Below are positions 1 through 64,000 of a stretch of 64,000 nt of DNA, piece after piece. Under the pieces are notes generated by a model. That model saw only the letters and a program-made list of their open reading frames with translations, was not told where the DNA came from and did no database searches. The stretch's first letter is position 1; every line of letters begins with the position of its first letter. This DNA comes from an uncultured bacterium (lineage in GTDB: Bacteria; Bacteroidota; Ignavibacteria; UBA10030; BY39). The stretch lies in contig CALCJK010000013.1 in assembly GCA_937967455.1 (NCBI GenBank), positions 6,302-70,301 on the forward strand, given 5' to 3'. The position numbers were made by a program, and so were the translations under genes.

Positions 1-763
1 CCATCCTTGAAAGTTTTAGAAAAGGTAACTGATTTTTTGTATAACCAAGAGATTCAAGAAGGTATTCATAAAACAATTGTTCCCAGTGTTTTATATTAGT
101 GAAATCTTTCTGATCGAATTCGACTTCAAAGTTTGGAAGATCTTCTATATTAATTTCGTATGAAACCCCTTCATATTTAATTATAGGTTCCTTAAGTTTT
201 TCAAAGCGAATTAATTCTTTTAGTCTTTCGTCCATTCTGCGAACCTTGTATTCAAGGCGTTCGACTGAAAGTTTAATTAACCAGTCTTTTAAAAAATTAT
301 CTGAAATATTTTTGTTTTTATCACGACATTTTAATTGTGTAAATTCCTGAATCGGTTCTTTGTAAATTTCCTCATAAATATTTTCAATTATTGATTCATT
401 GATGTATGGTTGTAGAATTAATGTTGGAATAATCCTGTTTGATTTTGTTGTTGTTTTGTATTGAACTTTATCTGGTGTTGAAGAATAAACGATGTGTAAT
501 ATCACTCTATTATATTTTGAATCTCTGTCGTGTTGATGGGTTTTCCAATCTGTGGTATTCATATGAATTTCGATATCACCAACATAGAGTTTATCGCCAA
601 TGTAAATTTTTGCGTTTAGAAAATCTGGACCACCATCAGGATTGCTTTTCCCTGTATAGACAACTTTTACTATTTTCCCGTCGGAAGTTAAAAGTGGTGT
701 GTTAATAAAATTTTGATTTTTCCAGATCCTCCTGAGAATTTTTTCAGAAATTTTTATCTTCAT
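1..763 (-). CDS. DUF2851 family protein (5' part; runs off the window start)
   Basis: Minus-strand ATG at 763 preceded by AAGGAGG. Hand translation MKIKISEKILRRIWKNQNFINTPLLTSDGKIVKVVYTGKSNPDGGPDFLNAKIYIGDKLYVGDIEIHMNTTDWK matches the N-terminal signature of DUF2851 proteins. The reading frame stays open toward position 1 but is not in the supplied ORF track. Confidence 0.55.
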   Translation of the reverse strand, partial: MKIKISEKILRRIWKNQNFINTPLLTSDGKIVKVVYTGKSNPDGGPDFLNAKIYIGDKLYVGDIEIHMNTTDWKTHQHDRDSKYNRVILHIVYSSTPDKVQYKTTTKSNRIIPTLILQPYINESIIENIYEEIYKEPIQEFTQLKCRDKNKNISDNFLKDWLIKLSVERLEYKVRRMDERLKELIRFEKLKEPIIKYEGVSYEINIEDLPNFEVEFDQKDFTNIKHWEQLFYEYLLESLGYTKNQLPFLKLSRM

Positions 764-799
764 TATATCGCCTCCTTAGTTTAAAGATAAAAAATTCAG

Positions 800-1621
800 T
801 TACTTGTAATATTTGTTTCTATAAGAATTAATTTCAGTTGAGTATTTCTCTGCCGATTTTCTAATATTTTCTTGAAAGTTTTTTGTTTCTGCTGGAAAAA
901 TTATTGAGCGACCAACATTAATTATTGCATTATATCCATCTGTTGAGCAACCGTATTTAATCGTTTTCTCCAGGTCACCTTTTTGAACGCCAATACCTGG
1001 AATAAGAAATGGCATCTCAGGTAGGAGTGTTCTTAATTTTTTTAATTCCCCTATATGAGTTGCTCCTGCAACCAATCCAATATTGTTTTTAGTGTTCCAT
1101 TTTTTTGCTTTTAATGCTACATGCTCAAAGAGTGGTTTTCCAGAAAAACTTAAGTGCTGAAAATCTTCTGAACCGGGATTTGAGGTAATGCATAGTATAA
1201 ATATACCTTTTTCTGAATAATTGATAAATGGTTCTATAGCATCAAAACCCATATATGGATTTACTGTTGCTGCATCGAAATTAAAATGTTTAAATAAAGT
1301 ATCGGCTTGTTTTTGAGCTGTATTGCCGATGTCGCCACGCTTGCCGTCGGCAATTTTGATAACTTCCTCAGGTATCAATTCCAGAGTTTTTTCTAATGCT
1401 TGCATCCCATCGTTACCTGTTTCTTCATAGAACGCCAGGTTTAATTTGTAAGCACAAACTAAATCTTTAGTAGCTTGGATAATTAAGCTATTAAATTCTA
1501 ACTGTGGATTTTTTGATTTTTTTAAGAATTCTGGAATTCTATTTACATCAGAATCGAGTCCAATGCACAGTAGCGAGTTTTTTTCCTGCTGTGTTTTTAA
1601 AATTTTTTGATTAAAATTCAT
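800..1621 (-). CDS. pyrF: orotidine 5'-phosphate decarboxylase, type 2
   Basis: ORF 800-1669. Internal Met (MNFNQKILKTQQEKNSLLCIGLDSD) is the likely true start. The LCIGLD motif and ~270 aa length fit type-2 OMP decarboxylase. Confidence 0.85.
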   Translation of the reverse strand: MNFNQKILKTQQEKNSLLCIGLDSDVNRIPEFLKKSKNPQLEFNSLIIQATKDLVCAYKLNLAFYEETGNDGMQALEKTLELIPEEVIKIADGKRGDIGNTAQKQADTLFKHFNFDAATVNPYMGFDAIEPFINYSEKGIFILCITSNPGSEDFQHLSFSGKPLFEHVALKAKKWNTKNNIGLVAGATHIGELKKLRTLLPEMPFLIPGIGVQKGDLEKTIKYGCSTDGYNAIINVGRSIIFPAETKNFQENIRKSAEKYSTEINSYRNKYYK

Positions 1622-1623
1622 AT

Positions 1624-3669
1624 TTATTTTTGCCACTGTTTTAGCCAGTCCAGCATTGTTTGATACCATAATTCAATATTTTGTGGCTTCATTATCCAAT
1701 GTCCTTCATCAGGAAACCAGAGGAATTTTGATGGAATGCCTCTGCGTTGAAGTGCTGTAAATAGTTCCATACCTTGTTGAATTGGGACACGGAAATCCAG
1801 CTCTCCATGTGTTATTAAAGTTGGAGTTTTAAAATTTTTAGCAAGGTAATTTGGTGACCATTTTAAATATAATTCAGGATTTTCCCATGGAGTGCCACCC
1901 ATTTCCCATTCTGGGAACCAGAGCTCTTCTGTTGTTCCATACATTGCTTCTAAATTATAAACACCAGCATGAGTTATTAAAGCAGCAAAACGATCGGTGT
2001 TTCCCAAAATCCAGTTAACCATATAGCCACCGAAACTCCCACCATATGCATATAATCGGTTGGGATCGATATAGCCAGTTGAAATCATATAATCTACTGC
2101 TTTCATCAAACTGATGTAACAATTTCCACCCCAATCTTTGCTGATAGCTTCAACAAATTTTTGTCCGTAACCAGGGCTACCTTCTGGATTTGTAAACATG
2201 ACAACATAACCGGCTCCAGGAAATACTTGCCAATCGGCTCTAAAAGCATTTCCAAACATTTGTTGAGGGCCGCCATGAATGATTAGCAATAATGGATATT
2301 TTTTTGATGGATTGAAATCCGGTGGTTTAACGATCCATCCATGCACTTTACCATCTGCACCATCAAACCAAACTTCTTCTCCTTTAGCTAATTTTACTTC
2401 GTTAAAAAAGTTTTTATTAATGTTTGTAACCTGTTTTAATTCTAGTTTCTTCAAATCGAAAGTAAAAATTTCATTTGGCTTGGATATTTCTCTGCGAGTA
2501 AAAGTGAGAAAATTTCCATTTTTGGATATACGCAGATTTTCATGCCAGAAGGGTCCGCCAAGAACCGTCTGGATCGTGCGGTCTAAGGTAATAGAGTAAA
2601 TAGATATATTGCCTTTTACTTCGGCGGAGAAATAAATTTTCTTTGAGTCATTACTCCAGACGAGGTCGTCAACCCAATTATCAAAATTGCTTTCGTCAGT
2701 TAAAATTTTTGTTTCGCCAGTAATTTTATTATATAAAAGTATGCGCCAGAGATCAGATTCATATCCGTAAGTTTTCTGCGAGCGATATGCAATGTATTTC
2801 CCATCTGGAGAATAACGAGGTGAAACATCAGCTCCCTGACTAATACTGATTTTTCGTGGTTCACCACCAGTTACTGGTATTACATAAATATCGTTATTTG
2901 TACTTTCTGCCAACTTTTTATCCATATTAGTACTAAAAGCAATCTCTTTCCCATCTGGTGAAATTTGTAAATCTTCATTTCCGTTTAACGCAATTGGAGG
3001 TATAGTGAATTTGCCATTCGTCAATTGTTTTATATTTTTCCCGTCGATATCTGTTTGAAAGATGTGGTTTCTTGTTTCATTAATCCACACATTCCAGTGT
3101 CTATATAGCAGTTCATCAATTATTCTGGCTTGTATTTTACTTTCTGATTTTTCTCTGTTTTTTGTTTCATTACAGATTTTATCTTTTGACCAATCTCCAG
3201 TATAACATTCTGGGAAAATGTTTGAAAGGAAAAATAGAGATTTTCCATCTGGAGCCCAGATGTGATTTGAAGTTCCTGAAGGCATTGATGTAATTTTTTT
3301 TGCTTCACCACCCTGCACATTTATCAAATAAATTTGTGGTGAGCCATCTCGAGTTGATTGGAATGCTATATACTTTCCATCTGGTGACCATCTTGGCCTT
3401 TCATCAGCTTTTGGACTATTTGTAAGCTGGAATAATTCACCACTCAATGTTGATACAAGCCATATGTCACTATTGCTGCTATTTTTTTCTTTGTTTATTG
3501 TTGTAGCGGTAAAAGCAATCCATTTGCCATCCGGTGAGATTTGTGGATCTGAAACTCGTGTAAACTTAAAAATGTCATCAATTTCAAATAATCTTTTTTC
3601 TTGTGCAAAAACATTTGCGAAGATCAGTAATAAAAATAGAGTTATTTTAATTTGTGTTTTATATTTCAT
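1624..3669 (-). CDS. secreted S9 family serine peptidase (prolyl oligopeptidase / acylaminoacyl-peptidase-like) with N-terminal beta-propeller
   Basis: N-terminal signal peptide. Repeated SPDGK propeller blades. C-terminal alpha/beta hydrolase with catalytic GGSFGGYM (GxSxGG) and a DFRVP...H triad context. Confidence 0.85.
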   Translation of the reverse strand: MKYKTQIKITLFLLLIFANVFAQEKRLFEIDDIFKFTRVSDPQISPDGKWIAFTATTINKEKNSSNSDIWLVSTLSGELFQLTNSPKADERPRWSPDGKYIAFQSTRDGSPQIYLINVQGGEAKKITSMPSGTSNHIWAPDGKSLFFLSNIFPECYTGDWSKDKICNETKNREKSESKIQARIIDELLYRHWNVWINETRNHIFQTDIDGKNIKQLTNGKFTIPPIALNGNEDLQISPDGKEIAFSTNMDKKLAESTNNDIYVIPVTGGEPRKISISQGADVSPRYSPDGKYIAYRSQKTYGYESDLWRILLYNKITGETKILTDESNFDNWVDDLVWSNDSKKIYFSAEVKGNISIYSITLDRTIQTVLGGPFWHENLRISKNGNFLTFTRREISKPNEIFTFDLKKLELKQVTNINKNFFNEVKLAKGEEVWFDGADGKVHGWIVKPPDFNPSKKYPLLLIIHGGPQQMFGNAFRADWQVFPGAGYVVMFTNPEGSPGYGQKFVEAISKDWGGNCYISLMKAVDYMISTGYIDPNRLYAYGGSFGGYMVNWILGNTDRFAALITHAGVYNLEAMYGTTEELWFPEWEMGGTPWENPELYLKWSPNYLAKNFKTPTLITHGELDFRVPIQQGMELFTALQRRGIPSKFLWFPDEGHWIMKPQNIELWYQTMLDWLKQWQK

Positions 3670-3688
3670 TTCAAAACTCCTGAGTTAT

Positions 3689-5740
3689 TTACTTTTTCAA
3701 ATATTTGTTGAGCCATTCGAAAACAGTTTTATGCCAGAGTTCACTATTAAGCGGTTTAAGTACTCCATGACCTTCATCAGGAAAATAAAGAAATCTTGAT
3801 TCTATGCCCATTCTTTGAAGGGTTGTAAAGAGTTGCATGCCTTCTGTAACAGGGACTCTATAATCAAGTTCATTATGAATAATCAACATTGGAGTTTTGT
3901 ATTTGAGAAGATTCAAAGCATATTTATGAGGAGAGAATTTATCATAAGCTTGTGGATTATCCCAAGGTGTACCGCTGTGTTCCCATTCATCGAACCAAAC
4001 TTCGTCAGTTGTGCCGTACATTGAATAAAAGTTCCAGATACTAGCATGAGTTATTATTGTTTTAAATTTATTTGTATGGGTTGCAAACCAGTTCATCATA
4101 TATCCACCATATGAAGCACCAGCAGCAGCCATTTTAGTTGGATCTACAAAATTTAGCTTTTCAACATATTCAATACCTTTTATTAAATCTTCATAAACTT
4201 TTCCACCCCAATCGCCTGTTATCTCGTTTACAAATTTTTGTCCAAAACCTGTAGAGCCACGAGGGTTTGGAGCAAATATAACATAATTTTGAGCAGCCCA
4301 TAGTTGTGGATTCCATCTATAATGCCAGCCATTTTCCCAAGCACCCTGTGGTCCACCATGTACGAGAAAAACTAAAGGATACTTTTTGTTAGGATCAAAA
4401 AATGGTGGTTTTATTAACCATGCCTGTATTGGAGTTCCATCTGCACCAGTGTATGTTATACTTTCAGCAGAAGAAAATGTAATGTTCGAAAATAAACTAT
4501 CGTTAAATGATGTAAGTTTTAATAAATTTTTTCCATCTATAGTTGATGAAAAGATTTCAATTGGCTTTTCAAGAGTTTGTCTGGTAAAGAATAGAAATTT
4601 TCCATCTGGAGAAATATGAATATCTGCATTTACTCCACCATTAACTATTTTGTTGATCTTATTTGTTTTTATGTCGATAGAATAAATTTGTTGGTTAGCG
4701 TTTTCTTCAGCGGGGAAAAATATTTTGCTGTCATCAGGTGACCACTGAAATGCTAAAACCCAGGAATCAAAACTTTCCGATAAGTTTTTGTGTGTACTGG
4801 TAGCTCTATCGTAAAGCATTAAATCCCATTTGTCGGCTTCAAATCCAGGTACTTTTTGAGCTCTATAAGCAATATATTTTCCATTTTTTGAGTAGCGTGG
4901 ATATCCATCGGCAGCTGGGTTTGTGGTTATTTGTTTTCGTGTTCTACCATCGATGCTAACAGTGAATATATCATGATTTGTGTTCCATGCTTCATTTTCA
5001 GCTGGTGCTGCTGTGTAAGCAATCTCTTTTCCGTCAGGTGAGAAGCAAAATTCATCACCTGCAGAAAATGTGGAAGATGTAGGTACAGCATCTCTATCAC
5101 CTGGTGTTAAGTTTTTTATTTCTTTGTTTTCAAGTGTAATCAGAAAAATATGTTGGCGTTTGTCTTCAACCCAGGTGTTCCAGTGCCTGTAAAGTAATTT
5201 TGTTATTATACGAGCTTTAGTTTTACTTTTTTCTTCGTCTTTATTTTTGTTTAATTCGTTGGCCTCAATGAAAGGTTTATCTGAAAATTCTGGATAGACA
5301 GATGACACAAAAGCAATCATTTTGCCATCGGGAGACCAAACTGGCTGTGAAGCACCTGTGTAAATATCTGTAAGTTGTTTTGCTTCACCAACAAATGGAT
5401 TAATCAACCATATTTGTGGAATTCCTGAGCGTGTTGACACGAAAGCAAGCGTTTTTCCATCTGGCGACCAGCGAGGATTATTATCATTTGCTGGACTTGT
5501 TGTTATGCGGCGTGCTTCACCACCACTTGAAGAAATTAGAAAAATATCACTGTTCATTTTGTTTTCATTTTTTATAACTTCGGTAACTACAAATGCAATC
5601 CATTTTCCATCCGGTGATAATTGTGGATCTGAAACTCTTTTAATACGAAACATATCCTCAATTTCCATCGCTCTTTTTTCCTGTGAAGTAGCGATTGATG
5701 AAACCAAAATAATTATCAGTAAAAACTTTAAATATTTCAT
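3689..5740 (-). CDS. secreted S9 family serine peptidase, tandem paralog of the upstream gene
   Basis: Signal peptide, SPDGK repeats, GASYGGYM catalytic Ser motif, C-terminal His. Co-linear similarity to 1624-3669. Confidence 0.85.
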   Translation of the reverse strand: MKYLKFLLIIILVSSIATSQEKRAMEIEDMFRIKRVSDPQLSPDGKWIAFVVTEVIKNENKMNSDIFLISSSGGEARRITTSPANDNNPRWSPDGKTLAFVSTRSGIPQIWLINPFVGEAKQLTDIYTGASQPVWSPDGKMIAFVSSVYPEFSDKPFIEANELNKNKDEEKSKTKARIITKLLYRHWNTWVEDKRQHIFLITLENKEIKNLTPGDRDAVPTSSTFSAGDEFCFSPDGKEIAYTAAPAENEAWNTNHDIFTVSIDGRTRKQITTNPAADGYPRYSKNGKYIAYRAQKVPGFEADKWDLMLYDRATSTHKNLSESFDSWVLAFQWSPDDSKIFFPAEENANQQIYSIDIKTNKINKIVNGGVNADIHISPDGKFLFFTRQTLEKPIEIFSSTIDGKNLLKLTSFNDSLFSNITFSSAESITYTGADGTPIQAWLIKPPFFDPNKKYPLVFLVHGGPQGAWENGWHYRWNPQLWAAQNYVIFAPNPRGSTGFGQKFVNEITGDWGGKVYEDLIKGIEYVEKLNFVDPTKMAAAGASYGGYMMNWFATHTNKFKTIITHASIWNFYSMYGTTDEVWFDEWEHSGTPWDNPQAYDKFSPHKYALNLLKYKTPMLIIHNELDYRVPVTEGMQLFTTLQRMGIESRFLYFPDEGHGVLKPLNSELWHKTVFEWLNKYLKK

Positions 5741-5769
5741 TTTTTCCTCTTTTTAAATTTTAAATATCG

Positions 5770-6303
5770 CTAAAAATTTTTCCACATCATTGATTCAACA
5801 GGTTTGATTGTTTTTCTGTTGTATTTAGCTGATTTCTTTTTATTATAGGGCACTTCAATGTCGCCACTAATTTCAAAGTAAATAAGCTGACCTATCGGCA
5901 TGCCTGGATAAATAATCACTGGTTGTCTTACAGAAATTTCAAGCGTCCAGGTATTACAGAATCCGACATCTCCCTTTCCTGCAGTTGCATGGATGTCGAT
6001 ACCAAGTCTTCCAATACTCGATTTACCTTCTAAGAATGGAACAAAATTATGTGTTTCAGTATACTCTTTTGTAACACCCAGATAAAGCCTCGCTGGTAGT
6101 AGCAACATTCCACTTCTTGGAATTTTTAAGTATTGAACTTTATTATGTTTTTTTGAATCAAGAATATCATCAATATAAATTGCCATCCAATCTCCGAGAT
6201 GAACATCATAGCTATTTGAACCTAAATATTTACGGTTAAAAGGCTTAATTACAATATTACCTTTTTTGATTTCACTTAAAATTTTTTTATCGGATAGTAT
6301 CAT
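5770..6303 (-). CDS. dcd: dCTP deaminase
   Basis: 177 aa. GKSSIGRLGI and AKYNRK motifs align with E. coli Dcd (GRSSLARLGL, AKYRNQ). Confidence 0.85.
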   Translation of the reverse strand: MILSDKKILSEIKKGNIVIKPFNRKYLGSNSYDVHLGDWMAIYIDDILDSKKHNKVQYLKIPRSGMLLLPARLYLGVTKEYTETHNFVPFLEGKSSIGRLGIDIHATAGKGDVGFCNTWTLEISVRQPVIIYPGMPIGQLIYFEISGDIEVPYNKKKSAKYNRKTIKPVESMMWKNF

Positions 6304-6313
6304 AAATAAAATT

Positions 6314-7234
6314 TTAATCTATAAAAGTTAACCAGCTATATGGATCTTCGCCATTGCGTACGATATTGTAAAATTTTTCCTGTACCAACCTTGTAATTTT
6401 TCCTGGTTTTCCATTATCTATTTTTTGGTGATTAATATAGCATACAGGTGTAATTTCTGCCGCTGTGCCAGTCATAAATACCTCATTTGCAATCATTAAA
6501 ATTTCTCGTGGAATTGTTGTTTCAATAACCTCAATACCTTCATCTTTTAAAATCCTGATTACAGCAGCTCTAGTTATTCCTGGAAGTATTGCATCTGCAA
6601 TAGATGGCGTGTAAACTTTTCCATTTTTCACTATAAAAATATTTTCACCGCTACCTTCACTCACATTTCCATAAGCATCTAACGCAATCCCTTCGGCAAA
6701 TCCGTTTTCAAGTGCTTCAATTTTGATCAACTGAGAACTTAAATAATTCCCACCAGCTTTTGACATTGTTGGTATTGTGTTTGGAGCTAACCTTTGCCAG
6801 GAAGAAATACAGGCTGATATGCCATTTTTTATAGACTCTTCGCCTAAATATGCTGCCCATTCCCAAACCGCTATTGCGACTTCAACTGGATTTTTTAAGG
6901 GATTTAGCCCCATTTCTCCATAACCACGATAAACTACAGGTCGAATATAACAGCTCTTCAGTTTGTTACTTTTAATGAGTTTAAAAATTACTTTTTCGAG
7001 ATGATCAATTTTAAAGGGAATTTCTGTGTGATAGATTTTTGTAGAATCATAAAGGCGTTGAAGATGTGGTCTCAATTGAAAAATTGCAGATCCTTTTTTT
7101 GTGTCATAACACCTTATTCCCTCAAACCAGCTTGAACCATAATGAATAACATGTGATAATACGTGAATTTTTGCTTCATCCCATTTTACATATTTTCCAT
7201 TCATCCAGATTGTTTTAGATTTTTTAACTGACAT
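6314..7234 (-). CDS. ilvE: branched-chain amino acid aminotransferase (class IV PLP fold)
   Basis: 306 aa. N-terminal IWMNGKYVKWDEAKIHV and the EGIRCY motif are typical of IlvE. Confidence 0.85.
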   Translation of the reverse strand: MSVKKSKTIWMNGKYVKWDEAKIHVLSHVIHYGSSWFEGIRCYDTKKGSAIFQLRPHLQRLYDSTKIYHTEIPFKIDHLEKVIFKLIKSNKLKSCYIRPVVYRGYGEMGLNPLKNPVEVAIAVWEWAAYLGEESIKNGISACISSWQRLAPNTIPTMSKAGGNYLSSQLIKIEALENGFAEGIALDAYGNVSEGSGENIFIVKNGKVYTPSIADAILPGITRAAVIRILKDEGIEVIETTIPREILMIANEVFMTGTAAEITPVCYINHQKIDNGKPGKITRLVQEKFYNIVRNGEDPYSWLTFID

Positions 7235-7242
7235 ATTTTCCT

Positions 7243-8370
7243 CTAAAAGTTTTGTTGATAGATTCTATATTTTTTGTAAAGAATAGCATTCATCATCTCT
7301 GCACTGCGGTTCATCATAATATTGTCTTCGAGTACCCAACTTGCCTCACCCCAGTCGTATCCTTGTTTTAATGCTCTTACCGCAGTTTCATAAAAAAGGA
7401 ACCCAGCAGCTCCAGTTCTTTGATATTCTTTTAAAACACCGAGAGCAATAATTCTAATACCATTTATCTGTTTTTTATTTTTAATTAATCTAAACATTGC
7501 AGGTATTAACCATCCGCTTCTGTTGTATTTTAGAATTTGGTTGATATCAGGTAATGATAGTGCAAATCCGACTGGTTTTTTGTCAACTTCAGCAATTAAG
7601 ACCAGTTCCGGATCAACTATTGATTTTAAAGATTTTGCTAAGGTATCGAATTCTTCTTGGGTCATTTTCACCGCACCCCAGTTATATTGCCAAGCTTCGT
7701 TGTAAATTTTTTCGATAATTTTTACCTCATTATCAAATTCTTTCATATTAATTGTTCTGACAGATATATGATATCTATCTTGAACAAGATTAATTACTCT
7801 TTCAATTTTTTCTTTATCGAAAATATTATGGCTCAAATAATAAGCATATAGGTCTTTTATTTTTTGAAGACCAGCACCTTCAATTAATAATGGATAATAT
7901 GGCGGATTATATGGCATCATTACAACAGGCGATTTATCAAAGCCTTCGATGAGTAATCCATATTCATCGTTTACTGAAGGGTTAGCTGGACCTCTAATTA
8001 TTGAGATTTTTCTTTCTTTTAACCATTTCTTAGCAGTGTCAAATAAACTATTGGCAACATTCTGATCGTTAATGCATTCAAAGAACCCAAAAAAGCCAAT
8101 GTTTTCGTTGTGTTCTCTATTATGATTATGGTTAATGATTGCTGAAATTCTGCCGACAATTTCATTATTTTTGTATGCAAGGAAATACTCTGCTTCTGCA
8201 TGCTTGAAAAATGGGTTTTTGTTTTTGTCGAGTAAAAATTTTCTTTCGAAAATTAAAGGTGGAACCCAATAAAAGTTTTCTTTATATATCTTCCAGGGCA
8301 GTTTTATGAATTTTTTTAAATCGGTTTTTGTTCGAACCGTCTCGATATAGAGTTCTTTAGAATATGACAT
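7243..8370 (-). CDS. GNAT-like N-acyltransferase, candidate bacterial ceramide synthase (bCerS-like)
   Basis: 375 aa. The C-terminal half has an acyl-CoA N-acyltransferase-like motif (IIALGVLKEYQRTGAAGFLFYE). It lies 13 bp downstream of the SPT-like gene in the same orientation. The function is inferred from synteny with the Caulobacter spt/bcerS/cerR paradigm. Confidence 0.5.
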   Translation of the reverse strand: MSYSKELYIETVRTKTDLKKFIKLPWKIYKENFYWVPPLIFERKFLLDKNKNPFFKHAEAEYFLAYKNNEIVGRISAIINHNHNREHNENIGFFGFFECINDQNVANSLFDTAKKWLKERKISIIRGPANPSVNDEYGLLIEGFDKSPVVMMPYNPPYYPLLIEGAGLQKIKDLYAYYLSHNIFDKEKIERVINLVQDRYHISVRTINMKEFDNEVKIIEKIYNEAWQYNWGAVKMTQEEFDTLAKSLKSIVDPELVLIAEVDKKPVGFALSLPDINQILKYNRSGWLIPAMFRLIKNKKQINGIRIIALGVLKEYQRTGAAGFLFYETAVRALKQGYDWGEASWVLEDNIMMNRSAEMMNAILYKKYRIYQQNF

Positions 8371-8383
8371 TAAGAATGACGTA

Positions 8384-9739
8384 TTAGTTTATTAGACCTA
8401 ATTTTTTCCCTACTTTTATGAAGGCATCCAGAATTTGATCTAAATGTTCATCTTCGTGGGTTGCCATATAACTTGTACGCATCATCTGCATGCCTGGTGG
8501 TACACCTGGACTAATAAATGTATTTACGAACACTCCATTGTCAAATAACTCTTTCCAGAATTTAAATGCTAGTAAATCATCGCCGATGATTACGGGTATT
8601 ATTGCTGTTTGCCCATCTATTATTTTAAATCCAGCTTCCTTAAAGCCTTTGCGCATTTTATTAGAATTTTTAATTAATTTATCTATTCTTTCAGGTTCTC
8701 TTTCTAAAATTTCTAATGCTTTTAAAGCTGCAGCTACGGATGCTGGAGTTGGGCTAGCGCTGAAAATTAATGCTGAAGAATGATGTTTGAGATAATTGAT
8801 AACTCTTTCGGAACCTACAACAAAACCACCAAGCGAGGCAAATGTTTTGCTGAAAGTTCCAAAAGTTAAATCCACTTCATCTACAAGATTAAAATGGCTG
8901 GCTGTGCCACGCCCCCCTTTGCCAATTACTCCAACAGCGTGTGCATCATCAACTAAAATTCGAGCGTTATGCTTTTTAGCTATTGAAACAAGTCGTGGTA
9001 AATCTACAATATCGCCGGTTGTACTGAAAACTCCATCAGTTACAATTAATTTTCCGGCTTCGTATGGTATGCGTTTAATAACTCTTTCAAGATCGTCCAT
9101 GTCGTTGTGTTTATATCTCACAAACTCTGCTGACATACCTCTTGCCATAATAACTCCGGCAACAATGCTTGCATGATTATCTTTGTCTGTAATTATATAT
9201 TCACCTCTCTGAACCAATGTTGGGATTATACCTTGTGCAGTTTGATAACCAGTACTGAAGAGCAGACAAGCTTCCTTTCCCATAAACTTCGCGAGTTTAT
9301 ATTCAAACTCATTGTGAAGATCCAGTGTCCCTGTTAGATATCTTGAACCAGAACAACCTGTGCCATATTTTTCTATTGCTTTTATCGCTGCTTCTTTAAC
9401 TTCGGGGTGAGCGGTTAAACCGAGATAGTTGTTTGAGCCTGCCATTATGATTTTTCGACCTTCAATTTGTACAACAGGACCTTCGTTTTCTTCAATTGGT
9501 CTGAAGTATGGATATAATCCAGCAGCTTTTACTTCATCTGCACGTGTGAAGTTGAAACATTTTTCAAACAAATCGACAGGGACTTTCTTCTCAGGTATTT
9601 TACTTTCCTTAATTTCAGTTTCTGTTGTAACTTCTGATTTATTTCTCCAATTGAATTTTCCTTTAAAAGCATTTGCCCAATCCGACATACTTTTGCGCCA
9701 ATTGAAGAAATAAGGCCTTTCTCTAAAGCGATTTGGCAT
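8384..9739 (-). CDS. spt: serine palmitoyltransferase-like alpha-oxoamine synthase
   Basis: 451 aa. A long block ([61 protein letters not shown]...RYKHND...[18 protein letters not shown]...[24 protein letters not shown]...GTFSK) is near-collinear with Sphingomonas SPT and fits it better than KBL or BioF. The PLP lysine lies in TFSK. There is a ~60 aa basic/aromatic N-terminal extension. Confidence 0.8.
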
Positions 9740-9825
9740 TTATTTTTCTCCTAAAATGCTAATTTGTTTAGAACTTTTATTTTTAATATACTTTATATAT
9801 TTCAAAAAGTCAATCAATTACAATT

Positions 9826-10806
9826 ATGAAAAAAGCATTTGTTACAGGTGCAACAGGTTTTATTGGCAGTCATCTGGTTGAAGCTCTGCTCAGTAAACAG
9901 TATAAAATTAAATGTTTAGTTAGAAAATCTGCAAATTTAAGGTGGATAAAGGATTTACCAGTTGAAATAGTATATGGTGATTTGTTTAATAAAGATGTTT
10001 TAACTGAAGCAACTAAAGACGTAGATTATATATTTCATATTGCTGGTGTAATTGCTTCTCGAACTAAGGAAGGTTATTATTATGGCAATGTTGAAACCAC
10101 CAAGAATTTGCTTGAAGTAGCATCAAAAAATTTAAATTTAAAAAGATTTGTTTTTGCAGGCAGCTTAACAGCTGTAGGTCCAGCTGCGAATAAGATACCA
10201 CCAGATGAGCAATCACCATGTAATCCGATAACAAATTATGGAAGAAGTAAACTAGAAGCTGAGAAAGAAGTTTTAAAGTTTAAAGACAAAATTCCAGTAA
10301 CAGTTTTAAGATTGCCAGCAGTTTATGGACCGCGAGATACTGCTACACTGGATTTTTTCAAAACAGTTAGTAAAGGTGTTATTCCATTGGTCGGATATAA
10401 GAGTAAATACATAAGTATACTATATGTAAGTGATGTTGTAAAGGCGTTAATTGATGCGGCAGAATGCGATATGGCTATTGGAGAAGTTTTTTTAATTGGT
10501 AGTGAAAAATTTTATACATGGGAAGAAATTGGAATGGCAATTGAAAAATATACAAAGCACCGGACTATAAAAGTTAGATTTCCTGAATTTTTTGTTGTAA
10601 TTGCAGCAGCTTTCAATAATTTTTTAGATATTTTTAGAAAAAAACCTTCTGTGTTTAATATTGAAAAGAGTAAGGATATGATTGCCGATGCCTGGATTGC
10701 AGATATTACTAAGGCAAAAAATCATCTAAATTTCAGACAAGATGTGGATTTGGAAGAAGGTATAAGGAGAACATTCGAGTGGTATCAGAAAGAAGGCTGG
10801 ATATGA
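9826..10806 (+). CDS. NAD(P)-dependent epimerase/dehydratase-family SDR reductase (candidate 3-ketosphinganine / ceramide reductase, CerR-like)
   Basis: 326 aa. Rossmann motif VTGATGFIGSHLVEALL. Catalytic YGRSK (YxxxK). Divergently transcribed from spt across an 86 bp gap. Confidence 0.65.
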   Translation: MKKAFVTGATGFIGSHLVEALLSKQYKIKCLVRKSANLRWIKDLPVEIVYGDLFNKDVLTEATKDVDYIFHIAGVIASRTKEGYYYGNVETTKNLLEVASKNLNLKRFVFAGSLTAVGPAANKIPPDEQSPCNPITNYGRSKLEAEKEVLKFKDKIPVTVLRLPAVYGPRDTATLDFFKTVSKGVIPLVGYKSKYISILYVSDVVKALIDAAECDMAIGEVFLIGSEKFYTWEEIGMAIEKYTKHRTIKVRFPEFFVVIAAAFNNFLDIFRKKPSVFNIEKSKDMIADAWIADITKAKNHLNFRQDVDLEEGIRRTFEWYQKEGWI

Positions 10807-10874
10807 ATTATTGACTTTTAGGTCAAATTTTTTTTATATTAAAGTAAAACCAAACACAAAATGTTGAGGAAAGT

Positions 10875-11189
10875 ATGAAATTAAAGAGAAAGTATCATCA
10901 TTGGACTGAAAAAGAAATTGAGCTTTTAAAAAAGTACTGTCCAACTTATGGTGTTAAATATGCTTCGAAAAAGTTAGGCAGAAGTATAAGTACGATTCGA
11001 GCAGTTGCACACTTGCATAGAATTAAATGTAAAAACCCAACACCAGTTTGGAACCCAAAAAATGTTGAATTCTTAAAAAAATGGTATGGTAAGATAGATG
11101 CTGCAAAAATTGCTAAAAAGATTGGTACTACAAAACTTGCAGTACAAAAACATGCTAGCAGACTCGGTATTACAGGTAAAAAAAGTTGA
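10875..11189 (+). CDS. small tandem-repeat HTH-like protein (hypothetical regulator)
   Basis: 104 aa, RBS GAGGAAAG. Two ~45 aa internal repeats (WTEKEIELLKKY...SKKLGRSISTIRAVAHLHRI / WNPKNVEFLKKW...AKKIGTTKLAVQKHASRLGI). The stop abuts the hutI start codon. Confidence 0.5.
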   Translation: MKLKRKYHHWTEKEIELLKKYCPTYGVKYASKKLGRSISTIRAVAHLHRIKCKNPTPVWNPKNVEFLKKWYGKIDAAKIAKKIGTTKLAVQKHASRLGITGKKS

Positions 11190-12440
11190 TTGAATATAAA
11201 GCTTACTAACATAAAACAACTCGTTACTGTTTCTCACGAATTATCTCGCCCTAAAAACAAACACTTCCGTGTAGGCGTGGAAATGAGTGAACTTGCTATT
11301 ATTGAAAATGCCGCACTTGTGATTGAGAACGGTATTATAACTTTTTTCGGTAAAATGCAGGACCTTCCTTCTAATGATTTTAATGAAATTGATTGTACCG
11401 ATAAAGTAGTAATGCCCGGCTTTGTGGATTCTCATACTCATCTTTTGTTTGCAGGTAGCAGAGAAGAAGAATTTGCAATGCGTTCGCGAGGATTTACCTA
11501 CCAACAAATTGCCGAACAGGGTGGAGGAATTTTATCAACCGTTGCTTTAACAAGAGCAGCAAGCAAAAAAGAATTAAAAAAGAACGCCCGCCGATATATT
11601 CATAAAATGATACAAAAAGGTACAACTACTGTTGAAATTAAAAGCGGTTATGGATTAAGTTTTGATGATGAAATTAAAATGCTTGAAGCCATTAAAGAGC
11701 TTCAAAAAGAAGAAATTATTACAATCTTATCTACATTTCTTGGTGCTCATGCATTTCCTCCTGAGTATAAAAATACCCCAGAACAATATGTAGATTTGAT
11801 TTGTAGCAAAATGATTCCTTATGTGGGCGAGCATAAATTAGCAGAATTTTGTGATGTTTTTTGCGAAAAAAATTATTTTAGTTTGAGTGATTCGGAAAAA
11901 ATTTTATCAACTGGAATAAATTACGGTTTAAAACCTAAAATACACGCAGAAGAGTTAAGTAATTCTGGAGGTGCAATTCTAGCAGGAAAATTAAAAGCTA
12001 CTTCAGCTGATCATCTTGAACATATATCTGATGAAGGAATTGCATCTATGAAAGAAGGCGGTGTAGTAGCTGTTTTACTACCAGGAGTTTCTTTCTTTTT
12101 GAATCATAATTATGCACCTGCGAGGAAGTTAATTGATAATGAAGTACCTGTTGCTATAGCTACCGATTTTAATCCAGGCTCTTGTATGTCATACTCAATG
12201 CCATTAATGCTAACCATTGCCTGCACACAGATGAAGATGAGCCCTGAAGAAGCAATTACTGCAGCAACAATCAATGCGGCTGCAGCACTAAATTTGTCAA
12301 GTGAAATAGGAAGCATAGATATTGGTAAAAAAGGAGATATGTTAATCCTGAATATTCCAAATTATAAATTTCTGGTTTATCATTTTGGTGAAAATCATGT
12401 TTATAAAGTAATAAAAAACGGTACATATTTAGAATTTTGA
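11190..12440 (+). CDS. hutI: imidazolonepropionase
   Basis: 416 aa amidohydrolase. Motifs PGFVDSHTHLLFAG...KIHAEE...DFNPGS are typical of HutI. Confidence 0.85.
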   Translation: MNIKLTNIKQLVTVSHELSRPKNKHFRVGVEMSELAIIENAALVIENGIITFFGKMQDLPSNDFNEIDCTDKVVMPGFVDSHTHLLFAGSREEEFAMRSRGFTYQQIAEQGGGILSTVALTRAASKKELKKNARRYIHKMIQKGTTTVEIKSGYGLSFDDEIKMLEAIKELQKEEIITILSTFLGAHAFPPEYKNTPEQYVDLICSKMIPYVGEHKLAEFCDVFCEKNYFSLSDSEKILSTGINYGLKPKIHAEELSNSGGAILAGKLKATSADHLEHISDEGIASMKEGGVVAVLLPGVSFFLNHNYAPARKLIDNEVPVAIATDFNPGSCMSYSMPLMLTIACTQMKMSPEEAITAATINAAAALNLSSEIGSIDIGKKGDMLILNIPNYKFLVYHFGENHVYKVIKNGTYLEF

Positions 12441-12456
12441 AACGGAAAGTGTAAAT

Positions 12457-13509
12457 ATGAAGAATTTAGTTGAATGTGTCCCAAATTTCAGCGAAGGACA
12501 AAATCATAATATAATTGATGCAATTGCAGGTGTGATAGATGCAACAGAAAATGTAAAACTCCTGAGTGTAGAACCTGATCGGGATTATAATCGAACTGTA
12601 ATTACTTTTGTAGGTACACCTGATGCTGTAAAGCAAGCAGCATTTGAAGCTACGAAAGTTGCTTCAGAAATGATTGATATGCGTCAGCACAAGGGCGAAC
12701 ATCCCAGAATTGGTGCTGTGGATGTTGTACCTTTTGTTCCATTGAGCGGAGTAACAATGGATGATTGTGTTAAGCTTGCAAACGAATATGGTAAAATGGT
12801 TTCAGATAAGTTAAATATTCCAGTATTTTTATATGAAGAAGCGGCTCGTAAATCTGATAGAAAGAATCTCTCAAATATCAGAAAAGGTGAGTACGAGGGA
12901 CTTGAGCAAAAATTAAAAGATCCTGAATGGTTTCCTGATTATCCAATTAGAGGGTCTAATCAGTTTAATCCCAAATCTGGAGCAACTGTTGCAGGCGCCC
13001 GCTATTTTTTGATTGCTTATAATGTAAATCTTAATACAAACGACAAAAACATTGCGCACGAAATTGCTTTGAGAATTAGAGAAAGTGGTAGACCTATGAA
13101 AAATGAAAAAGGTGAAATTGTTAAAGACTCAACGGGTAAAACTGTGAATGTGCCCGGCTCACTCAAAGCCGTGAAAGCAATGGGTGTTTTATTAGAAAGA
13201 TTCAATATTGCTCAGGTCTCCATAAATTTAACTAACTTTAATGTAACTCCTCCACATATAGCTTTTGAAGAAGTTAAAAAGGAAGCTCAAACACTGGGAG
13301 TTGAGGTTACAGGTAGTGAAATTGTTGGATTGGTTCCCAAAGATGCATTAATTACTGCTGGAAAGTTTTATTTGGGAGAACAACTTCAAACTTTGAATGT
13401 TTCAGAAATGGATTTAATTAATGTGGCTATACAATACTTGGGTTTGAATCAGCTTGAAACTTTTAATCCGTATAAAAAAATAATTGAATATATGATTGAA
13501 GGAGAATAA
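12457..13509 (+). CDS. ftcD: glutamate formimidoyltransferase (FTCD N-terminal transferase domain as a separate protein)
   Basis: Starts MKNLVECVPNFSEGQN, the hallmark of formiminotransferase. 350 aa. Confidence 0.85.
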   Translation: MKNLVECVPNFSEGQNHNIIDAIAGVIDATENVKLLSVEPDRDYNRTVITFVGTPDAVKQAAFEATKVASEMIDMRQHKGEHPRIGAVDVVPFVPLSGVTMDDCVKLANEYGKMVSDKLNIPVFLYEEAARKSDRKNLSNIRKGEYEGLEQKLKDPEWFPDYPIRGSNQFNPKSGATVAGARYFLIAYNVNLNTNDKNIAHEIALRIRESGRPMKNEKGEIVKDSTGKTVNVPGSLKAVKAMGVLLERFNIAQVSINLTNFNVTPPHIAFEEVKKEAQTLGVEVTGSEIVGLVPKDALITAGKFYLGEQLQTLNVSEMDLINVAIQYLGLNQLETFNPYKKIIEYMIEGE

Positions 13510-13510
13510 A

Positions 13511-14140
13511 ATGTTAACAAAGAAAACTATTGAATCCTTTTTGGATGAGTTAGCGTCAAATTCACCTGCACCTGGAGGTGGGAGCGCAGCTGCATTAACT
13601 GCTGCAATTGGAACAGCCCTTATATCAATGGTTTGCAACTTGACTATAGGTAAGAAAAAATATCTCGATGTAGAAGAAGAAATGAAAAAAATTTTACAAG
13701 ATTCAGAAAGAATAAGAAAACACTTTACCGAATTAATTAATAAAGATACAGAAGCCTTTAAGAAAGTTATGGAAGCATATTCCTTACCAAAAGAAAGTGA
13801 TGCACAAAATTCTCTAAGAAATGCTGCAATTGATTCGGCAATGAAAGAAGCTGCACTTGTCCCACTTGAAGTGATGAAACATTGTGTAGATGCTCTTGCA
13901 CTTTCAAAAATTGTGGCTCAGAAGGGGAATAAAAATTCAATTAGTGATGCAGGTGTAAGTGCACTTTTATTGGTTTCTGCATCTGAATCTGCATATTTGA
14001 ATGTGAAAATTAACTTAAATTCTATAAATGATTCTGACTTTGTTGGTTGGAAGAATGAAGAGGCAAACTCAACACTCAATACTTGCAGAAAATATCAAAC
14101 TGAAATTATGAATTCTGTATATGAGACATTAGAGTCTTAA
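13511..14140 (+). CDS. formimidoyltetrahydrofolate cyclodeaminase (FTCD C-terminal domain as a separate protein)
   Basis: Likely start MLTKK at 13511 after GGAG; the ORF track starts at 13496. The PAPGGGSAAAL motif marks the cyclodeaminase/cyclohydrolase family. Confidence 0.8.
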   Translation: MLTKKTIESFLDELASNSPAPGGGSAAALTAAIGTALISMVCNLTIGKKKYLDVEEEMKKILQDSERIRKHFTELINKDTEAFKKVMEAYSLPKESDAQNSLRNAAIDSAMKEAALVPLEVMKHCVDALALSKIVAQKGNKNSISDAGVSALLLVSASESAYLNVKINLNSINDSDFVGWKNEEANSTLNTCRKYQTEIMNSVYETLES

Positions 14141-14152
14141 GAATATCTCTTA

Positions 14153-15601
14153 TTAAACTTTCCAATAAACCTTGGTAAAAATTACCAAAGCTGTAAATAG
14201 TTCAAGTCGTCCTATTATCATACAAAAACTCAAAATCCATTTTCCCAAAAAATGAATGTTAGAATAGTTATCCATAGGTCCAACACTACCTAATCCTGGG
14301 CCTATATTACTCAGAGATGCTATCACCGCTCCCATTGCGGATATTATGTCCATTCCTAAAATTGTCATTATAATAGTTGCAACTACAAAAGTAGTAACAA
14401 AGAGTACAAAAAAAGCCAGAATATTATTGATGATGTCCTGTGGTACAGTTCTGTTGTTATACCTCACAGGTACGATTGCCTTTGGATGAATTAGTTTTCG
14501 AAGTTCTGCATTACCATTTTTCAGTAATATTAAAATTCTCATATTTTTAATTCCTCCAGCTGTTGAGCCAGCACAACCACCAATGAACATTAAAATAAGC
14601 AGAATAAATTGAATGGAATATGGCCAGATTTCGTAGTCAGCAGTTGAATAACCTGTCGTGGTTATTATAGATACAACTTGAAAAGCAGAATATCTTAATG
14701 CTGATGTAAATGAATTATAGTTACCAGAATTAATTAACAATAAAACTGAAATGAAAATGCTAATAAGTACGATTGATAGATAAAATACAAATTCATTATT
14801 TTTGAAATATTCTCTTACATCTCCTTTTAAAGCTTTATAATGAAGTACAAAATTGGCACCTGCAATGAACATAAAAACAATTATGACGGTATCAATGTAA
14901 GGTGAATTATAATGCGCAATACTCAAATTTCTTGTGGAGAAACCTCCTGTAGCCATAGTAGTAAAAGAATGAGATAGGGCATCAAATATATTCATACCAC
15001 CTAAAAGGAGTAGAAGTGTTTGAACAAAGGTAAACATTACATAAACTTGCCAAAGGACTTTTGCTGTTTCACCGATTCGAGGTTTTATTTTATCAACAGT
15101 TGGGCCTGGTGATTCAGCTTTGAAAAGTTGCATACCACCTACGCCCAATATAGGAAGAATAGCCAGTGAGAGCAGAATTATTCCCATACCACCCAACCAT
15201 TGCGTCATAGAACGCCAGAAGAGCAAACCTTTTGGCAGTGCTTCCACATTTGTAAGAATAGATGCCCCGGTTGTTGTAAAACCTGACACAGTTTCAAAGA
15301 ATGCATCTGTGAAAGAAGGGATTGCCCCAGATACAACATATGGAATTGATCCAAATAAACTCATAGCTAACCAGGCGAACGTGACTATAGCAAAAGCTTC
15401 ACGCGGATTTACCTCAATTTCAGGTGTTTTTAAAAAAAACCAAGTTAAAATGCCTATAACAATGCATAAAATTGATGAACCTAAAATTGGTAGCAAGCTG
15501 CTATCTGAATAGTAAAGGGAAAATGGTAATGATAAGAGCATTGCTACACCAATGAAAAAAACGATAATTCCTAATATAGAAATTACAAGCTTAATGTTCA
15601 T
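14153..15601 (-). CDS. trkH: Trk-type potassium uptake membrane protein TrkH
   Basis: 482 aa polytopic membrane protein. Repeated TTTG / GYS selectivity-filter-like segments (TTGASILT, TTGYSTAD) typical of the TrkH/KtrB family. Confidence 0.85.
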   Translation of the reverse strand: MNIKLVISILGIIVFFIGVAMLLSLPFSLYYSDSSLLPILGSSILCIVIGILTWFFLKTPEIEVNPREAFAIVTFAWLAMSLFGSIPYVVSGAIPSFTDAFFETVSGFTTTGASILTNVEALPKGLLFWRSMTQWLGGMGIILLSLAILPILGVGGMQLFKAESPGPTVDKIKPRIGETAKVLWQVYVMFTFVQTLLLLLGGMNIFDALSHSFTTMATGGFSTRNLSIAHYNSPYIDTVIIVFMFIAGANFVLHYKALKGDVREYFKNNEFVFYLSIVLISIFISVLLLINSGNYNSFTSALRYSAFQVVSIITTTGYSTADYEIWPYSIQFILLILMFIGGCAGSTAGGIKNMRILILLKNGNAELRKLIHPKAIVPVRYNNRTVPQDIINNILAFFVLFVTTFVVATIIMTILGMDIISAMGAVIASLSNIGPGLGSVGPMDNYSNIHFLGKWILSFCMIIGRLELFTALVIFTKVYWKV

Positions 15602-15603
15602 GA

Positions 15604-16947
15604 TTATTTGCTAAAAAGTTTTTCAACTTCAGGAATTGCTTTTGGGAGTGAAAATACCACAACTCTTTCATTTGGATTTATTTTTGTTGTTCCAACGGGT
15701 ATAATTACAGAATTGCTGCTCATTACACATCCAATAATTGCACCTTTTGGGAACTCTAAATCTTTAAGAGGTTTCTTTGTGATATCAGAGCCTTTTTGAG
15801 CTACTAGTTCAATTACTTCAGCATCAACTCCATGTAATGTTGCAACTGATAAAATTTGACCTTTACGGATAAATTTTAGAATTATCTGTGCAGCTGAAAG
15901 TTTTTTATTAACTGCAACATCAAGACCAATTGTGGCTGCAAGTGTTACATAGTCAGTATTTTCTACTAGTGCGATCGTTCGTGGGACACCAAGATGTCGT
16001 GCCATTAGACAGGAAATTATGTTTGTTTCCTCATCCTCAGTAACAGCAATATAAACATCCATATCCATAATGCCTTCTTTAGCAAGTAAATCTATATCCG
16101 AACCTTCACCATGAATAATTAGAGCTTTATGCAGTTTGTCTGCTAATTCTAAGGAGCGATCTTTGTTTGATTCCACAATTTTTACATTAACTTCTTCTTC
16201 TAATTTTTCAGCTACCATGCTTCCGATTCTTCCTCCACCTAAAATCATTACATTCTTAACTGATTCACCTTCCTTACCGGCAAGTCGTAAAATATCCTGC
16301 ACATATTCTGTTTTGCAGATTGCGAAAACTTGATCATTCTTTTTAAGTGTATCCTGACCTGATGGAATAATTGTACGCACACCTCTACTGATTGCAACAA
16401 TCCTGAAAACCAGTTCATCATATTCTTTAACTACATCTTGAACAGTTTTGTTGATAATTGGACTCAACGTATCTAACCGCATACCTATTATTTGAACTTT
16501 ACCGTCGCCAAATTCAAGTACATCTGTGGCAGCTGCCCTTTTAACCAGCCGCACAATTTCTTCGGCTGTTACTGCCTCTGGATTTATTGAAAGATTAATT
16601 CCAAGTTCCTCTGGTTTTACAAGAGCTTCTGAATTATTAAATTCTGAGCTGCTAATACGAGCAATTGTTCGTTTTGCGCCCAGTTTGCTTCCAATCTGAC
16701 AGGCAAGTATATTTACCTCGTCGTGAGGAGATACAGCAACCAATAGATCTGCTTCTTCAGCGCCTGCCTGCGATAGTAAAACTGGACTTATACCGCTCCC
16801 TTTATAAGCTATTACATCTAAATTTTCGTTTACTCTATTTACTCGATCTTCATCACTGTCTATTACCACAATATCGTGATGTTCCTGTGATAGAATCTTT
16901 GCTAAGTGAAATCCAACTTCACCTGCACCTACAATAATAATCTTCAA
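15604..16947 (-). CDS. trkA: Trk potassium uptake regulatory protein TrkA (two RCK/NAD-binding domains)
   Basis: 447 aa. MKIIIVGAGEVG plus a second GGGRIG Rossmann motif. Immediately upstream of trkH. Confidence 0.85.
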   Translation of the reverse strand: MKIIIVGAGEVGFHLAKILSQEHHDIVVIDSDEDRVNRVNENLDVIAYKGSGISPVLLSQAGAEEADLLVAVSPHDEVNILACQIGSKLGAKRTIARISSSEFNNSEALVKPEELGINLSINPEAVTAEEIVRLVKRAAATDVLEFGDGKVQIIGMRLDTLSPIINKTVQDVVKEYDELVFRIVAISRGVRTIIPSGQDTLKKNDQVFAICKTEYVQDILRLAGKEGESVKNVMILGGGRIGSMVAEKLEEEVNVKIVESNKDRSLELADKLHKALIIHGEGSDIDLLAKEGIMDMDVYIAVTEDEETNIISCLMARHLGVPRTIALVENTDYVTLAATIGLDVAVNKKLSAAQIILKFIRKGQILSVATLHGVDAEVIELVAQKGSDITKKPLKDLEFPKGAIIGCVMSSNSVIIPVGTTKINPNERVVVFSLPKAIPEVEKLFSK

Positions 16948-17105
16948 ATTTTCAGCATTTTCCTTAGTTTAACATATTTTTCGTTTCTAATTTGAATAAT
17001 TTTTATATAAAACGCAAATATCAACCCTCTCTTTTTATAAAAGTACTTAATTAAATAATTCTATTGATTGGTTACAGGGATTAGTCTAATATGACCTAAA
17101 ACACT

Positions 17106-18230
17106 TCAAATTTCTATTTTAACAGGTTGTGATTTCTTTTTGTTCTTTTTTAGATATTTTTGCTCTATATTATTGTTAGGTTCTGGTTCTTCTTCTACAT
17201 CAGGGTAAGTAAATATATCGTATTTATAATTTCTCAAAATTATTTGATTTCCTGCTCTACCAATTACATATTGTGGAAGTAAAGGTATTTTTCCTCCACC
17301 ACCAGGAGCATCAATTACATAATATGGAATTGCCAGACCCGATGTATGACCTCTCAATTTATCCATAATTTCCAATCCCTTACTAACAGGAGTTCGGAAA
17401 TGGTTTGCACCTTTTGTTATATCAGCCTGGTAAAGGTAATAAGGTTTTACACGAATTGTTAAAAGTTTACGCATTAGTTCGAGCATAACATCTGGGTCAT
17501 CGTTGACACCTTTCATTAAGACAGCTTGGTTACCAAGTGGAATTCCAGCATCAGCTAACAGCTCACAAGCTTTTTTAGCTTCTGGTGTTATTTCCCAGGG
17601 ATGATTAAAATGTGTATTTACGTAAATTGGATGATATTTTTTGAGCATCTTTACAAGTTTTGGAGTTATTCTCTGTGGCAATACGCAGGGCATTTTAGTG
17701 CCAAGTCGAATTATTTCAACATGTTGTATTTCTCTTAATCCCTTTAGAATTTTTTCCAGCATATAGTCGGTAAGCATAAGTGGATCACCACCAGACAGGA
17801 TCACATCCCTGACTTCAGGATGTTTGGCTATATAATCTATCCCATCTTGTATGAATTTCATTCTAATTTTGGAGGAATCACCAACTTTCCTTTTTCGTGT
17901 GCAAAAGCGACAGTACATTGAACATTGGCTTGTTGTTAAGAAAAGTACTCTGTCCGGATATCTATGCACGATACTTGGTACTGGACTATGTGAATCTTCT
18001 GCTAACGGGTCTTCAGGAAGTCCATCTTCTTCTAATTCTTTTTCAGAAGGTATACATTGAAGCCAGATTGGATCACCTGGATATCTAATCAAACTTAAGT
18101 AGTACGGATTAATTCGGATGTGAAATAATTTATTAAGTCGCTCAGCCAATTGTTCATCGAAACCAAACCTTTCTATCAAATCTTTAGCACTGTCAACGCT
18201 TTTGCGTAGCATCTCTTGCCAGAGTTCCAT
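17106..18230 (-). CDS. KamA-family radical SAM lysine 2,3-aminomutase
   Basis: 374 aa. CSMYCRFCTRKRK matches the CxxxCxxC radical-SAM motif in the KamA context (KamA CSMYCRYCTRRR). It is closer to KamA/AblA than to EpmB. Lysine-rich C-terminal tail. Confidence 0.8.
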   Translation of the reverse strand: MELWQEMLRKSVDSAKDLIERFGFDEQLAERLNKLFHIRINPYYLSLIRYPGDPIWLQCIPSEKELEEDGLPEDPLAEDSHSPVPSIVHRYPDRVLFLTTSQCSMYCRFCTRKRKVGDSSKIRMKFIQDGIDYIAKHPEVRDVILSGGDPLMLTDYMLEKILKGLREIQHVEIIRLGTKMPCVLPQRITPKLVKMLKKYHPIYVNTHFNHPWEITPEAKKACELLADAGIPLGNQAVLMKGVNDDPDVMLELMRKLLTIRVKPYYLYQADITKGANHFRTPVSKGLEIMDKLRGHTSGLAIPYYVIDAPGGGGKIPLLPQYVIGRAGNQIILRNYKYDIFTYPDVEEEPEPNNNIEQKYLKKNKKKSQPVKIEI

Positions 18231-18270
18231 TTATACCTGTTTTCCTCCATTGTTTTTATTTAACATGATT

Positions 18271-18741
18271 TTAAAAGTATTTTCCATAAACTAAAAGGTC
18301 ATCTCCAATATTATAATAATCTTTAATTCTTGATAAAATCTGATATCCCGAACTTTCGTAAAACTTTCTGGTATTTTTATATTTTTCCTGTGAAGATGTT
18401 TCAATTACAATTAATCTGCCCCCATTTTGTTTAATTTTGGTTTCTGCAAAATTTATCAATTCTTTACCGATACCTTTACCTTGTTTATCTTTTTTAACAG
18501 CGATCCAGTATAAATCAAATGTCCCGGTGGTAAGTGGAGTTGGACCAATACAAATATATCCCAGCAAATTTTCGTTATTATCTGTGGCAGAGTATATGTC
18601 GTAATCTTTTTGATTTTTATTTGTTAAATAGATATCAACAAGTTCCATTGCAACTTCAATTTCTGCTGGTGTAAAAGCCTGTGTTTCTGTAAGGAGATTT
18701 ATTAGTTGTATTCGATCTTTTTCTAAAAATTTTCTAATCAA
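18271..18741 (-). CDS. GNAT family N-acetyltransferase (candidate beta-lysine N-acetyltransferase)
   Basis: 156 aa. Acetyl-CoA binding motif QGKGIGKEL. 4 bp overlap with the upstream ATP-grasp gene. Sits between the ATP-grasp ligases and kamA. Confidence 0.7.
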   Translation of the reverse strand: MIRKFLEKDRIQLINLLTETQAFTPAEIEVAMELVDIYLTNKNQKDYDIYSATDNNENLLGYICIGPTPLTTGTFDLYWIAVKKDKQGKGIGKELINFAETKIKQNGGRLIVIETSSQEKYKNTRKFYESSGYQILSRIKDYYNIGDDLLVYGKYF

Positions 18742-19829
18742 TTTAAAATTCTTTCTATTGCAAGTTCTACTATTTTTTTAATCATTTCCTCAAATGTGTA
18801 ACCTGCTGTTCTAGCTGAACGAGCAAAACCAGCATCTGCTGAAATATCGGGATTGGGATTAACTTCGAGTATATAGAGTTTAGAATTTTTATCCAATCTA
18901 AAATCTACTCTTGCATAGTCTCTGCAGCCAATTATTTTGTATGCTTTCAAAGCTAATTCAGATATTTCGTTTGCTAATTTTTCTGAAATCGGTGCAGGAC
19001 AAACGCCTTTTGTAAATTCGTATTCATCAGTACCCTTCATCCACTTTGCATTGTATGTAATAATTCTGTGATAATTGTCAGGTAATTGCGACATATCAAC
19101 TTCTGATATTGGAAGTACAACAGGTGGATTATTACCAAGTATTGCTGCATTTAGTTCTCTGCCATCTATATATTCTTCTATAAGTGCAGGTTGCTTGAAT
19201 TTTGAAAGTATATATTCGACTTGTTTTTTCAGGCTTTCAAAGTTATAAACAACAGAATTATTGTTTATACCTACACTTGCATCTTCTCTTGATGGTTTTA
19301 TTATCAAGGGGAAGTTTAGATTCCTATCAAGTTGAAATGGTATAGATTCAACTATTTGAAATTTTGGAGTTGGAAGGTTATGATAAAGTAATATTTCTTT
19401 AACTCTTGCTTTTTGTTGAGCCAGACCGAGCGTAAAAGCGGTTGCTCCAGTATATGAAATATTTAATAATTCATAAACACCTGCTACATGCATTTCGTGC
19501 ATTGATTCGGTACCGATACTCTCACATAAATTGAAGATTACATCTGGTTTCTCGTTTTGAAGAAATTTAAAAAGTTTCTCTATATTACTGTTTACATTAA
19601 ATAAAGTTGTTTTGAATCCTGAAGAATGGAGAGCTTTTTCGATGTCCCTCATTTCGTCAACTACACCTACTTCGGAGAGGTCAACGGTGTATCCCAATTC
19701 AGATAAATTTGAATTTTGTGAAGAAACATTTAAACCAAGTTCTGAAACAAATTTTCTTTCTTCTGCATCGAGAACGGTTGGTTCGTTGTAAATAATAGCT
19801 ACGGTTAAATTTTCCTTATTTTTTATCAT
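18738..19829 (-). CDS. D-alanine--D-alanine ligase-family ATP-grasp enzyme (paralog B)
   Basis: 363 aa. Ddl-like segments DVIFNLCES...YTGATAFTLGLAQQKARVKEIL and PLIIKPSREDASVGI...EEYIDGRE. C-terminal ATP-grasp motif LEVNPNP. Confidence 0.75.
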   Translation of the reverse strand: MIKNKENLTVAIIYNEPTVLDAEERKFVSELGLNVSSQNSNLSELGYTVDLSEVGVVDEMRDIEKALHSSGFKTTLFNVNSNIEKLFKFLQNEKPDVIFNLCESIGTESMHEMHVAGVYELLNISYTGATAFTLGLAQQKARVKEILLYHNLPTPKFQIVESIPFQLDRNLNFPLIIKPSREDASVGINNNSVVYNFESLKKQVEYILSKFKQPALIEEYIDGRELNAAILGNNPPVVLPISEVDMSQLPDNYHRIITYNAKWMKGTDEYEFTKGVCPAPISEKLANEISELALKAYKIIGCRDYARVDFRLDKNSKLYILEVNPNPDISADAGFARSARTAGYTFEEMIKKIVELAIERILN

Positions 19830-19832
19830 TTT

Positions 19833-20951
19833 TTAATTAGATATAAATTTTTGAAGTATTCCATAGCGTTCTAAAGCAATATTTAAAACTTCCTGTATTA
19901 ACTGATTGTAAGACATTCCTGCAGTACGGGCAGCTTTTGGGAAACAGGAGTTATCTTCAGGTTTTGGTAAAATTCCAGGTAGTGGATTTAGCTCTATTAT
20001 ATTAGCCTTACCTTTTGAATCAAGTCGCACATCGATTCTACACCAATCGCGACATCTCATAATTGTATAAGCCTTAGTGCATACCTCTTCTATTTCATTT
20101 TGTAATGCAGGAGAAATATTAGCTGGGCATTCGAAAATATTTAATGGAGATTCAGAGTTGTCCCAGATCCATTTTGCTTCATAAGAATAGATTGGGTTTA
20201 CATTATCAGGTAATGTATCGAATTTAATTTCAACAATGGGTAGGACCCTTAAATTTTTACCATTGCCTAAGATTGCAACAGTGAATTCTCTACCATCTAA
20301 AAATTCTTCAACAAGTGCAGGTTGATTGTAATTATTTAAAACAAAATTTACTTGCTCAATTAATTCATCAAAGTTTCGGACAATAGAGGAATTGAAAATA
20401 CCTTTACTTGAACCTTCGTGTTGTGGTTTTACGATACTTGGAAATTTAGTTGATATTCCAGCTAACTGTGATAATTCGCTTATTAGCGTGAAATGAGGAG
20501 TTGGGATATTATAGTAAGAAAGGATTTCTTTGGTCCTGGCTTTATCCAGGCAAATTGATAGAGTTAATGGATCGGAGCCTGTATAAGGAATTTGGAGAAA
20601 TTCTAACATTGCTGGAATTTGAGCTTCGCGAGAACTTCCACACATCCCTTCAGCTATATTGAATACAATATCGGGTTTTAATTCCTGTAACTTTTGATAT
20701 GCAAATTTGTCTGCCTCAATTAAAGTTACATTATGTTTTTCTGCGAGTGCTCTCCTAACAGCATCAACTGTTTCAAAAGTATCCCATTCTGCATATAAGT
20801 CGGATACCTTTGTAAGTTTATTTTTCTTTAATTGTTCAGGTTCACTATCTGAACAATCATCCTTTTCAGTATGCTCGCTATGATCTTCTCTAGTATTGTC
20901 TTCCTTTTTTAAATTAAAAACGAGCGCAACATTCAACGGAAGATTTATCAA
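19833..20951 (-). CDS. D-alanine--D-alanine ligase-family ATP-grasp enzyme (paralog A) with acidic low-complexity N-terminal extension
   Basis: 372 aa. Motifs DIVFNIAEG...YTGSDPLTLSICLDKARTKEIL, PSIVKPQHEGSSKGI, EEFLDGREF, ELNPLPG. Clearly paralogous to 18738-19829. Confidence 0.75.
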   Translation of the reverse strand: MINLPLNVALVFNLKKEDNTREDHSEHTEKDDCSDSEPEQLKKNKLTKVSDLYAEWDTFETVDAVRRALAEKHNVTLIEADKFAYQKLQELKPDIVFNIAEGMCGSSREAQIPAMLEFLQIPYTGSDPLTLSICLDKARTKEILSYYNIPTPHFTLISELSQLAGISTKFPSIVKPQHEGSSKGIFNSSIVRNFDELIEQVNFVLNNYNQPALVEEFLDGREFTVAILGNGKNLRVLPIVEIKFDTLPDNVNPIYSYEAKWIWDNSESPLNIFECPANISPALQNEIEEVCTKAYTIMRCRDWCRIDVRLDSKGKANIIELNPLPGILPKPEDNSCFPKAARTAGMSYNQLIQEVLNIALERYGILQKFISN

Positions 20952-21098
20952 CGAACTCGTTTGTATCTCACAATTTGTTATACATACTATTTAATTTTTT
21001 ACAGTTAAGTTTTATCTTAATCTGTAAAACACTACTATAATATAAACTTTTTTTTGTAGAAGTCAAGTAAAAAATGAATTTTTTTGAAAATTTTTTCT

Positions 21099-23321
21099 TT
21101 AACCAACCTGAATCAAGTCAAATTTGTCTTTCATCCTTTCAAGAAAAATTTTTCTAATAAGTCGGTGTTCATCTTTTCTAAGTTGAGGATCTGTCTCAAT
21201 AACTTTGAAAGCAATCTTTCGCGCGAGATTAATCAAGTTTCCATCTTCAAGTACATTGGCAATGTTAAATTCAGGTAAACCGCTTTGTCTTGTACCAAAG
21301 AAATCACCAGGACCTCTTAGTTTAAGATCTATCTCAGAAATTTTAAAACCATCATTTGTAGAAAGCATAGCCTGAATTCGTATGATAGCTTTTTGTTCTT
21401 CTAACTCATTGTTATCATTGAAGTTATAGTCGTTACTAATTTCATATTTTAAGTTTTTTTTGCGCACTTTGTTGACTAGCCAGTTTGGTGCTACAAGGAT
21501 ACAATAGGATTGTTCGGCACCTCTTCCAACTCTACCTCGCAGTTGGTGGAGTTGAGATAATCCAAACCTTTCGGCATGTTCAATAACCATCATTGTGGCG
21601 TTAGGAATGTCAATTCCAACTTCAATTACCGTTGTAGATACCAGTATGTTTATTTTATTTTCTTTAAAAGCTTTCATAACCTGATCTCTTTCTTCGGCTG
21701 ACATTCTACCATGTATAAGTCCAATATTTAGATCAGGGAATATTTCTTTTTGAAATTTCTCATAACTCTCAACGGCAGCTTTTAAATCCATTTTTTCTGA
21801 TTCTTCAATGAGGGGATAGATTATATAAACTTGTTGCCCCATGTCGATAATGTTCCTGATGAATTGATAAAGTTTACCTGTTTCAGATTCGGAATATAAA
21901 AGTGTTTTGACTGGTTTTCGATCCTTTGGTAATTCATCTATTATAGATACATCTAAATCACCGTAAACTGTAAGTGAAAGCGTACGAGGGATTGGAGTAG
22001 CGGTCATTACAAGTACATCAGGTTGAATTTTTATGCTTTCTTTTGCTTTCTTCATGAGTTCAGCTCTTTGTTCTACCCCAAATCGGTGTTGTTCGTCAAT
22101 TATGACTAGTCCAAGGTTTGCGAATTCAATTCTTTCCTGTATTAAAGCGTGTGTTCCAATAACTATGTTTGCATTCCCAGTTTTAATTTCGTTTAAGATA
22201 CTTTCTTTGAATGATCTTTTCTGAGCACCCAATAATAGTCTTACATTTAAGTTTAAATCATTTAGGAATTGAGTTATTGTCCGGTAATGTTGTTCTGCGA
22301 GAATTTCTGTGGGTGCCATAAATGCAACCTGATAATTGTTCTCAACTGCAATTAACATTGAAATTAAAGCAACAATAGTTTTTCCGCTACCAACATCTCC
22401 CTGGAGTAAACGATTCATAGGTTTAGGTGATTGCATATCATCAGCAATCTCTTTTATGACTCTTATCTGTGCTTTTGTGAGTTTAAATGAGAGGGAATCT
22501 ACCAATTTGCGAGCTAAAGAACTTTTAACATTGAAGGGAATACCTGGAAGCTGAACCTTTAAGAATCTTCTACGCAAAGCCAGCATCAATTGAAATAAAA
22601 ACCATTCATCAAATTTTAACCTAATTCGAGCGGAGTTTTTCTCTTCTGTTGTTTTTGGAAAATGCACCTTTCTTAGTGCATCCTGTAAAGACAATAGTGA
22701 GTTTTCTTTAATTATATATTCAGGTAAAAAATCTTCAATTAATGGAACATATTCATTAACAACATAGTGTAGAATTTTTCTCAGTGCGGTATCAGTGATA
22801 CGTGCATTTCTAAATTCTTCACACATTGAGTATTTTGGTATTAAACCTTTAGTGTTTATTAAGTTTGCTTCGGTTGGTTTCTCATTTATATCAATACGGT
22901 CGATTCTGGGATGTACAATCTGAACTTTGTTCATAAAGTAGTTTAGTTTCCCGGAAACTGCCAAAGTATCACCAATTTTATAAGCAGTTTTGAAGTAATT
23001 AATATTTTGAAAGAATACAAGTGGTATCACTCCAGAATCGTCGCCTAGAATTATTATACATTGCCTTTTAGGTGGTCTACCAGTTATATCGATTGAGCGG
23101 ACAGTTCCAATAACAGATACATTTTTACTAATATCATTAATTTTCTTTAAATCACTAATTCTGGAAACTTCTGTAAGGTCAAGATAATCGAAAGGGAAAT
23201 AGTAAATTAAGTCGTAAACAGTGTTGATGGATTTTTTTGAAAATGCCTCTGCACGTTTAGGTCCAATGCCTTTTATAAATTGGACTGGAGTGTTCAAATC
23301 TTTTATAAAAATTTTCTTCAC
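21099..23321 (-). CDS. recG: ATP-dependent DNA helicase RecG
   Basis: 740 aa. N-terminal wedge region, helicase motifs GDVGSGKT, DEQHRFG, HQLRGRVGRG. Confidence 0.9.
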   Translation of the reverse strand: MKKIFIKDLNTPVQFIKGIGPKRAEAFSKKSINTVYDLIYYFPFDYLDLTEVSRISDLKKINDISKNVSVIGTVRSIDITGRPPKRQCIIILGDDSGVIPLVFFQNINYFKTAYKIGDTLAVSGKLNYFMNKVQIVHPRIDRIDINEKPTEANLINTKGLIPKYSMCEEFRNARITDTALRKILHYVVNEYVPLIEDFLPEYIIKENSLLSLQDALRKVHFPKTTEEKNSARIRLKFDEWFLFQLMLALRRRFLKVQLPGIPFNVKSSLARKLVDSLSFKLTKAQIRVIKEIADDMQSPKPMNRLLQGDVGSGKTIVALISMLIAVENNYQVAFMAPTEILAEQHYRTITQFLNDLNLNVRLLLGAQKRSFKESILNEIKTGNANIVIGTHALIQERIEFANLGLVIIDEQHRFGVEQRAELMKKAKESIKIQPDVLVMTATPIPRTLSLTVYGDLDVSIIDELPKDRKPVKTLLYSESETGKLYQFIRNIIDMGQQVYIIYPLIEESEKMDLKAAVESYEKFQKEIFPDLNIGLIHGRMSAEERDQVMKAFKENKINILVSTTVIEVGIDIPNATMMVIEHAERFGLSQLHQLRGRVGRGAEQSYCILVAPNWLVNKVRKKNLKYEISNDYNFNDNNELEEQKAIIRIQAMLSTNDGFKISEIDLKLRGPGDFFGTRQSGLPEFNIANVLEDGNLINLARKIAFKVIETDPQLRKDEHRLIRKIFLERMKDKFDLIQVG

Positions 23322-23344
23322 ATGTAAAATATAGTCATAATTTG

Positions 23345-24313
23345 TTAGAATGTTGCAAAGGGAGAAGTAAGGTCCTCTGGTTTTATTATTTTTTGATAGT
23401 TGATAAAACTCTCAAAAGAAAAATCAGGTTTTTCCCAAAGTCGAACAATTTCTTTCATATATTCGACTGATAATTTAACAGCATTATCATAATATTGCAT
23501 ATAGTTAAAGCCGTTTTCTGTGTTTCTGAAATAAAGTTTATATTCATTTGATTGTTCAAGATTATTTTTGTTTTTATTATATGATTCAAAGGCTTTTACA
23601 TATGGGCCAATATTATCCATCATGTCAAAAGCGAAGATAATACCATCTATCCAGGCATCAATATCTTTGGTTAATAATTTTGGGTAACCTGCTTTACTTA
23701 TCGCAAGAGATATAAGATTGCAGAACCTATCATACTCAAACCCAAATTTTTTAATATTAATTGAATCAGAAGCTATAATTTTGCTAAATGTGCGGTCAGG
23801 ATAGAGTTCATAAAAAAGGAAGATATCTTGATGCACTTCGCAAATGGAATGTTTTTGAGATATTTCAAGTGAGCGATAGTATGGACCTGTAATTTCTCTT
23901 ACAAGTCGATGTATAACCTGATCGGCTGCAATATGAGAAACGAAACCTAGTGTAAACACAAATGTTGCATTGTTAAAGTCCTGCTTTATAAGTTGATTTT
24001 TTTTCAGCTCTGCGAATGCGAGGTTCATTTCCATAATATAATATGGAAATAAATTTGGTCGTGTTGAATGAAAGAAAAAAGAAGCATCTTCCTGTTGAGG
24101 TTGGGCTAGATCTACAAAAGGGCGTACAAGGAGTTGTTGGAGAGCTGCTTTAATTAAATTCTTTTTGCGATAACTTGGTAAATCAGGCCCTAGGGAGCCA
24201 AGTCGAAAATGATTGCTTTTATTTATAATTAGCTCACCGATATGTGGAAAGTCTTTGGATAATTTTTTATATGCGTTATGTGCAATTAAGATATGTGCAA
24301 TGCTTGAAGGCAT
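23345..24313 (-). CDS. hypothetical protein, zinc-dependent phospholipase C / S1-P1 nuclease-fold-like
   Basis: 322 aa. N-terminal MPSSIAHILIAHNAY, GSLGPD and HIAADQVIH resemble the metal-ligand motifs of the Zn-dependent PLC (PF00882) fold. This is a weak call. Confidence 0.35.
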   Translation of the reverse strand: MPSSIAHILIAHNAYKKLSKDFPHIGELIINKSNHFRLGSLGPDLPSYRKKNLIKAALQQLLVRPFVDLAQPQQEDASFFFHSTRPNLFPYYIMEMNLAFAELKKNQLIKQDFNNATFVFTLGFVSHIAADQVIHRLVREITGPYYRSLEISQKHSICEVHQDIFLFYELYPDRTFSKIIASDSINIKKFGFEYDRFCNLISLAISKAGYPKLLTKDIDAWIDGIIFAFDMMDNIGPYVKAFESYNKNKNNLEQSNEYKLYFRNTENGFNYMQYYDNAVKLSVEYMKEIVRLWEKPDFSFESFINYQKIIKPEDLTSPFATF

Positions 24314-24330
24314 TATTGCCAGTAGGATTT

Positions 24331-25332
24331 TTATATTAATTCATTTTTTGGATCTCTCAACATTAATTCAAGAGTGGCTTCGTGAGGTTCTTTGTTATTA
24401 AATAAAACGTTGTAAACTTGCTGGATAATTGGGACTTCGACACCAGTTCGATCTGCAAGTTGGCAAGCAGCTTTGGTTGTAGGAACTCCTTCTGCCACCA
24501 TAACCATTTCATTTATTATTTCTGTTAGTTTACGGCCTTTTCCAATTTGCTCGCCTACATAACGATTTCTGCTATGGCGACTCATACAAGTTGCAATAAG
24601 ATCTCCAATTCCGGAAAGCCCTGAAAATGTTTTTGGATTCGAACCAAGAGCTGAGCCAAGTCGGGATATTTCTACTATACCTCTTGTCATTATTGCTGCT
24701 TTGGTATTGTCGCCATACCCAGCACCATCACATATTCCAGCACCAATAGCAATTACGTTTTTGAGAGCTCCTCCAAGTTCTACTCCTTTAACATCATTGG
24801 AGGTGTATACTCTAAAATATTGATTCATAAAAATTTTCTGAACTAATTGAGCAAATGATAAATCTTCTGAAGCGGCTACAACTGCGGTTGGAGTTTTTTT
24901 GCTAACCTCCTCTGCAAAACTTGGACCTGAAATTACTACTGTTTTTTCTCTTGGATGTTCTGGAAACAGTTCAGCTAGTACATCGCTCATAGTTTTTAAT
25001 GTTTCGATTTCAATTCCCTTAGCTACATTTACAATTATCTTTTCAGTTATATATTTGTAATCTATTGTAGAAATTACTGAACGCAAATGCTGCGAAGGAA
25101 CAGCTGTAACTATTAGCTCTGAATTTATTATAGCTTTGTTAAGGTCTCTTGTTACTTCAATTTGTTCTGGAATTTTTATACCTGGTAGGAAAACAACATT
25201 TTCTCTTTTTTCTAAAATATTTTGATAATCCTCTTCACGATATGACCATAATGAAACCTGGTGGCCATTTGAAAAAAGTAAAAGAGCCAGTGTTGTGCCC
25301 CAACTTCCAGCTCCAATTATTGAAATCCTCAT
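24331..25332 (-). CDS. gpsA: NAD(P)H-dependent glycerol-3-phosphate dehydrogenase
   Basis: 333 aa. MRISIIGAGSWGTTLALLL N-terminal Rossmann motif. Conserved GpsA core. Confidence 0.9.
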   Translation of the reverse strand: MRISIIGAGSWGTTLALLLFSNGHQVSLWSYREEDYQNILEKRENVVFLPGIKIPEQIEVTRDLNKAIINSELIVTAVPSQHLRSVISTIDYKYITEKIIVNVAKGIEIETLKTMSDVLAELFPEHPREKTVVISGPSFAEEVSKKTPTAVVAASEDLSFAQLVQKIFMNQYFRVYTSNDVKGVELGGALKNVIAIGAGICDGAGYGDNTKAAIMTRGIVEISRLGSALGSNPKTFSGLSGIGDLIATCMSRHSRNRYVGEQIGKGRKLTEIINEMVMVAEGVPTTKAACQLADRTGVEVPIIQQVYNVLFNNKEPHEATLELMLRDPKNELI

Positions 25333-25338
25333 TTCGAA

Positions 25339-26022
25339 TTATTCGTTTTTGTTCTTTCTCTTAAAGAAATTGAAGTTTGTGATTTTATGCTCTTTACCTT
25401 GTATTAATCTAATGATGTTTTTTCGATGGGTGAAAATTAACAATAATGCCATTCCAATGCTAAAATATATTAGTGTGCTGTAACCTTCTATTTCTGTTTT
25501 TAAAACATTTGCTCTAAAGATTAAAGTTAATGGAAAAGCAATTGCTGCAGATATAGATCCAAGTGAAACATATTTAGAAATAAATAAAACAATTGAAAAA
25601 ACACCAAGCACTATCAATATATCCCACGGAGCAATACCAATTAACATTCCAGCAGCAGTTGCAATTCCTTTTCCTCCTCTGAATCCTCCAAAGATTGTCC
25701 AAATGTGACCTATTACAGCTGCTGTACCACAGATAATTTTAACAAGTGTAAAATCCTCAAATGGTGTATAATTGTTAAAAGGAATACCTGAATACATAAA
25801 CTTTGAAATTACACTTGTAGCAAATAATCCTTTTAATATATCTATTATAATTACAGTAATTCCAGCTTTAAATCCGAGGATTCTCATTACATTTGTTCCG
25901 CCAGCATTCCCACTACCGTATTGACGTATATCAATCCCCTTGACAAGCTTACTTATAATTATGCTTGTCGGTATAGACCCTACAAGATAGCTTAAAAATA
26001 TTAGAATTGAGAGTGATAACAT
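25339..26022 (-). CDS. plsY: glycerol-3-phosphate acyltransferase PlsY
   Basis: 227 aa membrane protein. LVGSIPTSIII...GSGNAGGTNVMR matches PlsY. Confidence 0.85.
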   Translation of the reverse strand: MLSLSILIFLSYLVGSIPTSIIISKLVKGIDIRQYGSGNAGGTNVMRILGFKAGITVIIIDILKGLFATSVISKFMYSGIPFNNYTPFEDFTLVKIICGTAAVIGHIWTIFGGFRGGKGIATAAGMLIGIAPWDILIVLGVFSIVLFISKYVSLGSISAAIAFPLTLIFRANVLKTEIEGYSTLIYFSIGMALLLIFTHRKNIIRLIQGKEHKITNFNFFKRKNKNE

Positions 26023-26071
26023 ATCATTTTATTTTTTTGATACACAAAGATATGCAAAATTAATGAAACTT

Positions 26072-26770
26072 TCAAAAATGTGGAGTCCTGGAAATTAGCA
26101 ACTCTGCCAATAAAAAATCTTCTTTTGTTGTAATTTTTATGTTACTATATTCTCCCTCAACGAGTTTGATTTTAATTCCAAGTTTCTCTACCAAGTTTGC
26201 GTCATCAGTGGAATAATATTTTGCTTTAAATGCATTTTTATATGCTGAAATTAATAGTGAAGTTTCAAATCCCTGTGGAGTTTGAACAGCATAAAGAAAA
26301 TTTCTATCTAATGTTTTTACGAGGAAATCGCCTTCTCGAACTTTTATTGTGTCTTTTAATGGAATTGCAGGAATGGCAACTTTATAAATACTGGCAGCTT
26401 CAACTATTTTATCGATAAGTGTATTTGATACAAAAGGTCTTACTGCGTCGTGAATTAAGATTATATTCGGAGAAAATTTTGTTGCTTCATTAATGCCATT
26501 CCAGACCGAATCCTGTCTTTCTTTACCTCCTGTTACCAAAATAATTTTTTTTGAAGTGTTTAATCTTTCTATAATTTGTTTTGTTTGCGACAAATAATTA
26601 CTAGGGGCTACAACAATAATGGTCGATATGTTGTTTGAATAACAAAATTTTTCAAGTGATAGCTGAAGTATGGTTTTGTCGTTCAGCTTTAGAAATTGTT
26701 TAGGTAAGTCGCTGCCGAATCTTTTACCGATCCCAGCAGCGACTATTATAGCAGCCACATTTAATTTCAT
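26072..26770 (-). CDS. ispD: 2-C-methyl-D-erythritol 4-phosphate cytidylyltransferase
   Basis: 232 aa. Motifs AIIVAAGIGKRFG and IHDAVRPF match IspD. Confidence 0.85.
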   Translation of the reverse strand: MKLNVAAIIVAAGIGKRFGSDLPKQFLKLNDKTILQLSLEKFCYSNNISTIIVVAPSNYLSQTKQIIERLNTSKKIILVTGGKERQDSVWNGINEATKFSPNIILIHDAVRPFVSNTLIDKIVEAASIYKVAIPAIPLKDTIKVREGDFLVKTLDRNFLYAVQTPQGFETSLLISAYKNAFKAKYYSTDDANLVEKLGIKIKLVEGEYSNIKITTKEDFLLAELLISRTPHF

Positions 26771-26782
26771 AAAAAATTTCAG

Positions 26783-27820
26783 TTATAATATAAGCATTGC
26801 ATCACCGTAACTGTAGAATCTCAAACCTTCTTTAATGGCTCTTTTATAAGCGTTCATTATGAGATCGTATCCACCAAATGCACATACCATCATAAGCAGA
26901 GTAGATTCAGGTAAATGAAAATTTGTTATCATTTTATTCACTACTTTGAAACTATAAGGTGGATAAATGAATTTATCAGTCCAGCCTTTAAATGGTTTGA
27001 CGAAGCCTTGTGTGGTCACAGAAGATTCAAGCGCGCGGACTGTACTTGTGCCACACACAAAAACATTTCCTTTGCTCTCAATAGTTTTGTTGATTGTTTT
27101 TGCAGTTGCTTCGCTGATTTCAAAATACTCAGAATCCATCTTGTGCTTCGAAAGGTCTTCAACTTCAACTTTTCTAAATGTACCAAGTCCAATATGTAAT
27201 GTTACGAAGGTTATTTTTACTCCTTTACTTTCGATCTGCGATAGCAACTTTTTTGTGAAATGTAAACCTGCTGTTGGTGCTGCAACCGAGCCAACATTTT
27301 TCGCATAAACAGTTTGATACCTCTGTTTGTCCAGTTCTTCTGATTCGCGCTTGATATAATGGGGCAAGGGCATATAACCTATTCTCTCAAATACTTTATA
27401 TAGGTCTTCATTTGAGATAAATCTTATTGTTCTGCCTCTTGAAGTTGTATTATCTACAATTTCACACACAAGTCGCCCATCATCGAAATAAACTTTATTT
27501 CCAATTCTAACTTTACGAGCAGGTTCAACAATCACATCCCACAATTTTTCTTCCTTGTTCAGCTCACGAAGCAGCAGAAATTCAATTTTAGCATTTGTTT
27601 TTTCCTTTCTACCAAAAAGTCGAGCTGGAAATACTTTTGTGTCGTTCAAAACAAGCACATCACCTTTTTTAAAATAATTTAAAATATCGGAAAACTTCTT
27701 AATTTCGATGCTCTCATCAGCACGATTCACAACCATTAACTTGGATGCATCTCTCTGAGCCGTTGGATATTTTGCTATCAAATTCCTTGGTAAAGGGTAT
27801 TTAAAATCTGATAGTTTCAT
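26783..27820 (-). CDS. queA: S-adenosylmethionine:tRNA ribosyltransferase-isomerase
   Basis: 345 aa. MKLSDFKYPLP...DASKLMVV...VLNDTKVFPARL matches QueA. Confidence 0.9.
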   Translation of the reverse strand: MKLSDFKYPLPRNLIAKYPTAQRDASKLMVVNRADESIEIKKFSDILNYFKKGDVLVLNDTKVFPARLFGRKEKTNAKIEFLLLRELNKEEKLWDVIVEPARKVRIGNKVYFDDGRLVCEIVDNTTSRGRTIRFISNEDLYKVFERIGYMPLPHYIKRESEELDKQRYQTVYAKNVGSVAAPTAGLHFTKKLLSQIESKGVKITFVTLHIGLGTFRKVEVEDLSKHKMDSEYFEISEATAKTINKTIESKGNVFVCGTSTVRALESSVTTQGFVKPFKGWTDKFIYPPYSFKVVNKMITNFHLPESTLLMMVCAFGGYDLIMNAYKRAIKEGLRFYSYGDAMLIL

Positions 27821-27852
27821 AAAATGAATCCTATTTTATTTTTGTGTTTATC

Positions 27853-30579
27853 TTACTTTCTCTTATTGGTTTTATTAATGAGTGCTGCTCTTGCTGCTGC
27901 TAATCGAGCAATTGCGACTCTGAACGGAGAGCAACTAACATAATCCAGTCCAATTCGGTGGCAAAATTCGATAGAGCTTGGTTCACCACCATGCTCGCCA
28001 CAAATTCCGAGTTTAATCTTAGGTCTGACCGACCTACCTTTCTGAACTGCTATTTTCATTAGCTCACCAACACCTTTTTGGTCTAAAGCTTCAAATGGAT
28101 CTACTGGGTAAATTTCTTTCTCAACATAAGGAATTAAAAATCTTCCAGCATCATCACGGCTTACACCAAGTGTAGTTTGTGTCAAATCGTTTGTTCCAAA
28201 GCTGAAAAATTCTGCTACTTCAGCAATTTCATCTGCTGTTATTGCGCCTCTTGGGACTTCAATCATTGTTCCAACCAAATAATTTATCTTAACTTTATTT
28301 TCCTGCATAACTTCGTTTGCAACTTTTCTAACAAGTTCTTCTTGTAATTTTAGCTCTTTAACATTTCCCACTAAAGGAATCATAATTTCAGGTTTAACTT
28401 TGATACCTTTCTTTTGTACGTTTACAGCAGCTTCAAAAATTGCACGAGCTTGCATTTCTGTGATTTCTGGATAAATTATACCAAGTCGACATCCACGAAA
28501 GCCTAACATTGGATTAAATTCGTGAAGAGAATCAACTCTCTGTTTTACCTTCTCAAAGCTGATACCCATTTGAAGTGCCAATTCTCTTTGTTCTTTTTCT
28601 TCATGTGGTAAAAACTCGTGTAAAGGTGGATCAATTGTTCTGATAGTCACTGGTCTACCGTTCATTGCTTCGAATATGCCTTCAAAATCTTTCCTTTGTA
28701 AGGGAAGGAGTTTTGCAAGTGCTTGTTTTCTTTCATTATATGTGTCCGAAAGTATCATCTCACGCATTGGACCAATTTTACCTTCTCCAAAGAACATATG
28801 TTCGGTGCGGCAGAGTCCAATACCTTCAGCTCCAAATGCTACAGCAGCAGCTGCTTGATCTGGTTGATCAGCGTTTGTTCTTACACCTAATTTTCTATAC
28901 TTATCAGCCCATTTCATGATTTTTTGATAAAGTTTATAGATTGGTGCGTTCTCTGGATTCAAAGATTTTTCAATCAACACCTGTAAAACTTCGGAAGGTT
29001 TAGTTTTAACTTCTCCTATAATTACTTCACCAGTAGTTCCATCAAGAGAAATATAATCACCTTCACTGATTACACGGCCATTTACCTGCATTGTTCTTGC
29101 AGAATAATCAATATTCAAAGCTGAACAACCTACTACACAAACTTTACCCATTTGACGAGCCACCAGAGCTGCGTGAGATGTCATACCACCTCTTGCAGTC
29201 AGTATACCCTCAGCTGCGTTCATTCCTTTTATATCTTCAGGAGAGGTTTCAATTCTGACAAGTATTACTCTTTCTCCTCTTTTGCGCCATTCTTCTGCAT
29301 CTGGAGCGTTGAAAACCACTCGCCCCGAAGCTGCACCTGGACCTGCATTTAAACCTGTTGTAAGTAATCTTCCATCTTTTATAGCAGTCTCTTTTTCTGT
29401 TCTATCAAATACAGGTCTTAATAACTGGTTAAGCTGATCTGGTTCTATTCTTAGAAGCGCTTCTTTTTCATCTATAAGCTTTTCGTCCACCATATCAACT
29501 GCAATTTTCATTGCAGCGAATGCTGTTCTTTTGCCAACACGACATTGTAATATATAAAGTTTGTTCTGTTGTATTGTAAACTCGATATCCATCATATCTT
29601 TATAATGTTTTTCTAAAATTTTTCTATATTTATCAAGTTCTTTGTATATGATTGGATTTGATTCTGCTAGTTTGGATATTGGCAGAGGAGTTCTGATACC
29701 AGCTACTACATCTTCTCCTTGTGCATTCATTAAGTATTCGCCGTAGAAGTAATTTTCACCTGTTGCAGCATCGCGAGTAAAGGCAACTCCTGTTCCAGAA
29801 TCTTCACCCATGTTCCCAAACACCATTGCTTGTACATTTACAGCTGTGCCCCATGATTCTGGGATATCATACATTTTTCTATATGCTATTGCTCTTTCGT
29901 TCATCCAGGAACCGAACACGGCACCAATTGCACCCCAGAGCTGTTCCATTGGATCTTCAGGAAAATCGTGACCTGTTTTTTCTTTAATTGCTTGCTTGAA
30001 AAGTTTCACTAAATCTTTTAAATCTTCAGCATTCAGTTCTGTATCAAGCGAAACACCTTTCTCTTTTTTCTTTGCATCCAGAATTTCTTCGAAAGGATCG
30101 TGTTCATCTTTGGATTTTGGTTTTAGACCCAGAACAACATCTCCATACATCGCAACAAATCTTCTATATGAGTCGTAAGCAAACCTTGGATTTTGAGTTT
30201 TTGAAATTATACCCTGAACAGTTGAGTCATTTAATCCAAGGTTTAAAATTGTATCCATCATTCCTGGCATTGATGCTCTTGCACCTGAACGAACAGACAC
30301 TAGAAGTGGATTTTCTGGGTCACCAAACTTTGCGCCCATCTCTTTTTCAACCTTCTTTAAAGCAATTTGAATCTGAGATTTTAACTCCTTAGGATATTTT
30401 TTCCTGTTTTTGTAATAATAAGTGCAAACTTCTGTTGTGATTGTAAACCCAGGAGGAACAGGAAGTTTTAAATTTACCATTTCAGCAAGGTTTGCGCCTT
30501 TACCACCTAATAGGGCTTTCATATCAGCGCGCCCTTCAGCTTTCTTACCACCAAAATAATATACGTATTTTTTTGCCAT
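27853..30579 (-). CDS. ppdK: pyruvate, phosphate dikinase
   Basis: 908 aa. [16 protein letters not shown]...[11 protein letters not shown]. Central phosphohistidine domain (GGMTSHAA) and PEP-utilising C-terminal domain. Confidence 0.9.
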
Positions 30580-30599
30580 AATATTTGATTCTCCGTTTT

Positions 30600-31628
30600 T
30601 TATTTTTCTTTTATTAGTTCATCTATTTTATTTAAAAACTTTTCTTCATTTTCAATGAATTTAACTTCAATAATTAAATAATATAATGCTATACCTTCAA
30701 ATTTATTACGAAACTTACTCAGTTTAATTGCATCCTTTTCTGTAGTAATGATAATGTCAATTTTATTTTCCTTTGATTCTGATATTATATTATTAATATC
30801 AGCTTCATTGTAGAAATGGTGATCTCTAAAAGTTTTAAATTTTTGAATAAAAATTCCAGTTTCCTTTAAAGTCCGATAAAATGATTCTGGTTTACCTATA
30901 CCACAAAATGCATAACATGTTTTAGATTTAAGTTCTTCAAGGTGAAGGATGTTGTTCTCAAAAACATTCTTTAGACCAGTTACTTTGTAAGTAAATTTTG
31001 CCTGTAGTTTATCTTTAAAATTTTTTATCACTTTCTTATCGATTTCTCCATTTGAGAATAATATAAAATCTGCTCTATTCAGTGAGTGTATCGGTTCGCG
31101 TGCAAAACCAGAGGGTAAAAGTAAACGATCTAAAAATGATCTAGAAGCATTTAAAATTACAACATCCAAATTTCTTGATAGTTTTCTGTGTTGAAAACCA
31201 TCATCTAAGATTACAAGATCCACATTATACGTGTCTTTTGCCAGTTTTGCAGCTTTATATTTGTTTTCGCTTACCAGAACGATTGCTTGAGGGAATTTCC
31301 TGGCAATTTGCAACGGCTCGTCACCGCAAACATAGGGATCGGGATTCACAATTTTTCCGTCCGATACAATAATTAAACCTCTGGATTCTCTTTTATAGCC
31401 ACGACTCACTACGGCTACTTTTATATTTTTTGTAAGTAAGTATTTCAATAAATATTCTACAATTGGTGTTTTCCCAGTACCGCCTACTGTAATATTACCA
31501 ATGGAGATGATGGGTAAATCTAAATTCCTGATTTTGAATAATCCTATATCAAAGAACAAATTTCTGATTAATATTACAAGAGTGTATATAAAACTTATTG
31601 GTAATAAAATTATGCGTATGAATATCAC
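30600..31628 (-). CDS. lpxK: tetraacyldisaccharide 4'-kinase
   Basis: 342 aa. P-loop [12 protein letters not shown] followed by VSRGYKRES. Confidence 0.85.
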
Positions 31629-31629
31629 T

Positions 31630-32751
31630 TTACAATAGGAATTTTAAAATTGATTCTGCTACTCTAATTGATGCACCAGGTTTTCCTAATTTTTTGGCAA
31701 CCATTTTTAGTTCTGAAGCAACCATATTTCTTAAATTTTCGTCTTTTAAAAATTTAGCACATTCAAATACAATATTTTTAGTACAAGCTCTGTGCTGAAT
31801 TAATTCAGGTACAATTTGTTTTCCTGCAAGAATGTTTGCCAGTCCAATGTTTTTAATTTTTATTAATAGCCTTCCTATCAAATATGTTAGAAAGGAAGTT
31901 TTATATAAAATCACCATTGGAGTATTGAAATATGCCAATTCCAGTGTTGCCGTACCAGAAGTAACAATTGCAACGTCGCAGTTTTTCATTAGATCGTATG
32001 TAGCATATTGTAATACTTTTACGCTTGATTCTTCATCTAAAAATGATTTTATATAATCACCTTCAAATACTGAAGCTGCACCTACTGCTATCTGTGCAGA
32101 AAATTCTGTTTCCAAATCTTTCGTGGCATTTAGCATAGTAGGGAAAATCTTATTCACTTCTTGATATCTACTGCCTGGAAATAATCCAATAATTGGTTTA
32201 TTTTTCTCAAATCCATACCTTTTACAAAAATCACTTCTGTTCATTGGTTGCTCTATTATATCTAGAATTGGATGGCCTACGTATTCCACGTTTATTCCAG
32301 CTTTTTTATATATTTCTTCTTCAAATTCAAAGACTACAAAAACCTTATCTACACATTTTTTAATCTTTTCTATTCTTTTAAAGTTCCATGCCCATATTTG
32401 TGGGGCAATATAATAAAATGTCTTAATTCCAGAATTGTGTGCTTTTTCTGCGAAGCGTAAATTAAATCCAGGGTAATCTATCAGCAAAACTGCATCAGGT
32501 TTTTGATGTTGTAAAATAGTATCTAATGTTTTACTAACTGATCGTATTATAGGCAGTTTTTTGATAACTTCCCACGAACCCATAATGGCAAGTTCATCGA
32601 TATGATATATTAATTTGACACCTTCTTTTTTCATCTTATCACCGCCAATGCCTGAAATTTCCAGGTCTTTATTCAAATTTTTGAGAGCTTTTACAACAGA
32701 TGCACCGTGTGTATCTCCAGAAGCTTCACCAGCTATGATAAGTAACCGCAT
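31630..32751 (-). CDS. lpxB: lipid-A-disaccharide synthase
   Basis: Likely start MRLLIIAGEASGD at 32751; the track ORF extends to 32769. The start overlaps the upstream stop by 1 nt (TAATG). Confidence 0.85.
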   Translation of the reverse strand: MRLLIIAGEASGDTHGASVVKALKNLNKDLEISGIGGDKMKKEGVKLIYHIDELAIMGSWEVIKKLPIIRSVSKTLDTILQHQKPDAVLLIDYPGFNLRFAEKAHNSGIKTFYYIAPQIWAWNFKRIEKIKKCVDKVFVVFEFEEEIYKKAGINVEYVGHPILDIIEQPMNRSDFCKRYGFEKNKPIIGLFPGSRYQEVNKIFPTMLNATKDLETEFSAQIAVGAASVFEGDYIKSFLDEESSVKVLQYATYDLMKNCDVAIVTSGTATLELAYFNTPMVILYKTSFLTYLIGRLLIKIKNIGLANILAGKQIVPELIQHRACTKNIVFECAKFLKDENLRNMVASELKMVAKKLGKPGASIRVAESILKFLL

Positions 32752-33380
32752 TATACTACCCCCGAGCAAAAAACTTGTGAAAAAAACCTAGTTTGTTGCT
32801 GATTTTGAATTAGCCAGATTATAATAACTATTATTACAATTATTAATATTGCCTGCAAAGTTCGTTTTTCGGATTTCAATCCTTTGTTCCAGTCCAACTT
32901 TGGTTGGTTTAAATTGGTAAGCTGGTATTTTCGGAAATTCGGTAAAAACTTTGGAACATAATTTTTATACTGTTTATATTCGTCACCATAAACGTTGAGT
33001 AAATGTTCTTCTTCAAGACTTACAATCATAAAGTATTGAAAGATGAAATATAAAAGTGTAATTAAAGTTAAACTTGGGAAGCTTGCGTACGACATAACTC
33101 CAACTCCTAAGTAAATAATAATGTTTCCAAGATAGAGTGGATTGCGCACATATGCAAATGGTCCGCTTGTAATTAAATTTGAACCACCAACTTCTTTAGT
33201 TGTACGTGTTTCACTTCCTGCAATTGATACACCCCATAATCTTAAAAATTCACCGAGTAGAACAAAAACAATTCCAATCAACAAACTCATTATCGTTGGT
33301 TTTGCATATAAAATCATCAAAATTAAAAAAGGAATTGGAGTATAACTGCGATATTTGAAAAGAATTTTTCTAATGTCCAT
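32751..33380 (-). CDS. membrane methyltransferase, isoprenylcysteine carboxyl methyltransferase / phospholipid methyltransferase family
   Basis: 209 aa with 4-5 TM helices. The C-terminal motif RNPLYLG...EEEHLLNVYGDEYKQYKNYVPKF is typical of the ICMT/PEMT family. Confidence 0.6.
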   Translation of the reverse strand: MDIRKILFKYRSYTPIPFLILMILYAKPTIMSLLIGIVFVLLGEFLRLWGVSIAGSETRTTKEVGGSNLITSGPFAYVRNPLYLGNIIIYLGVGVMSYASFPSLTLITLLYFIFQYFMIVSLEEEHLLNVYGDEYKQYKNYVPKFLPNFRKYQLTNLNQPKLDWNKGLKSEKRTLQAILIIVIIVIIIWLIQNQQQTRFFSQVFCSGVV

Positions 33381-33381
33381 A

Positions 33382-34104
33382 TTATCCAGATGTAAAAACT
33401 TCTCTTCTATTGAATTCAGCTTGTTGACGTTTACGTATTCTCTTGCGTTTTAAAATTTCTTCTAATCGATTTATGATATCAATGAAATTTTGGTATAGAT
33501 AGTAAGATATATTTTTTTTCTGACAGTAAGTTTGAAGTTTATCTCTTGCAAATACAATATCGGCGAAATTTACTGCACATTGATCTGAAAAACCATTCCC
33601 AATGTAAACAATTATGTCTTCATCTGATGATAAAGTTAGTAGACGATTTCTTTTACAGCAGGCACATCTTGTACATTCTTCGTCGGTATAGGGGAATTCG
33701 GCTACTAAAGTTCCGTTATCCAGAATTTTTAATTTATTTGCAAAGAATTTTAGATTTTTTATTTGATATTTTTTTAGAATTCTCTCGATGTATAAATCAA
33801 ATCCATCGCTGACTATAAATATTTCTATAACATTATCGTTTTGATTTTTTATTTTGCAGAAATTTAAGAAATCTATGAATGTTACATCTATTTCCTGTTC
33901 ATCTATGAATGAGATAAAATCTTCATACTTGACAGAACCACATGCTTTTGTTAATTCATGATAAAATTCTATTGCGTTTAATGTTCCACATAGGTAATTT
34001 TCTACGATCTTATGTGTTGGTTCACCGGCGAAATGGAGGAATAATTTATAACCTATATCTCCTTTCGATATTGTGCCATCAAAATCTATAAAAATTTTTA
34101 ACAT
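33382..34104 (-). CDS. HAD-IB family hydrolase, MtnX-like (2-hydroxy-3-keto-5-methylthiopentenyl-1-phosphate phosphatase-like)
   Basis: 240 aa. N-terminal DFDGTI HAD motif I. The Cys cluster CTRCACCKRN parallels CSNQCGCCK of B. subtilis MtnX. GNGFSD is HAD motif IV. Confidence 0.6.
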   Translation of the reverse strand: MLKIFIDFDGTISKGDIGYKLFLHFAGEPTHKIVENYLCGTLNAIEFYHELTKACGSVKYEDFISFIDEQEIDVTFIDFLNFCKIKNQNDNVIEIFIVSDGFDLYIERILKKYQIKNLKFFANKLKILDNGTLVAEFPYTDEECTRCACCKRNRLLTLSSDEDIIVYIGNGFSDQCAVNFADIVFARDKLQTYCQKKNISYYLYQNFIDIINRLEEILKRKRIRKRQQAEFNRREVFTSG

Positions 34105-34110
34105 ATTCGC

Positions 34111-37100
34111 TTAGAACCCTGTTGCTACCGATGCTGAACGTACTTTTTCTTCTTCGTTAAAGCGAACCGTTACAATCTTGGAAACACCTTCCTCCTCCAT
34201 TGTAACTCCATAGATTGCATTTGCAGATTCCATTGTTTGCTTATTATGGGTTACAACAATGAATTGTGTATTATCTGAGAATTTTTTCAGTATTCTTGTA
34301 AATCTATCAATATTGGAATCATCAAGCGGTGCATCAACTTCATCAAGAATACAGAAAGGACTTGGTTTTACAAGATAAATTGCAAATAGAAGAGCGATTG
34401 CAGTCAGAGTTTTTTCGCCACCAGAAAGTAAATCGATTGAGGTTGGACGCTTTCCCCTTGGTTTTGCTATGATTTCTATTCGGGCTTCTAATGGATCCTG
34501 TCCTTCTTCAAGTTTTAAATCGCATTCGTCACCTTCGTCAAACAAACTTTTGAAAGTTTTGATGAAGTTTTCCCTGATTTTTTCAAATGTATCAAGGAAT
34601 TTCTTTTGAGCAGTGTTGTTTATCTCTTCAATCGTATTGATCAAGGTACGTTCGGCTTCTATCAAATCGTCTCTTTGTTGAGTCATAAATGTCAGGCGTT
34701 CGCTTTCGGTTTGATATTCATCAAAAGCAGCAAAGTTAATAGCACCAAGCATTTTCAATCTTTCTTTGATTTGTCTCACCTCTTCTCGTTTAGCGGCAAA
34801 ATCAACCCATTCGGTCTCTGGATATTCTTTCAATTCTATCTCGATTTCAAACTCATTCTTTGCTCTTTCAATAATGTGCTGAATATTCTGATTAACTTCA
34901 TGAATTTTTATTTCTAAGTCATGATACTTGTTAACATAATCATCATAGGTTTTTCTGTCTTCTTTGAGTTTAAGTTCTATTCTGTGTATCTCATTACGCT
35001 TTTTGGTGTAATTTTGTTCTACTGCTTGTTTTTCTTGCTCAACTTTGTTTAAATTTTCTTTAAGTAAATTTATTCTGCTTTCACTTTCCTGCAATTCACC
35101 TAAAATTTTATTGATTTCAAGATGTGCGTTTTTTATTTCATCGTCCCTTATTTGAAGTGTTAAGATAATATTATTTATGGTTTGATTATCTCTCTCGAGT
35201 TCTAATTCTAAATTTTTCTTTGTATTTTGTAGATTAATTAAATGTATTTTTGTTTCATTAATTTCTTTTGCCAGTTCATTTCTGCTGTTTACAATTTCTT
35301 TTATTTCATTGTTTAATTGTGTTATTGTTTCATCGATAGAAATTTTGTGATTGTCGATTTTTTTAAGTATAGGAAGTAGTTCATTTAGATTTGTTTCGAG
35401 TGTGGAAAGCTCAGCTTTTAAAGTTTCGATATCCACTTGGGTCCTATTGAAAGAATTTTGTGCACGACTTTTTTCATATTCATATTGTGCAATTTGCATC
35501 TCAACAGATGCCATTTCTTTTTCAAGTATTTTTACTTCTTCAATTGATAATTTTATATTAAGTGTTTCAATTTCCTTTTCTTTTTTGCCTATTTCTTCTT
35601 GAAGCTCAGCAATCTTTTGATTGAGATTAGTTTTCTCAAGATTGAGTTGTTCAAGCATTTCACTCTTGCCAATAAGCAGACTTTCCTGCTCGGTATTACT
35701 GCCTGCTCTTATTATACCCCCAGTCGTTTTTATATCACCATCTATTGAAACAAATGTGACGCCGAGTAGGAAGTCGGGTATTTTATTTATATCCTCAACG
35801 ATTACAACATTTTCCAGGAGATAGTTAATAAGTTCGCGGTAAGGTTCCTCAACCCTTATTACTTGATCAGCCCAGAGGTAAGAGTTCTTTTTGATTTTAT
35901 TGAGTCTCTTAACTTTGGGAATTCGATTCAGGCATACGAAAACAGCTTTACCTTTTTGATTTTTATTTAAAAAATTTGCAGCTTCAATTGCCTCATTTTC
36001 GTTTTGGACAACTATATAATTTGCTGCTTCACCAAGAGCTGTTTGTAATGCAAGTCGGTATTTTGGTTCAGTATTAATAAGTTCTGCTACAATAGGAAAT
36101 TTTTTGTATTCGTTAAATAGAAAAGCTATACTTTGATGATCATCTGCTTTTTCTATAAGTCCTTCAATAAATTCAGTTTTAGTAATAACTCTATTGAGTT
36201 CATTTTTAAAATTTATCTCTTGATTTTGTAACTCCTGAAGTTCTAACTGAAGTTGTTGAATTTTTTCTTCAATTTGAGTTTTTTCCAGCTCGGCTTTTGC
36301 AAACTCTTTATGCAATAGTTTATCTTTCGTTGTTAATTCAGCAACTTCCTTTTCACATCTTTTAATTTCGTTTTCAAAATAAATTCCGTCTTCTCTGGCT
36401 CTCTCAATTAAACGATTAATATTTTCAATTTTTTCTTCTATTAACTGCTTTTCGCTGGATTTTTTTGCAAATTCTTGTATTAGAGAGATAGACTCATTTT
36501 TATAATTTTGCAGCCTGTTTTCTTTACTGTTTAAATCAGCGCTTATATTGTCAAATTCGTTTTTTAAGATTTCGAATTTTTCTTGAATATTTTTTAAGCT
36601 TATAGCATTGTTTTCAATTTCTTTAGTTAATCGTTCTTTATTTTCTTCAAGTTTTATTCTATTATTTTGTAAATCAATTTTTTCTTTTTCGTATCTTTTT
36701 ATATTAAACTTCAGTGCATTAATTTTTTGATTACCAATGATTATTAACTCTTCAATTTTGTGTTTTTCGTTAACAATTTGTGAAGATTCTCTTAAAAGCT
36801 CATTTAATTTGTGCTCAATCTCTCCGACTTCAATTCTCATCTGATCAATTTGATAGTCTTGCTCTGATAAGAATTTTTCAATTTTTTCTTTCTCAGTTTT
36901 TGTGTAAACGAACTTATCTTTGAGTGGTAACAATTTTTTATGCAGGTAGGAGTATTCTTGTTCGAGTAATTCGATTTCAAGTTCTCGGAGCTTTTGCGAT
37001 AATTCGTTGTATTGTTCTGCTCTTTTGGATTGCCTTTCAAGTGTATTAACTGTTTTCTGAATTTCTTTAACCATATCATTTACACGAACTAAATCCTGCT

Positions 37101-37653
37101 GGACACTTTCGAGCTTATTAAAAGCAGCTTTCCGGCGATGTTTATATTTCGTAACTCCTGCAGCTTCTTCAAAAAGTCGCCTGCGCTCATCTGTTTTATC
37201 GCTCAGGATGGTTTCAACCATTTTCAACTCAATTACTGAGTAAGCATCGGCACCCATTCCTGTGTCCATAAAAAGATCTAGAATGTCTTTCAATCTGCAC
37301 GGTACCTTATTTAACAAATATTCACTTTCACCTGAACGATAAACTCGTCTTGTAACAGTAACCTGTGAATAATCGGTCGGAAGAATACCTTTTGTGTTCT
37401 CGATTACAATTGAAACCTCCGCCATACCAAGAGGTTTTCTATTCTTTGTACCGTTAAAAATCACATCTTCCATTTTATCTGAACGCAGAGTGCTATATCT
37501 CTGCTCACCTAATGCCCATCTTATAGCATCCACTATATTTGTTTTCCCACAACCATTGGGTCCAACAATAGCAGTGATTCCAGAATCAAATGTTAGGTTA
37601 ACACTTTGAGCAAAAGATTTAAAACCAAATATTTCAATTTTAGATAAATACAT
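34111..37653 (-). CDS. smc: chromosome segregation protein SMC
   Basis: 1180 aa. N-terminal Walker A GPNGCGKTN, long coiled coils, hinge, C-terminal signature LSGGEKTL and Walker B ILDEVDAPLD. Confidence 0.9.
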   Translation of the reverse strand: MYLSKIEIFGFKSFAQSVNLTFDSGITAIVGPNGCGKTNIVDAIRWALGEQRYSTLRSDKMEDVIFNGTKNRKPLGMAEVSIVIENTKGILPTDYSQVTVTRRVYRSGESEYLLNKVPCRLKDILDLFMDTGMGADAYSVIELKMVETILSDKTDERRRLFEEAAGVTKYKHRRKAAFNKLESVQQDLVRVNDMVKEIQKTVNTLERQSKRAEQYNELSQKLRELEIELLEQEYSYLHKKLLPLKDKFVYTKTEKEKIEKFLSEQDYQIDQMRIEVGEIEHKLNELLRESSQIVNEKHKIEELIIIGNQKINALKFNIKRYEKEKIDLQNNRIKLEENKERLTKEIENNAISLKNIQEKFEILKNEFDNISADLNSKENRLQNYKNESISLIQEFAKKSSEKQLIEEKIENINRLIERAREDGIYFENEIKRCEKEVAELTTKDKLLHKEFAKAELEKTQIEEKIQQLQLELQELQNQEINFKNELNRVITKTEFIEGLIEKADDHQSIAFLFNEYKKFPIVAELINTEPKYRLALQTALGEAANYIVVQNENEAIEAANFLNKNQKGKAVFVCLNRIPKVKRLNKIKKNSYLWADQVIRVEEPYRELINYLLENVVIVEDINKIPDFLLGVTFVSIDGDIKTTGGIIRAGSNTEQESLLIGKSEMLEQLNLEKTNLNQKIAELQEEIGKKEKEIETLNIKLSIEEVKILEKEMASVEMQIAQYEYEKSRAQNSFNRTQVDIETLKAELSTLETNLNELLPILKKIDNHKISIDETITQLNNEIKEIVNSRNELAKEINETKIHLINLQNTKKNLELELERDNQTINNIILTLQIRDDEIKNAHLEINKILGELQESESRINLLKENLNKVEQEKQAVEQNYTKKRNEIHRIELKLKEDRKTYDDYVNKYHDLEIKIHEVNQNIQHIIERAKNEFEIEIELKEYPETEWVDFAAKREEVRQIKERLKMLGAINFAAFDEYQTESERLTFMTQQRDDLIEAERTLINTIEEINNTAQKKFLDTFEKIRENFIKTFKSLFDEGDECDLKLEEGQDPLEARIEIIAKPRGKRPTSIDLLSGGEKTLTAIALLFAIYLVKPSPFCILDEVDAPLDDSNIDRFTRILKKFSDNTQFIVVTHNKQTMESANAIYGVTMEEEGVSKIVTVRFNEEEKVRSASVATGF

Positions 37654-40287
37654 TTAAAATATACTTTGCGTTTCTATAAAATATTTTAAGAATACAAATG
37701 TAGATTTTGTATGTTCTAAATAACTGGCCGTAATGCCAGCAATTAATATAATAATTAGAAATCCCAATCCATAAACTTTGAAGGCTGAAACATCAAATAT
37801 AATTGAAATGCCTTTAAATAATCTAAATATCGAAATTATTAGTATTAATAATATTAATGCAAGTGAAATGTATAGATAAACGGGTTCAACTATAATTCTG
37901 TATAGTATCATTGCTAATGGTATAAGGACAATGGTTGGTACAAACGCCCAAATTGTAATTGAAAAAATATGATATAAGTATACCTTTATTCTAGTAAAAA
38001 GAGAAATTAATTTAACCAGCAACACAATTGTTATGAATTTTAAAAAAATTATTAAAGAGAAATGTATTATAAATTGTGTTGGATTCCATATAAGTTTCAC
38101 AATGTAAGTTTTTATTGCATCAGTTGAAATTTGTGTCAGTATATTATCAATAAAAAGATTGTACCGGAAATGCAAGGCAATACTAGAAATTAAAATTGCG
38201 AAATTTACTGAAAAAAGTAAAATTAGGAAAAATGTATGACTTGCTGGAATGATTCGTTGATCTCTTACATCTGCAAAAAAATTGTATGTTCTAAACATTG
38301 AACGATTAATATTTTCTCGAAACCTGCGATTACTGTTATAAAAGAAAGCAATTGAAATTAAAATAATTAATCCAAGAATTACATAAATCATCGGGGATGT
38401 TGGTGTGTAATTTCCCACAGGTATTGCAGTAATTTTCTCGTTATTGAATATATTGCGAATAACGTCATAAACTATCCTTTGCTGCCTATCGCTGCTAACC
38501 ATACCCATTGTTTTTAAGTAAGGATTATCTGAAGGAGCAATTAGAGAAGGTCTGTCAGAAAACCAATCGTTATATGTCCAGAATACGCCCCCAGAAAATT
38601 TTGACTCTTTTATTATGTTATACAATTGCCATGTATACCAGGCTTGATATTCAACAGAATTGGGATCACTATAACCATTTTTGTTCTCTGGATTAATTTC
38701 CTTGCCATATCTTCCAGCAATTATGATTTTGTCCTGATACTTCATTCTTAAATCTAATAACGTTGATTTTAAATTGCTGAAAGATTCATCGGGTCGGGGG
38801 TAAATGTTGAAAGCTAAAATGTCGAGCTCGGATTTAATTTTGCTTAGGTCCCAGTTTAATGGTGCTGAAAAGTAAACTGGTTTATCGTCAATATTTTTAA
38901 TAGTTGACCTTAACTGTGAAATATATTTCTTTGCGTTGGATTCTAACTTTTTGTTTAATTCAACTTCGTAACCTAAACCATATGCTAGGATTGAAACATT
39001 ATTTCTGTCTCTGTAAATTATATCTTTGATGTAACTTGAAGCTAAATCAACATAATATTCTTTTTCTAAAACACTGGCTGGGATTTGAATCATTGGAAGC
39101 TCTTCCATTACTAACAATCCGTATCTATCGCATAGGTTTATCAAATACGGATGAGGTGGATGAAGAAATCTGATTAAATTTGCACCTGTAGTTTTTATTT
39201 TGATTACATCCTTTTCCATTTGTTCGTATGTCAGTGCCGAAGCATAGAATGGATGTTGTTCAATGTAAAGAATACCATTTAGATAAATTGCTTTACCATT
39301 TAACAAGATATCAGAATCTTTTATGCGGAGTTCCTTAATTCCATAATTGAAAATGTACGCATCTAATGGTATTAAGTCTTTTCCATCAACTTTAAAGATA
39401 TTGCATTTTATAGTGTACAACTCAGGTGTTTCAGGCGACCAGAGTTTAGGATTTGGTATAGATAAATCTACAGAAATTTCTTTACTTTTTCTTCGTGGAA
39501 CATCAACAGGTATAAGATTGCTTTTACTAATTGCTACGTCACTAAATTTTTCGAAGATCTCAACTGAGTAGCCAATGTACGTGTTTTTTGATTTCTCCTC
39601 ATCTGGCAGAGCAAAACCTGAGTTTTCTATCAAAGATTTGATTCTTAGTTTAGCATTTTTATAATCTGAAGAAATTTCCAATTTAACTAGAGGGTCGCTT
39701 ATATAAATTTTAGGTGTTGCTAACAAATAAATATCTCTAAAAATACCACCATAATTTTTCCAGCCGATCACTTGATGGCGCAATGGAATAGTTGATTTAG
39801 TGTTTAATTCATTATTAACTATAATTTTAATTGTATTTTCATTGCCGATTTGTAAAATATTTTCTCTGATTGTAGAAACAAATGAAGAGTAACCTCCAAT
39901 GTGCCTTGTGATAAAATTACCGTTGATGTTTATTTCGCATTGATAATTGATACCATAAGCTACAAGAGAGAAATTATATTGTTCAAGCATTTCTTTTTTA
40001 ATTTCAAACTTTCTCTGGAAGATTATTTCTCCTTCATAGTCATAAGCAGATGGTATTTGAATATTTTGCCAGGATCTACCTTCAATTATATATTGCCAGT
40101 ATCCAGATAAGTCAATTTTTATACGTGTTGGTGAATCTGCAAACATTCCTGCATCGGGTCCAGCAAAAGTGGGTTGACCGTTTTCATAGAACTTTATTGG
40201 ATTGCTCTGGAATATTTGTGCCTCGCTGTGAAATGTATTAAGGATAAAAAGAAAATATGTTATAAAAGAATATAAAAACTTGCCCAA
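37654..40287 (-). CDS. secreted glycoside hydrolase family 2-like protein fused to a C-terminal polytopic membrane domain
   Basis: 877 aa. Signal peptide. GH2 sugar-binding/N-terminal domain features and a TIM-barrel region (HPPHPYLINLCDRYGLLVMEELP). The last ~250 aa contain 5-6 predicted TM helices. Confidence 0.6.
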   Translation of the reverse strand: MGKFLYSFITYFLFILNTFHSEAQIFQSNPIKFYENGQPTFAGPDAGMFADSPTRIKIDLSGYWQYIIEGRSWQNIQIPSAYDYEGEIIFQRKFEIKKEMLEQYNFSLVAYGINYQCEININGNFITRHIGGYSSFVSTIRENILQIGNENTIKIIVNNELNTKSTIPLRHQVIGWKNYGGIFRDIYLLATPKIYISDPLVKLEISSDYKNAKLRIKSLIENSGFALPDEEKSKNTYIGYSVEIFEKFSDVAISKSNLIPVDVPRRKSKEISVDLSIPNPKLWSPETPELYTIKCNIFKVDGKDLIPLDAYIFNYGIKELRIKDSDILLNGKAIYLNGILYIEQHPFYASALTYEQMEKDVIKIKTTGANLIRFLHPPHPYLINLCDRYGLLVMEELPMIQIPASVLEKEYYVDLASSYIKDIIYRDRNNVSILAYGLGYEVELNKKLESNAKKYISQLRSTIKNIDDKPVYFSAPLNWDLSKIKSELDILAFNIYPRPDESFSNLKSTLLDLRMKYQDKIIIAGRYGKEINPENKNGYSDPNSVEYQAWYTWQLYNIIKESKFSGGVFWTYNDWFSDRPSLIAPSDNPYLKTMGMVSSDRQQRIVYDVIRNIFNNEKITAIPVGNYTPTSPMIYVILGLIILISIAFFYNSNRRFRENINRSMFRTYNFFADVRDQRIIPASHTFFLILLFSVNFAILISSIALHFRYNLFIDNILTQISTDAIKTYIVKLIWNPTQFIIHFSLIIFLKFITIVLLVKLISLFTRIKVYLYHIFSITIWAFVPTIVLIPLAMILYRIIVEPVYLYISLALILLILIISIFRLFKGISIIFDVSAFKVYGLGFLIIILIAGITASYLEHTKSTFVFLKYFIETQSIF

Positions 40288-40455
40288 TTCAAATCCTTAT
40301 GGTATGAATATTTATGGAGGTAATCATTAAAATATTGTAAAAAAAAGTAATTTTCGCATAAAATATAATAAATTTTTTAGCGGAAAGCAATTTAAGCACA
40401 AAAAATGCCTTAAAATAGCCAGAAAAAGAAAATTTAGGGGAAATTGGATATTAGC

Positions 40456-41193
40456 TTATGGACTATTTAATTCAACCCAGTTTTCTAATGTTCCAGTGTT
40501 TATAAATGTGTCCCCACTACATCTTAATGTATCTGTATCTCTTTCTTCTTTTGTAATGATCAAATCAGAACGTGAGTTAACACCGCGTAATTTATAAATT
40601 TGAAAAATTGAATCAGATATAACATCAAAATACGAGATTAATTTCCAGCCATTAGGAGTATTGACGCCTATTGCAATGTCCGACATTGTTTGAGAGCCGA
40701 TATGTGTTCCAATTTGTTTCCCAGCATTTAGCATGTCTCCAACTTTGAGCGAATCGCTTATATTGATATGGAAAATTATAAAATAGAATGCAGGGAATTC
40801 ATTTGACTTGATATGCATTTGCGTGCCAGCCCATTCTTGGTATATTTTAAAAATTTTCCCGTTTATAGGTGAAAAGATTTTGATACTTGACCAATCAATA
40901 TCGCTTTTTGGTAAAAAGTAGTGTTTCATACTTCTACATGATTCAAAGTCATCGGAGTAATCGTGTCCAATTGAGGAGCGAAATTTTGAGATACGATAAA
41001 TTTTATCGAGCTCAATGTAATCTGAGTTCACAAATTTAGGGATACCATTTTTATCAATATCATATTTATCTTCCTGAACTTCTGCAGGAGTTATGTTTTC
41101 TTTATTGCAGGATAGAAAGAAATGTAGAATAAAAATTAAAAGGGAAGACCTTATTAGAGTTTTGTTAATAATTTTGAGTAGTTTAATCATCAA
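40456..41193 (-). CDS. hypothetical lipoprotein
   Basis: 245 aa. Signal peptide with lipobox-like FLSC. No recognisable catalytic motif. Confidence 0.5.
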   Translation of the reverse strand: MMIKLLKIINKTLIRSSLLIFILHFFLSCNKENITPAEVQEDKYDIDKNGIPKFVNSDYIELDKIYRISKFRSSIGHDYSDDFESCRSMKHYFLPKSDIDWSSIKIFSPINGKIFKIYQEWAGTQMHIKSNEFPAFYFIIFHINISDSLKVGDMLNAGKQIGTHIGSQTMSDIAIGVNTPNGWKLISYFDVISDSIFQIYKLRGVNSRSDLIITKEERDTDTLRCSGDTFINTGTLENWVELNSP

Positions 41194-41286
41194 TTACTGG
41201 TGTTTATTGTATTAGTCTATTTAAAATTAATTATATTCTGGTGAAAAGTCAAATGAATTACGGTGAGAGGATATATATATAAAATT

Positions 41287-41314
41287 TTGACTTTATTCAA
41301 AATATTTGTAGATT
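41287..41314 (+). promoter_or_regulatory. sigma-70-like promoter candidate upstream of rplU-rpmA
   Basis: TTGACT (41287-41292), 16 nt spacer, TAGATT (41309-41314), ~45 nt before the rplU RBS AAGGA. Confidence 0.35.
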
Positions 41315-41361
41315 TAAGCAATTCAGAGTAAGTTTTTCACTTAATTTAAGGAATTGTTCAA

Positions 41362-41679
41362 ATGTACGCAGTTGTAGAAATAGCGGGACAACAGTTTAAA
41401 GTTAGTCCTAAAGCAAAGTTATATGTCCCAAAATTAACTAAATCGGTTGGTGATAATTTAAAAATTGATAAGGTATTACTGTTTTCTGACGGAAAAGAAA
41501 CTAAAATTGGTAACCCTGTTCTAAAAGGTGTAAATGTTGAAGCGCAAGTACTTGGACACGAAAAGGATGATACTGTAATTGTCTTTAAGAAAAAGCGCCG
41601 TAAAGGTTATCGAGTTCGTCGTGGTCATCGACAGCAATATACAAGAATCGAGATAACAAAATTAGAGAAGGAGAAGTAG
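41362..41679 (+). CDS. rplU: 50S ribosomal protein L21
   Basis: [14 protein letters not shown] is a canonical L21 N-terminus. 105 aa. Confidence 0.95.
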
Positions 41680-41680
41680 T

Positions 41681-41935
41681 ATGGCACATAAAAAAGGTGG
41701 TGGAAGTTCCCGAAACGGTCGTGATAGTAATGCACAGCGTCTTGGAGTTAAAAGGTTTGGTGGCGAGAGAGTTAGCGCTGGTAGTATAATTGTTCGTCAG
41801 CGGGGCACTAAGTTTTTACCCGGTGAAAATGTTGGGCTCGGCTCTGATGATACAATTTTTGCGCTCACTGATGGTGTAGTAAAATTTGAGCGTCTCGGGA
41901 AAACCCGAAAAATGGTAAGTGTTGTACCTGCTTAA
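41681..41935 (+). CDS. rpmA: 50S ribosomal protein L27
   Basis: [28 protein letters not shown] is a canonical L27. 84 aa. Confidence 0.95.
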
Positions 41936-41965
41936 AAAAATCAAGAATATCTGTTCTCAATATAA

Positions 41966-42021
41966 CCCGGAAAGAATCAGTTCTTAAAAATGAACTTATC
42001 TATTTCGGGTTTTTTGTTTTT
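41966..42021 (+). terminator. rho-independent terminator candidate after rpmA
   Basis: CCCGGAAA...TTTCGGG stem (one bulged G) enclosing an inner AAGAA/TTCTT hairpin, followed by TTTTTTGTTTTT. Confidence 0.45.
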
Positions 42022-42036
42022 ATAGATCATAATTAA

Positions 42037-42999
<963 letters not shown>

Positions 43000-43018
43000 T
43001 TAAAAGTCAATTTTGAGT

Positions 43019-43066
43019 AAAGAGCTGGTATCATTTTGATAATATACCAGCTCTTTTTATTTTTTA
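43019..43066 (+). terminator. rho-independent terminator after mdh
   Basis: Perfect 13 bp stem AAAGAGCTGGTAT / ATACCAGCTCTTT with a 12 nt loop, followed by TTTTTATTTTTT. Confidence 0.85.
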
Positions 43067-43085
43067 CGTTAATGAAAGTCTAAAA

Positions 43086-44954
43086 ATGAATTCATGTATA
43101 AAAAATCTATTATTCTTTTTGTTGATACCAGATTTGTTTTTTGCGCAAGTAAGGCACGATTTTTTTATTCCGTTATCAACAGGTGACAGCTTGGATGCAA
43201 CTTATTTTGTACCTGTTGCGTCACCCCCAACAAGTGGTTATCCTGCACAGATATTTGTGCATGGGTTTGGACAGAATAAAAATAGTGATACTGCATCTGC
43301 TCGAATATATGCATATAGTAACTTTTTTGCCCTCTGCTACTCTGTTCGAGGTCATGGACAATCTTCTGGGCTATCTACTATTATGTCCAACAGGGAAAGG
43401 CAGGATTTAAAGGAAGTGATACAATTTGTAGAAAATCTAGCTTTCGTGGATTCTAATTCAATTGGTGTAATTGGAGGCTCGCAAGGTGGTTTGCACGCAC
43501 TCTGGTCTATTGCTGATTCCATTTCGAATTGTGCTATTGCAGATGTAATTCTACCAAATTGGGCATCCAACCTTTTTACTCAGGGAGCAATTAAAAGAAT
43601 GTTTGGAGTTATACTAAAAAATTTTCAGGTTAGATATCATCCTGTAAGAGATACATTGTGGAACCTTCTCTCACGAGATAATTATGATTCTCTTATCACA
43701 ATATTCCCAATCAATCGTGATTTGAGTTTATTAGAATTTCAAAATAAAAATATACCGCTAATGCTTATGTTGAAATACCAGGATCATTATTTCGAAGCAA
43801 AAGATGGAATAAATTTCTTCACCCAATATGATGGTATTAAAAAATTGTATCTCGGCACTGGTGGACATTTTTCTGATTCAATAGAAGAAGAATGGTACTA
43901 TCAATTTTCATGGATAACTAATTGGTTCAATCAATTCTTAAAAAATATTAATACTGGGATACTCGATTTACCTGTCTATACTTACGCTTATTCTCAATTA
44001 CCAATGGATTCTGCCGGTTACTTTTCATGGGTGAGAAACGAAGTCAATGAACTTCCTTTTAACCAGATAGTATATCATAGATTTTATTTCCATTCCGATA
44101 GTACTATCAAATATTCTTATCCAATCTCCACAGATTTTTATTTTTCGTTATTAAATAAATACAAGGATACTAACTATAATTTTGAGACAGCTTATGCTGA
44201 CAATTTTATTGGTGCAAGATTTGATTCTGCTTTCGAGAAAAACACAATTACATTCATTTCTGATTCGCTTAATGAAGATGTGGTTATGTTCGGTGTTCCT
44301 AAAGCTAAATTATTTTTTATACCAAATACAGATAAAATACCAATTAATTTGCAGATATATGAACAGGATTCTTTAAATTACAAATACTTTTTAACCAGAA
44401 TTAATTATGTTGGTAGAAGTTTAGAAAATGGAATATTATATAATGTTGAAATCAATGGTAATTTTTATTCTCATAAATTCAAAAAAGGTAACAGAATACG
44501 CATTGAAATTACCAATATAGATAAAACAAACAGATTGGTTTTTGGAAAATATCCATTCGTTTTTCCTGTGTTTAAAAGCTCGGAGACTTTAATTGCTGCA
44601 AATTTAAACTACGCATCATATATTGAATTGCCCCTTTTGAAAACGGATTATATACTCAGAATTGAAGATGGAATAATTTCAAATTATGAACTCAATCAAA
44701 ATTATCCCAATCCATTCAACTCCGAAACGAGTATAGAATATTCAATAAAGAATGATGCTAATATAAATTTAACAGTTTTTGATATACTTGGGAGAGAAAT
44801 TAAAGTTTTGTTTTCGGGTAGCCAGAAATCTGGGAAATACAGGGCCACATTTAATGCCAAAAATCTATCAAGTGGCATATATTTTTATAAATTAGAGGTA
44901 ACTGATCAAAGCAATAAGTTGGTTCTTATGAAGAAAATGCTGCTTATAAAGTAG
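43086..44954 (+). CDS. secreted alpha/beta hydrolase (CocE/NonD, X-Pro dipeptidyl-peptidase S15-like) with type IX secretion C-terminal sorting domain
   Basis: 622 aa. Signal peptide. IFVHGFGQNK...RGHGQSSG hydrolase core. C-terminal ~80 aa NYPNPFNSETSIEY...SGIYFYKLEV is a Por/T9SS CTD. Confidence 0.75.
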   Translation: MNSCIKNLLFFLLIPDLFFAQVRHDFFIPLSTGDSLDATYFVPVASPPTSGYPAQIFVHGFGQNKNSDTASARIYAYSNFFALCYSVRGHGQSSGLSTIMSNRERQDLKEVIQFVENLAFVDSNSIGVIGGSQGGLHALWSIADSISNCAIADVILPNWASNLFTQGAIKRMFGVILKNFQVRYHPVRDTLWNLLSRDNYDSLITIFPINRDLSLLEFQNKNIPLMLMLKYQDHYFEAKDGINFFTQYDGIKKLYLGTGGHFSDSIEEEWYYQFSWITNWFNQFLKNINTGILDLPVYTYAYSQLPMDSAGYFSWVRNEVNELPFNQIVYHRFYFHSDSTIKYSYPISTDFYFSLLNKYKDTNYNFETAYADNFIGARFDSAFEKNTITFISDSLNEDVVMFGVPKAKLFFIPNTDKIPINLQIYEQDSLNYKYFLTRINYVGRSLENGILYNVEINGNFYSHKFKKGNRIRIEITNIDKTNRLVFGKYPFVFPVFKSSETLIAANLNYASYIELPLLKTDYILRIEDGIISNYELNQNYPNPFNSETSIEYSIKNDANINLTVFDILGREIKVLFSGSQKSGKYRATFNAKNLSSGIYFYKLEVTDQSNKLVLMKKMLLIK

Positions 44955-44970
44955 AATTTGTAATAAAAAC

Positions 44971-45000
44971 TTGACAAGCTCAATTTTTTTTCAGTATATT
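44971..45000 (+). promoter_or_regulatory. sigma-70-like promoter candidate for the TPR gene
   Basis: TTGACA (44971-44976), 18 nt spacer, TATATT (44995-45000), 37 nt upstream of the ATG. Confidence 0.35.
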
Positions 45001-45037
45001 ATATAAAAAATTGGTAATATAAAGTGAGTAAATAAAT

Positions 45038-46447
45038 ATGGATATGGATGATTTTAATGAGTTCGATGATTTTGATGATTTTGAGGATTCGAACCCGGAG
45101 AATAGTAAAAGTTTACGCGAAAAGATAAAAGATGGTAGTGGTAAGCTTGATCTTGAAACTCTCGAAAATATCGTCAAATTCTTTTTAGAAGAGGGCGATT
45201 TTGAGAACGCTCTCTTTTATAATGAGATGTTATTAGAAAAGAGTCCTTATGATTTTGATGCCTGGGCAACTAAAGGTGATTTGAATTATTATCTTAAGCG
45301 TTTTAAACAGGCACTTGATGCGTACAATCAAGCATTACAAATTGATCCTACTGATATTGACATATTGTTGCAAAAATCTTTAGTACTCGAAAATTTAAGA
45401 AGATACGATGAAGCTCTTGCCTGTCTGGATATGGCTCTGGAACAGGAAGGTGATAATACAAATATTATGCTTTCCAAAGCTTATATATATGAAAAACTTA
45501 AACAATACAATGATGCTATTAAGACGTTGTTTAATATTTTGAATTTTGAGCCTGGAAATGCTACTGTCTATTATGAATTAGGCTACTGTTATGATATGCT
45601 CGATAAATTAGATGAGGCGATTTATTACTATCAAAAAAGTCTTGATTTTGATCCATTTAATTTAAATGCCTGGGACAATTGTGGAGATGTATATAAAAGA
45701 ATTGGAAACTTTGTAAGAGCCCTTGATTGCTACGATATGGTAATTTCTTTAGATAAAGAATTTCCCGAGGCTTGGCAAAATAAAGCAGAAGTATTACTTA
45801 TTATTGGTCGATTTGTTGAAGCAAAAGAATGTTATGAACAAAGTATAATGTTTAAACCTGTTAATTTTATTATTTGGCAAGACCTTGGGTATGTAAATAG
45901 AATGTTAAATGAAATAGAGGATGCAATTTTCTGTTACAGCAAAGCAATTGAGGTTGCTCCAGAATATTATGATGTATATATAGATAGAGCTGAGTGTTAT
46001 AAAATTTTAAAACAATATAAAAAAGCTCTTAGAGATTTTAATAAAGCAATAAAATTTAATTTCGATGATCAGACATTATGGTACGAAAGAGCAGAAATAT
46101 TATATAAACTTGGTCGTTGGAAAGAATCAGTTAGTAGTTACATGATGGCGTCCCTGCTTGATCCAGATAATTATGAAATTTGTTTTAAGATAGCTGAAAT
46201 ATCGTTAGAGCATGGTGATTATGAGCAAGCTCTTCGTAATTATGATAATTGCATTGAGCTAAAACCAGACTTTTCAAAAGCTTATTACGGTAAAGCTAAA
46301 GCGCTTTTCATGATGCATAAATTAAATGAGGGTATTGAAGCCCTAAAAATTTCGTTCCAGCTAAACCCTGAGCAAAGGAAAGTTTTCGAATCAGAATTCC
46401 CCGGTGTAAAATCCCTCAAACAGCTTTTACTACTTCTTAAAAAATAA
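45038..46447 (+). CDS. tetratricopeptide repeat protein with acidic N-terminus
   Basis: 469 aa. N-terminal MDMDDFNEFDDFDDFED, then ~12 TPR units (A...Y..A...P pattern recurring every 34 aa). Confidence 0.75.
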   Translation: MDMDDFNEFDDFDDFEDSNPENSKSLREKIKDGSGKLDLETLENIVKFFLEEGDFENALFYNEMLLEKSPYDFDAWATKGDLNYYLKRFKQALDAYNQALQIDPTDIDILLQKSLVLENLRRYDEALACLDMALEQEGDNTNIMLSKAYIYEKLKQYNDAIKTLFNILNFEPGNATVYYELGYCYDMLDKLDEAIYYYQKSLDFDPFNLNAWDNCGDVYKRIGNFVRALDCYDMVISLDKEFPEAWQNKAEVLLIIGRFVEAKECYEQSIMFKPVNFIIWQDLGYVNRMLNEIEDAIFCYSKAIEVAPEYYDVYIDRAECYKILKQYKKALRDFNKAIKFNFDDQTLWYERAEILYKLGRWKESVSSYMMASLLDPDNYEICFKIAEISLEHGDYEQALRNYDNCIELKPDFSKAYYGKAKALFMMHKLNEGIEALKISFQLNPEQRKVFESEFPGVKSLKQLLLLLKK

Positions 46448-46450
46448 ATT

Positions 46451-47293
46451 ATGGATCAAAACCTACATTCTAAATATATCCAGTTGCAGTTTATTTTATA
46501 TGAAATGGAAAGTATAGTTGTTGGTTATTCTGGTGGTGTGGATAGCACTTTATTATTAAAAGTTGCGGTTGATACATTAGGTCCAAATGCTATTGCTGTG
46601 ATTGGTAAATCTGAAACATATCCTTCTCGTGAATACGAGGAAGCCGAAAAGTTTGTTAAGAGTCTTGGAGCAAAATATAAAGTTGTTTATACAAATGAGA
46701 CCGATAATTTAAAATTTAAGGAAAATCCTCCCGATCGGTGTTATTATTGTAAAACTGAACTATTCACCAAACTTACAGAAATTGCCAGAAAAGAAAATAT
46801 AAAATGGATTGCAGACGGAACAAACGTAGACGATTTAAATGATTTTAGACCTGGCTTAAAAGCTGTTAAAGAAAAGAATGTGCGCTCACCATTACTTGAA
46901 GCTGGCTTCACGAAAAATGACATCAGAGAACTCTCAAAGATTTTAAATCTTCCAACCTGGGATAAACAATCGTTTGCTTGCTTATCATCTCGCTTCCCTT
47001 ATGGTACTAAAATTGAACCTGAAAAACTTAAAAAGATAGATATTGCTGAAACATTTTTGAGAGATAATGGATTTAAGTATTTTAGGGTTAGACATCATGA
47101 TGATAAAACTTTGAGAATAGAAGTTAGCAAGAAAGAATTAGATCGCTTTTTAGATGAGAAATTCAGAAATATTTTAATTCAGAAGTTTAAAGAACTTGGA
47201 TATGTTTATATCACACTGGATCTTGAGGGTTTTAGATCAGGTTCGATGAACGAAGTGTTGGATGAAGCTGTTAAGAAAAAATTTCAAGCTTAA
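46451..47293 (+). CDS. PP-loop ATP pyrophosphatase, LarE-like (TIGR00268 family) sacrificial sulfur transferase candidate
   Basis: 280 aa. PP-loop YSGGVDS. The CYYCK motif and ~270 aa length fit LarE/TIGR00268. No larB or larC nearby. Confidence 0.6.
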   Translation: MDQNLHSKYIQLQFILYEMESIVVGYSGGVDSTLLLKVAVDTLGPNAIAVIGKSETYPSREYEEAEKFVKSLGAKYKVVYTNETDNLKFKENPPDRCYYCKTELFTKLTEIARKENIKWIADGTNVDDLNDFRPGLKAVKEKNVRSPLLEAGFTKNDIRELSKILNLPTWDKQSFACLSSRFPYGTKIEPEKLKKIDIAETFLRDNGFKYFRVRHHDDKTLRIEVSKKELDRFLDEKFRNILIQKFKELGYVYITLDLEGFRSGSMNEVLDEAVKKKFQA

Positions 47294-48987
47294 TGTCCAT
47301 TTATAGATATTTCTACAGCACCCAGTTTGGATTTTAATTCCTTTATTATTTGGTGTTCTTCTTGAGCCGGTTTTTCCATTTCTGGTTCAACTTCTTTCTG
47401 TAACGAATTATCAATAATTGCCTCCAGTTTTAATTTTGCACCGTATATATTTTGTGCTAATTCTGTAAGGTATTTTTTATTCTGTTGTATAAAGTCAAGT
47501 TGTGAGGCGTTCATGCATGAAATTTTTAAAACTCCATTTGTAGAATCAACTAATTTTGCAGCACTTAATACATTTTTAAAGAATACCCTGCCATTTCCAG
47601 CTACCTGAACTACATTCTGCCACTTCTCTATTGCTGTTTCAATTGGAATGTTTAACGGGTTGTATGTGGAGAGAATATTTTGTGAATCTTTAACAATACC
47701 TTTGAGTGGTATCTTATTAATATCGCTTAGATTATTATTTTCGGGTTTGTCCTGTATTAATGGTTTTACTACATTAAAGTTACTCGTCCCGGAATAACTC
47801 GTAGGCAACGATGCACTAACGCTTCCCTCTAATTTTATACCGTTACTGAACTTTTTTTTTAACTCCTGAATATGACTCAATAGTTTTTCTATTTCTACAG
47901 AGTTATCAAGCTTTGTCATCTGAACAAGAGCTAATTCTAATTTATATCTCGGCTGTATGTCCCATTTTATGCTGTTCTGAACCTCAGTTACGATTTTTAT
48001 TAGCCTTAAAATATCATTCTCCTTGAAGTGCTTTGCATCTTCTGAATATCTTTTTTTATAAATTTCAGAAACTTCAATTAAATTAGTCGAACCTGTAGCT
48101 ATCACAATTATAATATTTCTTAGGTGTTCAGCCAAACCCGAAAGATATTCTTTTATATCATAACCATGCGTTATAATCTCATCTACAAGTATTATTGCAG
48201 ATTTGGTATCTTTATTTTTTATTATATCTGTTGTCTTGAAGAAAATTTCCTGATCTACTAATCCTAATGCTTGAATTGTGCTTTTAGTATCAATTTCATC
48301 TCCACAGAAGGATACAACCTGATCAAATATACTCTGTGCATCTCGCATTGAACCGTCGCCTTTTTTGGCAATAATTAGCAGGGCATCATCTTCTATTTTA
48401 ATTTTTTCCGTTCTTGCAATTAGCTGGAGGTGCTTCATTATCTCTTCTGTTGAAATTCTTCTAAAATCGAAACGCTGGCATCGAGATAAGATTGTTGCTG
48501 GTACTTTATAGATTTCTGTTGTTGCAAATATAAAAATTACATGAGGGGGAGGTTCCTCGAGTGTTTTTAACAAAGCATTGAAAGCCTCTTTTGTAAGCAT
48601 GTGAACTTCATCAATAACATATACTTTGTACTTATTTTTTGAAGGGACATATTTTACAGATTCGCGCAAGTTTCTAATTTCTTCAATTCCACGATTTGAT
48701 GCCCCGTCTATTTCAAGTACATCCATATTTCTGCCCTCAGTGATCTCCAAACATATTTCGCATTCATTATCAGGATTAAAATCTTTTGGATTCAAGCAAT
48801 TGATAGCCTTAGCAAGAATTCTTGCTGTTGTGGTTTTCCCAACTCCTCTTGGACCACTGAAAAGATATGCATGCGAAATACGATTCCGCGCAATCGCGTT
48901 TCGAAGAGTAGTTGTTATATGTTCCTGTCCAACTACATCCTCAAATTTTAATGGACGCCACTTTCTTGCTGTAACTAAATATTTCAT
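47290..48987 (-). CDS. dnaX: DNA polymerase III subunit gamma/tau
   Basis: 565 aa. KWRPLKFEDVVGQEHI...GPRGVGKTT AAA+ clamp-loader N-terminus. Zn module CLNPKDFNPDNECEIC. Confidence 0.9.
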   Translation of the reverse strand: MKYLVTARKWRPLKFEDVVGQEHITTTLRNAIARNRISHAYLFSGPRGVGKTTTARILAKAINCLNPKDFNPDNECEICLEITEGRNMDVLEIDGASNRGIEEIRNLRESVKYVPSKNKYKVYVIDEVHMLTKEAFNALLKTLEEPPPHVIFIFATTEIYKVPATILSRCQRFDFRRISTEEIMKHLQLIARTEKIKIEDDALLIIAKKGDGSMRDAQSIFDQVVSFCGDEIDTKSTIQALGLVDQEIFFKTTDIIKNKDTKSAIILVDEIITHGYDIKEYLSGLAEHLRNIIIVIATGSTNLIEVSEIYKKRYSEDAKHFKENDILRLIKIVTEVQNSIKWDIQPRYKLELALVQMTKLDNSVEIEKLLSHIQELKKKFSNGIKLEGSVSASLPTSYSGTSNFNVVKPLIQDKPENNNLSDINKIPLKGIVKDSQNILSTYNPLNIPIETAIEKWQNVVQVAGNGRVFFKNVLSAAKLVDSTNGVLKISCMNASQLDFIQQNKKYLTELAQNIYGAKLKLEAIIDNSLQKEVEPEMEKPAQEEHQIIKELKSKLGAVEISINGH

Positions 48988-49083
48988 ATCCGTCTTAAAT
49001 TTACCTTAATATAAAAAACTTTTTTGAAAATTACTATATGTTTGGAAATCTTGAATTTCTTTATCATATTTTATTTTGATTTT

Positions 49084-51411
49084 ATGACTTTTTTAGCAAA
49101 AAATAATAAATTTCCAGAAAGTTTAGAAAAACACAATCAGCTGAAAAATGTTTTATACAAACTTTTTATTACTTCAGCTCTCATTTTTCTGATAGTATTA
49201 ATGTTTCCCAAAGAAGAATCCTACTTTTTTGATTATAAGTTGGGAGCAATCTGGACATCTAATGATTTAATTGCCCCATTTTCTTTCCCAATTTTTAAAG
49301 ATAAAGAGCAATATAAAATAGAAGTTGAAGAGGCTAAAGAAAAAGTTTATCCTGTTTTTGTTGCTGATCCTAGAAGAATAATAACAGCTCAGGATAGCTT
49401 AAATATATTTTTTGAAACTCTAAAAAGTTTAATAACTGCTGGGAATACACCAGATTCGGTTGTATTAACGAAATTCCCATTTTTGAAAGATGATGAATTT
49501 ATAAGATCAATTAAAAAAATCGGTTATATTAATTATATTGAAAAAGAAATCCAAGCTATATTCAGAGAAGTCTATACTATTGGTATTCTAGATATTCCAA
49601 AAGCTAAAATTCGGAAAAGTAATATTGCAATTCGGCGAGGTGTGTTTGAGGAGATTTTGCCTATAAATAAATTTTATGATGAAGCACAAGCCTTAAAATT
49701 TGTTGAGGAAGAACTAAATAAGAGATTCGAAAACTCCAAAACCAAGGAACATTTTTATAACATAATATCAAATTTATTACAACCAAATATTATTTTTAAT
49801 CAGGAGGAAACAGATAAACTTATTCTCGCTGCAATAGAAAATGTCCCCAAGACAATTGGTTTTGTACAACAAAACGAAAAAATTATAAGCAAGCATGAGA
49901 GAATTACATTAGATACAAAACTAAAATTAGAATCTTTAGAAAAGATTCTATCTGAAAAAGAATATCAAAAAGGATCTACATCAAAAGTCGTAGGGCAAGT
50001 TTTACACACAGCTTTAGTACTATTGTTATTTGGTGTTTACCTTTTTTTATTTAGAAAAAAAGTTTTTTATGATAATAAAAAACTAATTTTAATTTCGATA
50101 ATAATTCTTATACAAGTATTATTCTCCTATTTATCTTTTAAGTTGAATATGGAAGTATCTGTAAAGTATTTAATTTTTCTCCCTGCATCTGCAATGTTGC
50201 TTACTATAATATATGATTCACGTTTAGCTTTTTTTGGTAGTGTGGTTATGGCGTTTCTTGTTGCAGCTGTAAGAGGAAATGATTATGAACTCGCACTTGT
50301 AATGTTAGTTGCTGCAACTCTTTCGGCATATACAGTTAGAAATATAAAACAAAGAACCCAGATATTTAGATCTATGATTTTTATTTTTATAGGCCTGGGT
50401 TTTTCAGTTGTAGCATTTGGACTTGAAAGATCTGAGAGTTTTATAAATATTACTCAAAATTTAGGTTTGGTTTTAATTAACTCAATAATTTCGCCTATAC
50501 TAACATATGGGTTGTTGATATTTTTTGAAAAATCCTTTAATGTTACTACAGATTTAACATTAATGGAACTCACCGATCCAAATCATCCGCTGCTAAAGAT
50601 TTTAAGAGAAAAAACTCCAGGGACCTATCATCACAGTATGGTACTTGGAAATTTAGCTGAAGCAGCAGCTTTTGCTATAAATGCAAATCCTATACTGGCT
50701 AAGGTTGGTGCTTATTATCATGATATCGGTAAAACAACTAAACCAGAATATTTTATAGAAAACGAGTTTCAGAAAAGAAGTAGACATCAAAGATTAACAC
50801 CCAGAATGAGTGCTCGCATTATAATTGCTCATGTTAAAGATGGTATTGAGCTTGCAAGAGAGTATGGATTGCCAGAGGAAGTGATTAAGTTCATTCCAGA
50901 ACATCATGGAACAACTCGACTATCTTATTTTTACGATAAAGCACTAAAACAGGCTGCTGCACGTAAATCAAAACATGAAGTTAATGAAGCTGATTATCGT
51001 TATCCAGGTCCCAAACCTCAATCAAAAGAAACAGCAATTGTGATGCTGGCTGATATAGTAGAAGCTTTTACAAGAAGTTTACAAAATCTAACTGCATCGC
51101 GACTAGAATCAGCTATTGATGAGAGAATCAAAATGAGATTTATTGAAGGAGAACTCAATGAATGTAATCTTACTTTAAAAGACCTTACAAAAATAAAAGA
51201 AGCATTTCTTCAAATCTTAATAGGGACATATCATCAAAGAATTGAATATCCACAAGCAGAAGAAGCTGAAAAGATCATTGAAGCTTCTCAGGATAAACAG
51301 GATGTAAAACCTGAAGAAGGCGCTCTTCAGGAAAAAAATATTAAAACATCAAATGAAATAGATGAAATTAAAAGAGAAAATGAGCAAGGTGAGCCTACAG
51401 GAAATGCTTAA
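49084..51411 (+). CDS. 7TM receptor with intracellular HD-GYP-type HDIG phosphohydrolase domain (PgpH-like)
   Basis: ORF 49024-51411. Likely start MTFLAKNNK at 49084. Extracellular 7TMR-HDED-like N-terminal domain, 7 TM helices, C-terminal HD domain with YYHDIGKT. Confidence 0.7.
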   Translation: MTFLAKNNKFPESLEKHNQLKNVLYKLFITSALIFLIVLMFPKEESYFFDYKLGAIWTSNDLIAPFSFPIFKDKEQYKIEVEEAKEKVYPVFVADPRRIITAQDSLNIFFETLKSLITAGNTPDSVVLTKFPFLKDDEFIRSIKKIGYINYIEKEIQAIFREVYTIGILDIPKAKIRKSNIAIRRGVFEEILPINKFYDEAQALKFVEEELNKRFENSKTKEHFYNIISNLLQPNIIFNQEETDKLILAAIENVPKTIGFVQQNEKIISKHERITLDTKLKLESLEKILSEKEYQKGSTSKVVGQVLHTALVLLLFGVYLFLFRKKVFYDNKKLILISIIILIQVLFSYLSFKLNMEVSVKYLIFLPASAMLLTIIYDSRLAFFGSVVMAFLVAAVRGNDYELALVMLVAATLSAYTVRNIKQRTQIFRSMIFIFIGLGFSVVAFGLERSESFINITQNLGLVLINSIISPILTYGLLIFFEKSFNVTTDLTLMELTDPNHPLLKILREKTPGTYHHSMVLGNLAEAAAFAINANPILAKVGAYYHDIGKTTKPEYFIENEFQKRSRHQRLTPRMSARIIIAHVKDGIELAREYGLPEEVIKFIPEHHGTTRLSYFYDKALKQAAARKSKHEVNEADYRYPGPKPQSKETAIVMLADIVEAFTRSLQNLTASRLESAIDERIKMRFIEGELNECNLTLKDLTKIKEAFLQILIGTYHQRIEYPQAEEAEKIIEASQDKQDVKPEEGALQEKNIKTSNEIDEIKRENEQGEPTGNA

Positions 51412-52300
51412 ATCTTACATTCACTTTTTAGAACTTGAAAAAAATTTGTCTGAAAACACAATTTTATCCTATAAACATAATATTGAAAATTATATAAATT
51501 ATCTTTCTGAAAAAAATATTTCCAATCCTGATAAAATTGAAGAAAATGATGTCAGAGATTTTATACGACAATTATCAAATTTGTTATTATCACCTAAAAC
51601 CATATCACAAAATATCTCGGCAATAAGAAGTTTTCATAAATTTTTGCTTAACGATGGATATGCTTTATCAAATCCTTCTGAAAATTTATCACTTCCAAAA
51701 TTACCTAAAAATTTACCTGAGGTGCTAACTTATCAAGAAATTGAACAAATATTAAACTCTATTGATACTAATCATCAGATTGGAATAAGAGATAGAGCAA
51801 TATTAGAGACATTGTACGCAACAGGTATGCGAGTGAGTGAGTTGATAACGCTAAAACACCAGGACATTAACTTTGAACTTGGAATTGTAAGAGTTTTTGG
51901 AAAAGGTTCCAAAGAGAGAGTGGTGCCAATTGGTAGCTCAGCACTTTCCTGGATTAAAAAATATCAGCAAGAAGCGAGGATATTCTTTATTGAAAATCAG
52001 AGAAGGTTAAATTATCGTTCTACAGATATTTTGTTTTTAAATGTACGAGGTAAACCACTTACCAGGATGGCTATCTGGTTGATGGTTTCAAAGTATACAA
52101 AAGCAGCAAGGATTGATAAAGTTGTCCATCCTCATACATTCCGGCATTCTTTTGCCACACATCTTCTGGAAGGTGGTGCAAACTTAAGAGCTGTACAGGA
52201 AATGCTAGGGCATTCTGATATCTCAACTACAGAAATTTATACACATATAGATAGAAATTATTTAATAGAAGTACATAAAACATATCATCCAAGAGCATAA
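51404..52300 (+). CDS. xerD: site-specific tyrosine recombinase XerD-like
   Basis: ORF from 51362. Probable start MLKSYIHFLELEKNLSENT, overlapping the upstream stop by 8 nt. C-terminal R...HxxR...LGHSDISTTEIYTHI catalytic signature. Confidence 0.75.
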   Translation: MLKSYIHFLELEKNLSENTILSYKHNIENYINYLSEKNISNPDKIEENDVRDFIRQLSNLLLSPKTISQNISAIRSFHKFLLNDGYALSNPSENLSLPKLPKNLPEVLTYQEIEQILNSIDTNHQIGIRDRAILETLYATGMRVSELITLKHQDINFELGIVRVFGKGSKERVVPIGSSALSWIKKYQQEARIFFIENQRRLNYRSTDILFLNVRGKPLTRMAIWLMVSKYTKAARIDKVVHPHTFRHSFATHLLEGGANLRAVQEMLGHSDISTTEIYTHIDRNYLIEVHKTYHPRA

Positions 52301-52310
52301 GGAATTTTCT

Positions 52311-53744
52311 ATGAGTTTTACTTACATAAGAGATCAAATTATTGGTGTTGATGTTGAAGTCCCGACTTTTGATGGGACAAAAAGAAAATATGTATATCTG
52401 GATAATGCTGCCAGTACACCTGCATTTAAATCGGTTTTAAAATGTATTCAGGAATTTCTACCGTACTATTCAGGTGTTCACCGTGGGACAGGTTTTAAAT
52501 CTTTGCTTTCTACCGAATTATTTGATAGTGCACATGAAATAGCTGGTAATTTTGTAAATGCAAATCTTTCAAACAATACTGTTATCTTTGTTAAAAACAC
52601 AACAGAAGCGGTTAATAAACTTGCTGCACGCCTGTGTCTGAATAAAGATGATATAATTGTTACAACTATGATGGAACACCACTCAAACGATTTGCCATGG
52701 AGAAAATATGCAAAAGTTGTTTATGTGAAAACTGATTCCATGGGTTATCTCGACTTGAATCATCTTGAAGATTTAGTGAGGAAATATAACCAAAATATAA
52801 AACTGATTGCTGTTAGTGGAGCTTCTAATATTACCGGTTATATAAATCCAATTTATCAGATTGCTAAACTTGCTCACAGTTATGGTATTAAAATATTCGT
52901 AGATGCGGCACAATTAATTGCTCATCGCAAATTAGATGTTAAGCCAGACGAAAGTGAAGAGCATATAGATTTTGTTGCTTTTTCTGCGCATAAAATGTAT
53001 GCACCATTTGGTACGGGTGTTCTGATAGGACCCAAAAAAAATTTTGAGGCAGGAGATCCGGATATTGTTGGTGGCGGCGTTGTTGAAATCGTAACTCTGG
53101 AAGAAGTGTACTGGACTTATCCTCCATTTAAAGAAGAAGCTGGAAGTCCAAATGTAATCGGAGGGGTAGCTCTTGCAAGAGCAATTCTGCAACTTCATGA
53201 AATTTCAATGGAAAAAATTGCTCAACACGAGGGAAATTTACTTCAATATGCATATACAAAATTGAAAAAAATCCCCGGAATAGAACTTTATGGAGATACT
53301 AATAATTTGGAAAACAAAGTAGGTGTAATTCCCTTCAATATAAAGGGCATACATCATGCCTTAACTGCCAGTATATTAAGTTTTGAAGGTGGAATTGGAG
53401 TAAGAAATGGTTGTTTCTGCGCTCATCCTTATGTTAAACATTTACTGAAACTAAATCAAGATGAGGAAATACAATTAATTACCCAGATACGAAATGGTGA
53501 TAAATCCAATTTGCCCGGTATGGTAAGAGCAAGTTTAGGTTGTTATAATAACGAAGAAGATATTGATAGATTGGTTCAAATGATTGAAAAAATTGTGAAT
53601 AATGAATATAAAGGTAAATATATCCTGAACCAGCGTACAGGAACGTATACTCTACAGGGGTTTAATATAAATTTAAAAGAATACTTCCCATTACATCCGG
53701 AAAGTTCGTTCTATATGGATAAACATTATCCTGAGTCGGCATAA
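52311..53744 (+). CDS. class V aminotransferase-fold PLP enzyme (cysteine desulfurase / selenocysteine lyase-like)
   Basis: 477 aa. YLDNAAST and FSAHKMYAPFGTGVL (PLP lysine) match the class V fold. ~60 aa N-terminal extension. Confidence 0.6.
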   Translation: MSFTYIRDQIIGVDVEVPTFDGTKRKYVYLDNAASTPAFKSVLKCIQEFLPYYSGVHRGTGFKSLLSTELFDSAHEIAGNFVNANLSNNTVIFVKNTTEAVNKLAARLCLNKDDIIVTTMMEHHSNDLPWRKYAKVVYVKTDSMGYLDLNHLEDLVRKYNQNIKLIAVSGASNITGYINPIYQIAKLAHSYGIKIFVDAAQLIAHRKLDVKPDESEEHIDFVAFSAHKMYAPFGTGVLIGPKKNFEAGDPDIVGGGVVEIVTLEEVYWTYPPFKEEAGSPNVIGGVALARAILQLHEISMEKIAQHEGNLLQYAYTKLKKIPGIELYGDTNNLENKVGVIPFNIKGIHHALTASILSFEGGIGVRNGCFCAHPYVKHLLKLNQDEEIQLITQIRNGDKSNLPGMVRASLGCYNNEEDIDRLVQMIEKIVNNEYKGKYILNQRTGTYTLQGFNINLKEYFPLHPESSFYMDKHYPESA

Positions 53745-53764
53745 ATTAAACAATTAACTTTAAT

Positions 53765-54862
53765 ATGATTTTAAAAATAATATTTACGATCATTATTCTA
53801 ATTCATGGTTTAATACATTTCTTGGGATTTTTAAAAGCCTTTAGTTTTGCAGAAGTTCCTCAATTAAAACAAGAAATCAATCAATTTACAGGAGTAATCT
53901 GGCTAATTTCAGGATTGGCATTTTTAATTGTGGCAATTACAATCTGGCTTTATCCTGATAAATGGTGGCTGTTTGGAATTTTAGCAATAGTTTTATCACA
54001 GATAATTATTTTCACTTCCTGGCAGGATGCTAAATTTGGTACAATTGCTAATATTATAATTTTGTTTATTTCTATTCTGAACTACGGTAGTTTCAGCTTT
54101 GAAAGAGAATATAAAAAAGATGTAGAGGCAAAACTGTCAATCAATAAATTTTCTTCTGAAGATATACTAACAGATGCAGATCTGATTGAGTTGCCTTTAC
54201 CTGTCCAACGTTATCTTAGATATGTAGGGGCTGTTAATAAACCAAAAGTTAAAAATATGAGAGTTGTAATGGAAGGCGAAATGAGAGAAAAGGGTAAGGA
54301 TTGGTTTACATTCCATTCTGAACAATATAACTTCTTTGATAACCCAGCACGATTATTTTTTATGAAAGGTAGAATGTTTGGTTTAAATGTTCCCGGATAT
54401 CATAAATTTGCTGAAGGTAAAGCTTCAATGAATATAAAACTTTTCGGAATGTTTTCGGTTGTACAGCATTTAGGCGGAGTAATGAATAAAACTGAAACCG
54501 TAACTTATTTCAATGATATGTGTTTAATGGCTCCTGCAGCTTTAATTGATAAAAGAATAAAATGGGAATCTATCGACGAGAGAACTGTTAAAGCTAAATT
54601 TGTAAATGGAGATATTGATATAACTGCTACATTGTATTTTGATGATGATGGTAAGTTAGTAAACTTTTTATCCTATGATAGAACTTCGGTTTCTGATATG
54701 AAACAGTATCCATTTTCCACACCTGTTAATAAGTATGATAACTTTAATGGATATAAAATCGTAGCAGAAGGTGATGGTGTTTGGCATTATCCAGATGAAA
54801 AATTTGTTTATGGTAAATTTTCTATTAAAGATATAGAGTATAATGTTTCAATTTTTAAATGA
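53765..54862 (+). CDS. hypothetical membrane protein (3-4 N-terminal TM helices plus ~240 aa soluble domain)
   Basis: 365 aa. Hydrophobic N-terminus. No recognisable motif in the C-terminal domain. Confidence 0.45.
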   Translation: MILKIIFTIIILIHGLIHFLGFLKAFSFAEVPQLKQEINQFTGVIWLISGLAFLIVAITIWLYPDKWWLFGILAIVLSQIIIFTSWQDAKFGTIANIIILFISILNYGSFSFEREYKKDVEAKLSINKFSSEDILTDADLIELPLPVQRYLRYVGAVNKPKVKNMRVVMEGEMREKGKDWFTFHSEQYNFFDNPARLFFMKGRMFGLNVPGYHKFAEGKASMNIKLFGMFSVVQHLGGVMNKTETVTYFNDMCLMAPAALIDKRIKWESIDERTVKAKFVNGDIDITATLYFDDDGKLVNFLSYDRTSVSDMKQYPFSTPVNKYDNFNGYKIVAEGDGVWHYPDEKFVYGKFSIKDIEYNVSIFK

Positions 54863-54985
54863 TGAAGTTCCTTTTACAATTAAAATGTGCTTTCGATTTT
54901 AATATATACTTGGAATGTCAGAGGGCTAACTCATCTAAAAACTTAAAGAATAAATTATTTAAAACTGAATAAACATAGGACCAAT

Positions 54986-55735
54986 ATGTCAGGTATTAAG
55001 ATTGAAGAAATTGAAAATATCAAGCGAGGTGTTAGCTGGAGTGAAATAAAAAATAGTATGAAGCAACAGGGTTGCCCGATTTGTATCCTAATATCACAAT
55101 CAGTTGAAAAATATTTTAAGTTTCTCTTATATGAATATGCGCTTGATGCCACAGTTCAAAAGAAGATTCAAATGTCATTTGGATTGTGTAGCATTCATAC
55201 AAGGATTCTAAAAGATTCTGAAATAAAACTGAAAAGTGATGGATTAAATATCAGTGTGCTTTATGAGAATGTTTTAAAAAAAGAATTGAAGATACTAAAA
55301 CAGGCTGAGAATAAAATCAAAGAAACAAATGCAAAATTATATAGCATTGTTAAGAAAAAGGCAGATCTGTCTAATTATAAAAAAGTGATAACTTCTGAAA
55401 TGCAATCTAAAGCTGGATGCTTGGGTTGTTTGAACCAGAAGGAGAACGAATCCTTTTACACTCACGAGATTATAAGATTATATGCTGATCAAGAATTTAG
55501 AGAAAGGTTTGAGAAATATAATGTAATGTTGTGCAGAAGACATTTTATATTTTTAGTAAACGAATCAGAAAGTAAGGAAGCGATAGAATATTTTTTGAAG
55601 GTGCAACAGCAGAAAATTTCGGAATTATATACTCAATTAACAGATTTCATCGAGAAGCACGACCATCGGTTAAAAAGTCAGATGACAGATGTTGAGAGGA
55701 GATCATGGGAAAGGGTTCTGGAATATTTTGGATAG
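54986..55735 (+). CDS. hypothetical metal-binding protein with duplicated CxxC-x34-CxxH module
   Basis: 249 aa. C30xxC33...C68xxH71 and C145xxC148...C183xxH186 with identical 34-residue spacing. Lysine-rich linker. Confidence 0.5.
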   Translation: MSGIKIEEIENIKRGVSWSEIKNSMKQQGCPICILISQSVEKYFKFLLYEYALDATVQKKIQMSFGLCSIHTRILKDSEIKLKSDGLNISVLYENVLKKELKILKQAENKIKETNAKLYSIVKKKADLSNYKKVITSEMQSKAGCLGCLNQKENESFYTHEIIRLYADQEFRERFEKYNVMLCRRHFIFLVNESESKEAIEYFLKVQQQKISELYTQLTDFIEKHDHRLKSQMTDVERRSWERVLEYFG

Positions 55736-55773
55736 AGATTAAGTTATTTTTCATTTGTTTATAGAAATAGGAT

Positions 55774-56700
55774 TTATAATTTAGCTTTTTTGAGAAGCTT
55801 TGTAATCAGATTTAATTTATCAAGAGCCGCTATTTCGCCAGCAGTTATAATTTCTTTTGCTTTATAAAAAGCAAGTAAATCATATTTATTAACATCTGGT
55901 TTTATTAGCACATCGGGTGGATGGTTTTTTAAATTTATTTCTAAAATTTTGTTTTCCATAATTGATAAAGATTGTCGGAGTGTTTGAAAAAGAGTAGGAT
56001 ATTCTTTTAGAAATTTATCATTTTGTTTTTTATTTGAATTTACTTTTATTCGTTCTAAGATTTTGAATTTGTTTTTGATTTCTGTGAATTTTTTATTTAT
56101 CCTGCTATATAAAATATTTTCTTTTTTGGATTTGAATTGTCCGGGTTCTGGTGTAACATTAACAGCTATAACTATAGTTGCGCCATATTGCTTTGCAACA
56201 TTTACAGGTAGTGGATTTACAAGTCCGCCATCCACTAAATAATTTTGTTTATATAGAACAGGTTTAAACAATCCGGGTATAGCTATGCTTGTTAGTATTG
56301 CATCCACAACTGTACCTTTTGTATGTAGAACTTCTTCACCTGTGGTAATATCTGTAGCAACTGCAATGAAGGGAATATTTAGGCTTTCGATTTTTTTCTC
56401 ACCCAGATAAATTTTTAAATAATTTTTAATTTGTTCTCCATCTATGAAGCCAGAAGTCGATATACTTGGCAGCAGCATCTTTGCTACGAATTTTTTATCT
56501 GTTGATAGTGCAAGTTCTTCCATTATGGAAAGTTTTATGCCTGCTGCATAGAAGGCACCAACAAAAGCACCGATACTTGTACCAACAATTAAGTGGATTG
56601 GGATATTATATTTCTCCAAAATTTTTAGAACTCCGATATGAGCTAGACCTCTTGCGCCGCCGCTACCTAAAACAAGCGCTATTTTAGATTTTTCTTGCAT
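55774..56700 (-). CDS. patatin-like phospholipase (RssA/YchK family)
   Basis: 308 aa. Oxyanion LGSGGARG. Nucleophile GTSIG (GxSxG). Catalytic DGG. C-terminal DVLIKP parallels E. coli RssA DILIQP. Confidence 0.8.
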   Translation of the reverse strand: MQEKSKIALVLGSGGARGLAHIGVLKILEKYNIPIHLIVGTSIGAFVGAFYAAGIKLSIMEELALSTDKKFVAKMLLPSISTSGFIDGEQIKNYLKIYLGEKKIESLNIPFIAVATDITTGEEVLHTKGTVVDAILTSIAIPGLFKPVLYKQNYLVDGGLVNPLPVNVAKQYGATIVIAVNVTPEPGQFKSKKENILYSRINKKFTEIKNKFKILERIKVNSNKKQNDKFLKEYPTLFQTLRQSLSIMENKILEINLKNHPPDVLIKPDVNKYDLLAFYKAKEIITAGEIAALDKLNLITKLLKKAKL

Positions 56701-56938
56701 TCTTTGAGAGAATATAACAAAAATTTAGCAAATAGATGATATACTTTTAATGTAAATATTCGTCATCTTGTTTTTTGTTTTGAAAAGGTATAAATTTAAC
56801 TGAAATTAAAAATGCAAAGCGAAATTTTAAAAGAAGTTTTAATAAATAGAAATAAATGAAAAATTCAATAGTATTTATAATTGAGAGTATTATACGAACT
56901 AAAAAAGATTTATTATGAGATGAAACCAAGTTAATTAT

Positions 56939-57853
56939 ATGAAGAAAAAACAAAAAATTTATGAAGTAAAATCCAAAATGAAGTTTAGTGATAATGTAGA
57001 TCAGGTTTATCATATTTTGGATTATAATTTTCCTGAAAAAAATTGTGTTTTTAAAGATGAACAAAAAGGCATTATGCTCTATCAAACTGATTGCATTAAA
57101 TTTATGGATATTTTAATTAACAAATATCCTGATGGTATTTTTGATATGATCTTTGCCGATCCACCGTATTTCTTATCAAATGGTGGAATAACCTGTTATG
57201 CTGGAAAAATGACAAAAGTAGATAAAGGCAACTGGGATAGATCAAAGGGAATTAATGAGAATCACGAATTTAATCTTATGTGGCTTTCGAGGTGTCAGAA
57301 ATTACTAAAACCTAATGGCACAATTTGGGTTTCAGGAACTCATCATGTTATTTATTCAGTGGGTTTTGCCATGCAACAATTAGAAATGAAAATATTAAAC
57401 GATATTGCATGGGAAAAACCCAATCCACCACCAAATCTTTCTTGTAGATACTTTACACATTCAACTGAGACAATTATATGGGCTGCAAAAAACACAAAGT
57501 CTAAACATACTTTTAATTATGATATTATAAGGAAAATTAATAAAGGTAAACAGATGAAAACTGTATGGACAATTCCTGCTCCGAACGGAAAAGAAAAAAA
57601 ATTTGGAAAGCATCCAACCCAAAAACCCGTTCAATTACTTGAAAGGATAATTTTAGCAAGTACTAAAGAAAAAGATCTGATTTTCGACCCTTTTGCTGGA
57701 AGTTCTACCACAGGAGTCGCTGCAATCAAATTAAATAGAAGATTTATTGGATGTGAACTTGAAAATGAGTATGTATCATTATCAATTAAAAGGTTAAAGG
57801 AATATATAAATAATGTAAATAGTTATCAAAATATTTTTGGTGATATTATATGA
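56939..57853 (+). CDS. beta-class DNA methyltransferase (DPPY motif; probably N6-adenine, possibly N4-cytosine)
   Basis: 304 aa. Motif IV FADPPY precedes motif I FDPFAGSSTTGVAA, the order that defines beta-class amino-MTases. Confidence 0.75.
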   Translation: MKKKQKIYEVKSKMKFSDNVDQVYHILDYNFPEKNCVFKDEQKGIMLYQTDCIKFMDILINKYPDGIFDMIFADPPYFLSNGGITCYAGKMTKVDKGNWDRSKGINENHEFNLMWLSRCQKLLKPNGTIWVSGTHHVIYSVGFAMQQLEMKILNDIAWEKPNPPPNLSCRYFTHSTETIIWAAKNTKSKHTFNYDIIRKINKGKQMKTVWTIPAPNGKEKKFGKHPTQKPVQLLERIILASTKEKDLIFDPFAGSSTTGVAAIKLNRRFIGCELENEYVSLSIKRLKEYINNVNSYQNIFGDII

Positions 57854-58389
57854 AAAAGGGAGGTGTTGGAGGAGCAAGTACTTTAACTGGTTTGAACTTC
57901 GAAAAAAAAGTTGATTTACATGTACTATTATCAAGAATTCCAGGATATGAGTTAAAAAAACCAAAAGACAGATCGGGAGTGGACGTGTATTTTAAAAATA
58001 ATTTAGTGGCTCGTTGTTTTAGAAAACATGAGTTTTATAAATTTCTTGATGAAAATAATATTAATTGGAAAAAATTAATTTCAAGGAAACTTCTTCCGGA
58101 TGATGCAATGCTTGTAATTATCAGAGAAACCTTATTTATAATCGAAGTCAAATATCAACAGGTTGCTGGTTCGGTTGATGAGAAATTACAGACATGTGAT
58201 TTCAAAAGAAAACAATATTTAAAGCTGGTAACTCCATTAGGACTAAAAGTCGAATATGTGTATGTATTAAGTGAATGGTTCAATAAAAAAGAATATAAAG
58301 ATGTGTTGGATTATATTCAGAGTGTTAATTGTCACTATAAATTTAATGAATTACCACTCGCATGGTTAGGATTACCTGTTCAAAAGTGA
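57850..58389 (+). CDS. putative Type II restriction endonuclease (PD-(D/E)xK fold)
   Basis: 179 aa. The start overlaps the MTase stop (ATGA). Candidate catalytic triad FEKKV ... PDDAMLV ... IIEVK. Confidence 0.55.
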   Translation: MKKGGVGGASTLTGLNFEKKVDLHVLLSRIPGYELKKPKDRSGVDVYFKNNLVARCFRKHEFYKFLDENNINWKKLISRKLLPDDAMLVIIRETLFIIEVKYQQVAGSVDEKLQTCDFKRKQYLKLVTPLGLKVEYVYVLSEWFNKKEYKDVLDYIQSVNCHYKFNELPLAWLGLPVQK

Positions 58390-58746
58390 AAATCATTGAA
58401 TTATTAGTGTTTGAAGATTAATTTGTTTGGGATGGTTAATTCCAGAACTCAATCATTAAAAACACAAAATTTAAAGGTAAATTGCTGAAATTGGGAATTA
58501 AATTTGATATTTGAAAGAAATTTTATTGTTTTCGCTTGATTTTATCAGTTTTATAAATATTTAAAGTACCAAGAGAATATTTTTTTAAATTTTTCCGCAA
58601 ACATACATAAGTGTAACTATAATACTAATAGAAAGGGTTAATTGAAAGATTCACATTGTGCTGGATTAGTAGAGACTGGGTGGATCTCTTTAGATCAACA
58701 GCATTGAAATTTTAAAGCAGAATTCCGGGAGGGTTCTGCTATATTT

Positions 58747-59505
58747 TCATTGCGCAATCAGTGCTTTTTTACCATTAATTACCAGAGTTTTATGAATTCC
58801 AATCTGATTGTTTAATATAAGCGAAGTTACAACCTTATCAATTTCATCATTGGATGCAAAATTTTTTAATATCTTTTTTATCTGTGGTCTTGAGATCCCT
58901 TCACTGCTCTTTATTATATAATGAATTATTTTTCTGATAGCTTCTTTACGTGATAACTTTAAAACTTTCTTCGTCAATCTTCCATCATATTTCCAGGCAG
59001 CTTTCCACAATTGACCAAGCTTCTTGTCGTATCCAACTTTAAAAATCCAGAACTCCCTCTGTAATTTCTTTAAAATTTTATCTAACTCTTTTTTTGATTT
59101 TATTGGCATTGTATCAAAAAAATATTGCAGATATTTTTGAGGAGTGATCTTTTGCTTTACAATAAAATCGTAAACCTCAATTTCATAATTAGTATAATAA
59201 TTTCTAGGTAGCTTTTTCAATGGAGTGTTATTTTTTGTTTTTTGAATTTTAAGTGAATATAAACAAGCGAGCATATCTCTCGAAATAATACACCTTAAAT
59301 TTGATAATCCGTTATGTTCAATTCCAAATTTATTTTTATACATCTCCTCAAGGAATTTTTTTATAAAAAGATTTATCTCGCTCTTTGGAAGTTGGTATTT
59401 GAGATGATCAAAAATAACTTTATCGAGTGATATGATAGGAAATTTTGAATTTTGCCTTATTAAGATTATACCATTTGATTCCAGATATCTGAAGAGATTT
59501 TTCAT
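58747..59505 (-). CDS. hypothetical basic protein (Lys-rich; winged-helix-like C-terminus)
   Basis: 252 aa. No recognisable catalytic motif. It follows a 357 bp AT-rich noncoding gap next to the R-M pair. Confidence 0.4.
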   Translation of the reverse strand: MKNLFRYLESNGIILIRQNSKFPIISLDKVIFDHLKYQLPKSEINLFIKKFLEEMYKNKFGIEHNGLSNLRCIISRDMLACLYSLKIQKTKNNTPLKKLPRNYYTNYEIEVYDFIVKQKITPQKYLQYFFDTMPIKSKKELDKILKKLQREFWIFKVGYDKKLGQLWKAAWKYDGRLTKKVLKLSRKEAIRKIIHYIIKSSEGISRPQIKKILKNFASNDEIDKVVTSLILNNQIGIHKTLVINGKKALIAQ

Positions 59506-59511
59506 TTGTCT

Positions 59512-60774
59512 CTAATTTGATTTTTTGATGAAAAATTTATTGTAGAAGTACATAAAAAATATACAAACAAAACCAATAGCCGAAACCATCAACCACATAT
59601 ATGTGGGTTGATAAGATTTTTCAAGAAAGTTACTAACCAGAAATCCTCCAAGCGGACCAGCCACAAATGATCCAATAGCAACAGGAAGAAAAGCAAATCC
59701 CATGAATGTTCCTACTTGATCCTTTGGTGCAAGTGAGGAAACATATTCATAAAATCTTGGTGCCTGAGTAGCCTCTCCAATTGCAAATAAACCAACTGTG
59801 AAAATTGCTACATATACATTTTGAAATATTGCAAGTATTAACCATGAAAAACTAGCAATTGTAAATCCAACTAAAATTGCTGTAAAAGGTTTCCACTTTT
59901 TTACAATTGCAGCAATCGGAATTGTTGCAAAAATTATCGTCCATGGTCCAACAGCTTCAATTAACTCGAACTTTTCAAATTTTAATACATTAATTATAAA
60001 AAATGGGAGAGAATAGAATATCTGCCAAAACATAATCCAGAATCCTGAAAATATAACAAGAAAACTAATAAACTTTATATTTTTAAAAACAAGAATCATA
60101 TCTACAAAAACTTTTCCAAGTGTTCTTTTTTCAGTTGCCTCATCGCTGTTTCCTGGTTCACGGAAAAATATTATAGTTCCTAAAAACAATAGAAATGATG
60201 TGAAGGACGACATTATTAAAACATATTCAATTCCAAGATTTTCTCTAACTTGTAAAGCAAGTATGGGACCAATAGCACCGCCAATGTTCACCATTGTATA
60301 ATAAATTGAGTAGCCAAGTGCTTTTACATCCGATTTGCTGGTTTTTGCCACAGTTCCTACAATACAAGGTTTAATTAAAGAACCTCCTACAGCAGTGAGC
60401 AGTATTACAATAGTTACATAAGTCGTTTTTCCTATTGCATTCACAATGCTTTGACTGAATTCTAAGCCAGCCATACCAATCAAAAAATATCCTATAGAAA
60501 ATAATGCAAAACATGTCATCAGTGTTTTTTTAAATCCATATCTATCCACGAATGTACCTGCAATAATTGGAAGTGAGAATATAAGTCCAGAATACAGACC
60601 TGCGAGTGTTCCTGCTGCTTGTGCTCCAAGTCCAACCTTTATTGCTAAGTAGACAGTTAAAATTGCCTTTGTGCCATAAAAAGCAAATCTTTCGAATAAC
60701 TCCAATATGTTGGCAACCCAGAACTGCTTCTGGAAACCAGTTTTCATTGATTCAATAGTTTTTGATATTTCCAC
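59512..60774 (-). CDS. proton-dependent oligopeptide transporter (POT/PTR2 family MFS)
   Basis: 420 aa. PTR2 signature LELFERFAFYG. ~12 TM helices. Confidence 0.7.
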   Translation of the reverse strand: MEISKTIESMKTGFQKQFWVANILELFERFAFYGTKAILTVYLAIKVGLGAQAAGTLAGLYSGLIFSLPIIAGTFVDRYGFKKTLMTCFALFSIGYFLIGMAGLEFSQSIVNAIGKTTYVTIVILLTAVGGSLIKPCIVGTVAKTSKSDVKALGYSIYYTMVNIGGAIGPILALQVRENLGIEYVLIMSSFTSFLLFLGTIIFFREPGNSDEATEKRTLGKVFVDMILVFKNIKFISFLVIFSGFWIMFWQIFYSLPFFIINVLKFEKFELIEAVGPWTIIFATIPIAAIVKKWKPFTAILVGFTIASFSWLILAIFQNVYVAIFTVGLFAIGEATQAPRFYEYVSSLAPKDQVGTFMGFAFLPVAIGSFVAGPLGGFLVSNFLEKSYQPTYMWLMVSAIGFVCIFFMYFYNKFFIKKSN

Positions 60775-60784
60775 AATTTCCTCA

Positions 60785-61963
60785 CTATTTTATTAATACG
60801 ATTTCTTTTTGAACCTCACCAGTTACAACAGGTTCACCATTGTGTTTTATAAACATGTTAATTTCCGATCTTACCGCCATTTTGCCTTCGAGATAAATTC
60901 CTGGTTCAATCGAGAAGCAAGCACCAGGCATAAGCTGCCGCTCGTCTTTAGTTTCAAGATTGTCTATGTTTGCACCATTTCCATGAACTTCGGTTCCGAT
61001 TGAGTGACCTGTTCGGTGTATAAAGTATTTCCCGTAACCAGCTTTTTTGATTACATTCCTACAAACCTCATCAACTTCCCAACCACAACAAGTTTTTTTC
61101 TTTGCAAATCTTTCAATAACAAAATTTACTGCTGTATCTCTTGCTTGCTTAACGATATTAAAAATCTTCTCATACTCTGCTGGTGGCTTATCACCTATAT
61201 ATCCAACCCAGGTTATATCATAATAAATTCCACCTGGAACATCTCGCTTTGCCCATAAATCAATTAATACAGTGTCACCTTTTTTAAAAATTCGAGAGTT
61301 CTCTGGTGTTGGCTCAAAATGTGGATCAGCAGGGTGGTCGTTCACACCTACGATAGGTGCATCATGCGTAACCAGTCCTTCCTCTTTAAATCTTTTTAAG
61401 ATAAATTGCTGAACATCATATTCTTTGAGATTTAAATTTTCTTTTACCGACTTTCCTATAAGTTCAAATGCATCATTTCTAATTTTATCAATAATTTTTC
61501 CAGCTTCAAGGTGTAATTTATAACCGTTGTTATCAATAGCTGCTTCAAATTCCGAAACAAGATCAGCAGAAGAAACAATTTTATAACCAAAGCTTTTGAT
61601 TAGCTCGACTGTTCCCGCATCCACTATTGAGATGTATGGAATATTGTTTTTTGGAGAATATTGCATTGCAATTTTTTTGCTATTACCTAAAATTTTTCTT
61701 AGTTGCTTGTGTTGTTCTTCCCAGGCAAGGTAGATATATTTTTTCCCAGGCAGAGAGTCAAGTTTAAATTTCTCGACTGTGTGTACAAGTTTTTTAGGTT
61801 CACCTTTAGCTGGAATAAAATAAAACCACCTGCGAGTACATAATTTTGAACTATCAAGCCCAAGTATCCGATATGCAATCTGATCCCTGTTATGGAAGTC
61901 GTAAAATAGCCATCCATCGAGATTTCTATTTCTTAGAGCTAATTGAATTTTTTTTAGATTCAT
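60785..61963 (-). CDS. M24 family metallopeptidase (Xaa-Pro aminopeptidase / prolidase-like)
   Basis: 392 aa. Pita-bread fold motifs D...D...HRTGHSIG...E...E. Confidence 0.8.
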   Translation of the reverse strand: MNLKKIQLALRNRNLDGWLFYDFHNRDQIAYRILGLDSSKLCTRRWFYFIPAKGEPKKLVHTVEKFKLDSLPGKKYIYLAWEEQHKQLRKILGNSKKIAMQYSPKNNIPYISIVDAGTVELIKSFGYKIVSSADLVSEFEAAIDNNGYKLHLEAGKIIDKIRNDAFELIGKSVKENLNLKEYDVQQFILKRFKEEGLVTHDAPIVGVNDHPADPHFEPTPENSRIFKKGDTVLIDLWAKRDVPGGIYYDITWVGYIGDKPPAEYEKIFNIVKQARDTAVNFVIERFAKKKTCCGWEVDEVCRNVIKKAGYGKYFIHRTGHSIGTEVHGNGANIDNLETKDERQLMPGACFSIEPGIYLEGKMAVRSEINMFIKHNGEPVVTGEVQKEIVLIK

Positions 61964-62014
61964 ATGGTTTTCTCCAAAATTTTATTTAAATTAAATTAAA
62001 GTTAAGCAAAGATT

Positions 62015-62785
62015 TTGAGAGTTTCAAACTTGAATAAAGATATTTTAAAATTTTATTCCACATTTGTTAATGAGTATGATGATATTACAAGTTTTAATGA
62101 ACGCCTATCATCACAAAGTTTAATTATAGATAAGATAATTGAAAAATACAATATTAAAGAAGCGCTGGATGCTGGTTGTGGAACTGGTTTTTATTCAATT
62201 CTATTAGCGAAAGCCGGTGTAAAGGTAACAGCATTTGATGTTTCAAGTGAAATGGTAAATAAATTGATTCGTAATGCAAAAAAACTTGGTGTAAAAGTCA
62301 ATACACTTGTTTGCGATCTTTTGAATGTAGATAAAAATTTAAATAAAAAATTCGACGCAATATTTTGTCTTGGGAATACAATTCCGCACATATTGAAACC
62401 TTCTGAGTTATTCAGAGTGTACAAAAACTTTTTTAATTTATTAAAACCTAATGGAGTATTAATTATTCAACAATTAAATTATGATAGGATATTAAAGTAT
62501 AAAGAAAAGTTGCAAAACATTAAGACAATGAAAGATAAAGTTTATGTTCGCTTTTATGAATATGAAAAAGCATTGATAAATTTTTATATCTTGATGGTAA
62601 ATTTAAAAGAACCACAAAATAGTTTGTTGGGAAAAGTATTATTAAGACCTCATCTGGCGATTGAACATAAAAAATATTTGTTGAAAGTGGGATATCGGAA
62701 AATATATTTTAGTTCTGATCTTGGTATGGATCAGAAATATAATAAGTATAAATCGAAGGATTTAATAATTACGGCGATTCGTTAA
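62015..62785 (+). CDS. class I SAM-dependent methyltransferase
   Basis: Motif I LDAGCGTGFYS. The ORF begins at a TTG (62015); alternative TTG at 62030. Confidence 0.6.
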   Translation: MRVSNLNKDILKFYSTFVNEYDDITSFNERLSSQSLIIDKIIEKYNIKEALDAGCGTGFYSILLAKAGVKVTAFDVSSEMVNKLIRNAKKLGVKVNTLVCDLLNVDKNLNKKFDAIFCLGNTIPHILKPSELFRVYKNFFNLLKPNGVLIIQQLNYDRILKYKEKLQNIKTMKDKVYVRFYEYEKALINFYILMVNLKEPQNSLLGKVLLRPHLAIEHKKYLLKVGYRKIYFSSDLGMDQKYNKYKSKDLIITAIR

Positions 62786-62786
62786 T

Positions 62787-63005
62787 ATGAAAATAATTAA
62801 TGTAAAAGTCGTTGCCAATGCAAGGAAGGAAGAGGTTCAAGAGTTTAATGGAGGATTAAAGGTTTATGTAAAAGCACCTGCAGTTGAGGGAAAAGCGAAC
62901 CAGGCATTAATTGAAGTTTTAGCAAATTATTTTAATGTAAAGAAATCAAAGATTGAGATCGTGAAAGGGGAGAAATCGAAAGTAAAAAAAGTAATTGTAA
63001 AGTAA
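62787..63005 (+). CDS. DUF167 (YggU/UPF0235) family protein
   Basis: 72 aa. VKAPAVEGKAN...KSKIEIVKGEKSKVKKV is the characteristic DUF167 pattern. Confidence 0.7.
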   Translation: MKIINVKVVANARKEEVQEFNGGLKVYVKAPAVEGKANQALIEVLANYFNVKKSKIEIVKGEKSKVKKVIVK

Positions 63006-63103
63006 AAAATGTGTTTTGATGCCTTTATTAAATTAACTATATTTGTACAGAAATCTTAAACATTTTTAATTAAATAACGATCAAAATTTTAGCATTTTGG
63101 GTT

Positions 63104-63859
63104 ATGAATAAATTATTTGATTTAACAGGAAAAGTTGCAATAGTAACTGGTGCAAGTACTGGTTTGGGATATGGAATGAGTATTGGCCTTGCTGAAGCTG
63201 GTGCAGATATTTTGCTTGTGGATATTGTACCGAGCACTGAGACAGAACAAGAAATATTAAAGCTTGGAAGAAAGGGATTTTCGATAATTGCTGATCTTGC
63301 GCAGATGAGTTCAATTGATTTAGTGATTAACAGTGCGTTGGATAAGTTTGGGAAAATCGATATTTTAGTAAACAACGCAGGAATTATTCGTCGTACTCCT
63401 GCTATCGATTTCACTGAGAAAGATTGGGATGAAGTAATGCAAATTAATTCGAAAGCTGTTTTTTTCCTGAGTCAGGCAGCTGCAAAAGATATGATTAAGA
63501 GAAAATCTGGGAAAATAATAAATATTGCTTCGCTGTTAAGTTTTCAAGGTGGTATTCTTGTTCCGTCATATTCTGCAAGCAAAGGTGCTGTTGCGCAGAT
63601 TACTAAAGCACTTGCAAATGAGTGGGCAAAATATGGTTTGAATATAAATGCGATTGCTCCGGGTTATATGGCAACAAATAATACTAAAGCTTTGCGTGAA
63701 GATCCAGTTCGTTCAAAACAAATCTTGGAAAGAATTCCAGCTGAGCGCTGGGGAACACCAGATGACCTGAAAGGAGCTGTTGTTTTTTTGGCTTCAAAAG
63801 CTTCTGATTATGTAAATGGACATATTCTGGTGGTTGATGGTGGTTGGCTGGCAAGATAA
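63104..63859 (+). CDS. kduD: 2-dehydro-3-deoxy-D-gluconate 5-dehydrogenase (SDR)
   Basis: 251 aa, near-collinear with E. coli KduD: GKVAIVTGASTGLGYGMSIGLAEAGADI, DILVNNAGIIRR, IINIASLLSFQGG, NINAIAPGYMATNNT, DYVNGHILVVDGGWLAR. Confidence 0.85.
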   Translation: MNKLFDLTGKVAIVTGASTGLGYGMSIGLAEAGADILLVDIVPSTETEQEILKLGRKGFSIIADLAQMSSIDLVINSALDKFGKIDILVNNAGIIRRTPAIDFTEKDWDEVMQINSKAVFFLSQAAAKDMIKRKSGKIINIASLLSFQGGILVPSYSASKGAVAQITKALANEWAKYGLNINAIAPGYMATNNTKALREDPVRSKQILERIPAERWGTPDDLKGAVVFLASKASDYVNGHILVVDGGWLAR

Positions 63860-63880
63860 AATTCAAAAATAGGAGAATGC

Positions 63881-64000
63881 AATGAGTAAAGAAATTATAT
63901 TTAGAAATACTGCAAACCATAAAGGTAGAAAAATCATAATTACACCAGAAAATTCTATGCTTACAATTATGTCTGTTGGTAGAATTATAATGTACAAAGA
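63881..64000 (+). CDS. hypothetical protein, 5' fragment (runs off the window end)
   Basis: ATG after AGGAGAA RBS. Only 40 codons (MSKEIIFRNTANHKGRKIIITPENS) are visible. Not confidently KduI. Confidence 0.3.

Follow-up and report, generated by a model that had tools for sequence, protein, structure and literature searches.

Ceramide synthesis in bacteria is described for Caulobacter crescentus (CCNA_01220/01212/01222) and for sphingomonads, where Swit_3900 is the serine palmitoyltransferase (Spt), Swit_3908 the bacterial ceramide synthase (bCerS, 45% identical to CC_1154) and Swit_3897 the ceramide reductase CerR (PMC11324152 Table S2B). The CerR of Caulobacter is periplasmic and associated with the inner membrane. 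A second set of enzymes, Spt, CerS (BF9343_4218) and CerR (BF9343_4240), is found in Bacteroides fragilis, and knock-outs in this species support acylation before reduction. In the Bacteroidota studied so far, the three ceramide genes are reported not to be close together (PMC11334938). The locus analysed here, from an uncultured member of the Ignavibacteria, has the same three families as Caulobacter and the sphingomonads, and the genes are clustered in both.

Locus organisation

The window, which is the whole stretch of 64,000 nucleotides, contains the following features at this locus:

6314..7234, minus strand: ilvE, branched-chain amino acid aminotransferase (NCBIfam ilvE equivalog models)
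7243..8370, minus strand: bcerS, tandem-GNAT homologue of bacterial ceramide synthase, 375 aa (homology to GNATs at the bCerS position)
8384..9739, minus strand: spt, predicted Bacteroidota-type serine palmitoyltransferase, 451 aa (match to NF047600 and to Sphingobacterium multivorum SPT)
9740..9825, no strand: AT-rich divergent intergenic region, 86 bp, presumed shared promoter region (sequence read directly)
9826..10806, plus strand: cerR-like extended SDR, 326 aa, predicted NAD(P)H-dependent 3-oxo-(dihydro)ceramide / 3-ketosphinganine reductase (homology and neighbourhood)

The coordinates, strands and lengths of the three open reading frames agreed with a preliminary description of this DNA, as did their arrangement. 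The genes spt and bcerS are on the same strand, with bcerS downstream after a gap of 13 bp, and the SDR gene is divergent from spt across the 86-bp spacer. The gene ilvE starts 8 bp downstream of bcerS and is co-oriented. Both neighbouring genes, ilvE and dcd, are housekeeping genes. The family assignments were also borne out by Pfam, with Aminotran_1_2 at 204 bits on the 451-aa alpha-oxoamine synthase (AOS), a weak GNAT match (PF00583, 34 bits) on the 375-aa protein, and Epimerase/extended SDR at 135 bits on the 326-aa protein.

A single sigma-70-like match was found in the spacer, on the minus strand (9813->9785, TTGACT-17-TATATT). Promoter-like sites in 9740-9825 were no more common than in shuffled sequences (24 found, 25 expected), and this match is therefore no evidence of function.

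Assignment of the three enzymes

The 451-aa enzyme is, as judged by profile and structure matches, a serine palmitoyltransferase of the Bacteroidota type. Its top NCBIfam model was NF047600, serine palmitoyltransferase (CFB), which scored 504 bits; this is under the curated equivalog threshold of 640 and exceeds the models that come next by more than 110 bits (TIGR01825, 393; KBL, 384; BioF, 375). The top PDB match was the SPT of S. multivorum (SmSPT; PDB 3A2B / 8GUH), with 403 bits and 48.7% identity over 390 residues. The preliminary description had likened the AOS to Sphingomonas SPT more than to KBL or BioF, and this did not hold. The alphaproteobacterial SPT model reached 312 bits, against 384 and 375 for KBL and BioF, and the structures of S. 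paucimobilis (262 bits) and S. wittichii SPT (282 bits) scored like those of KBL (261-287 bits). The clearly closest match was instead the Bacteroidota (CFB) model together with S. multivorum SPT.

All PLP- and serine-binding residues of SmSPT, whose active site is described in PMC10196870, are conserved in the AOS: N103 (N52 in SmSPT), S132 (S81), H189 (H138), D264 (D210), H267 (H213), T295 (T241), the PLP-binding K298 within a GTFSK motif, and R421 (the conserved Arg). Compared with SmSPT, the AOS has an additional N-terminal segment of ~55 aa, basic and aromatic (NWRKxMxDWAxxFKGxFNW), and this segment is restricted to its closest relatives.

NCBI gives the name '8-amino-7-oxononanoate synthase' (BioF) to a relative whose identity to the AOS is 90% or more. 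This label, the strong partial scores of KBL and BioF and the housekeeping neighbours would suit an ordinary amino-acid or biotin locus, made up of KBL or BioF, an SDR-type threonine dehydrogenase and an unrelated acetyltransferase. We consider such a locus hardly credible. Both models missed their cut-offs (KBL NF005394, 384 bits against 460; BioF TIGR00858, 375.5 bits against 426) and remained well under the SPT model, SDR-type threonine dehydrogenases scored just 37-67 bits in comparisons with the SDR or the profile of its family, the resemblance of the GNAT is specifically to bCerS, and no other bio or tdh genes were found nearby.

A sulfonolipid (capnine/sulfobacin) module, in which a cysteate-fatty-acyl transferase (SulA/CapB) acts with a dehydrocapnine reductase and an N-acyltransferase, is very improbable, even though SulA/CapB have the same AOS fold and come from the same broad lineage, the FCB group, and the chemistry is parallel (AOS, reductase, N-acylation). 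Cysteate acyltransferases were detectable as homologues of the AOS (28eh, 246 bits; SulA 7u7h, 218 bits), far below SmSPT. Lys281, a residue proposed to tell SulA from Spt (PMC9304779), is replaced by A328 in the AOS, and this Ala was invariant in the alignment with SmSPT, S. wittichii-type SPT and all aligned relatives. A cysteate synthase was not found in the window.

The bCerS and CerR assignments of the two partner proteins are based on positional orthologues from sphingomonad spt loci, used here as references. One such locus, L007, with an SPT 94% identical to that of S. wittichii, has the order SDR, x, ACP, SPT, HK, three ORFs, LptF, LptG, FA hydroxylase, GNAT. This order reproduces the Swit numbering and so places its GNAT at the position of Swit_3908 (bCerS).

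In sequence terms, the 375-aa tandem GNAT is homologous to the bCerS-position proteins from end to end, as the preliminary description had anticipated. BLASTP against 27 sphingomonad spt loci gave one match per locus, at the Swit_3908 position, over the full length and with 33-39% identity; scores were 86-232 bits, the lowest coming from truncated ORFs at locus ends. An HMM of 21 bCerS-position proteins scored 292 bits on the GNAT (E 2e-91), and hhalign aligned the two over 370 columns, covering 370 of the 375 residues (probability 100%, E 8.5e-82). An acyl-CoA motif, Q317-x-x-G320-x-A322, is located in the C-terminal GNAT half. No PDB chain was matched by the GNAT at the sequence level. The AF2 model was a tandem-GNAT fold (pLDDT 86, pTM 0.86), and the top Foldseek matches were tandem-GNAT N-acetyltransferases, with glucosamine N-acetyltransferase and MshD nearest. 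The predicted two-GNAT fold resembles 5KF1 (glucosamine N-acetyltransferase), 1OZP (mycothiol synthase MshD) and MAB_4324 with TM values of ~0.56-0.61. For these enzymes, the group acylated is an amine carried by a sugar or amino-alcohol-like acceptor, and their identity to the GNAT is just 9-13%.

The SDR is likewise homologous over its whole length to the CerR-position protein, though more weakly. It matched one protein per sphingomonad locus, at the CerR position. The HMM of CerR-position proteins scored 152.7 bits on the SDR over its full length, the reciprocal Ignavibacteria SDR HMM scored 140-160 bits (median 140), end to end, on the CerR-position proteins, and hhalign aligned the two families over 304 columns (probability 100%, E 3.7e-61). 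The TGxTGFxG nucleotide-binding motif (TGATGFIGS) and the catalytic triad S113/Y138/K142 were invariant across the Ignavibacteria and sphingomonad CerR-position sequences. As in sphingomonad CerR, the N-terminus leads directly into the Rossmann motif; a 14-aa insert is present in the SDR and absent from sphingomonad CerR.

The SDR had been described as NDUFA9-like, and this could not be upheld. The top PDB matches of sphingomonad CerR are NUEM/NDUFA9, but the SDR family profile scored 66 bits on NUEM and about twice as high on sugar-epimerase structures (134 bits for 8rdg, a GDP-sugar 4-epimerase (PMC12171764), and 135.5 bits for 3wj7). NDUFA9 was absent from the top 60 matches of a single-sequence search with the SDR.

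These scores bear on another reading, in which the SDR, a nucleotide-sugar epimerase or some other reductase, is unrelated to the adjoining spt-bcerS and the 3-oxo reduction is encoded elsewhere. From the SDR side, 8rdg and 3wj7 come close to the CerR median of 140 bits, the HpnA model (NCBIfam) scored 147 bits, and an SDR homologue with 50% identity (L086) is not located beside spt or bcerS. From the CerR side, the profile gave the SDR its 152.7 bits, compared with 96 for the best solved SDR structure and 49 for 8rdg, and the CerR match covers the SDR end to end, unlike that of 8rdg, which ends at residue 245. A grouping with threonine dehydrogenases, raised in the preliminary description, was not seen, and for sugar epimerases the separation is clear from the CerR side and narrow from the SDR side (134 against 140 bits). 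Since a sugar epimerase is nearly as close as CerR from the SDR side, the CerR call rests largely on the conserved and rearranged gene neighbourhood. The SDR linkage to spt and bcerS is kept through three gene orders, and we regard an unrelated epimerase or reductase as quite unlikely.

Conserved neighbourhood and predicted pathway

The divergent arrangement of the SDR with AOS-GNAT recurs with unrelated outer flanks. The SDR is the divergent neighbour of spt-bcerS in the window, in seven independent look-up loci (L002-L005, L087-L089) and in 24 of 49 metagenome loci. All three families were present in 25 of 38 well-flanked metagenome loci, in three gene orders; an SPT-like AOS was near the GNAT in 29/38 well-flanked related loci, with none nearby in 9/38. 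The SDRs of the rearranged loci were equidistant, being ~32% identical both to the window SDR and to sphingomonad CerR.

The product of 6314-7234 scored 416 and 405 bits with the NCBIfam ilvE equivalog models, both over cut-off. In all look-up loci long enough to show it (L001-L004, L087-L089), an Aminotran_4 gene came after the GNAT; the same was seen in 24 of 67 metagenome loci, there only where the GNAT was at least 52% identical. The gene ilvE is a clade-specific companion of the module, and it may be linked functionally to branched-chain sphingolipids.

The pathway reading is based on the homology of the three proteins to the known enzymes, on catalytic motifs that are intact and on a co-localisation that is conserved and also kept in rearranged form. 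The locus probably encodes the three enzymes by which bacteria form the dihydroceramide backbone. The Spt / bCerS / CerR ceramide triad proposed in the preliminary description is thereby supported by the homology of all three proteins and by their recurrent clustering. By analogy with the genetics of Caulobacter and B. fragilis, we infer the order of acylation then reduction, the substrates, the production of ceramide and the role of ilvE; any head groups are presumed. In step 1, Spt, with PLP on Lys298, would condense L-serine and a long-chain acyl thioester to 3-ketodihydrosphingosine. In step 2, the tandem-GNAT bCerS homologue would N-acylate 3-ketodihydrosphingosine from acyl-CoA, yielding 3-oxo-dihydroceramide. 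In step 3, the extended SDR would reduce the 3-oxo group with NAD(P)H to give dihydroceramide. In this clade, the co-oriented ilvE probably provides branched-chain 2-oxo acids as primers for iso/anteiso acyl chains.

The same enzymes could act in a eukaryote-like order, in which the SDR, like KDSR, makes sphinganine from 3-ketosphinganine and the GNAT acylates afterwards. The order is debated for bacteria, and nothing in the sequence fixes it. Reduction before acylation was proposed by Olea-Ozuna et al., a 3-KDS reductase (BT_0972) is known from B. thetaiotaomicron, and Caulobacter bCerS is reported to take both 3-oxo-sphinganine and sphinganine (PMC11324152, supplementary text). Deletion of cerR in Caulobacter and in B. 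fragilis, in contrast, leads to accumulation of N-acylated 3-oxo intermediates, and BT_0972 is a classical SDR of ~31 kDa, unlike the extended SDR of this locus. These points make reduction first unlikely here, and acylation first remains our preferred reading. The only classical SDR within the window is KduD.

We advance a broader scenario with reserve, as it is doubtful. The Ignavibacteria clade might have a four-gene module, cerR<>spt-bcerS-ilvE, in which the aminotransferase would be dedicated to the supply of iso/anteiso primers for the sphingoid-base and N-acyl chains. The N-terminal extension might serve as a membrane tether for the SPT, an enzyme that is normally soluble, and the compact cluster might be the ancestral arrangement of the FCB group, later scattered in Bacteroidia.

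What is annotated here is a known ceramide pathway in a lineage where it is unstudied, and no new kind of system or mechanism. In the open-access literature searched, no work was found tying Ignavibacteria to serine palmitoyltransferase. The assignments would extend the genetically defined bacterial ceramide pathway to an Ignavibacteria lineage, and they correct a likely public mis-annotation, namely the BioF label of the close SPT relative. With three contiguous genes and no dedicated ACP or transport genes, the locus represents the pathway in minimal form, well suited to heterologous reconstitution and to probing the disputed sequence of acylation and reduction. Linkage of ilvE across the clade is a testable lead on the supply of branched-chain sphingolipids.

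Comparison with known ceramide systems

The predicted chemistry is like that of the Caulobacter and sphingomonad pathway, running from serine and an acyl thioester through 3-KDS and N-acylation to 3-oxo reduction. Relative to the sphingomonad proteins, both the GNAT (~35% identity) and the SDR (22-32%) are homologous over their full length, whereas the SPT is of the Bacteroidota and not the alphaproteobacterial type (504 against 312 bits). The SDR also differs from sphingomonad CerR in its 14-aa insert and in not being NDUFA9-like by sequence, and ilvE is co-oriented here. The sphingomonad and Caulobacter clusters include an ACP (AcpR), an acyl-ACP synthetase (AasR) and LptF2/LptG2, while no dedicated ACP, acyl-ACP synthetase or LptF2/G2 was found at this locus and no head-group genes lie alongside. 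The three genes are directly adjacent here, and in sphingomonads and Caulobacter they are spread over ~12 kb.

Among the other described enzymes, SulA/CapB are set apart from the AOS by their scores of 218-246 bits, compared with 403 for SmSPT, and by the Ala at the diagnostic Lys281 position. B. fragilis, with its Spt, CerS and CerR, shares the SPT subtype of this locus and belongs to the major lineage closest to it (FCB group). In the Bacteroidota studied so far the ceramide genes are reported not to be close together (PMC11334938), whereas in this Ignavibacteria locus they are contiguous.

Locus layout and chromosomal context

Three open reading frames were found exactly where the preliminary description had placed them, in a window with a G+C content of ~33%. 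Two further genes follow on the minus strand.

5770-6303, minus strand: dcd (dCTP deaminase), above the curated cut-off, 10 bp downstream of ilvE
8 bp beyond the GNAT gene, same strand: ilvE
7243-8370, minus strand: GNAT-like protein (bcerS), 375 aa
8384-9739, minus strand: alpha-oxoamine synthase (AOS; spt), 451 aa
9826-10806, plus strand: SDR (cerR-like), 326 aa

The AOS and GNAT genes share a strand and are separated by 13 bp, and the SDR gene diverges from AOS across an AT-rich spacer of 86 bp. Here, dcd is probably co-transcribed with spt-bcerS-ilvE; its place is taken by a Usp gene or others in related loci. Promoter and terminator scans gave counts no higher than those in shuffled sequence. 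A public contig carries an identical copy of the locus, and the remaining window is ordinary chromosome (e.g. lpxB, lpxK, plsY, gpsA, recG, smc, ppdK). No ACP, acyl-ACP synthetase, Lpt paralogues, ceramide kinase or head-group transferases were found across the rest of the 64-kb window.

Several other genes were recorded in the window. A 104-aa ORF (10875-11189, plus strand), 68 bp downstream of the SDR, gave two matches to GcrA/Myb-like HTH domains, both weak (24 bits, short of cut-off), and was not kept beside the SDR in other loci. A four-gene run (17106-20951, minus strand) encodes a radical-SAM aminomutase of the KamA family (483 bits with the lysine 2,3-aminomutase AblA model, cut-off 525; 431 bits with glutamate 2,3-aminomutase), a small GNAT and, in tandem, two ATP-grasp enzymes resembling D-Ala-D-Ala ligases (166-200 bits, under cut-offs). 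Its make-up suggests a cluster for a beta-amino acid or an acetylated/ligated dipeptide, perhaps a compatible solute. At 30600-34104 (minus strand), lpxK and lpxB are followed by a PEMT/ICMT-type methyltransferase, weakly similar to Leptospira LmtA (lipid A 1-phosphate O-methyltransferase; 62 bits, cut-off 325), and a HAD-IB MtnX-like phosphatase; these two may act in lipid A tailoring.

The predicted serine palmitoyltransferase and the GNAT

Scores of the AOS against protein models and solved structures (NCBIfam cut-offs in brackets).
NCBIfam Bacteroidota (CFB) SPT, NF047600: 504 bits (640)
NCBIfam TIGR01825: 393 bits (535.4)
NCBIfam KBL: 384 bits (460)
NCBIfam BioF: 375 bits (426)
NCBIfam betaproteobacterial SPT: 368 bits (500)
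NCBIfam alphaproteobacterial SPT: 312 bits (670)
PDB S. multivorum SPT: 403 bits
PDB Thermus KBL/BioF: 287 bits
PDB S. wittichii SPT: 282 bits
PDB S. paucimobilis SPT: 262 bits
PDB cysteate-C-fatty acyltransferase: 246 bits
PDB Alistipes SulA: 218 bits

The AOS had been proposed to be a serine palmitoyltransferase (SPT), and this stands, because the Bacteroidota-type SPT was clearly its best match (504 bits). The accompanying statement that it is much closer to Sphingomonas SPT than to KBL or BioF was wrong, with 312 bits for the alphaproteobacterial SPT vs 384 and 375 bits. The AOS was 48.7% identical to the Sphingobacterium multivorum SPT over 390 residues. In structures of that enzyme, PLP and serine are held by N52, S81, H138, D210, H213, T241 and K244 (PMC10196870); the equivalents are all present in the AOS (N103, S132, H189, D264, H267, T295, K298), as is R421. 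Lys281 of SulA, the cysteate acyltransferase of the sulfonolipid pathway, is a proposed marker of cysteate acyltransferases, with Ala at this position in Spt (PMC9304779); in the AOS it is Ala328. By this criterion and the scores, a sulfonolipid reading of the locus was rejected, as were the KBL/TDH and BioF readings by the scores. Public annotation names an SPT relative BioF: a protein sharing at least 90% identity carries the database name 'MAG: 8-amino-7-oxononanoate synthase [Ignavibacteriae bacterium]'.

Residues 1-55 of the SPT form a basic/aromatic N-terminal extension (NWRKxMxDWAxxFKGxFNW), kept in the closest relatives only (the homologues P0124 and P0127, and locus L005) and missing from 77%-identical homologues (loci L002 and L003). 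The extension may serve to associate the protein with the membrane.

The Pfam match of the GNAT was weak (GNAT, 34 bits), and there was no match in either NCBIfam or the PDB sequences. Bona fide sphingomonad proteins at the bacterial ceramide synthase (bCerS) position likewise had no NCBIfam match, and the empty searches therefore say nothing on membership. The family is large, with >7,400 matches, most of them in MAGs of Ignavibacteria or Bacteroidota and none named beyond 'GNAT family' or 'hypothetical'.

For a bCerS reference set, most of the S. wittichii SPT was rebuilt from the PDB 2X8U alignment and used as query against a genome collection, which yielded 80 spt loci of sphingomonads, taken with flanks of 10 kb. 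In S. wittichii, the ceramide reductase CerR is Swit_3897, AcpR 3899, Spt 3900, LptF2 3905, LptG2 3906 and bCerS Swit_3908; Swit_3908 shares 45% identity with Caulobacter CC_1154 (PMC11324152 Table S2B). Exactly this order was found in the reference locus L007 (SPT 94% identical): SDR, one ORF, ACP, SPT, histidine kinase, three ORFs, LptF, LptG, fatty-acid hydroxylase, GNAT. The hydroxylase gene of L007 (18137-18901) lies directly upstream of the bCerS-position GNAT and overlaps it, which fits sphingolipids with hydroxylated acyl chains; near the window module there is no counterpart.

In 27 of the 80 loci, the window GNAT matched the bCerS-position GNAT alone; the other loci were truncated or had the gene outside the flank. 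BLASTP identities were 33-39% (up to 232 bits), an HMM of 21 bCerS-position proteins matched the window GNAT end to end (292 bits, E 2e-91), and profile-profile comparison gave a probability of 100% (E 8.5e-82, 370 aligned columns, 35% identity). The AlphaFold model was a tandem GNAT (pLDDT 86, pTM 0.86), closest to glucosamine N-acetyltransferase, MshD and other tandem GNATs (9-13% identity), with a canonical acyl-CoA motif, Q317xxG320xA322, in its C-terminal half. Because of the locus-specific BLASTP matches, the HMM, the profile-profile comparison, the model and the motif, the predicted membership of the GNAT in the bCerS family, as first suggested, is well supported, the references being sphingomonad positional equivalents.

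The SDR and its gene neighbourhood

The third protein belongs to the extended SDRs (Epimerase, 135 bits) and has a TGxTGFxG motif and an S113/Y138/K142 triad. It matched one ORF per locus in 46 of the 80 sphingomonad loci (21-32% identity, full length), in every case the SDR that lies 1-2 kb upstream of spt, the place held by CerR (Swit_3897) in S. wittichii. Profile comparisons were run in two directions, with unequal margins.

Profile scores of sphingomonad CerR and of 42 Ignavibacteria-type SDRs.
Sphingomonad CerR profile: window SDR, 152.7 bits; best solved chain 9g83_P, 96 bits; NDUFA9, 59-72 bits; GDP-sugar 4-epimerase 8rdg, 49 bits
Ignavibacteria-type SDR profile: CerR-position proteins, 140 bits median, 160 max; 3wj7, 135.5 bits; 8rdg (PMC12171764), 134 bits; NUEM/NDUFA9, 66 bits

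Since 3wj7, 8rdg and the HpnA model (147 bits against the window SDR) score so close, similarity alone does not point to CerR uniquely. The label 'NDUFA9-like', used in the preliminary description, is unfit (66 bits vs 134-135.5 bits for 8rdg and 3wj7). The window SDR has a 14-residue insert ahead of the YxxxK motif; sphingomonad CerR is without it. Of the solved structures, PDB 3WJ7, a 'putative oxidoreductase', gave the best match to the Ignavibacteria SDR profile, end to end, and it also stood among the top matches when sphingomonad CerR was compared; this structure could be the closest template for reductases of the CerR type. A classical SDR (63104-63859, plus strand), considered as a 3-ketosphinganine reductase like B. 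thetaiotaomicron BT_0972, was rejected as KduD (388 bits vs cut-off 339).

For the SDR, gene neighbourhood is the deciding line of evidence. The arrangement SDR<>AOS-GNAT occurred in seven independent loci with unrelated outer flanks (seeds: GNAT homologues, 59-65% identity; SDR homologues, 47-50%). Metagenomes scanned with an alignment of the GNAT gave 80 loci (46-60% identity), 38 of them with adequate flanks; an SPT-like AOS was present in 29 of these, both AOS and SDR in 25, and neither in nine. Three gene orders were seen: SDR<>AOS-GNAT, SDR-AOS-GNAT and SDR..GNAT-AOS. The SDRs of rearranged loci shared 31-33% identity with the window SDR and 30-33% with sphingomonad CerR, and at the sequence level they bridge the two groups. 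The three families stay together through rearrangement and divergence, as a shared pathway predicts, and this supports the original assignment of the SDR as CerR. The neighbourhood fits the spt/bcerS/cerR clustering described outside Bacteroidia (PMC11334938). Behind bcerS, ilvE was found in every close locus and in 24/67 metagenome loci, only where the GNAT was at least 52% identical.

A 50%-identical SDR homologue in a 5.46-Mb genome (locus L086, 6001-10268) was not linked to spt or bcerS; after it come a protein of the penicillin-amidase family and a CMAS-like methyltransferase. Loci L003/L004 also carry a penicillin-amidase gene (15252-17122), ~6 kb from the module.

Proposed pathway and known systems

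We consider it likely that the locus is a ceramide module. In the best-supported reading, Spt would condense serine with an acyl thioester to 3-ketodihydrosphingosine, the GNAT would N-acylate this product, and the SDR would reduce the 3-oxo group, giving dihydroceramide. Acylation before reduction is adopted by analogy with the cerS and cerR mutant phenotypes of Caulobacter and B. fragilis. Reduction before acylation by the same enzymes is a live variant, as nothing in the window sequence sets the order, but those phenotypes speak against it. A supply of branched-chain primers by ilvE is a reasonable inference.

Earlier surveys already predicted spt/bcerS/cerR in many phyla (including PMC11334938), and sphingolipids are known from the related Chlorobium (Jensen 1991, as cited in PMC11762602). 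Among the open-access papers searched, none combined Ignavibacteria with serine palmitoyltransferase. The mechanism is not new. The annotation is sound and useful: the locus would be a compact member, linked to ilvE, of a known system in a lineage unstudied for it. Alphaproteobacterial clusters include a dedicated ACP, an acyl-ACP synthetase and LptF2/G2, whereas the window module is without all of these, and in this it resembles Bacteroidota.

Follow-up and report, generated by a model that had tools for sequence, protein, structure and literature searches.

What is made by a bacterial gene cluster in which two proteins resembling D-alanine-D-alanine ligases (Ddl) stand beside an acetyltransferase and a lysine 2,3-aminomutase? 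The question is raised by four minus-strand ORFs at positions 17106-20951 of the window, the whole 64,000-nt stretch of DNA that was analysed. The first gene of the cassette encodes ligase A, a Ddl-fold ATP-grasp protein with a TTG start (19833-20951, 372 aa, PF07478), followed by a second, paralogous Ddl-fold ATP-grasp protein, ligase B (18738-19829, 363 aa, PF07478), a small GNAT acetyltransferase (18271-18741, 156 aa, matching PF13508 and PF00583), and a KamA-family radical-SAM/PLP lysine 2,3-aminomutase (17106-18230, 374 aa, PF04055, PF12544 and TIGR00238). An initial annotation had described four packed genes at this place, and profile searches returned the same domain calls; its spacings of 3 bp between the ligase genes and of -4 bp between ligase B and the GNAT, whose start overlaps the ligase B end, were reproduced, while the GNAT-KamA gap, given as 39 bp, measured 40 bp, a trivial difference. 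Upstream of ligase A, at 21037-21066 on the minus strand, lies a promoter-like site (TTGACT-16-TATATT, 10/12) that is a consensus match only, the total count of such sites in the region being equal to the shuffled expectation. Inside the putative operon no terminator-like site in sense orientation was detected except a weak 5-pair match (18842-18829) at background frequency, and a search near the cassette for known RNA elements, osmotic riboswitches included, found none. The base composition of the cassette is that of its surroundings and synteny with RecG is kept in 59 of 80 related genome loci, which together indicate that the cassette is native and vertically inherited. Among the PADLOC anti-phage models, the sole match to the cassette was a marginal one of the radical-SAM protein to pVip (E=7e-4).

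The likely first intermediate can be read from KamA. In the NCBIfam profile search, this protein passed the general model TIGR00238 (307.8 bits, cut-off 199.2) and remained below the cut-off of the AblA equivalog TIGR03820 (483.3 bits, cut-off 525.4), which was nevertheless its best equivalog, ahead of the models for glutamate 2,3-aminomutase (431), arginine 2,3-aminomutase (347) and EpmB (244). The structure 2A5H was matched at E=4e-123, and the alignment showed the CxxxCxxC motif (CSMYCRFC, residues 103-110), the GGGGK motif carrying the PLP lysine, and conserved R134, D293, D330 and K337 (2A5H numbering), the lysine-binding R134/D293/D330 motifs being present in 79-81 of the 81 KamA family members. 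The C-terminal Zn cysteines of the Clostridium enzyme are absent from this KamA. Glutamate 2,3-aminomutase, following Ruzicka and Frey, reportedly has Lys/Asn in place of the Asp pair. Since the pair is kept here, beta-lysine is the likely product, and the earlier proposal that KamA makes beta-lysine appears sound.

Both ligases contain the Dala_Dala_lig_C domain PF07478 (E=1.5e-38 for ligase A, 3.2e-38 for ligase B), but they scored below all Ddl, Van and NCBIfam cut-offs, with 200.3 and 166.1 bits, respectively, against NF002378 (cut-off 243) and 169.6 and 145.2 bits against TIGR01205 (cut-off 245.65). Ligase B shares 42% identity with ligase A and 28% with E. coli DdlB, and the AF2 model of ligase A (pLDDT 79) matched Ddl structures at a TM of ~0.8 in Foldseek. 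The two proteins look catalytically intact, as both keep the ATP, Mg and catalytic set K97, K144, E180, E187, K215, R255, D257, E270 and N272 (E. coli DdlB numbering, used throughout for the ligases), which shows little or no variation among 86 A-type and 83 B-type orthologues. The D-Ala site is altered in both: A-type ligases carry H63->E, Y216->W and L282->C and keep the equivalent of E15, whereas B-type ligases carry H63E, S150->A, Y210->V/I, Y216->W, G276->D, S281->A and L282->G. The Glu in place of H63 thus adds a second acidic residue in both types, and the alignment of E15, the Glu that binds the amino group of the first substrate in Ddl, is uncertain in the B type. On these scores and substrate-site changes, ligases A and B are unlikely to act as cell-wall Ddl, and the pair falls outside bona fide Ddl, a placement on which the earlier reading of the locus depended. 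The L-amino-acid ligase structure 3VOT was a weak match for both (ligase A, E=2.4e-06; ligase B, E=8e-04), and neither ligase of the module has a LAL_C2 domain. The acidic low-complexity N-terminus that the initial annotation had noticed in ligase A is real; it is an insertion between the first strand and the first helix (residues ~18-54, at 20790-20900 on the minus strand, delimited by pLDDT and alignment), disordered in the AF2 model with pLDDT <50. Its length and sequence vary among A orthologues, and it is absent from the A-type ligases of the rearranged modules described below.

The GNAT could not be placed with the known acetyltransferase of beta-lysine. Its closest solved relative is 2R7H (E=3.5e-32), a structural-genomics entry titled 'putative D-alanine N-acetyltransferase' without an assigned function, and its best NCBIfam match was rimI at 52 bits, below the cut-off of 86. 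No AblB match was present among the six NCBIfam families found at E<=0.001, in a library which presumably includes the AblB model TIGR03827. An AblB orthologue was thereby rejected in favour of membership in the 2R7H family; with the KamA score lying under the AblA cut-off (483 vs 525), the earlier equation of the KamA-GNAT pair with ablA/ablB does not hold by homology.

The arrangement of the four genes is conserved far beyond chance. The order A-B-GNAT-KamA was found in 73 of the 74 sufficiently long loci among the 80 related genome loci, which belong to Ignavibacteriota, Kryptonia and Desulfuromonadales, with median gaps of 8, 1 and 17.5 nt. In Desulfuromonas versatilis, Geoalkalibacter and one MAG (L064) the flanks differ, which delimits the unit to exactly four genes. 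Desulfovibrio mangrovi, Woeseia and others have orthologous parts in a different layout, KamA-A-B-(GNAT~APAH)-GNAT, and a third one was seen in locus L095; overall, the genera Desulfovibrio and Woeseia and a planctomycete-like genome carry rearranged versions. The comparison of gene neighbourhoods hence agrees with the expectation that the ATP-grasp genes would be kept beside kamA, and it does so across phyla. Several relatives are fused: in P0415 a ligase B relative is joined to the GNAT of the module, P0381 also unites an acetyltransferase with an ATP-grasp ligase in one polypeptide, P0419, P0472 and P0488 are tandem-ligase fusions, and in P0458 and P0508, both B-type relatives, an L-amino-acid-ligase domain is fused to a Ddl-like domain. 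Distant B-type relatives were also found without KamA (L093 and L094), which indicates that a ligase-GNAT unit need not involve beta-lysine. A relative of ligase A occurs in at least 574 species-level genomes of the scanned collection, and all 80 that were inspected were A-type. Judged from record titles, most carriers are MAGs from groundwater, soil, peat and hot springs. No paper describing the four-gene module was found in the literature.

Many rearranged modules carry a fifth gene, absent from the initial annotation, which encodes a fusion of a GNAT with an acetylpolyamine amidohydrolase (APAH). Its APAH domain matches the acetylpolyamine amidohydrolase 6PHR (E=6e-75) and is preceded by an N-terminal GNAT-like domain of ~230 aa. 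Neither the window nor the neighbourhoods of the Ignavibacteriota cassettes contain an APAH copy. Enzymes of this type take the acetyl group off terminal aminoalkyl groups, and the accessory domain suggests that acetylation of such a group may be reversible.

Taken as a whole, there is about an even chance that the cassette is a self-contained biosynthesis of a small, beta-lysine-derived, N-acetylated amide or peptide. KamA would convert L-lysine to beta-lysine, as its homology and its conserved substrate, PLP and Fe-S residues predict, and the dedicated GNAT would then acetylate one amino group. The epsilon-amine is the most likely site by analogy with AblB chemistry and by the APAH-type deacetylase of many module versions; as the GNAT has no kinship with AblB, the comparison with that enzyme is an analogy only. 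Ligases A and B would each form one amide bond via an acyl-phosphate intermediate, ligase B and the GNAT probably acting as a physical unit, and the product would be of di- or tripeptide size with N-acetyl-beta-lysine in it, either a beta-lysine oligomer or a conjugate with other amino acids. In which order the steps run, which amino group is acetylated and what the ligases join are all inferred here. Most likely the product would remain in the cytoplasm and serve as a solute or protectant, and this role is the least certain part of the proposal. A more specific version, to be taken as tentative and somewhat short of an even chance, is that the product belongs to a new class of small beta-lysine peptides, an N-acetylated beta-lysyl di- or tripeptide or short oligomer in which acetylation and deacetylation would serve as a switch or a protecting group. 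Such a compound would belong to the core metabolism of Ignavibacteriota and Kryptonia and recur in Desulfobacterota, Gammaproteobacteria and the planctomycete-like genome, and the ligases would represent new beta-amino acid specificities in the Ddl family.

The osmotic role is touched by the genes downstream. On the minus strand, KamA is followed by trkA (15604-16947; NF007038 TrkA, 474 bits) after a gap of 158 bp without a terminator-like site, and then by trkH (14153-15601; TIGR00933 TrkH, 358 bits), so that both may be co-transcribed with the cassette. This adjacency, confined to the two loci of the window's own sequence and lineage (L001 and L002), lies outside the conserved cassette; it is the only osmotic hint, and a lineage-specific one. 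Most carriers are not from saline habitats, as judged from record titles. The compatible-solute role named in the initial annotation is therefore weakly supported.

The two ATP-grasp genes might alternatively be ordinary D-Ala-D-Ala ligases or otherwise unrelated neighbours. The rank of AblA as the best equivalog of KamA and the position of trkA and trkH directly downstream in the window are compatible with this explanation, as are the KamA-acetyltransferase pair Pcar_1401/1402, annotated as ablA/ablB in the genome paper of Pelobacter carbinolicus (PMC3543383), and a report that connects ablA of other bacteria with Na+ and osmotic control (PMC9337991). However, 73 of 74 loci and three gene orders show the ligases inherited together with KamA and the GNAT, and some ligase relatives are fused to the GNAT. 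Their sub-threshold Ddl scores and changed D-Ala sites, together with the lack of an AblB match for the GNAT, also make this explanation quite unlikely. Similarly improbable is a modification of macromolecules, in which beta-lysine or an acetylated peptide would be put on a peptidoglycan precursor, on EF-P or, as by RimK/RimI, on a ribosomal protein. KamA relatives such as EpmB make beta-lysine for EF-P, but the match to the EpmB model TIGR03821 remained sub-threshold (244 bits, cut-off 369), and none of the loci examined had a linked EpmA, LysRS-like, efp, mur or rps gene. The GNAT has RimI as its best, sub-threshold match and Ddl is part of cell-wall synthesis, while the accessory deacetylase belongs to the acetylpolyamine type that acts on small molecules, some versions come with small transporters (DMT_6, MFS), and two small amino acids fit Ddl-type active sites. 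The cassette resembles a core vertical locus, with a median identity to orthologues of 82% for KamA vs 51% for the neighbouring RecG, which would also suit a macromolecular target.

An exported or polymeric product, such as a cyanophycin-like beta-lysine oligomer or polymer for N storage, or a secreted metallophore or antibiotic, also appears unlikely. The tandem-ligase fusions point in this direction, one of them adjoining a gene for a Peptidase_S58 protein, a family that includes beta-peptide-cleaving aminopeptidases. Further pointers are the sigma-54 activator and -24/-12-like site upstream of the module in D. mangrovi, and the MFS, DMT_6 and TonB-dependent receptor genes near the type II modules L089 and L091. 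None of these neighbours is conserved, however, and the module has no degrading enzyme as a regular neighbour; the Ignavibacteriota cassettes are flanked by housekeeping genes, without a transporter. A ribosomal precursor peptide tailored by the two ligases and the GNAT is very improbable and is already disfavoured. Two ATP-grasp ligases plus a GNAT are the architecture of microviridin MdnB/C/D, and a radical-SAM enzyme is also at hand, yet no conserved small ORF was found in the 500 bp on either side of the module in ~80 loci, the ligases have the Ddl fold rather than the RimK/MdnC type, and KamA keeps the residues that bind free lysine.

The recurrence of the cassette in several bacterial phyla makes it likely that its product is a common metabolite of bacteria that has gone unrecognised. 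Its identification would reveal the function of the 2R7H GNAT family and of two large subfamilies that now carry the erroneous label 'D-alanine--D-alanine ligase' and inflate the apparent ddl copy numbers in MAG annotation. It would also add a fate of beta-lysine besides N-acetyl-beta-lysine, EF-P modification, lysine fermentation and antibiotics, and the module could supply beta-amino-acid-ligating ATP-grasp enzymes useful for biocatalysis.

Among characterized systems, AblA/AblB of methanogens and green sulfur bacteria (yodP-kamA in Bacillus) shares with the cassette a KamA-family aminomutase beside an acetyltransferase, with beta-lysine as the likely first intermediate and an acetylated amine as the likely second. 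In contrast, the cassette GNAT is a 156-aa member of the 2R7H family without a match to the AblB model, its KamA falls below the AblA cut-off, and AblA/AblB has nothing equivalent to the two ATP-grasp ligases, which are obligatorily linked. With the Ddl/VanA family, the cassette ligases share the fold (TM ~0.8), the ATP, Mg and catalytic residues and, presumably, the acyl-phosphate mechanism joining two small amino acids; they differ in D-Ala-site residues and scores, and they lack a mur/fts context, being always paired and always accompanied by KamA and the GNAT, apart from the distant B-type relatives L093 and L094 without KamA. NAGGN synthesis by Ngg and AsnO likewise couples an acetyltransferase to an ATP-grasp peptide ligase, as the single polypeptides P0415 and P0381 do, and yields a small N-acetylated peptide solute like the product proposed here. 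The cassette, however, has no amidotransferase, and its substrate would be a beta-amino acid from a radical-SAM mutase; the ligase domain of Ngg is not known to be of the Ddl type. L-amino acid ligases (BacD/YwfE, RizA and TabS) are also ATP-grasp enzymes joining unprotected amino acids, and some B-type relatives carry a LAL-type domain (P0458 and P0508), whereas the cassette ligases differ by the missing LAL_C2 and the weak match to 3VOT. Finally, the accessory gene of the rearranged modules has the same domain type as the acetylpolyamine amidohydrolases 6PHR and 3Q9B, from which it differs by its fused N-terminal GNAT-like domain.

The cassette consists of four consecutive minus-strand ORFs, encoding the Ddl-fold ATP-grasp ligases A (19833-20951, 372 aa) and B (18738-19829, 363 aa), a GNAT (18271-18741, 156 aa), and the radical-SAM aminomutase KamA (17106-18230, 374 aa), with spacings of 3 bp between A and B, a 4-bp overlap between B and the GNAT, and 40 bp between the GNAT and KamA. 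The positions proposed in the initial annotation are borne out by the ORF listing, and its domain assignments (ligase, ligase, GNAT, and KamA) are backed by Pfam and NCBIfam profile searches. A promoter-like site is located 5' of ligase A, and the G+C content of the cassette (0.32-0.36) is like that of the DNA around it. The contig originates from metagenome assembly ERZ6864144, and its closest relatives among the matches listed are MAGs labelled Ignavibacteriales or Bacteroidetes.

This cassette is widespread. Homologues of ligase A were aligned and one genome per GTDB species was then scanned, which confirmed at least 574 relatives, the best 80 of which were used for the comparison of loci. 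Of the 74 loci long enough to be judged, 73 show the order A-B-GNAT-KamA in tblastn searches with the window proteins; contig ends truncate six others. The loci compared include L041, a MAG assigned to Ignavibacterium album. Median gaps between the cassette genes were 8, 1, and 17.5 nt, and median identity to the window proteins was highest for KamA (82%), followed by ligase A (60%), ligase B (53%), RecG (51%), and the GNAT (49%). RecG is encoded upstream of the cassette in 59 of the 80 loci, which indicates vertical inheritance within Ignavibacteriota. The same four genes are flanked by unrelated DNA in Desulfuromonadales (the MAG of locus L064, Desulfuromonas versatilis, and Geoalkalibacter), and therefore the functional unit corresponds to exactly these four genes. 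The ligases thus stay beside kamA in relatives, the point that the initial annotation had put forward for checking, both in these groups and in the second layout described below. Locus L053 (9077-9751) is the sole Ignavibacteriae locus lacking the GNAT at its usual place; its ligases A and B are ~670 bp apart, and the intervening DNA has no recognisable match.

KamA aligns with Clostridium KamA (2A5H, E=4e-123) and retains the CxxxCxxC cluster motif, R134, D293, D330, and the PLP lysine K337, motifs that were found in 79-81 of 81 family members. In the Clostridium enzyme, D293 and D330 are the ligands of the lysine epsilon-amine. That enzyme also has C-terminal Zn-binding cysteines, which are absent from the window protein. 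Among NCBIfam equivalogs, AblA scored highest (483 bits, below its cut-off of 525), followed by glutamate 2,3-aminomutase (431), arginine 2,3-aminomutase (347), and EpmB (244). The conserved lysine-type residues, together with AblA as the top equivalog, make the formation of beta-lysine a sound prediction, as had been proposed.

Both ligases have the full Ddl fold with all ATP, Mg, and catalytic residues kept, and the AF2 model of ligase A (pLDDT 79) retrieved only Ddl structures as top Foldseek matches (TM ~0.8), confirming the fold and giving no clue to the substrate. The possibility that they are bona fide Ddl is not borne out, as they score under every Ddl and Van cut-off and residues of the D-Ala site are altered (E. 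coli DdlB numbering): H63E and Y216W in both types, L282C in the A type, and S150A, Y210V/I, G276D, S281A, and L282G in the B type. The equivalent of E15, which in Ddl holds the amino group of the first substrate, is kept in ligase A. We read these features as those of putatively active amino-acid ligases with substrates other than D-Ala; more speculatively, the additional acidic residue would be suited to a diamino substrate. No second, bona fide ddl was found within the 64-kb window.

The GNAT showed a strong match to one solved structure, the structural-genomics entry 2R7H (E=3.5e-32), titled "putative D-alanine N-acetyltransferase", and its top NCBIfam family was RimI, below the cut-off. 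The protein in 2R7H comes from Oleidesulfovibrio alaskensis G20, an organism with transposon libraries. The proposed reading of KamA and the GNAT as an ablA/ablB pair did not hold, since the GNAT has no AblB match and KamA falls short of the AblA cut-off. Several stand-alone GNAT orthologues carry the JGI name "D-alanine-D-alanine ligase"; this name and the title of 2R7H are likely to mislead and were probably transferred from fusion proteins or gene neighbours.

A second layout, KamA-ligase-ligase-(GNAT~deacetylase fusion)-GNAT, emerged from a search with the 2R7H sequence followed by contig look-up; five genomes carry it, including Desulfovibrio mangrovi, which like D. versatilis is a cultured carrier, and a Woeseia MAG. 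By sequence comparison, its ligases AG1 and AG2 are orthologues of A and B, respectively: ligase A shares 38% identity with AG1 (207 bits, versus 137 bits with E. coli DdlB), and ligase B shares ~30% with AG2 (128-140 bits, versus 108 bits with DdlB). Such orthology of each ligase with its counterpart implies that the A/B duplication had already taken place when the module spread. Ligase B, used as the query of an exhaustive search, yielded 1712 cluster representatives at E<=1e-30, several of which are fusions. These include P0415, a ligase B-GNAT fusion whose GNAT part is orthologous to that of the module over its full length (34% identity), the tandem ligases P0419, P0472, and P0488, a DUF3109-Ddl-like protein (P0391), and P0458 and P0508 (~810 aa), in which an L-amino-acid-ligase-type ATP-grasp domain (with LAL_C2) is joined to a B-type Ddl-like ligase, an architecture suggesting that a peptide could be built in two steps within one polypeptide. 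P0415 belongs to a third layout on a planctomycete-like contig (L095, 7001-14161), where this fusion is accompanied by a Ddl-like gene that stands alone, by AIM24 and DUF3109 (Rv0495c family) genes, by KamA, and by a second fusion that joins DUF3109 to a Ddl-like domain. More distant ligase relatives, including one archaeal ligase-GNAT fusion, were found without KamA. At locus L093 (322-3509), the gene for a 682-aa tandem fusion of Ddl-like ligases overlaps one for a Peptidase_S58 (DmpA/BapA-type) enzyme, with no KamA within 6 kb, and may represent a related beta-peptide system.

The accessory fusion of the second layout, GNAT~APAH (~580 aa), combines a GNAT-like N-terminal domain with a C-terminal acetylpolyamine amidohydrolase domain (6PHR, E=6e-75) and has no NCBIfam family match. 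It travels with the KamA/ligase/GNAT module in Desulfovibrio, Woeseia, D. versatilis, and others, and its copies are 60% identical across distant taxa (D. versatilis L084, 5891-7636; D. mangrovi L087, 7629-9386; the rearranged modules L089, 5268-7004, and L091, 5250-6980; and L088, 5505-7001). In D. versatilis, it lies directly upstream of the four-gene cassette; tblastn detected no copy in the window or the Ignavibacteriota loci.

Downstream of KamA, trkA-trkH for K+ uptake (14153-16947, minus strand) follow on the same strand after 158 bp, a gap with no terminator-like site. Convergent with trkH is an ordinary histidine-utilisation-type block (11190-14140, plus strand) of amidohydrolase and formiminotransferase-cyclodeaminase N- and C-domain genes. 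At Rfam gathering thresholds, no riboswitch, including Na+, c-di-AMP, and lysine types, was detected in the window and 11 related loci, the sole match being one tRNA. Two one-mismatch sigma-54 promoter matches in the window, a number expected by chance, are both inside peptidase genes. Two adjacent paralogous S9 prolyl-oligopeptidase/PD40 genes (1624-3669 and 3689-5740, minus strand) each contain the same TGGCAA-N5-TTGCT motif at an equivalent internal position, which fits their paralogy better than a promoter function. In D. mangrovi, a sigma-54-type -24/-12 match, TGGCATATCTGTTGCT (L087, 3457-3472, plus strand), lies 97 nt 5' of KamA, immediately after a gene for a sigma-54 activator, and the two together hint that this module is regulated differently. 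Such matches are no more numerous across the entire locus than chance predicts, and the position alone is suggestive.

In the proposed pathway, KamA would supply beta-lysine, the two ligases would form two amide bonds, making the product as large as a di- or tripeptide, and the GNAT would acetylate an amine. N-epsilon is the probable position, given that deacetylases of the accessory type act on terminal N-acetyl-aminoalkyl groups. A plain AblAB pathway with Ddl genes that merely happen to lie beside it is at odds with the obligatory linkage of the lysine-type aminomutase, the two catalytically intact ligases, and the GNAT, with the fusion of some of them in relatives, and with ligases and a GNAT that do not qualify as Ddl and AblB, respectively. 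The trkAH neighbours in the window and the osmotic role and regulation of ablA known in other organisms (PMC3543383, PMC9337991) point to a compatible solute as a possible role of the product. However, the trk adjacency is limited to the window's own lineage among the 80 loci compared, no riboswitch was detected in the loci scanned, and the habitats of most carriers are non-saline, as judged by record titles.

The module may instead modify a protein or the cell wall, although none of the genes linked to it encodes a target or carrier. Neighbouring MFS, DMT_6, TonB-dependent receptor, and Peptidase_S58 genes are the sole hints of a product that is exported or polymeric, and they are not conserved. 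A RiPP cluster was also considered; small conserved ORFs were sought within 500 bp of the module, and this reading fails because only fragments of flanking genes, and no conserved precursor ORF, were recovered. PADLOC gave no meaningful match to an anti-phage defence system, which was likewise rejected.

No description of the module was found in the searchable literature, where Pelobacter carbinolicus has an ablA/ablB guess for Pcar_1401/1402, at annotation level only (PMC3543383). The enzyme families of the cassette are all known already, and the logic of the proposed acetylated beta-lysine peptide route resembles that of AblAB combined with Ngg-like acetyl-peptide synthesis.
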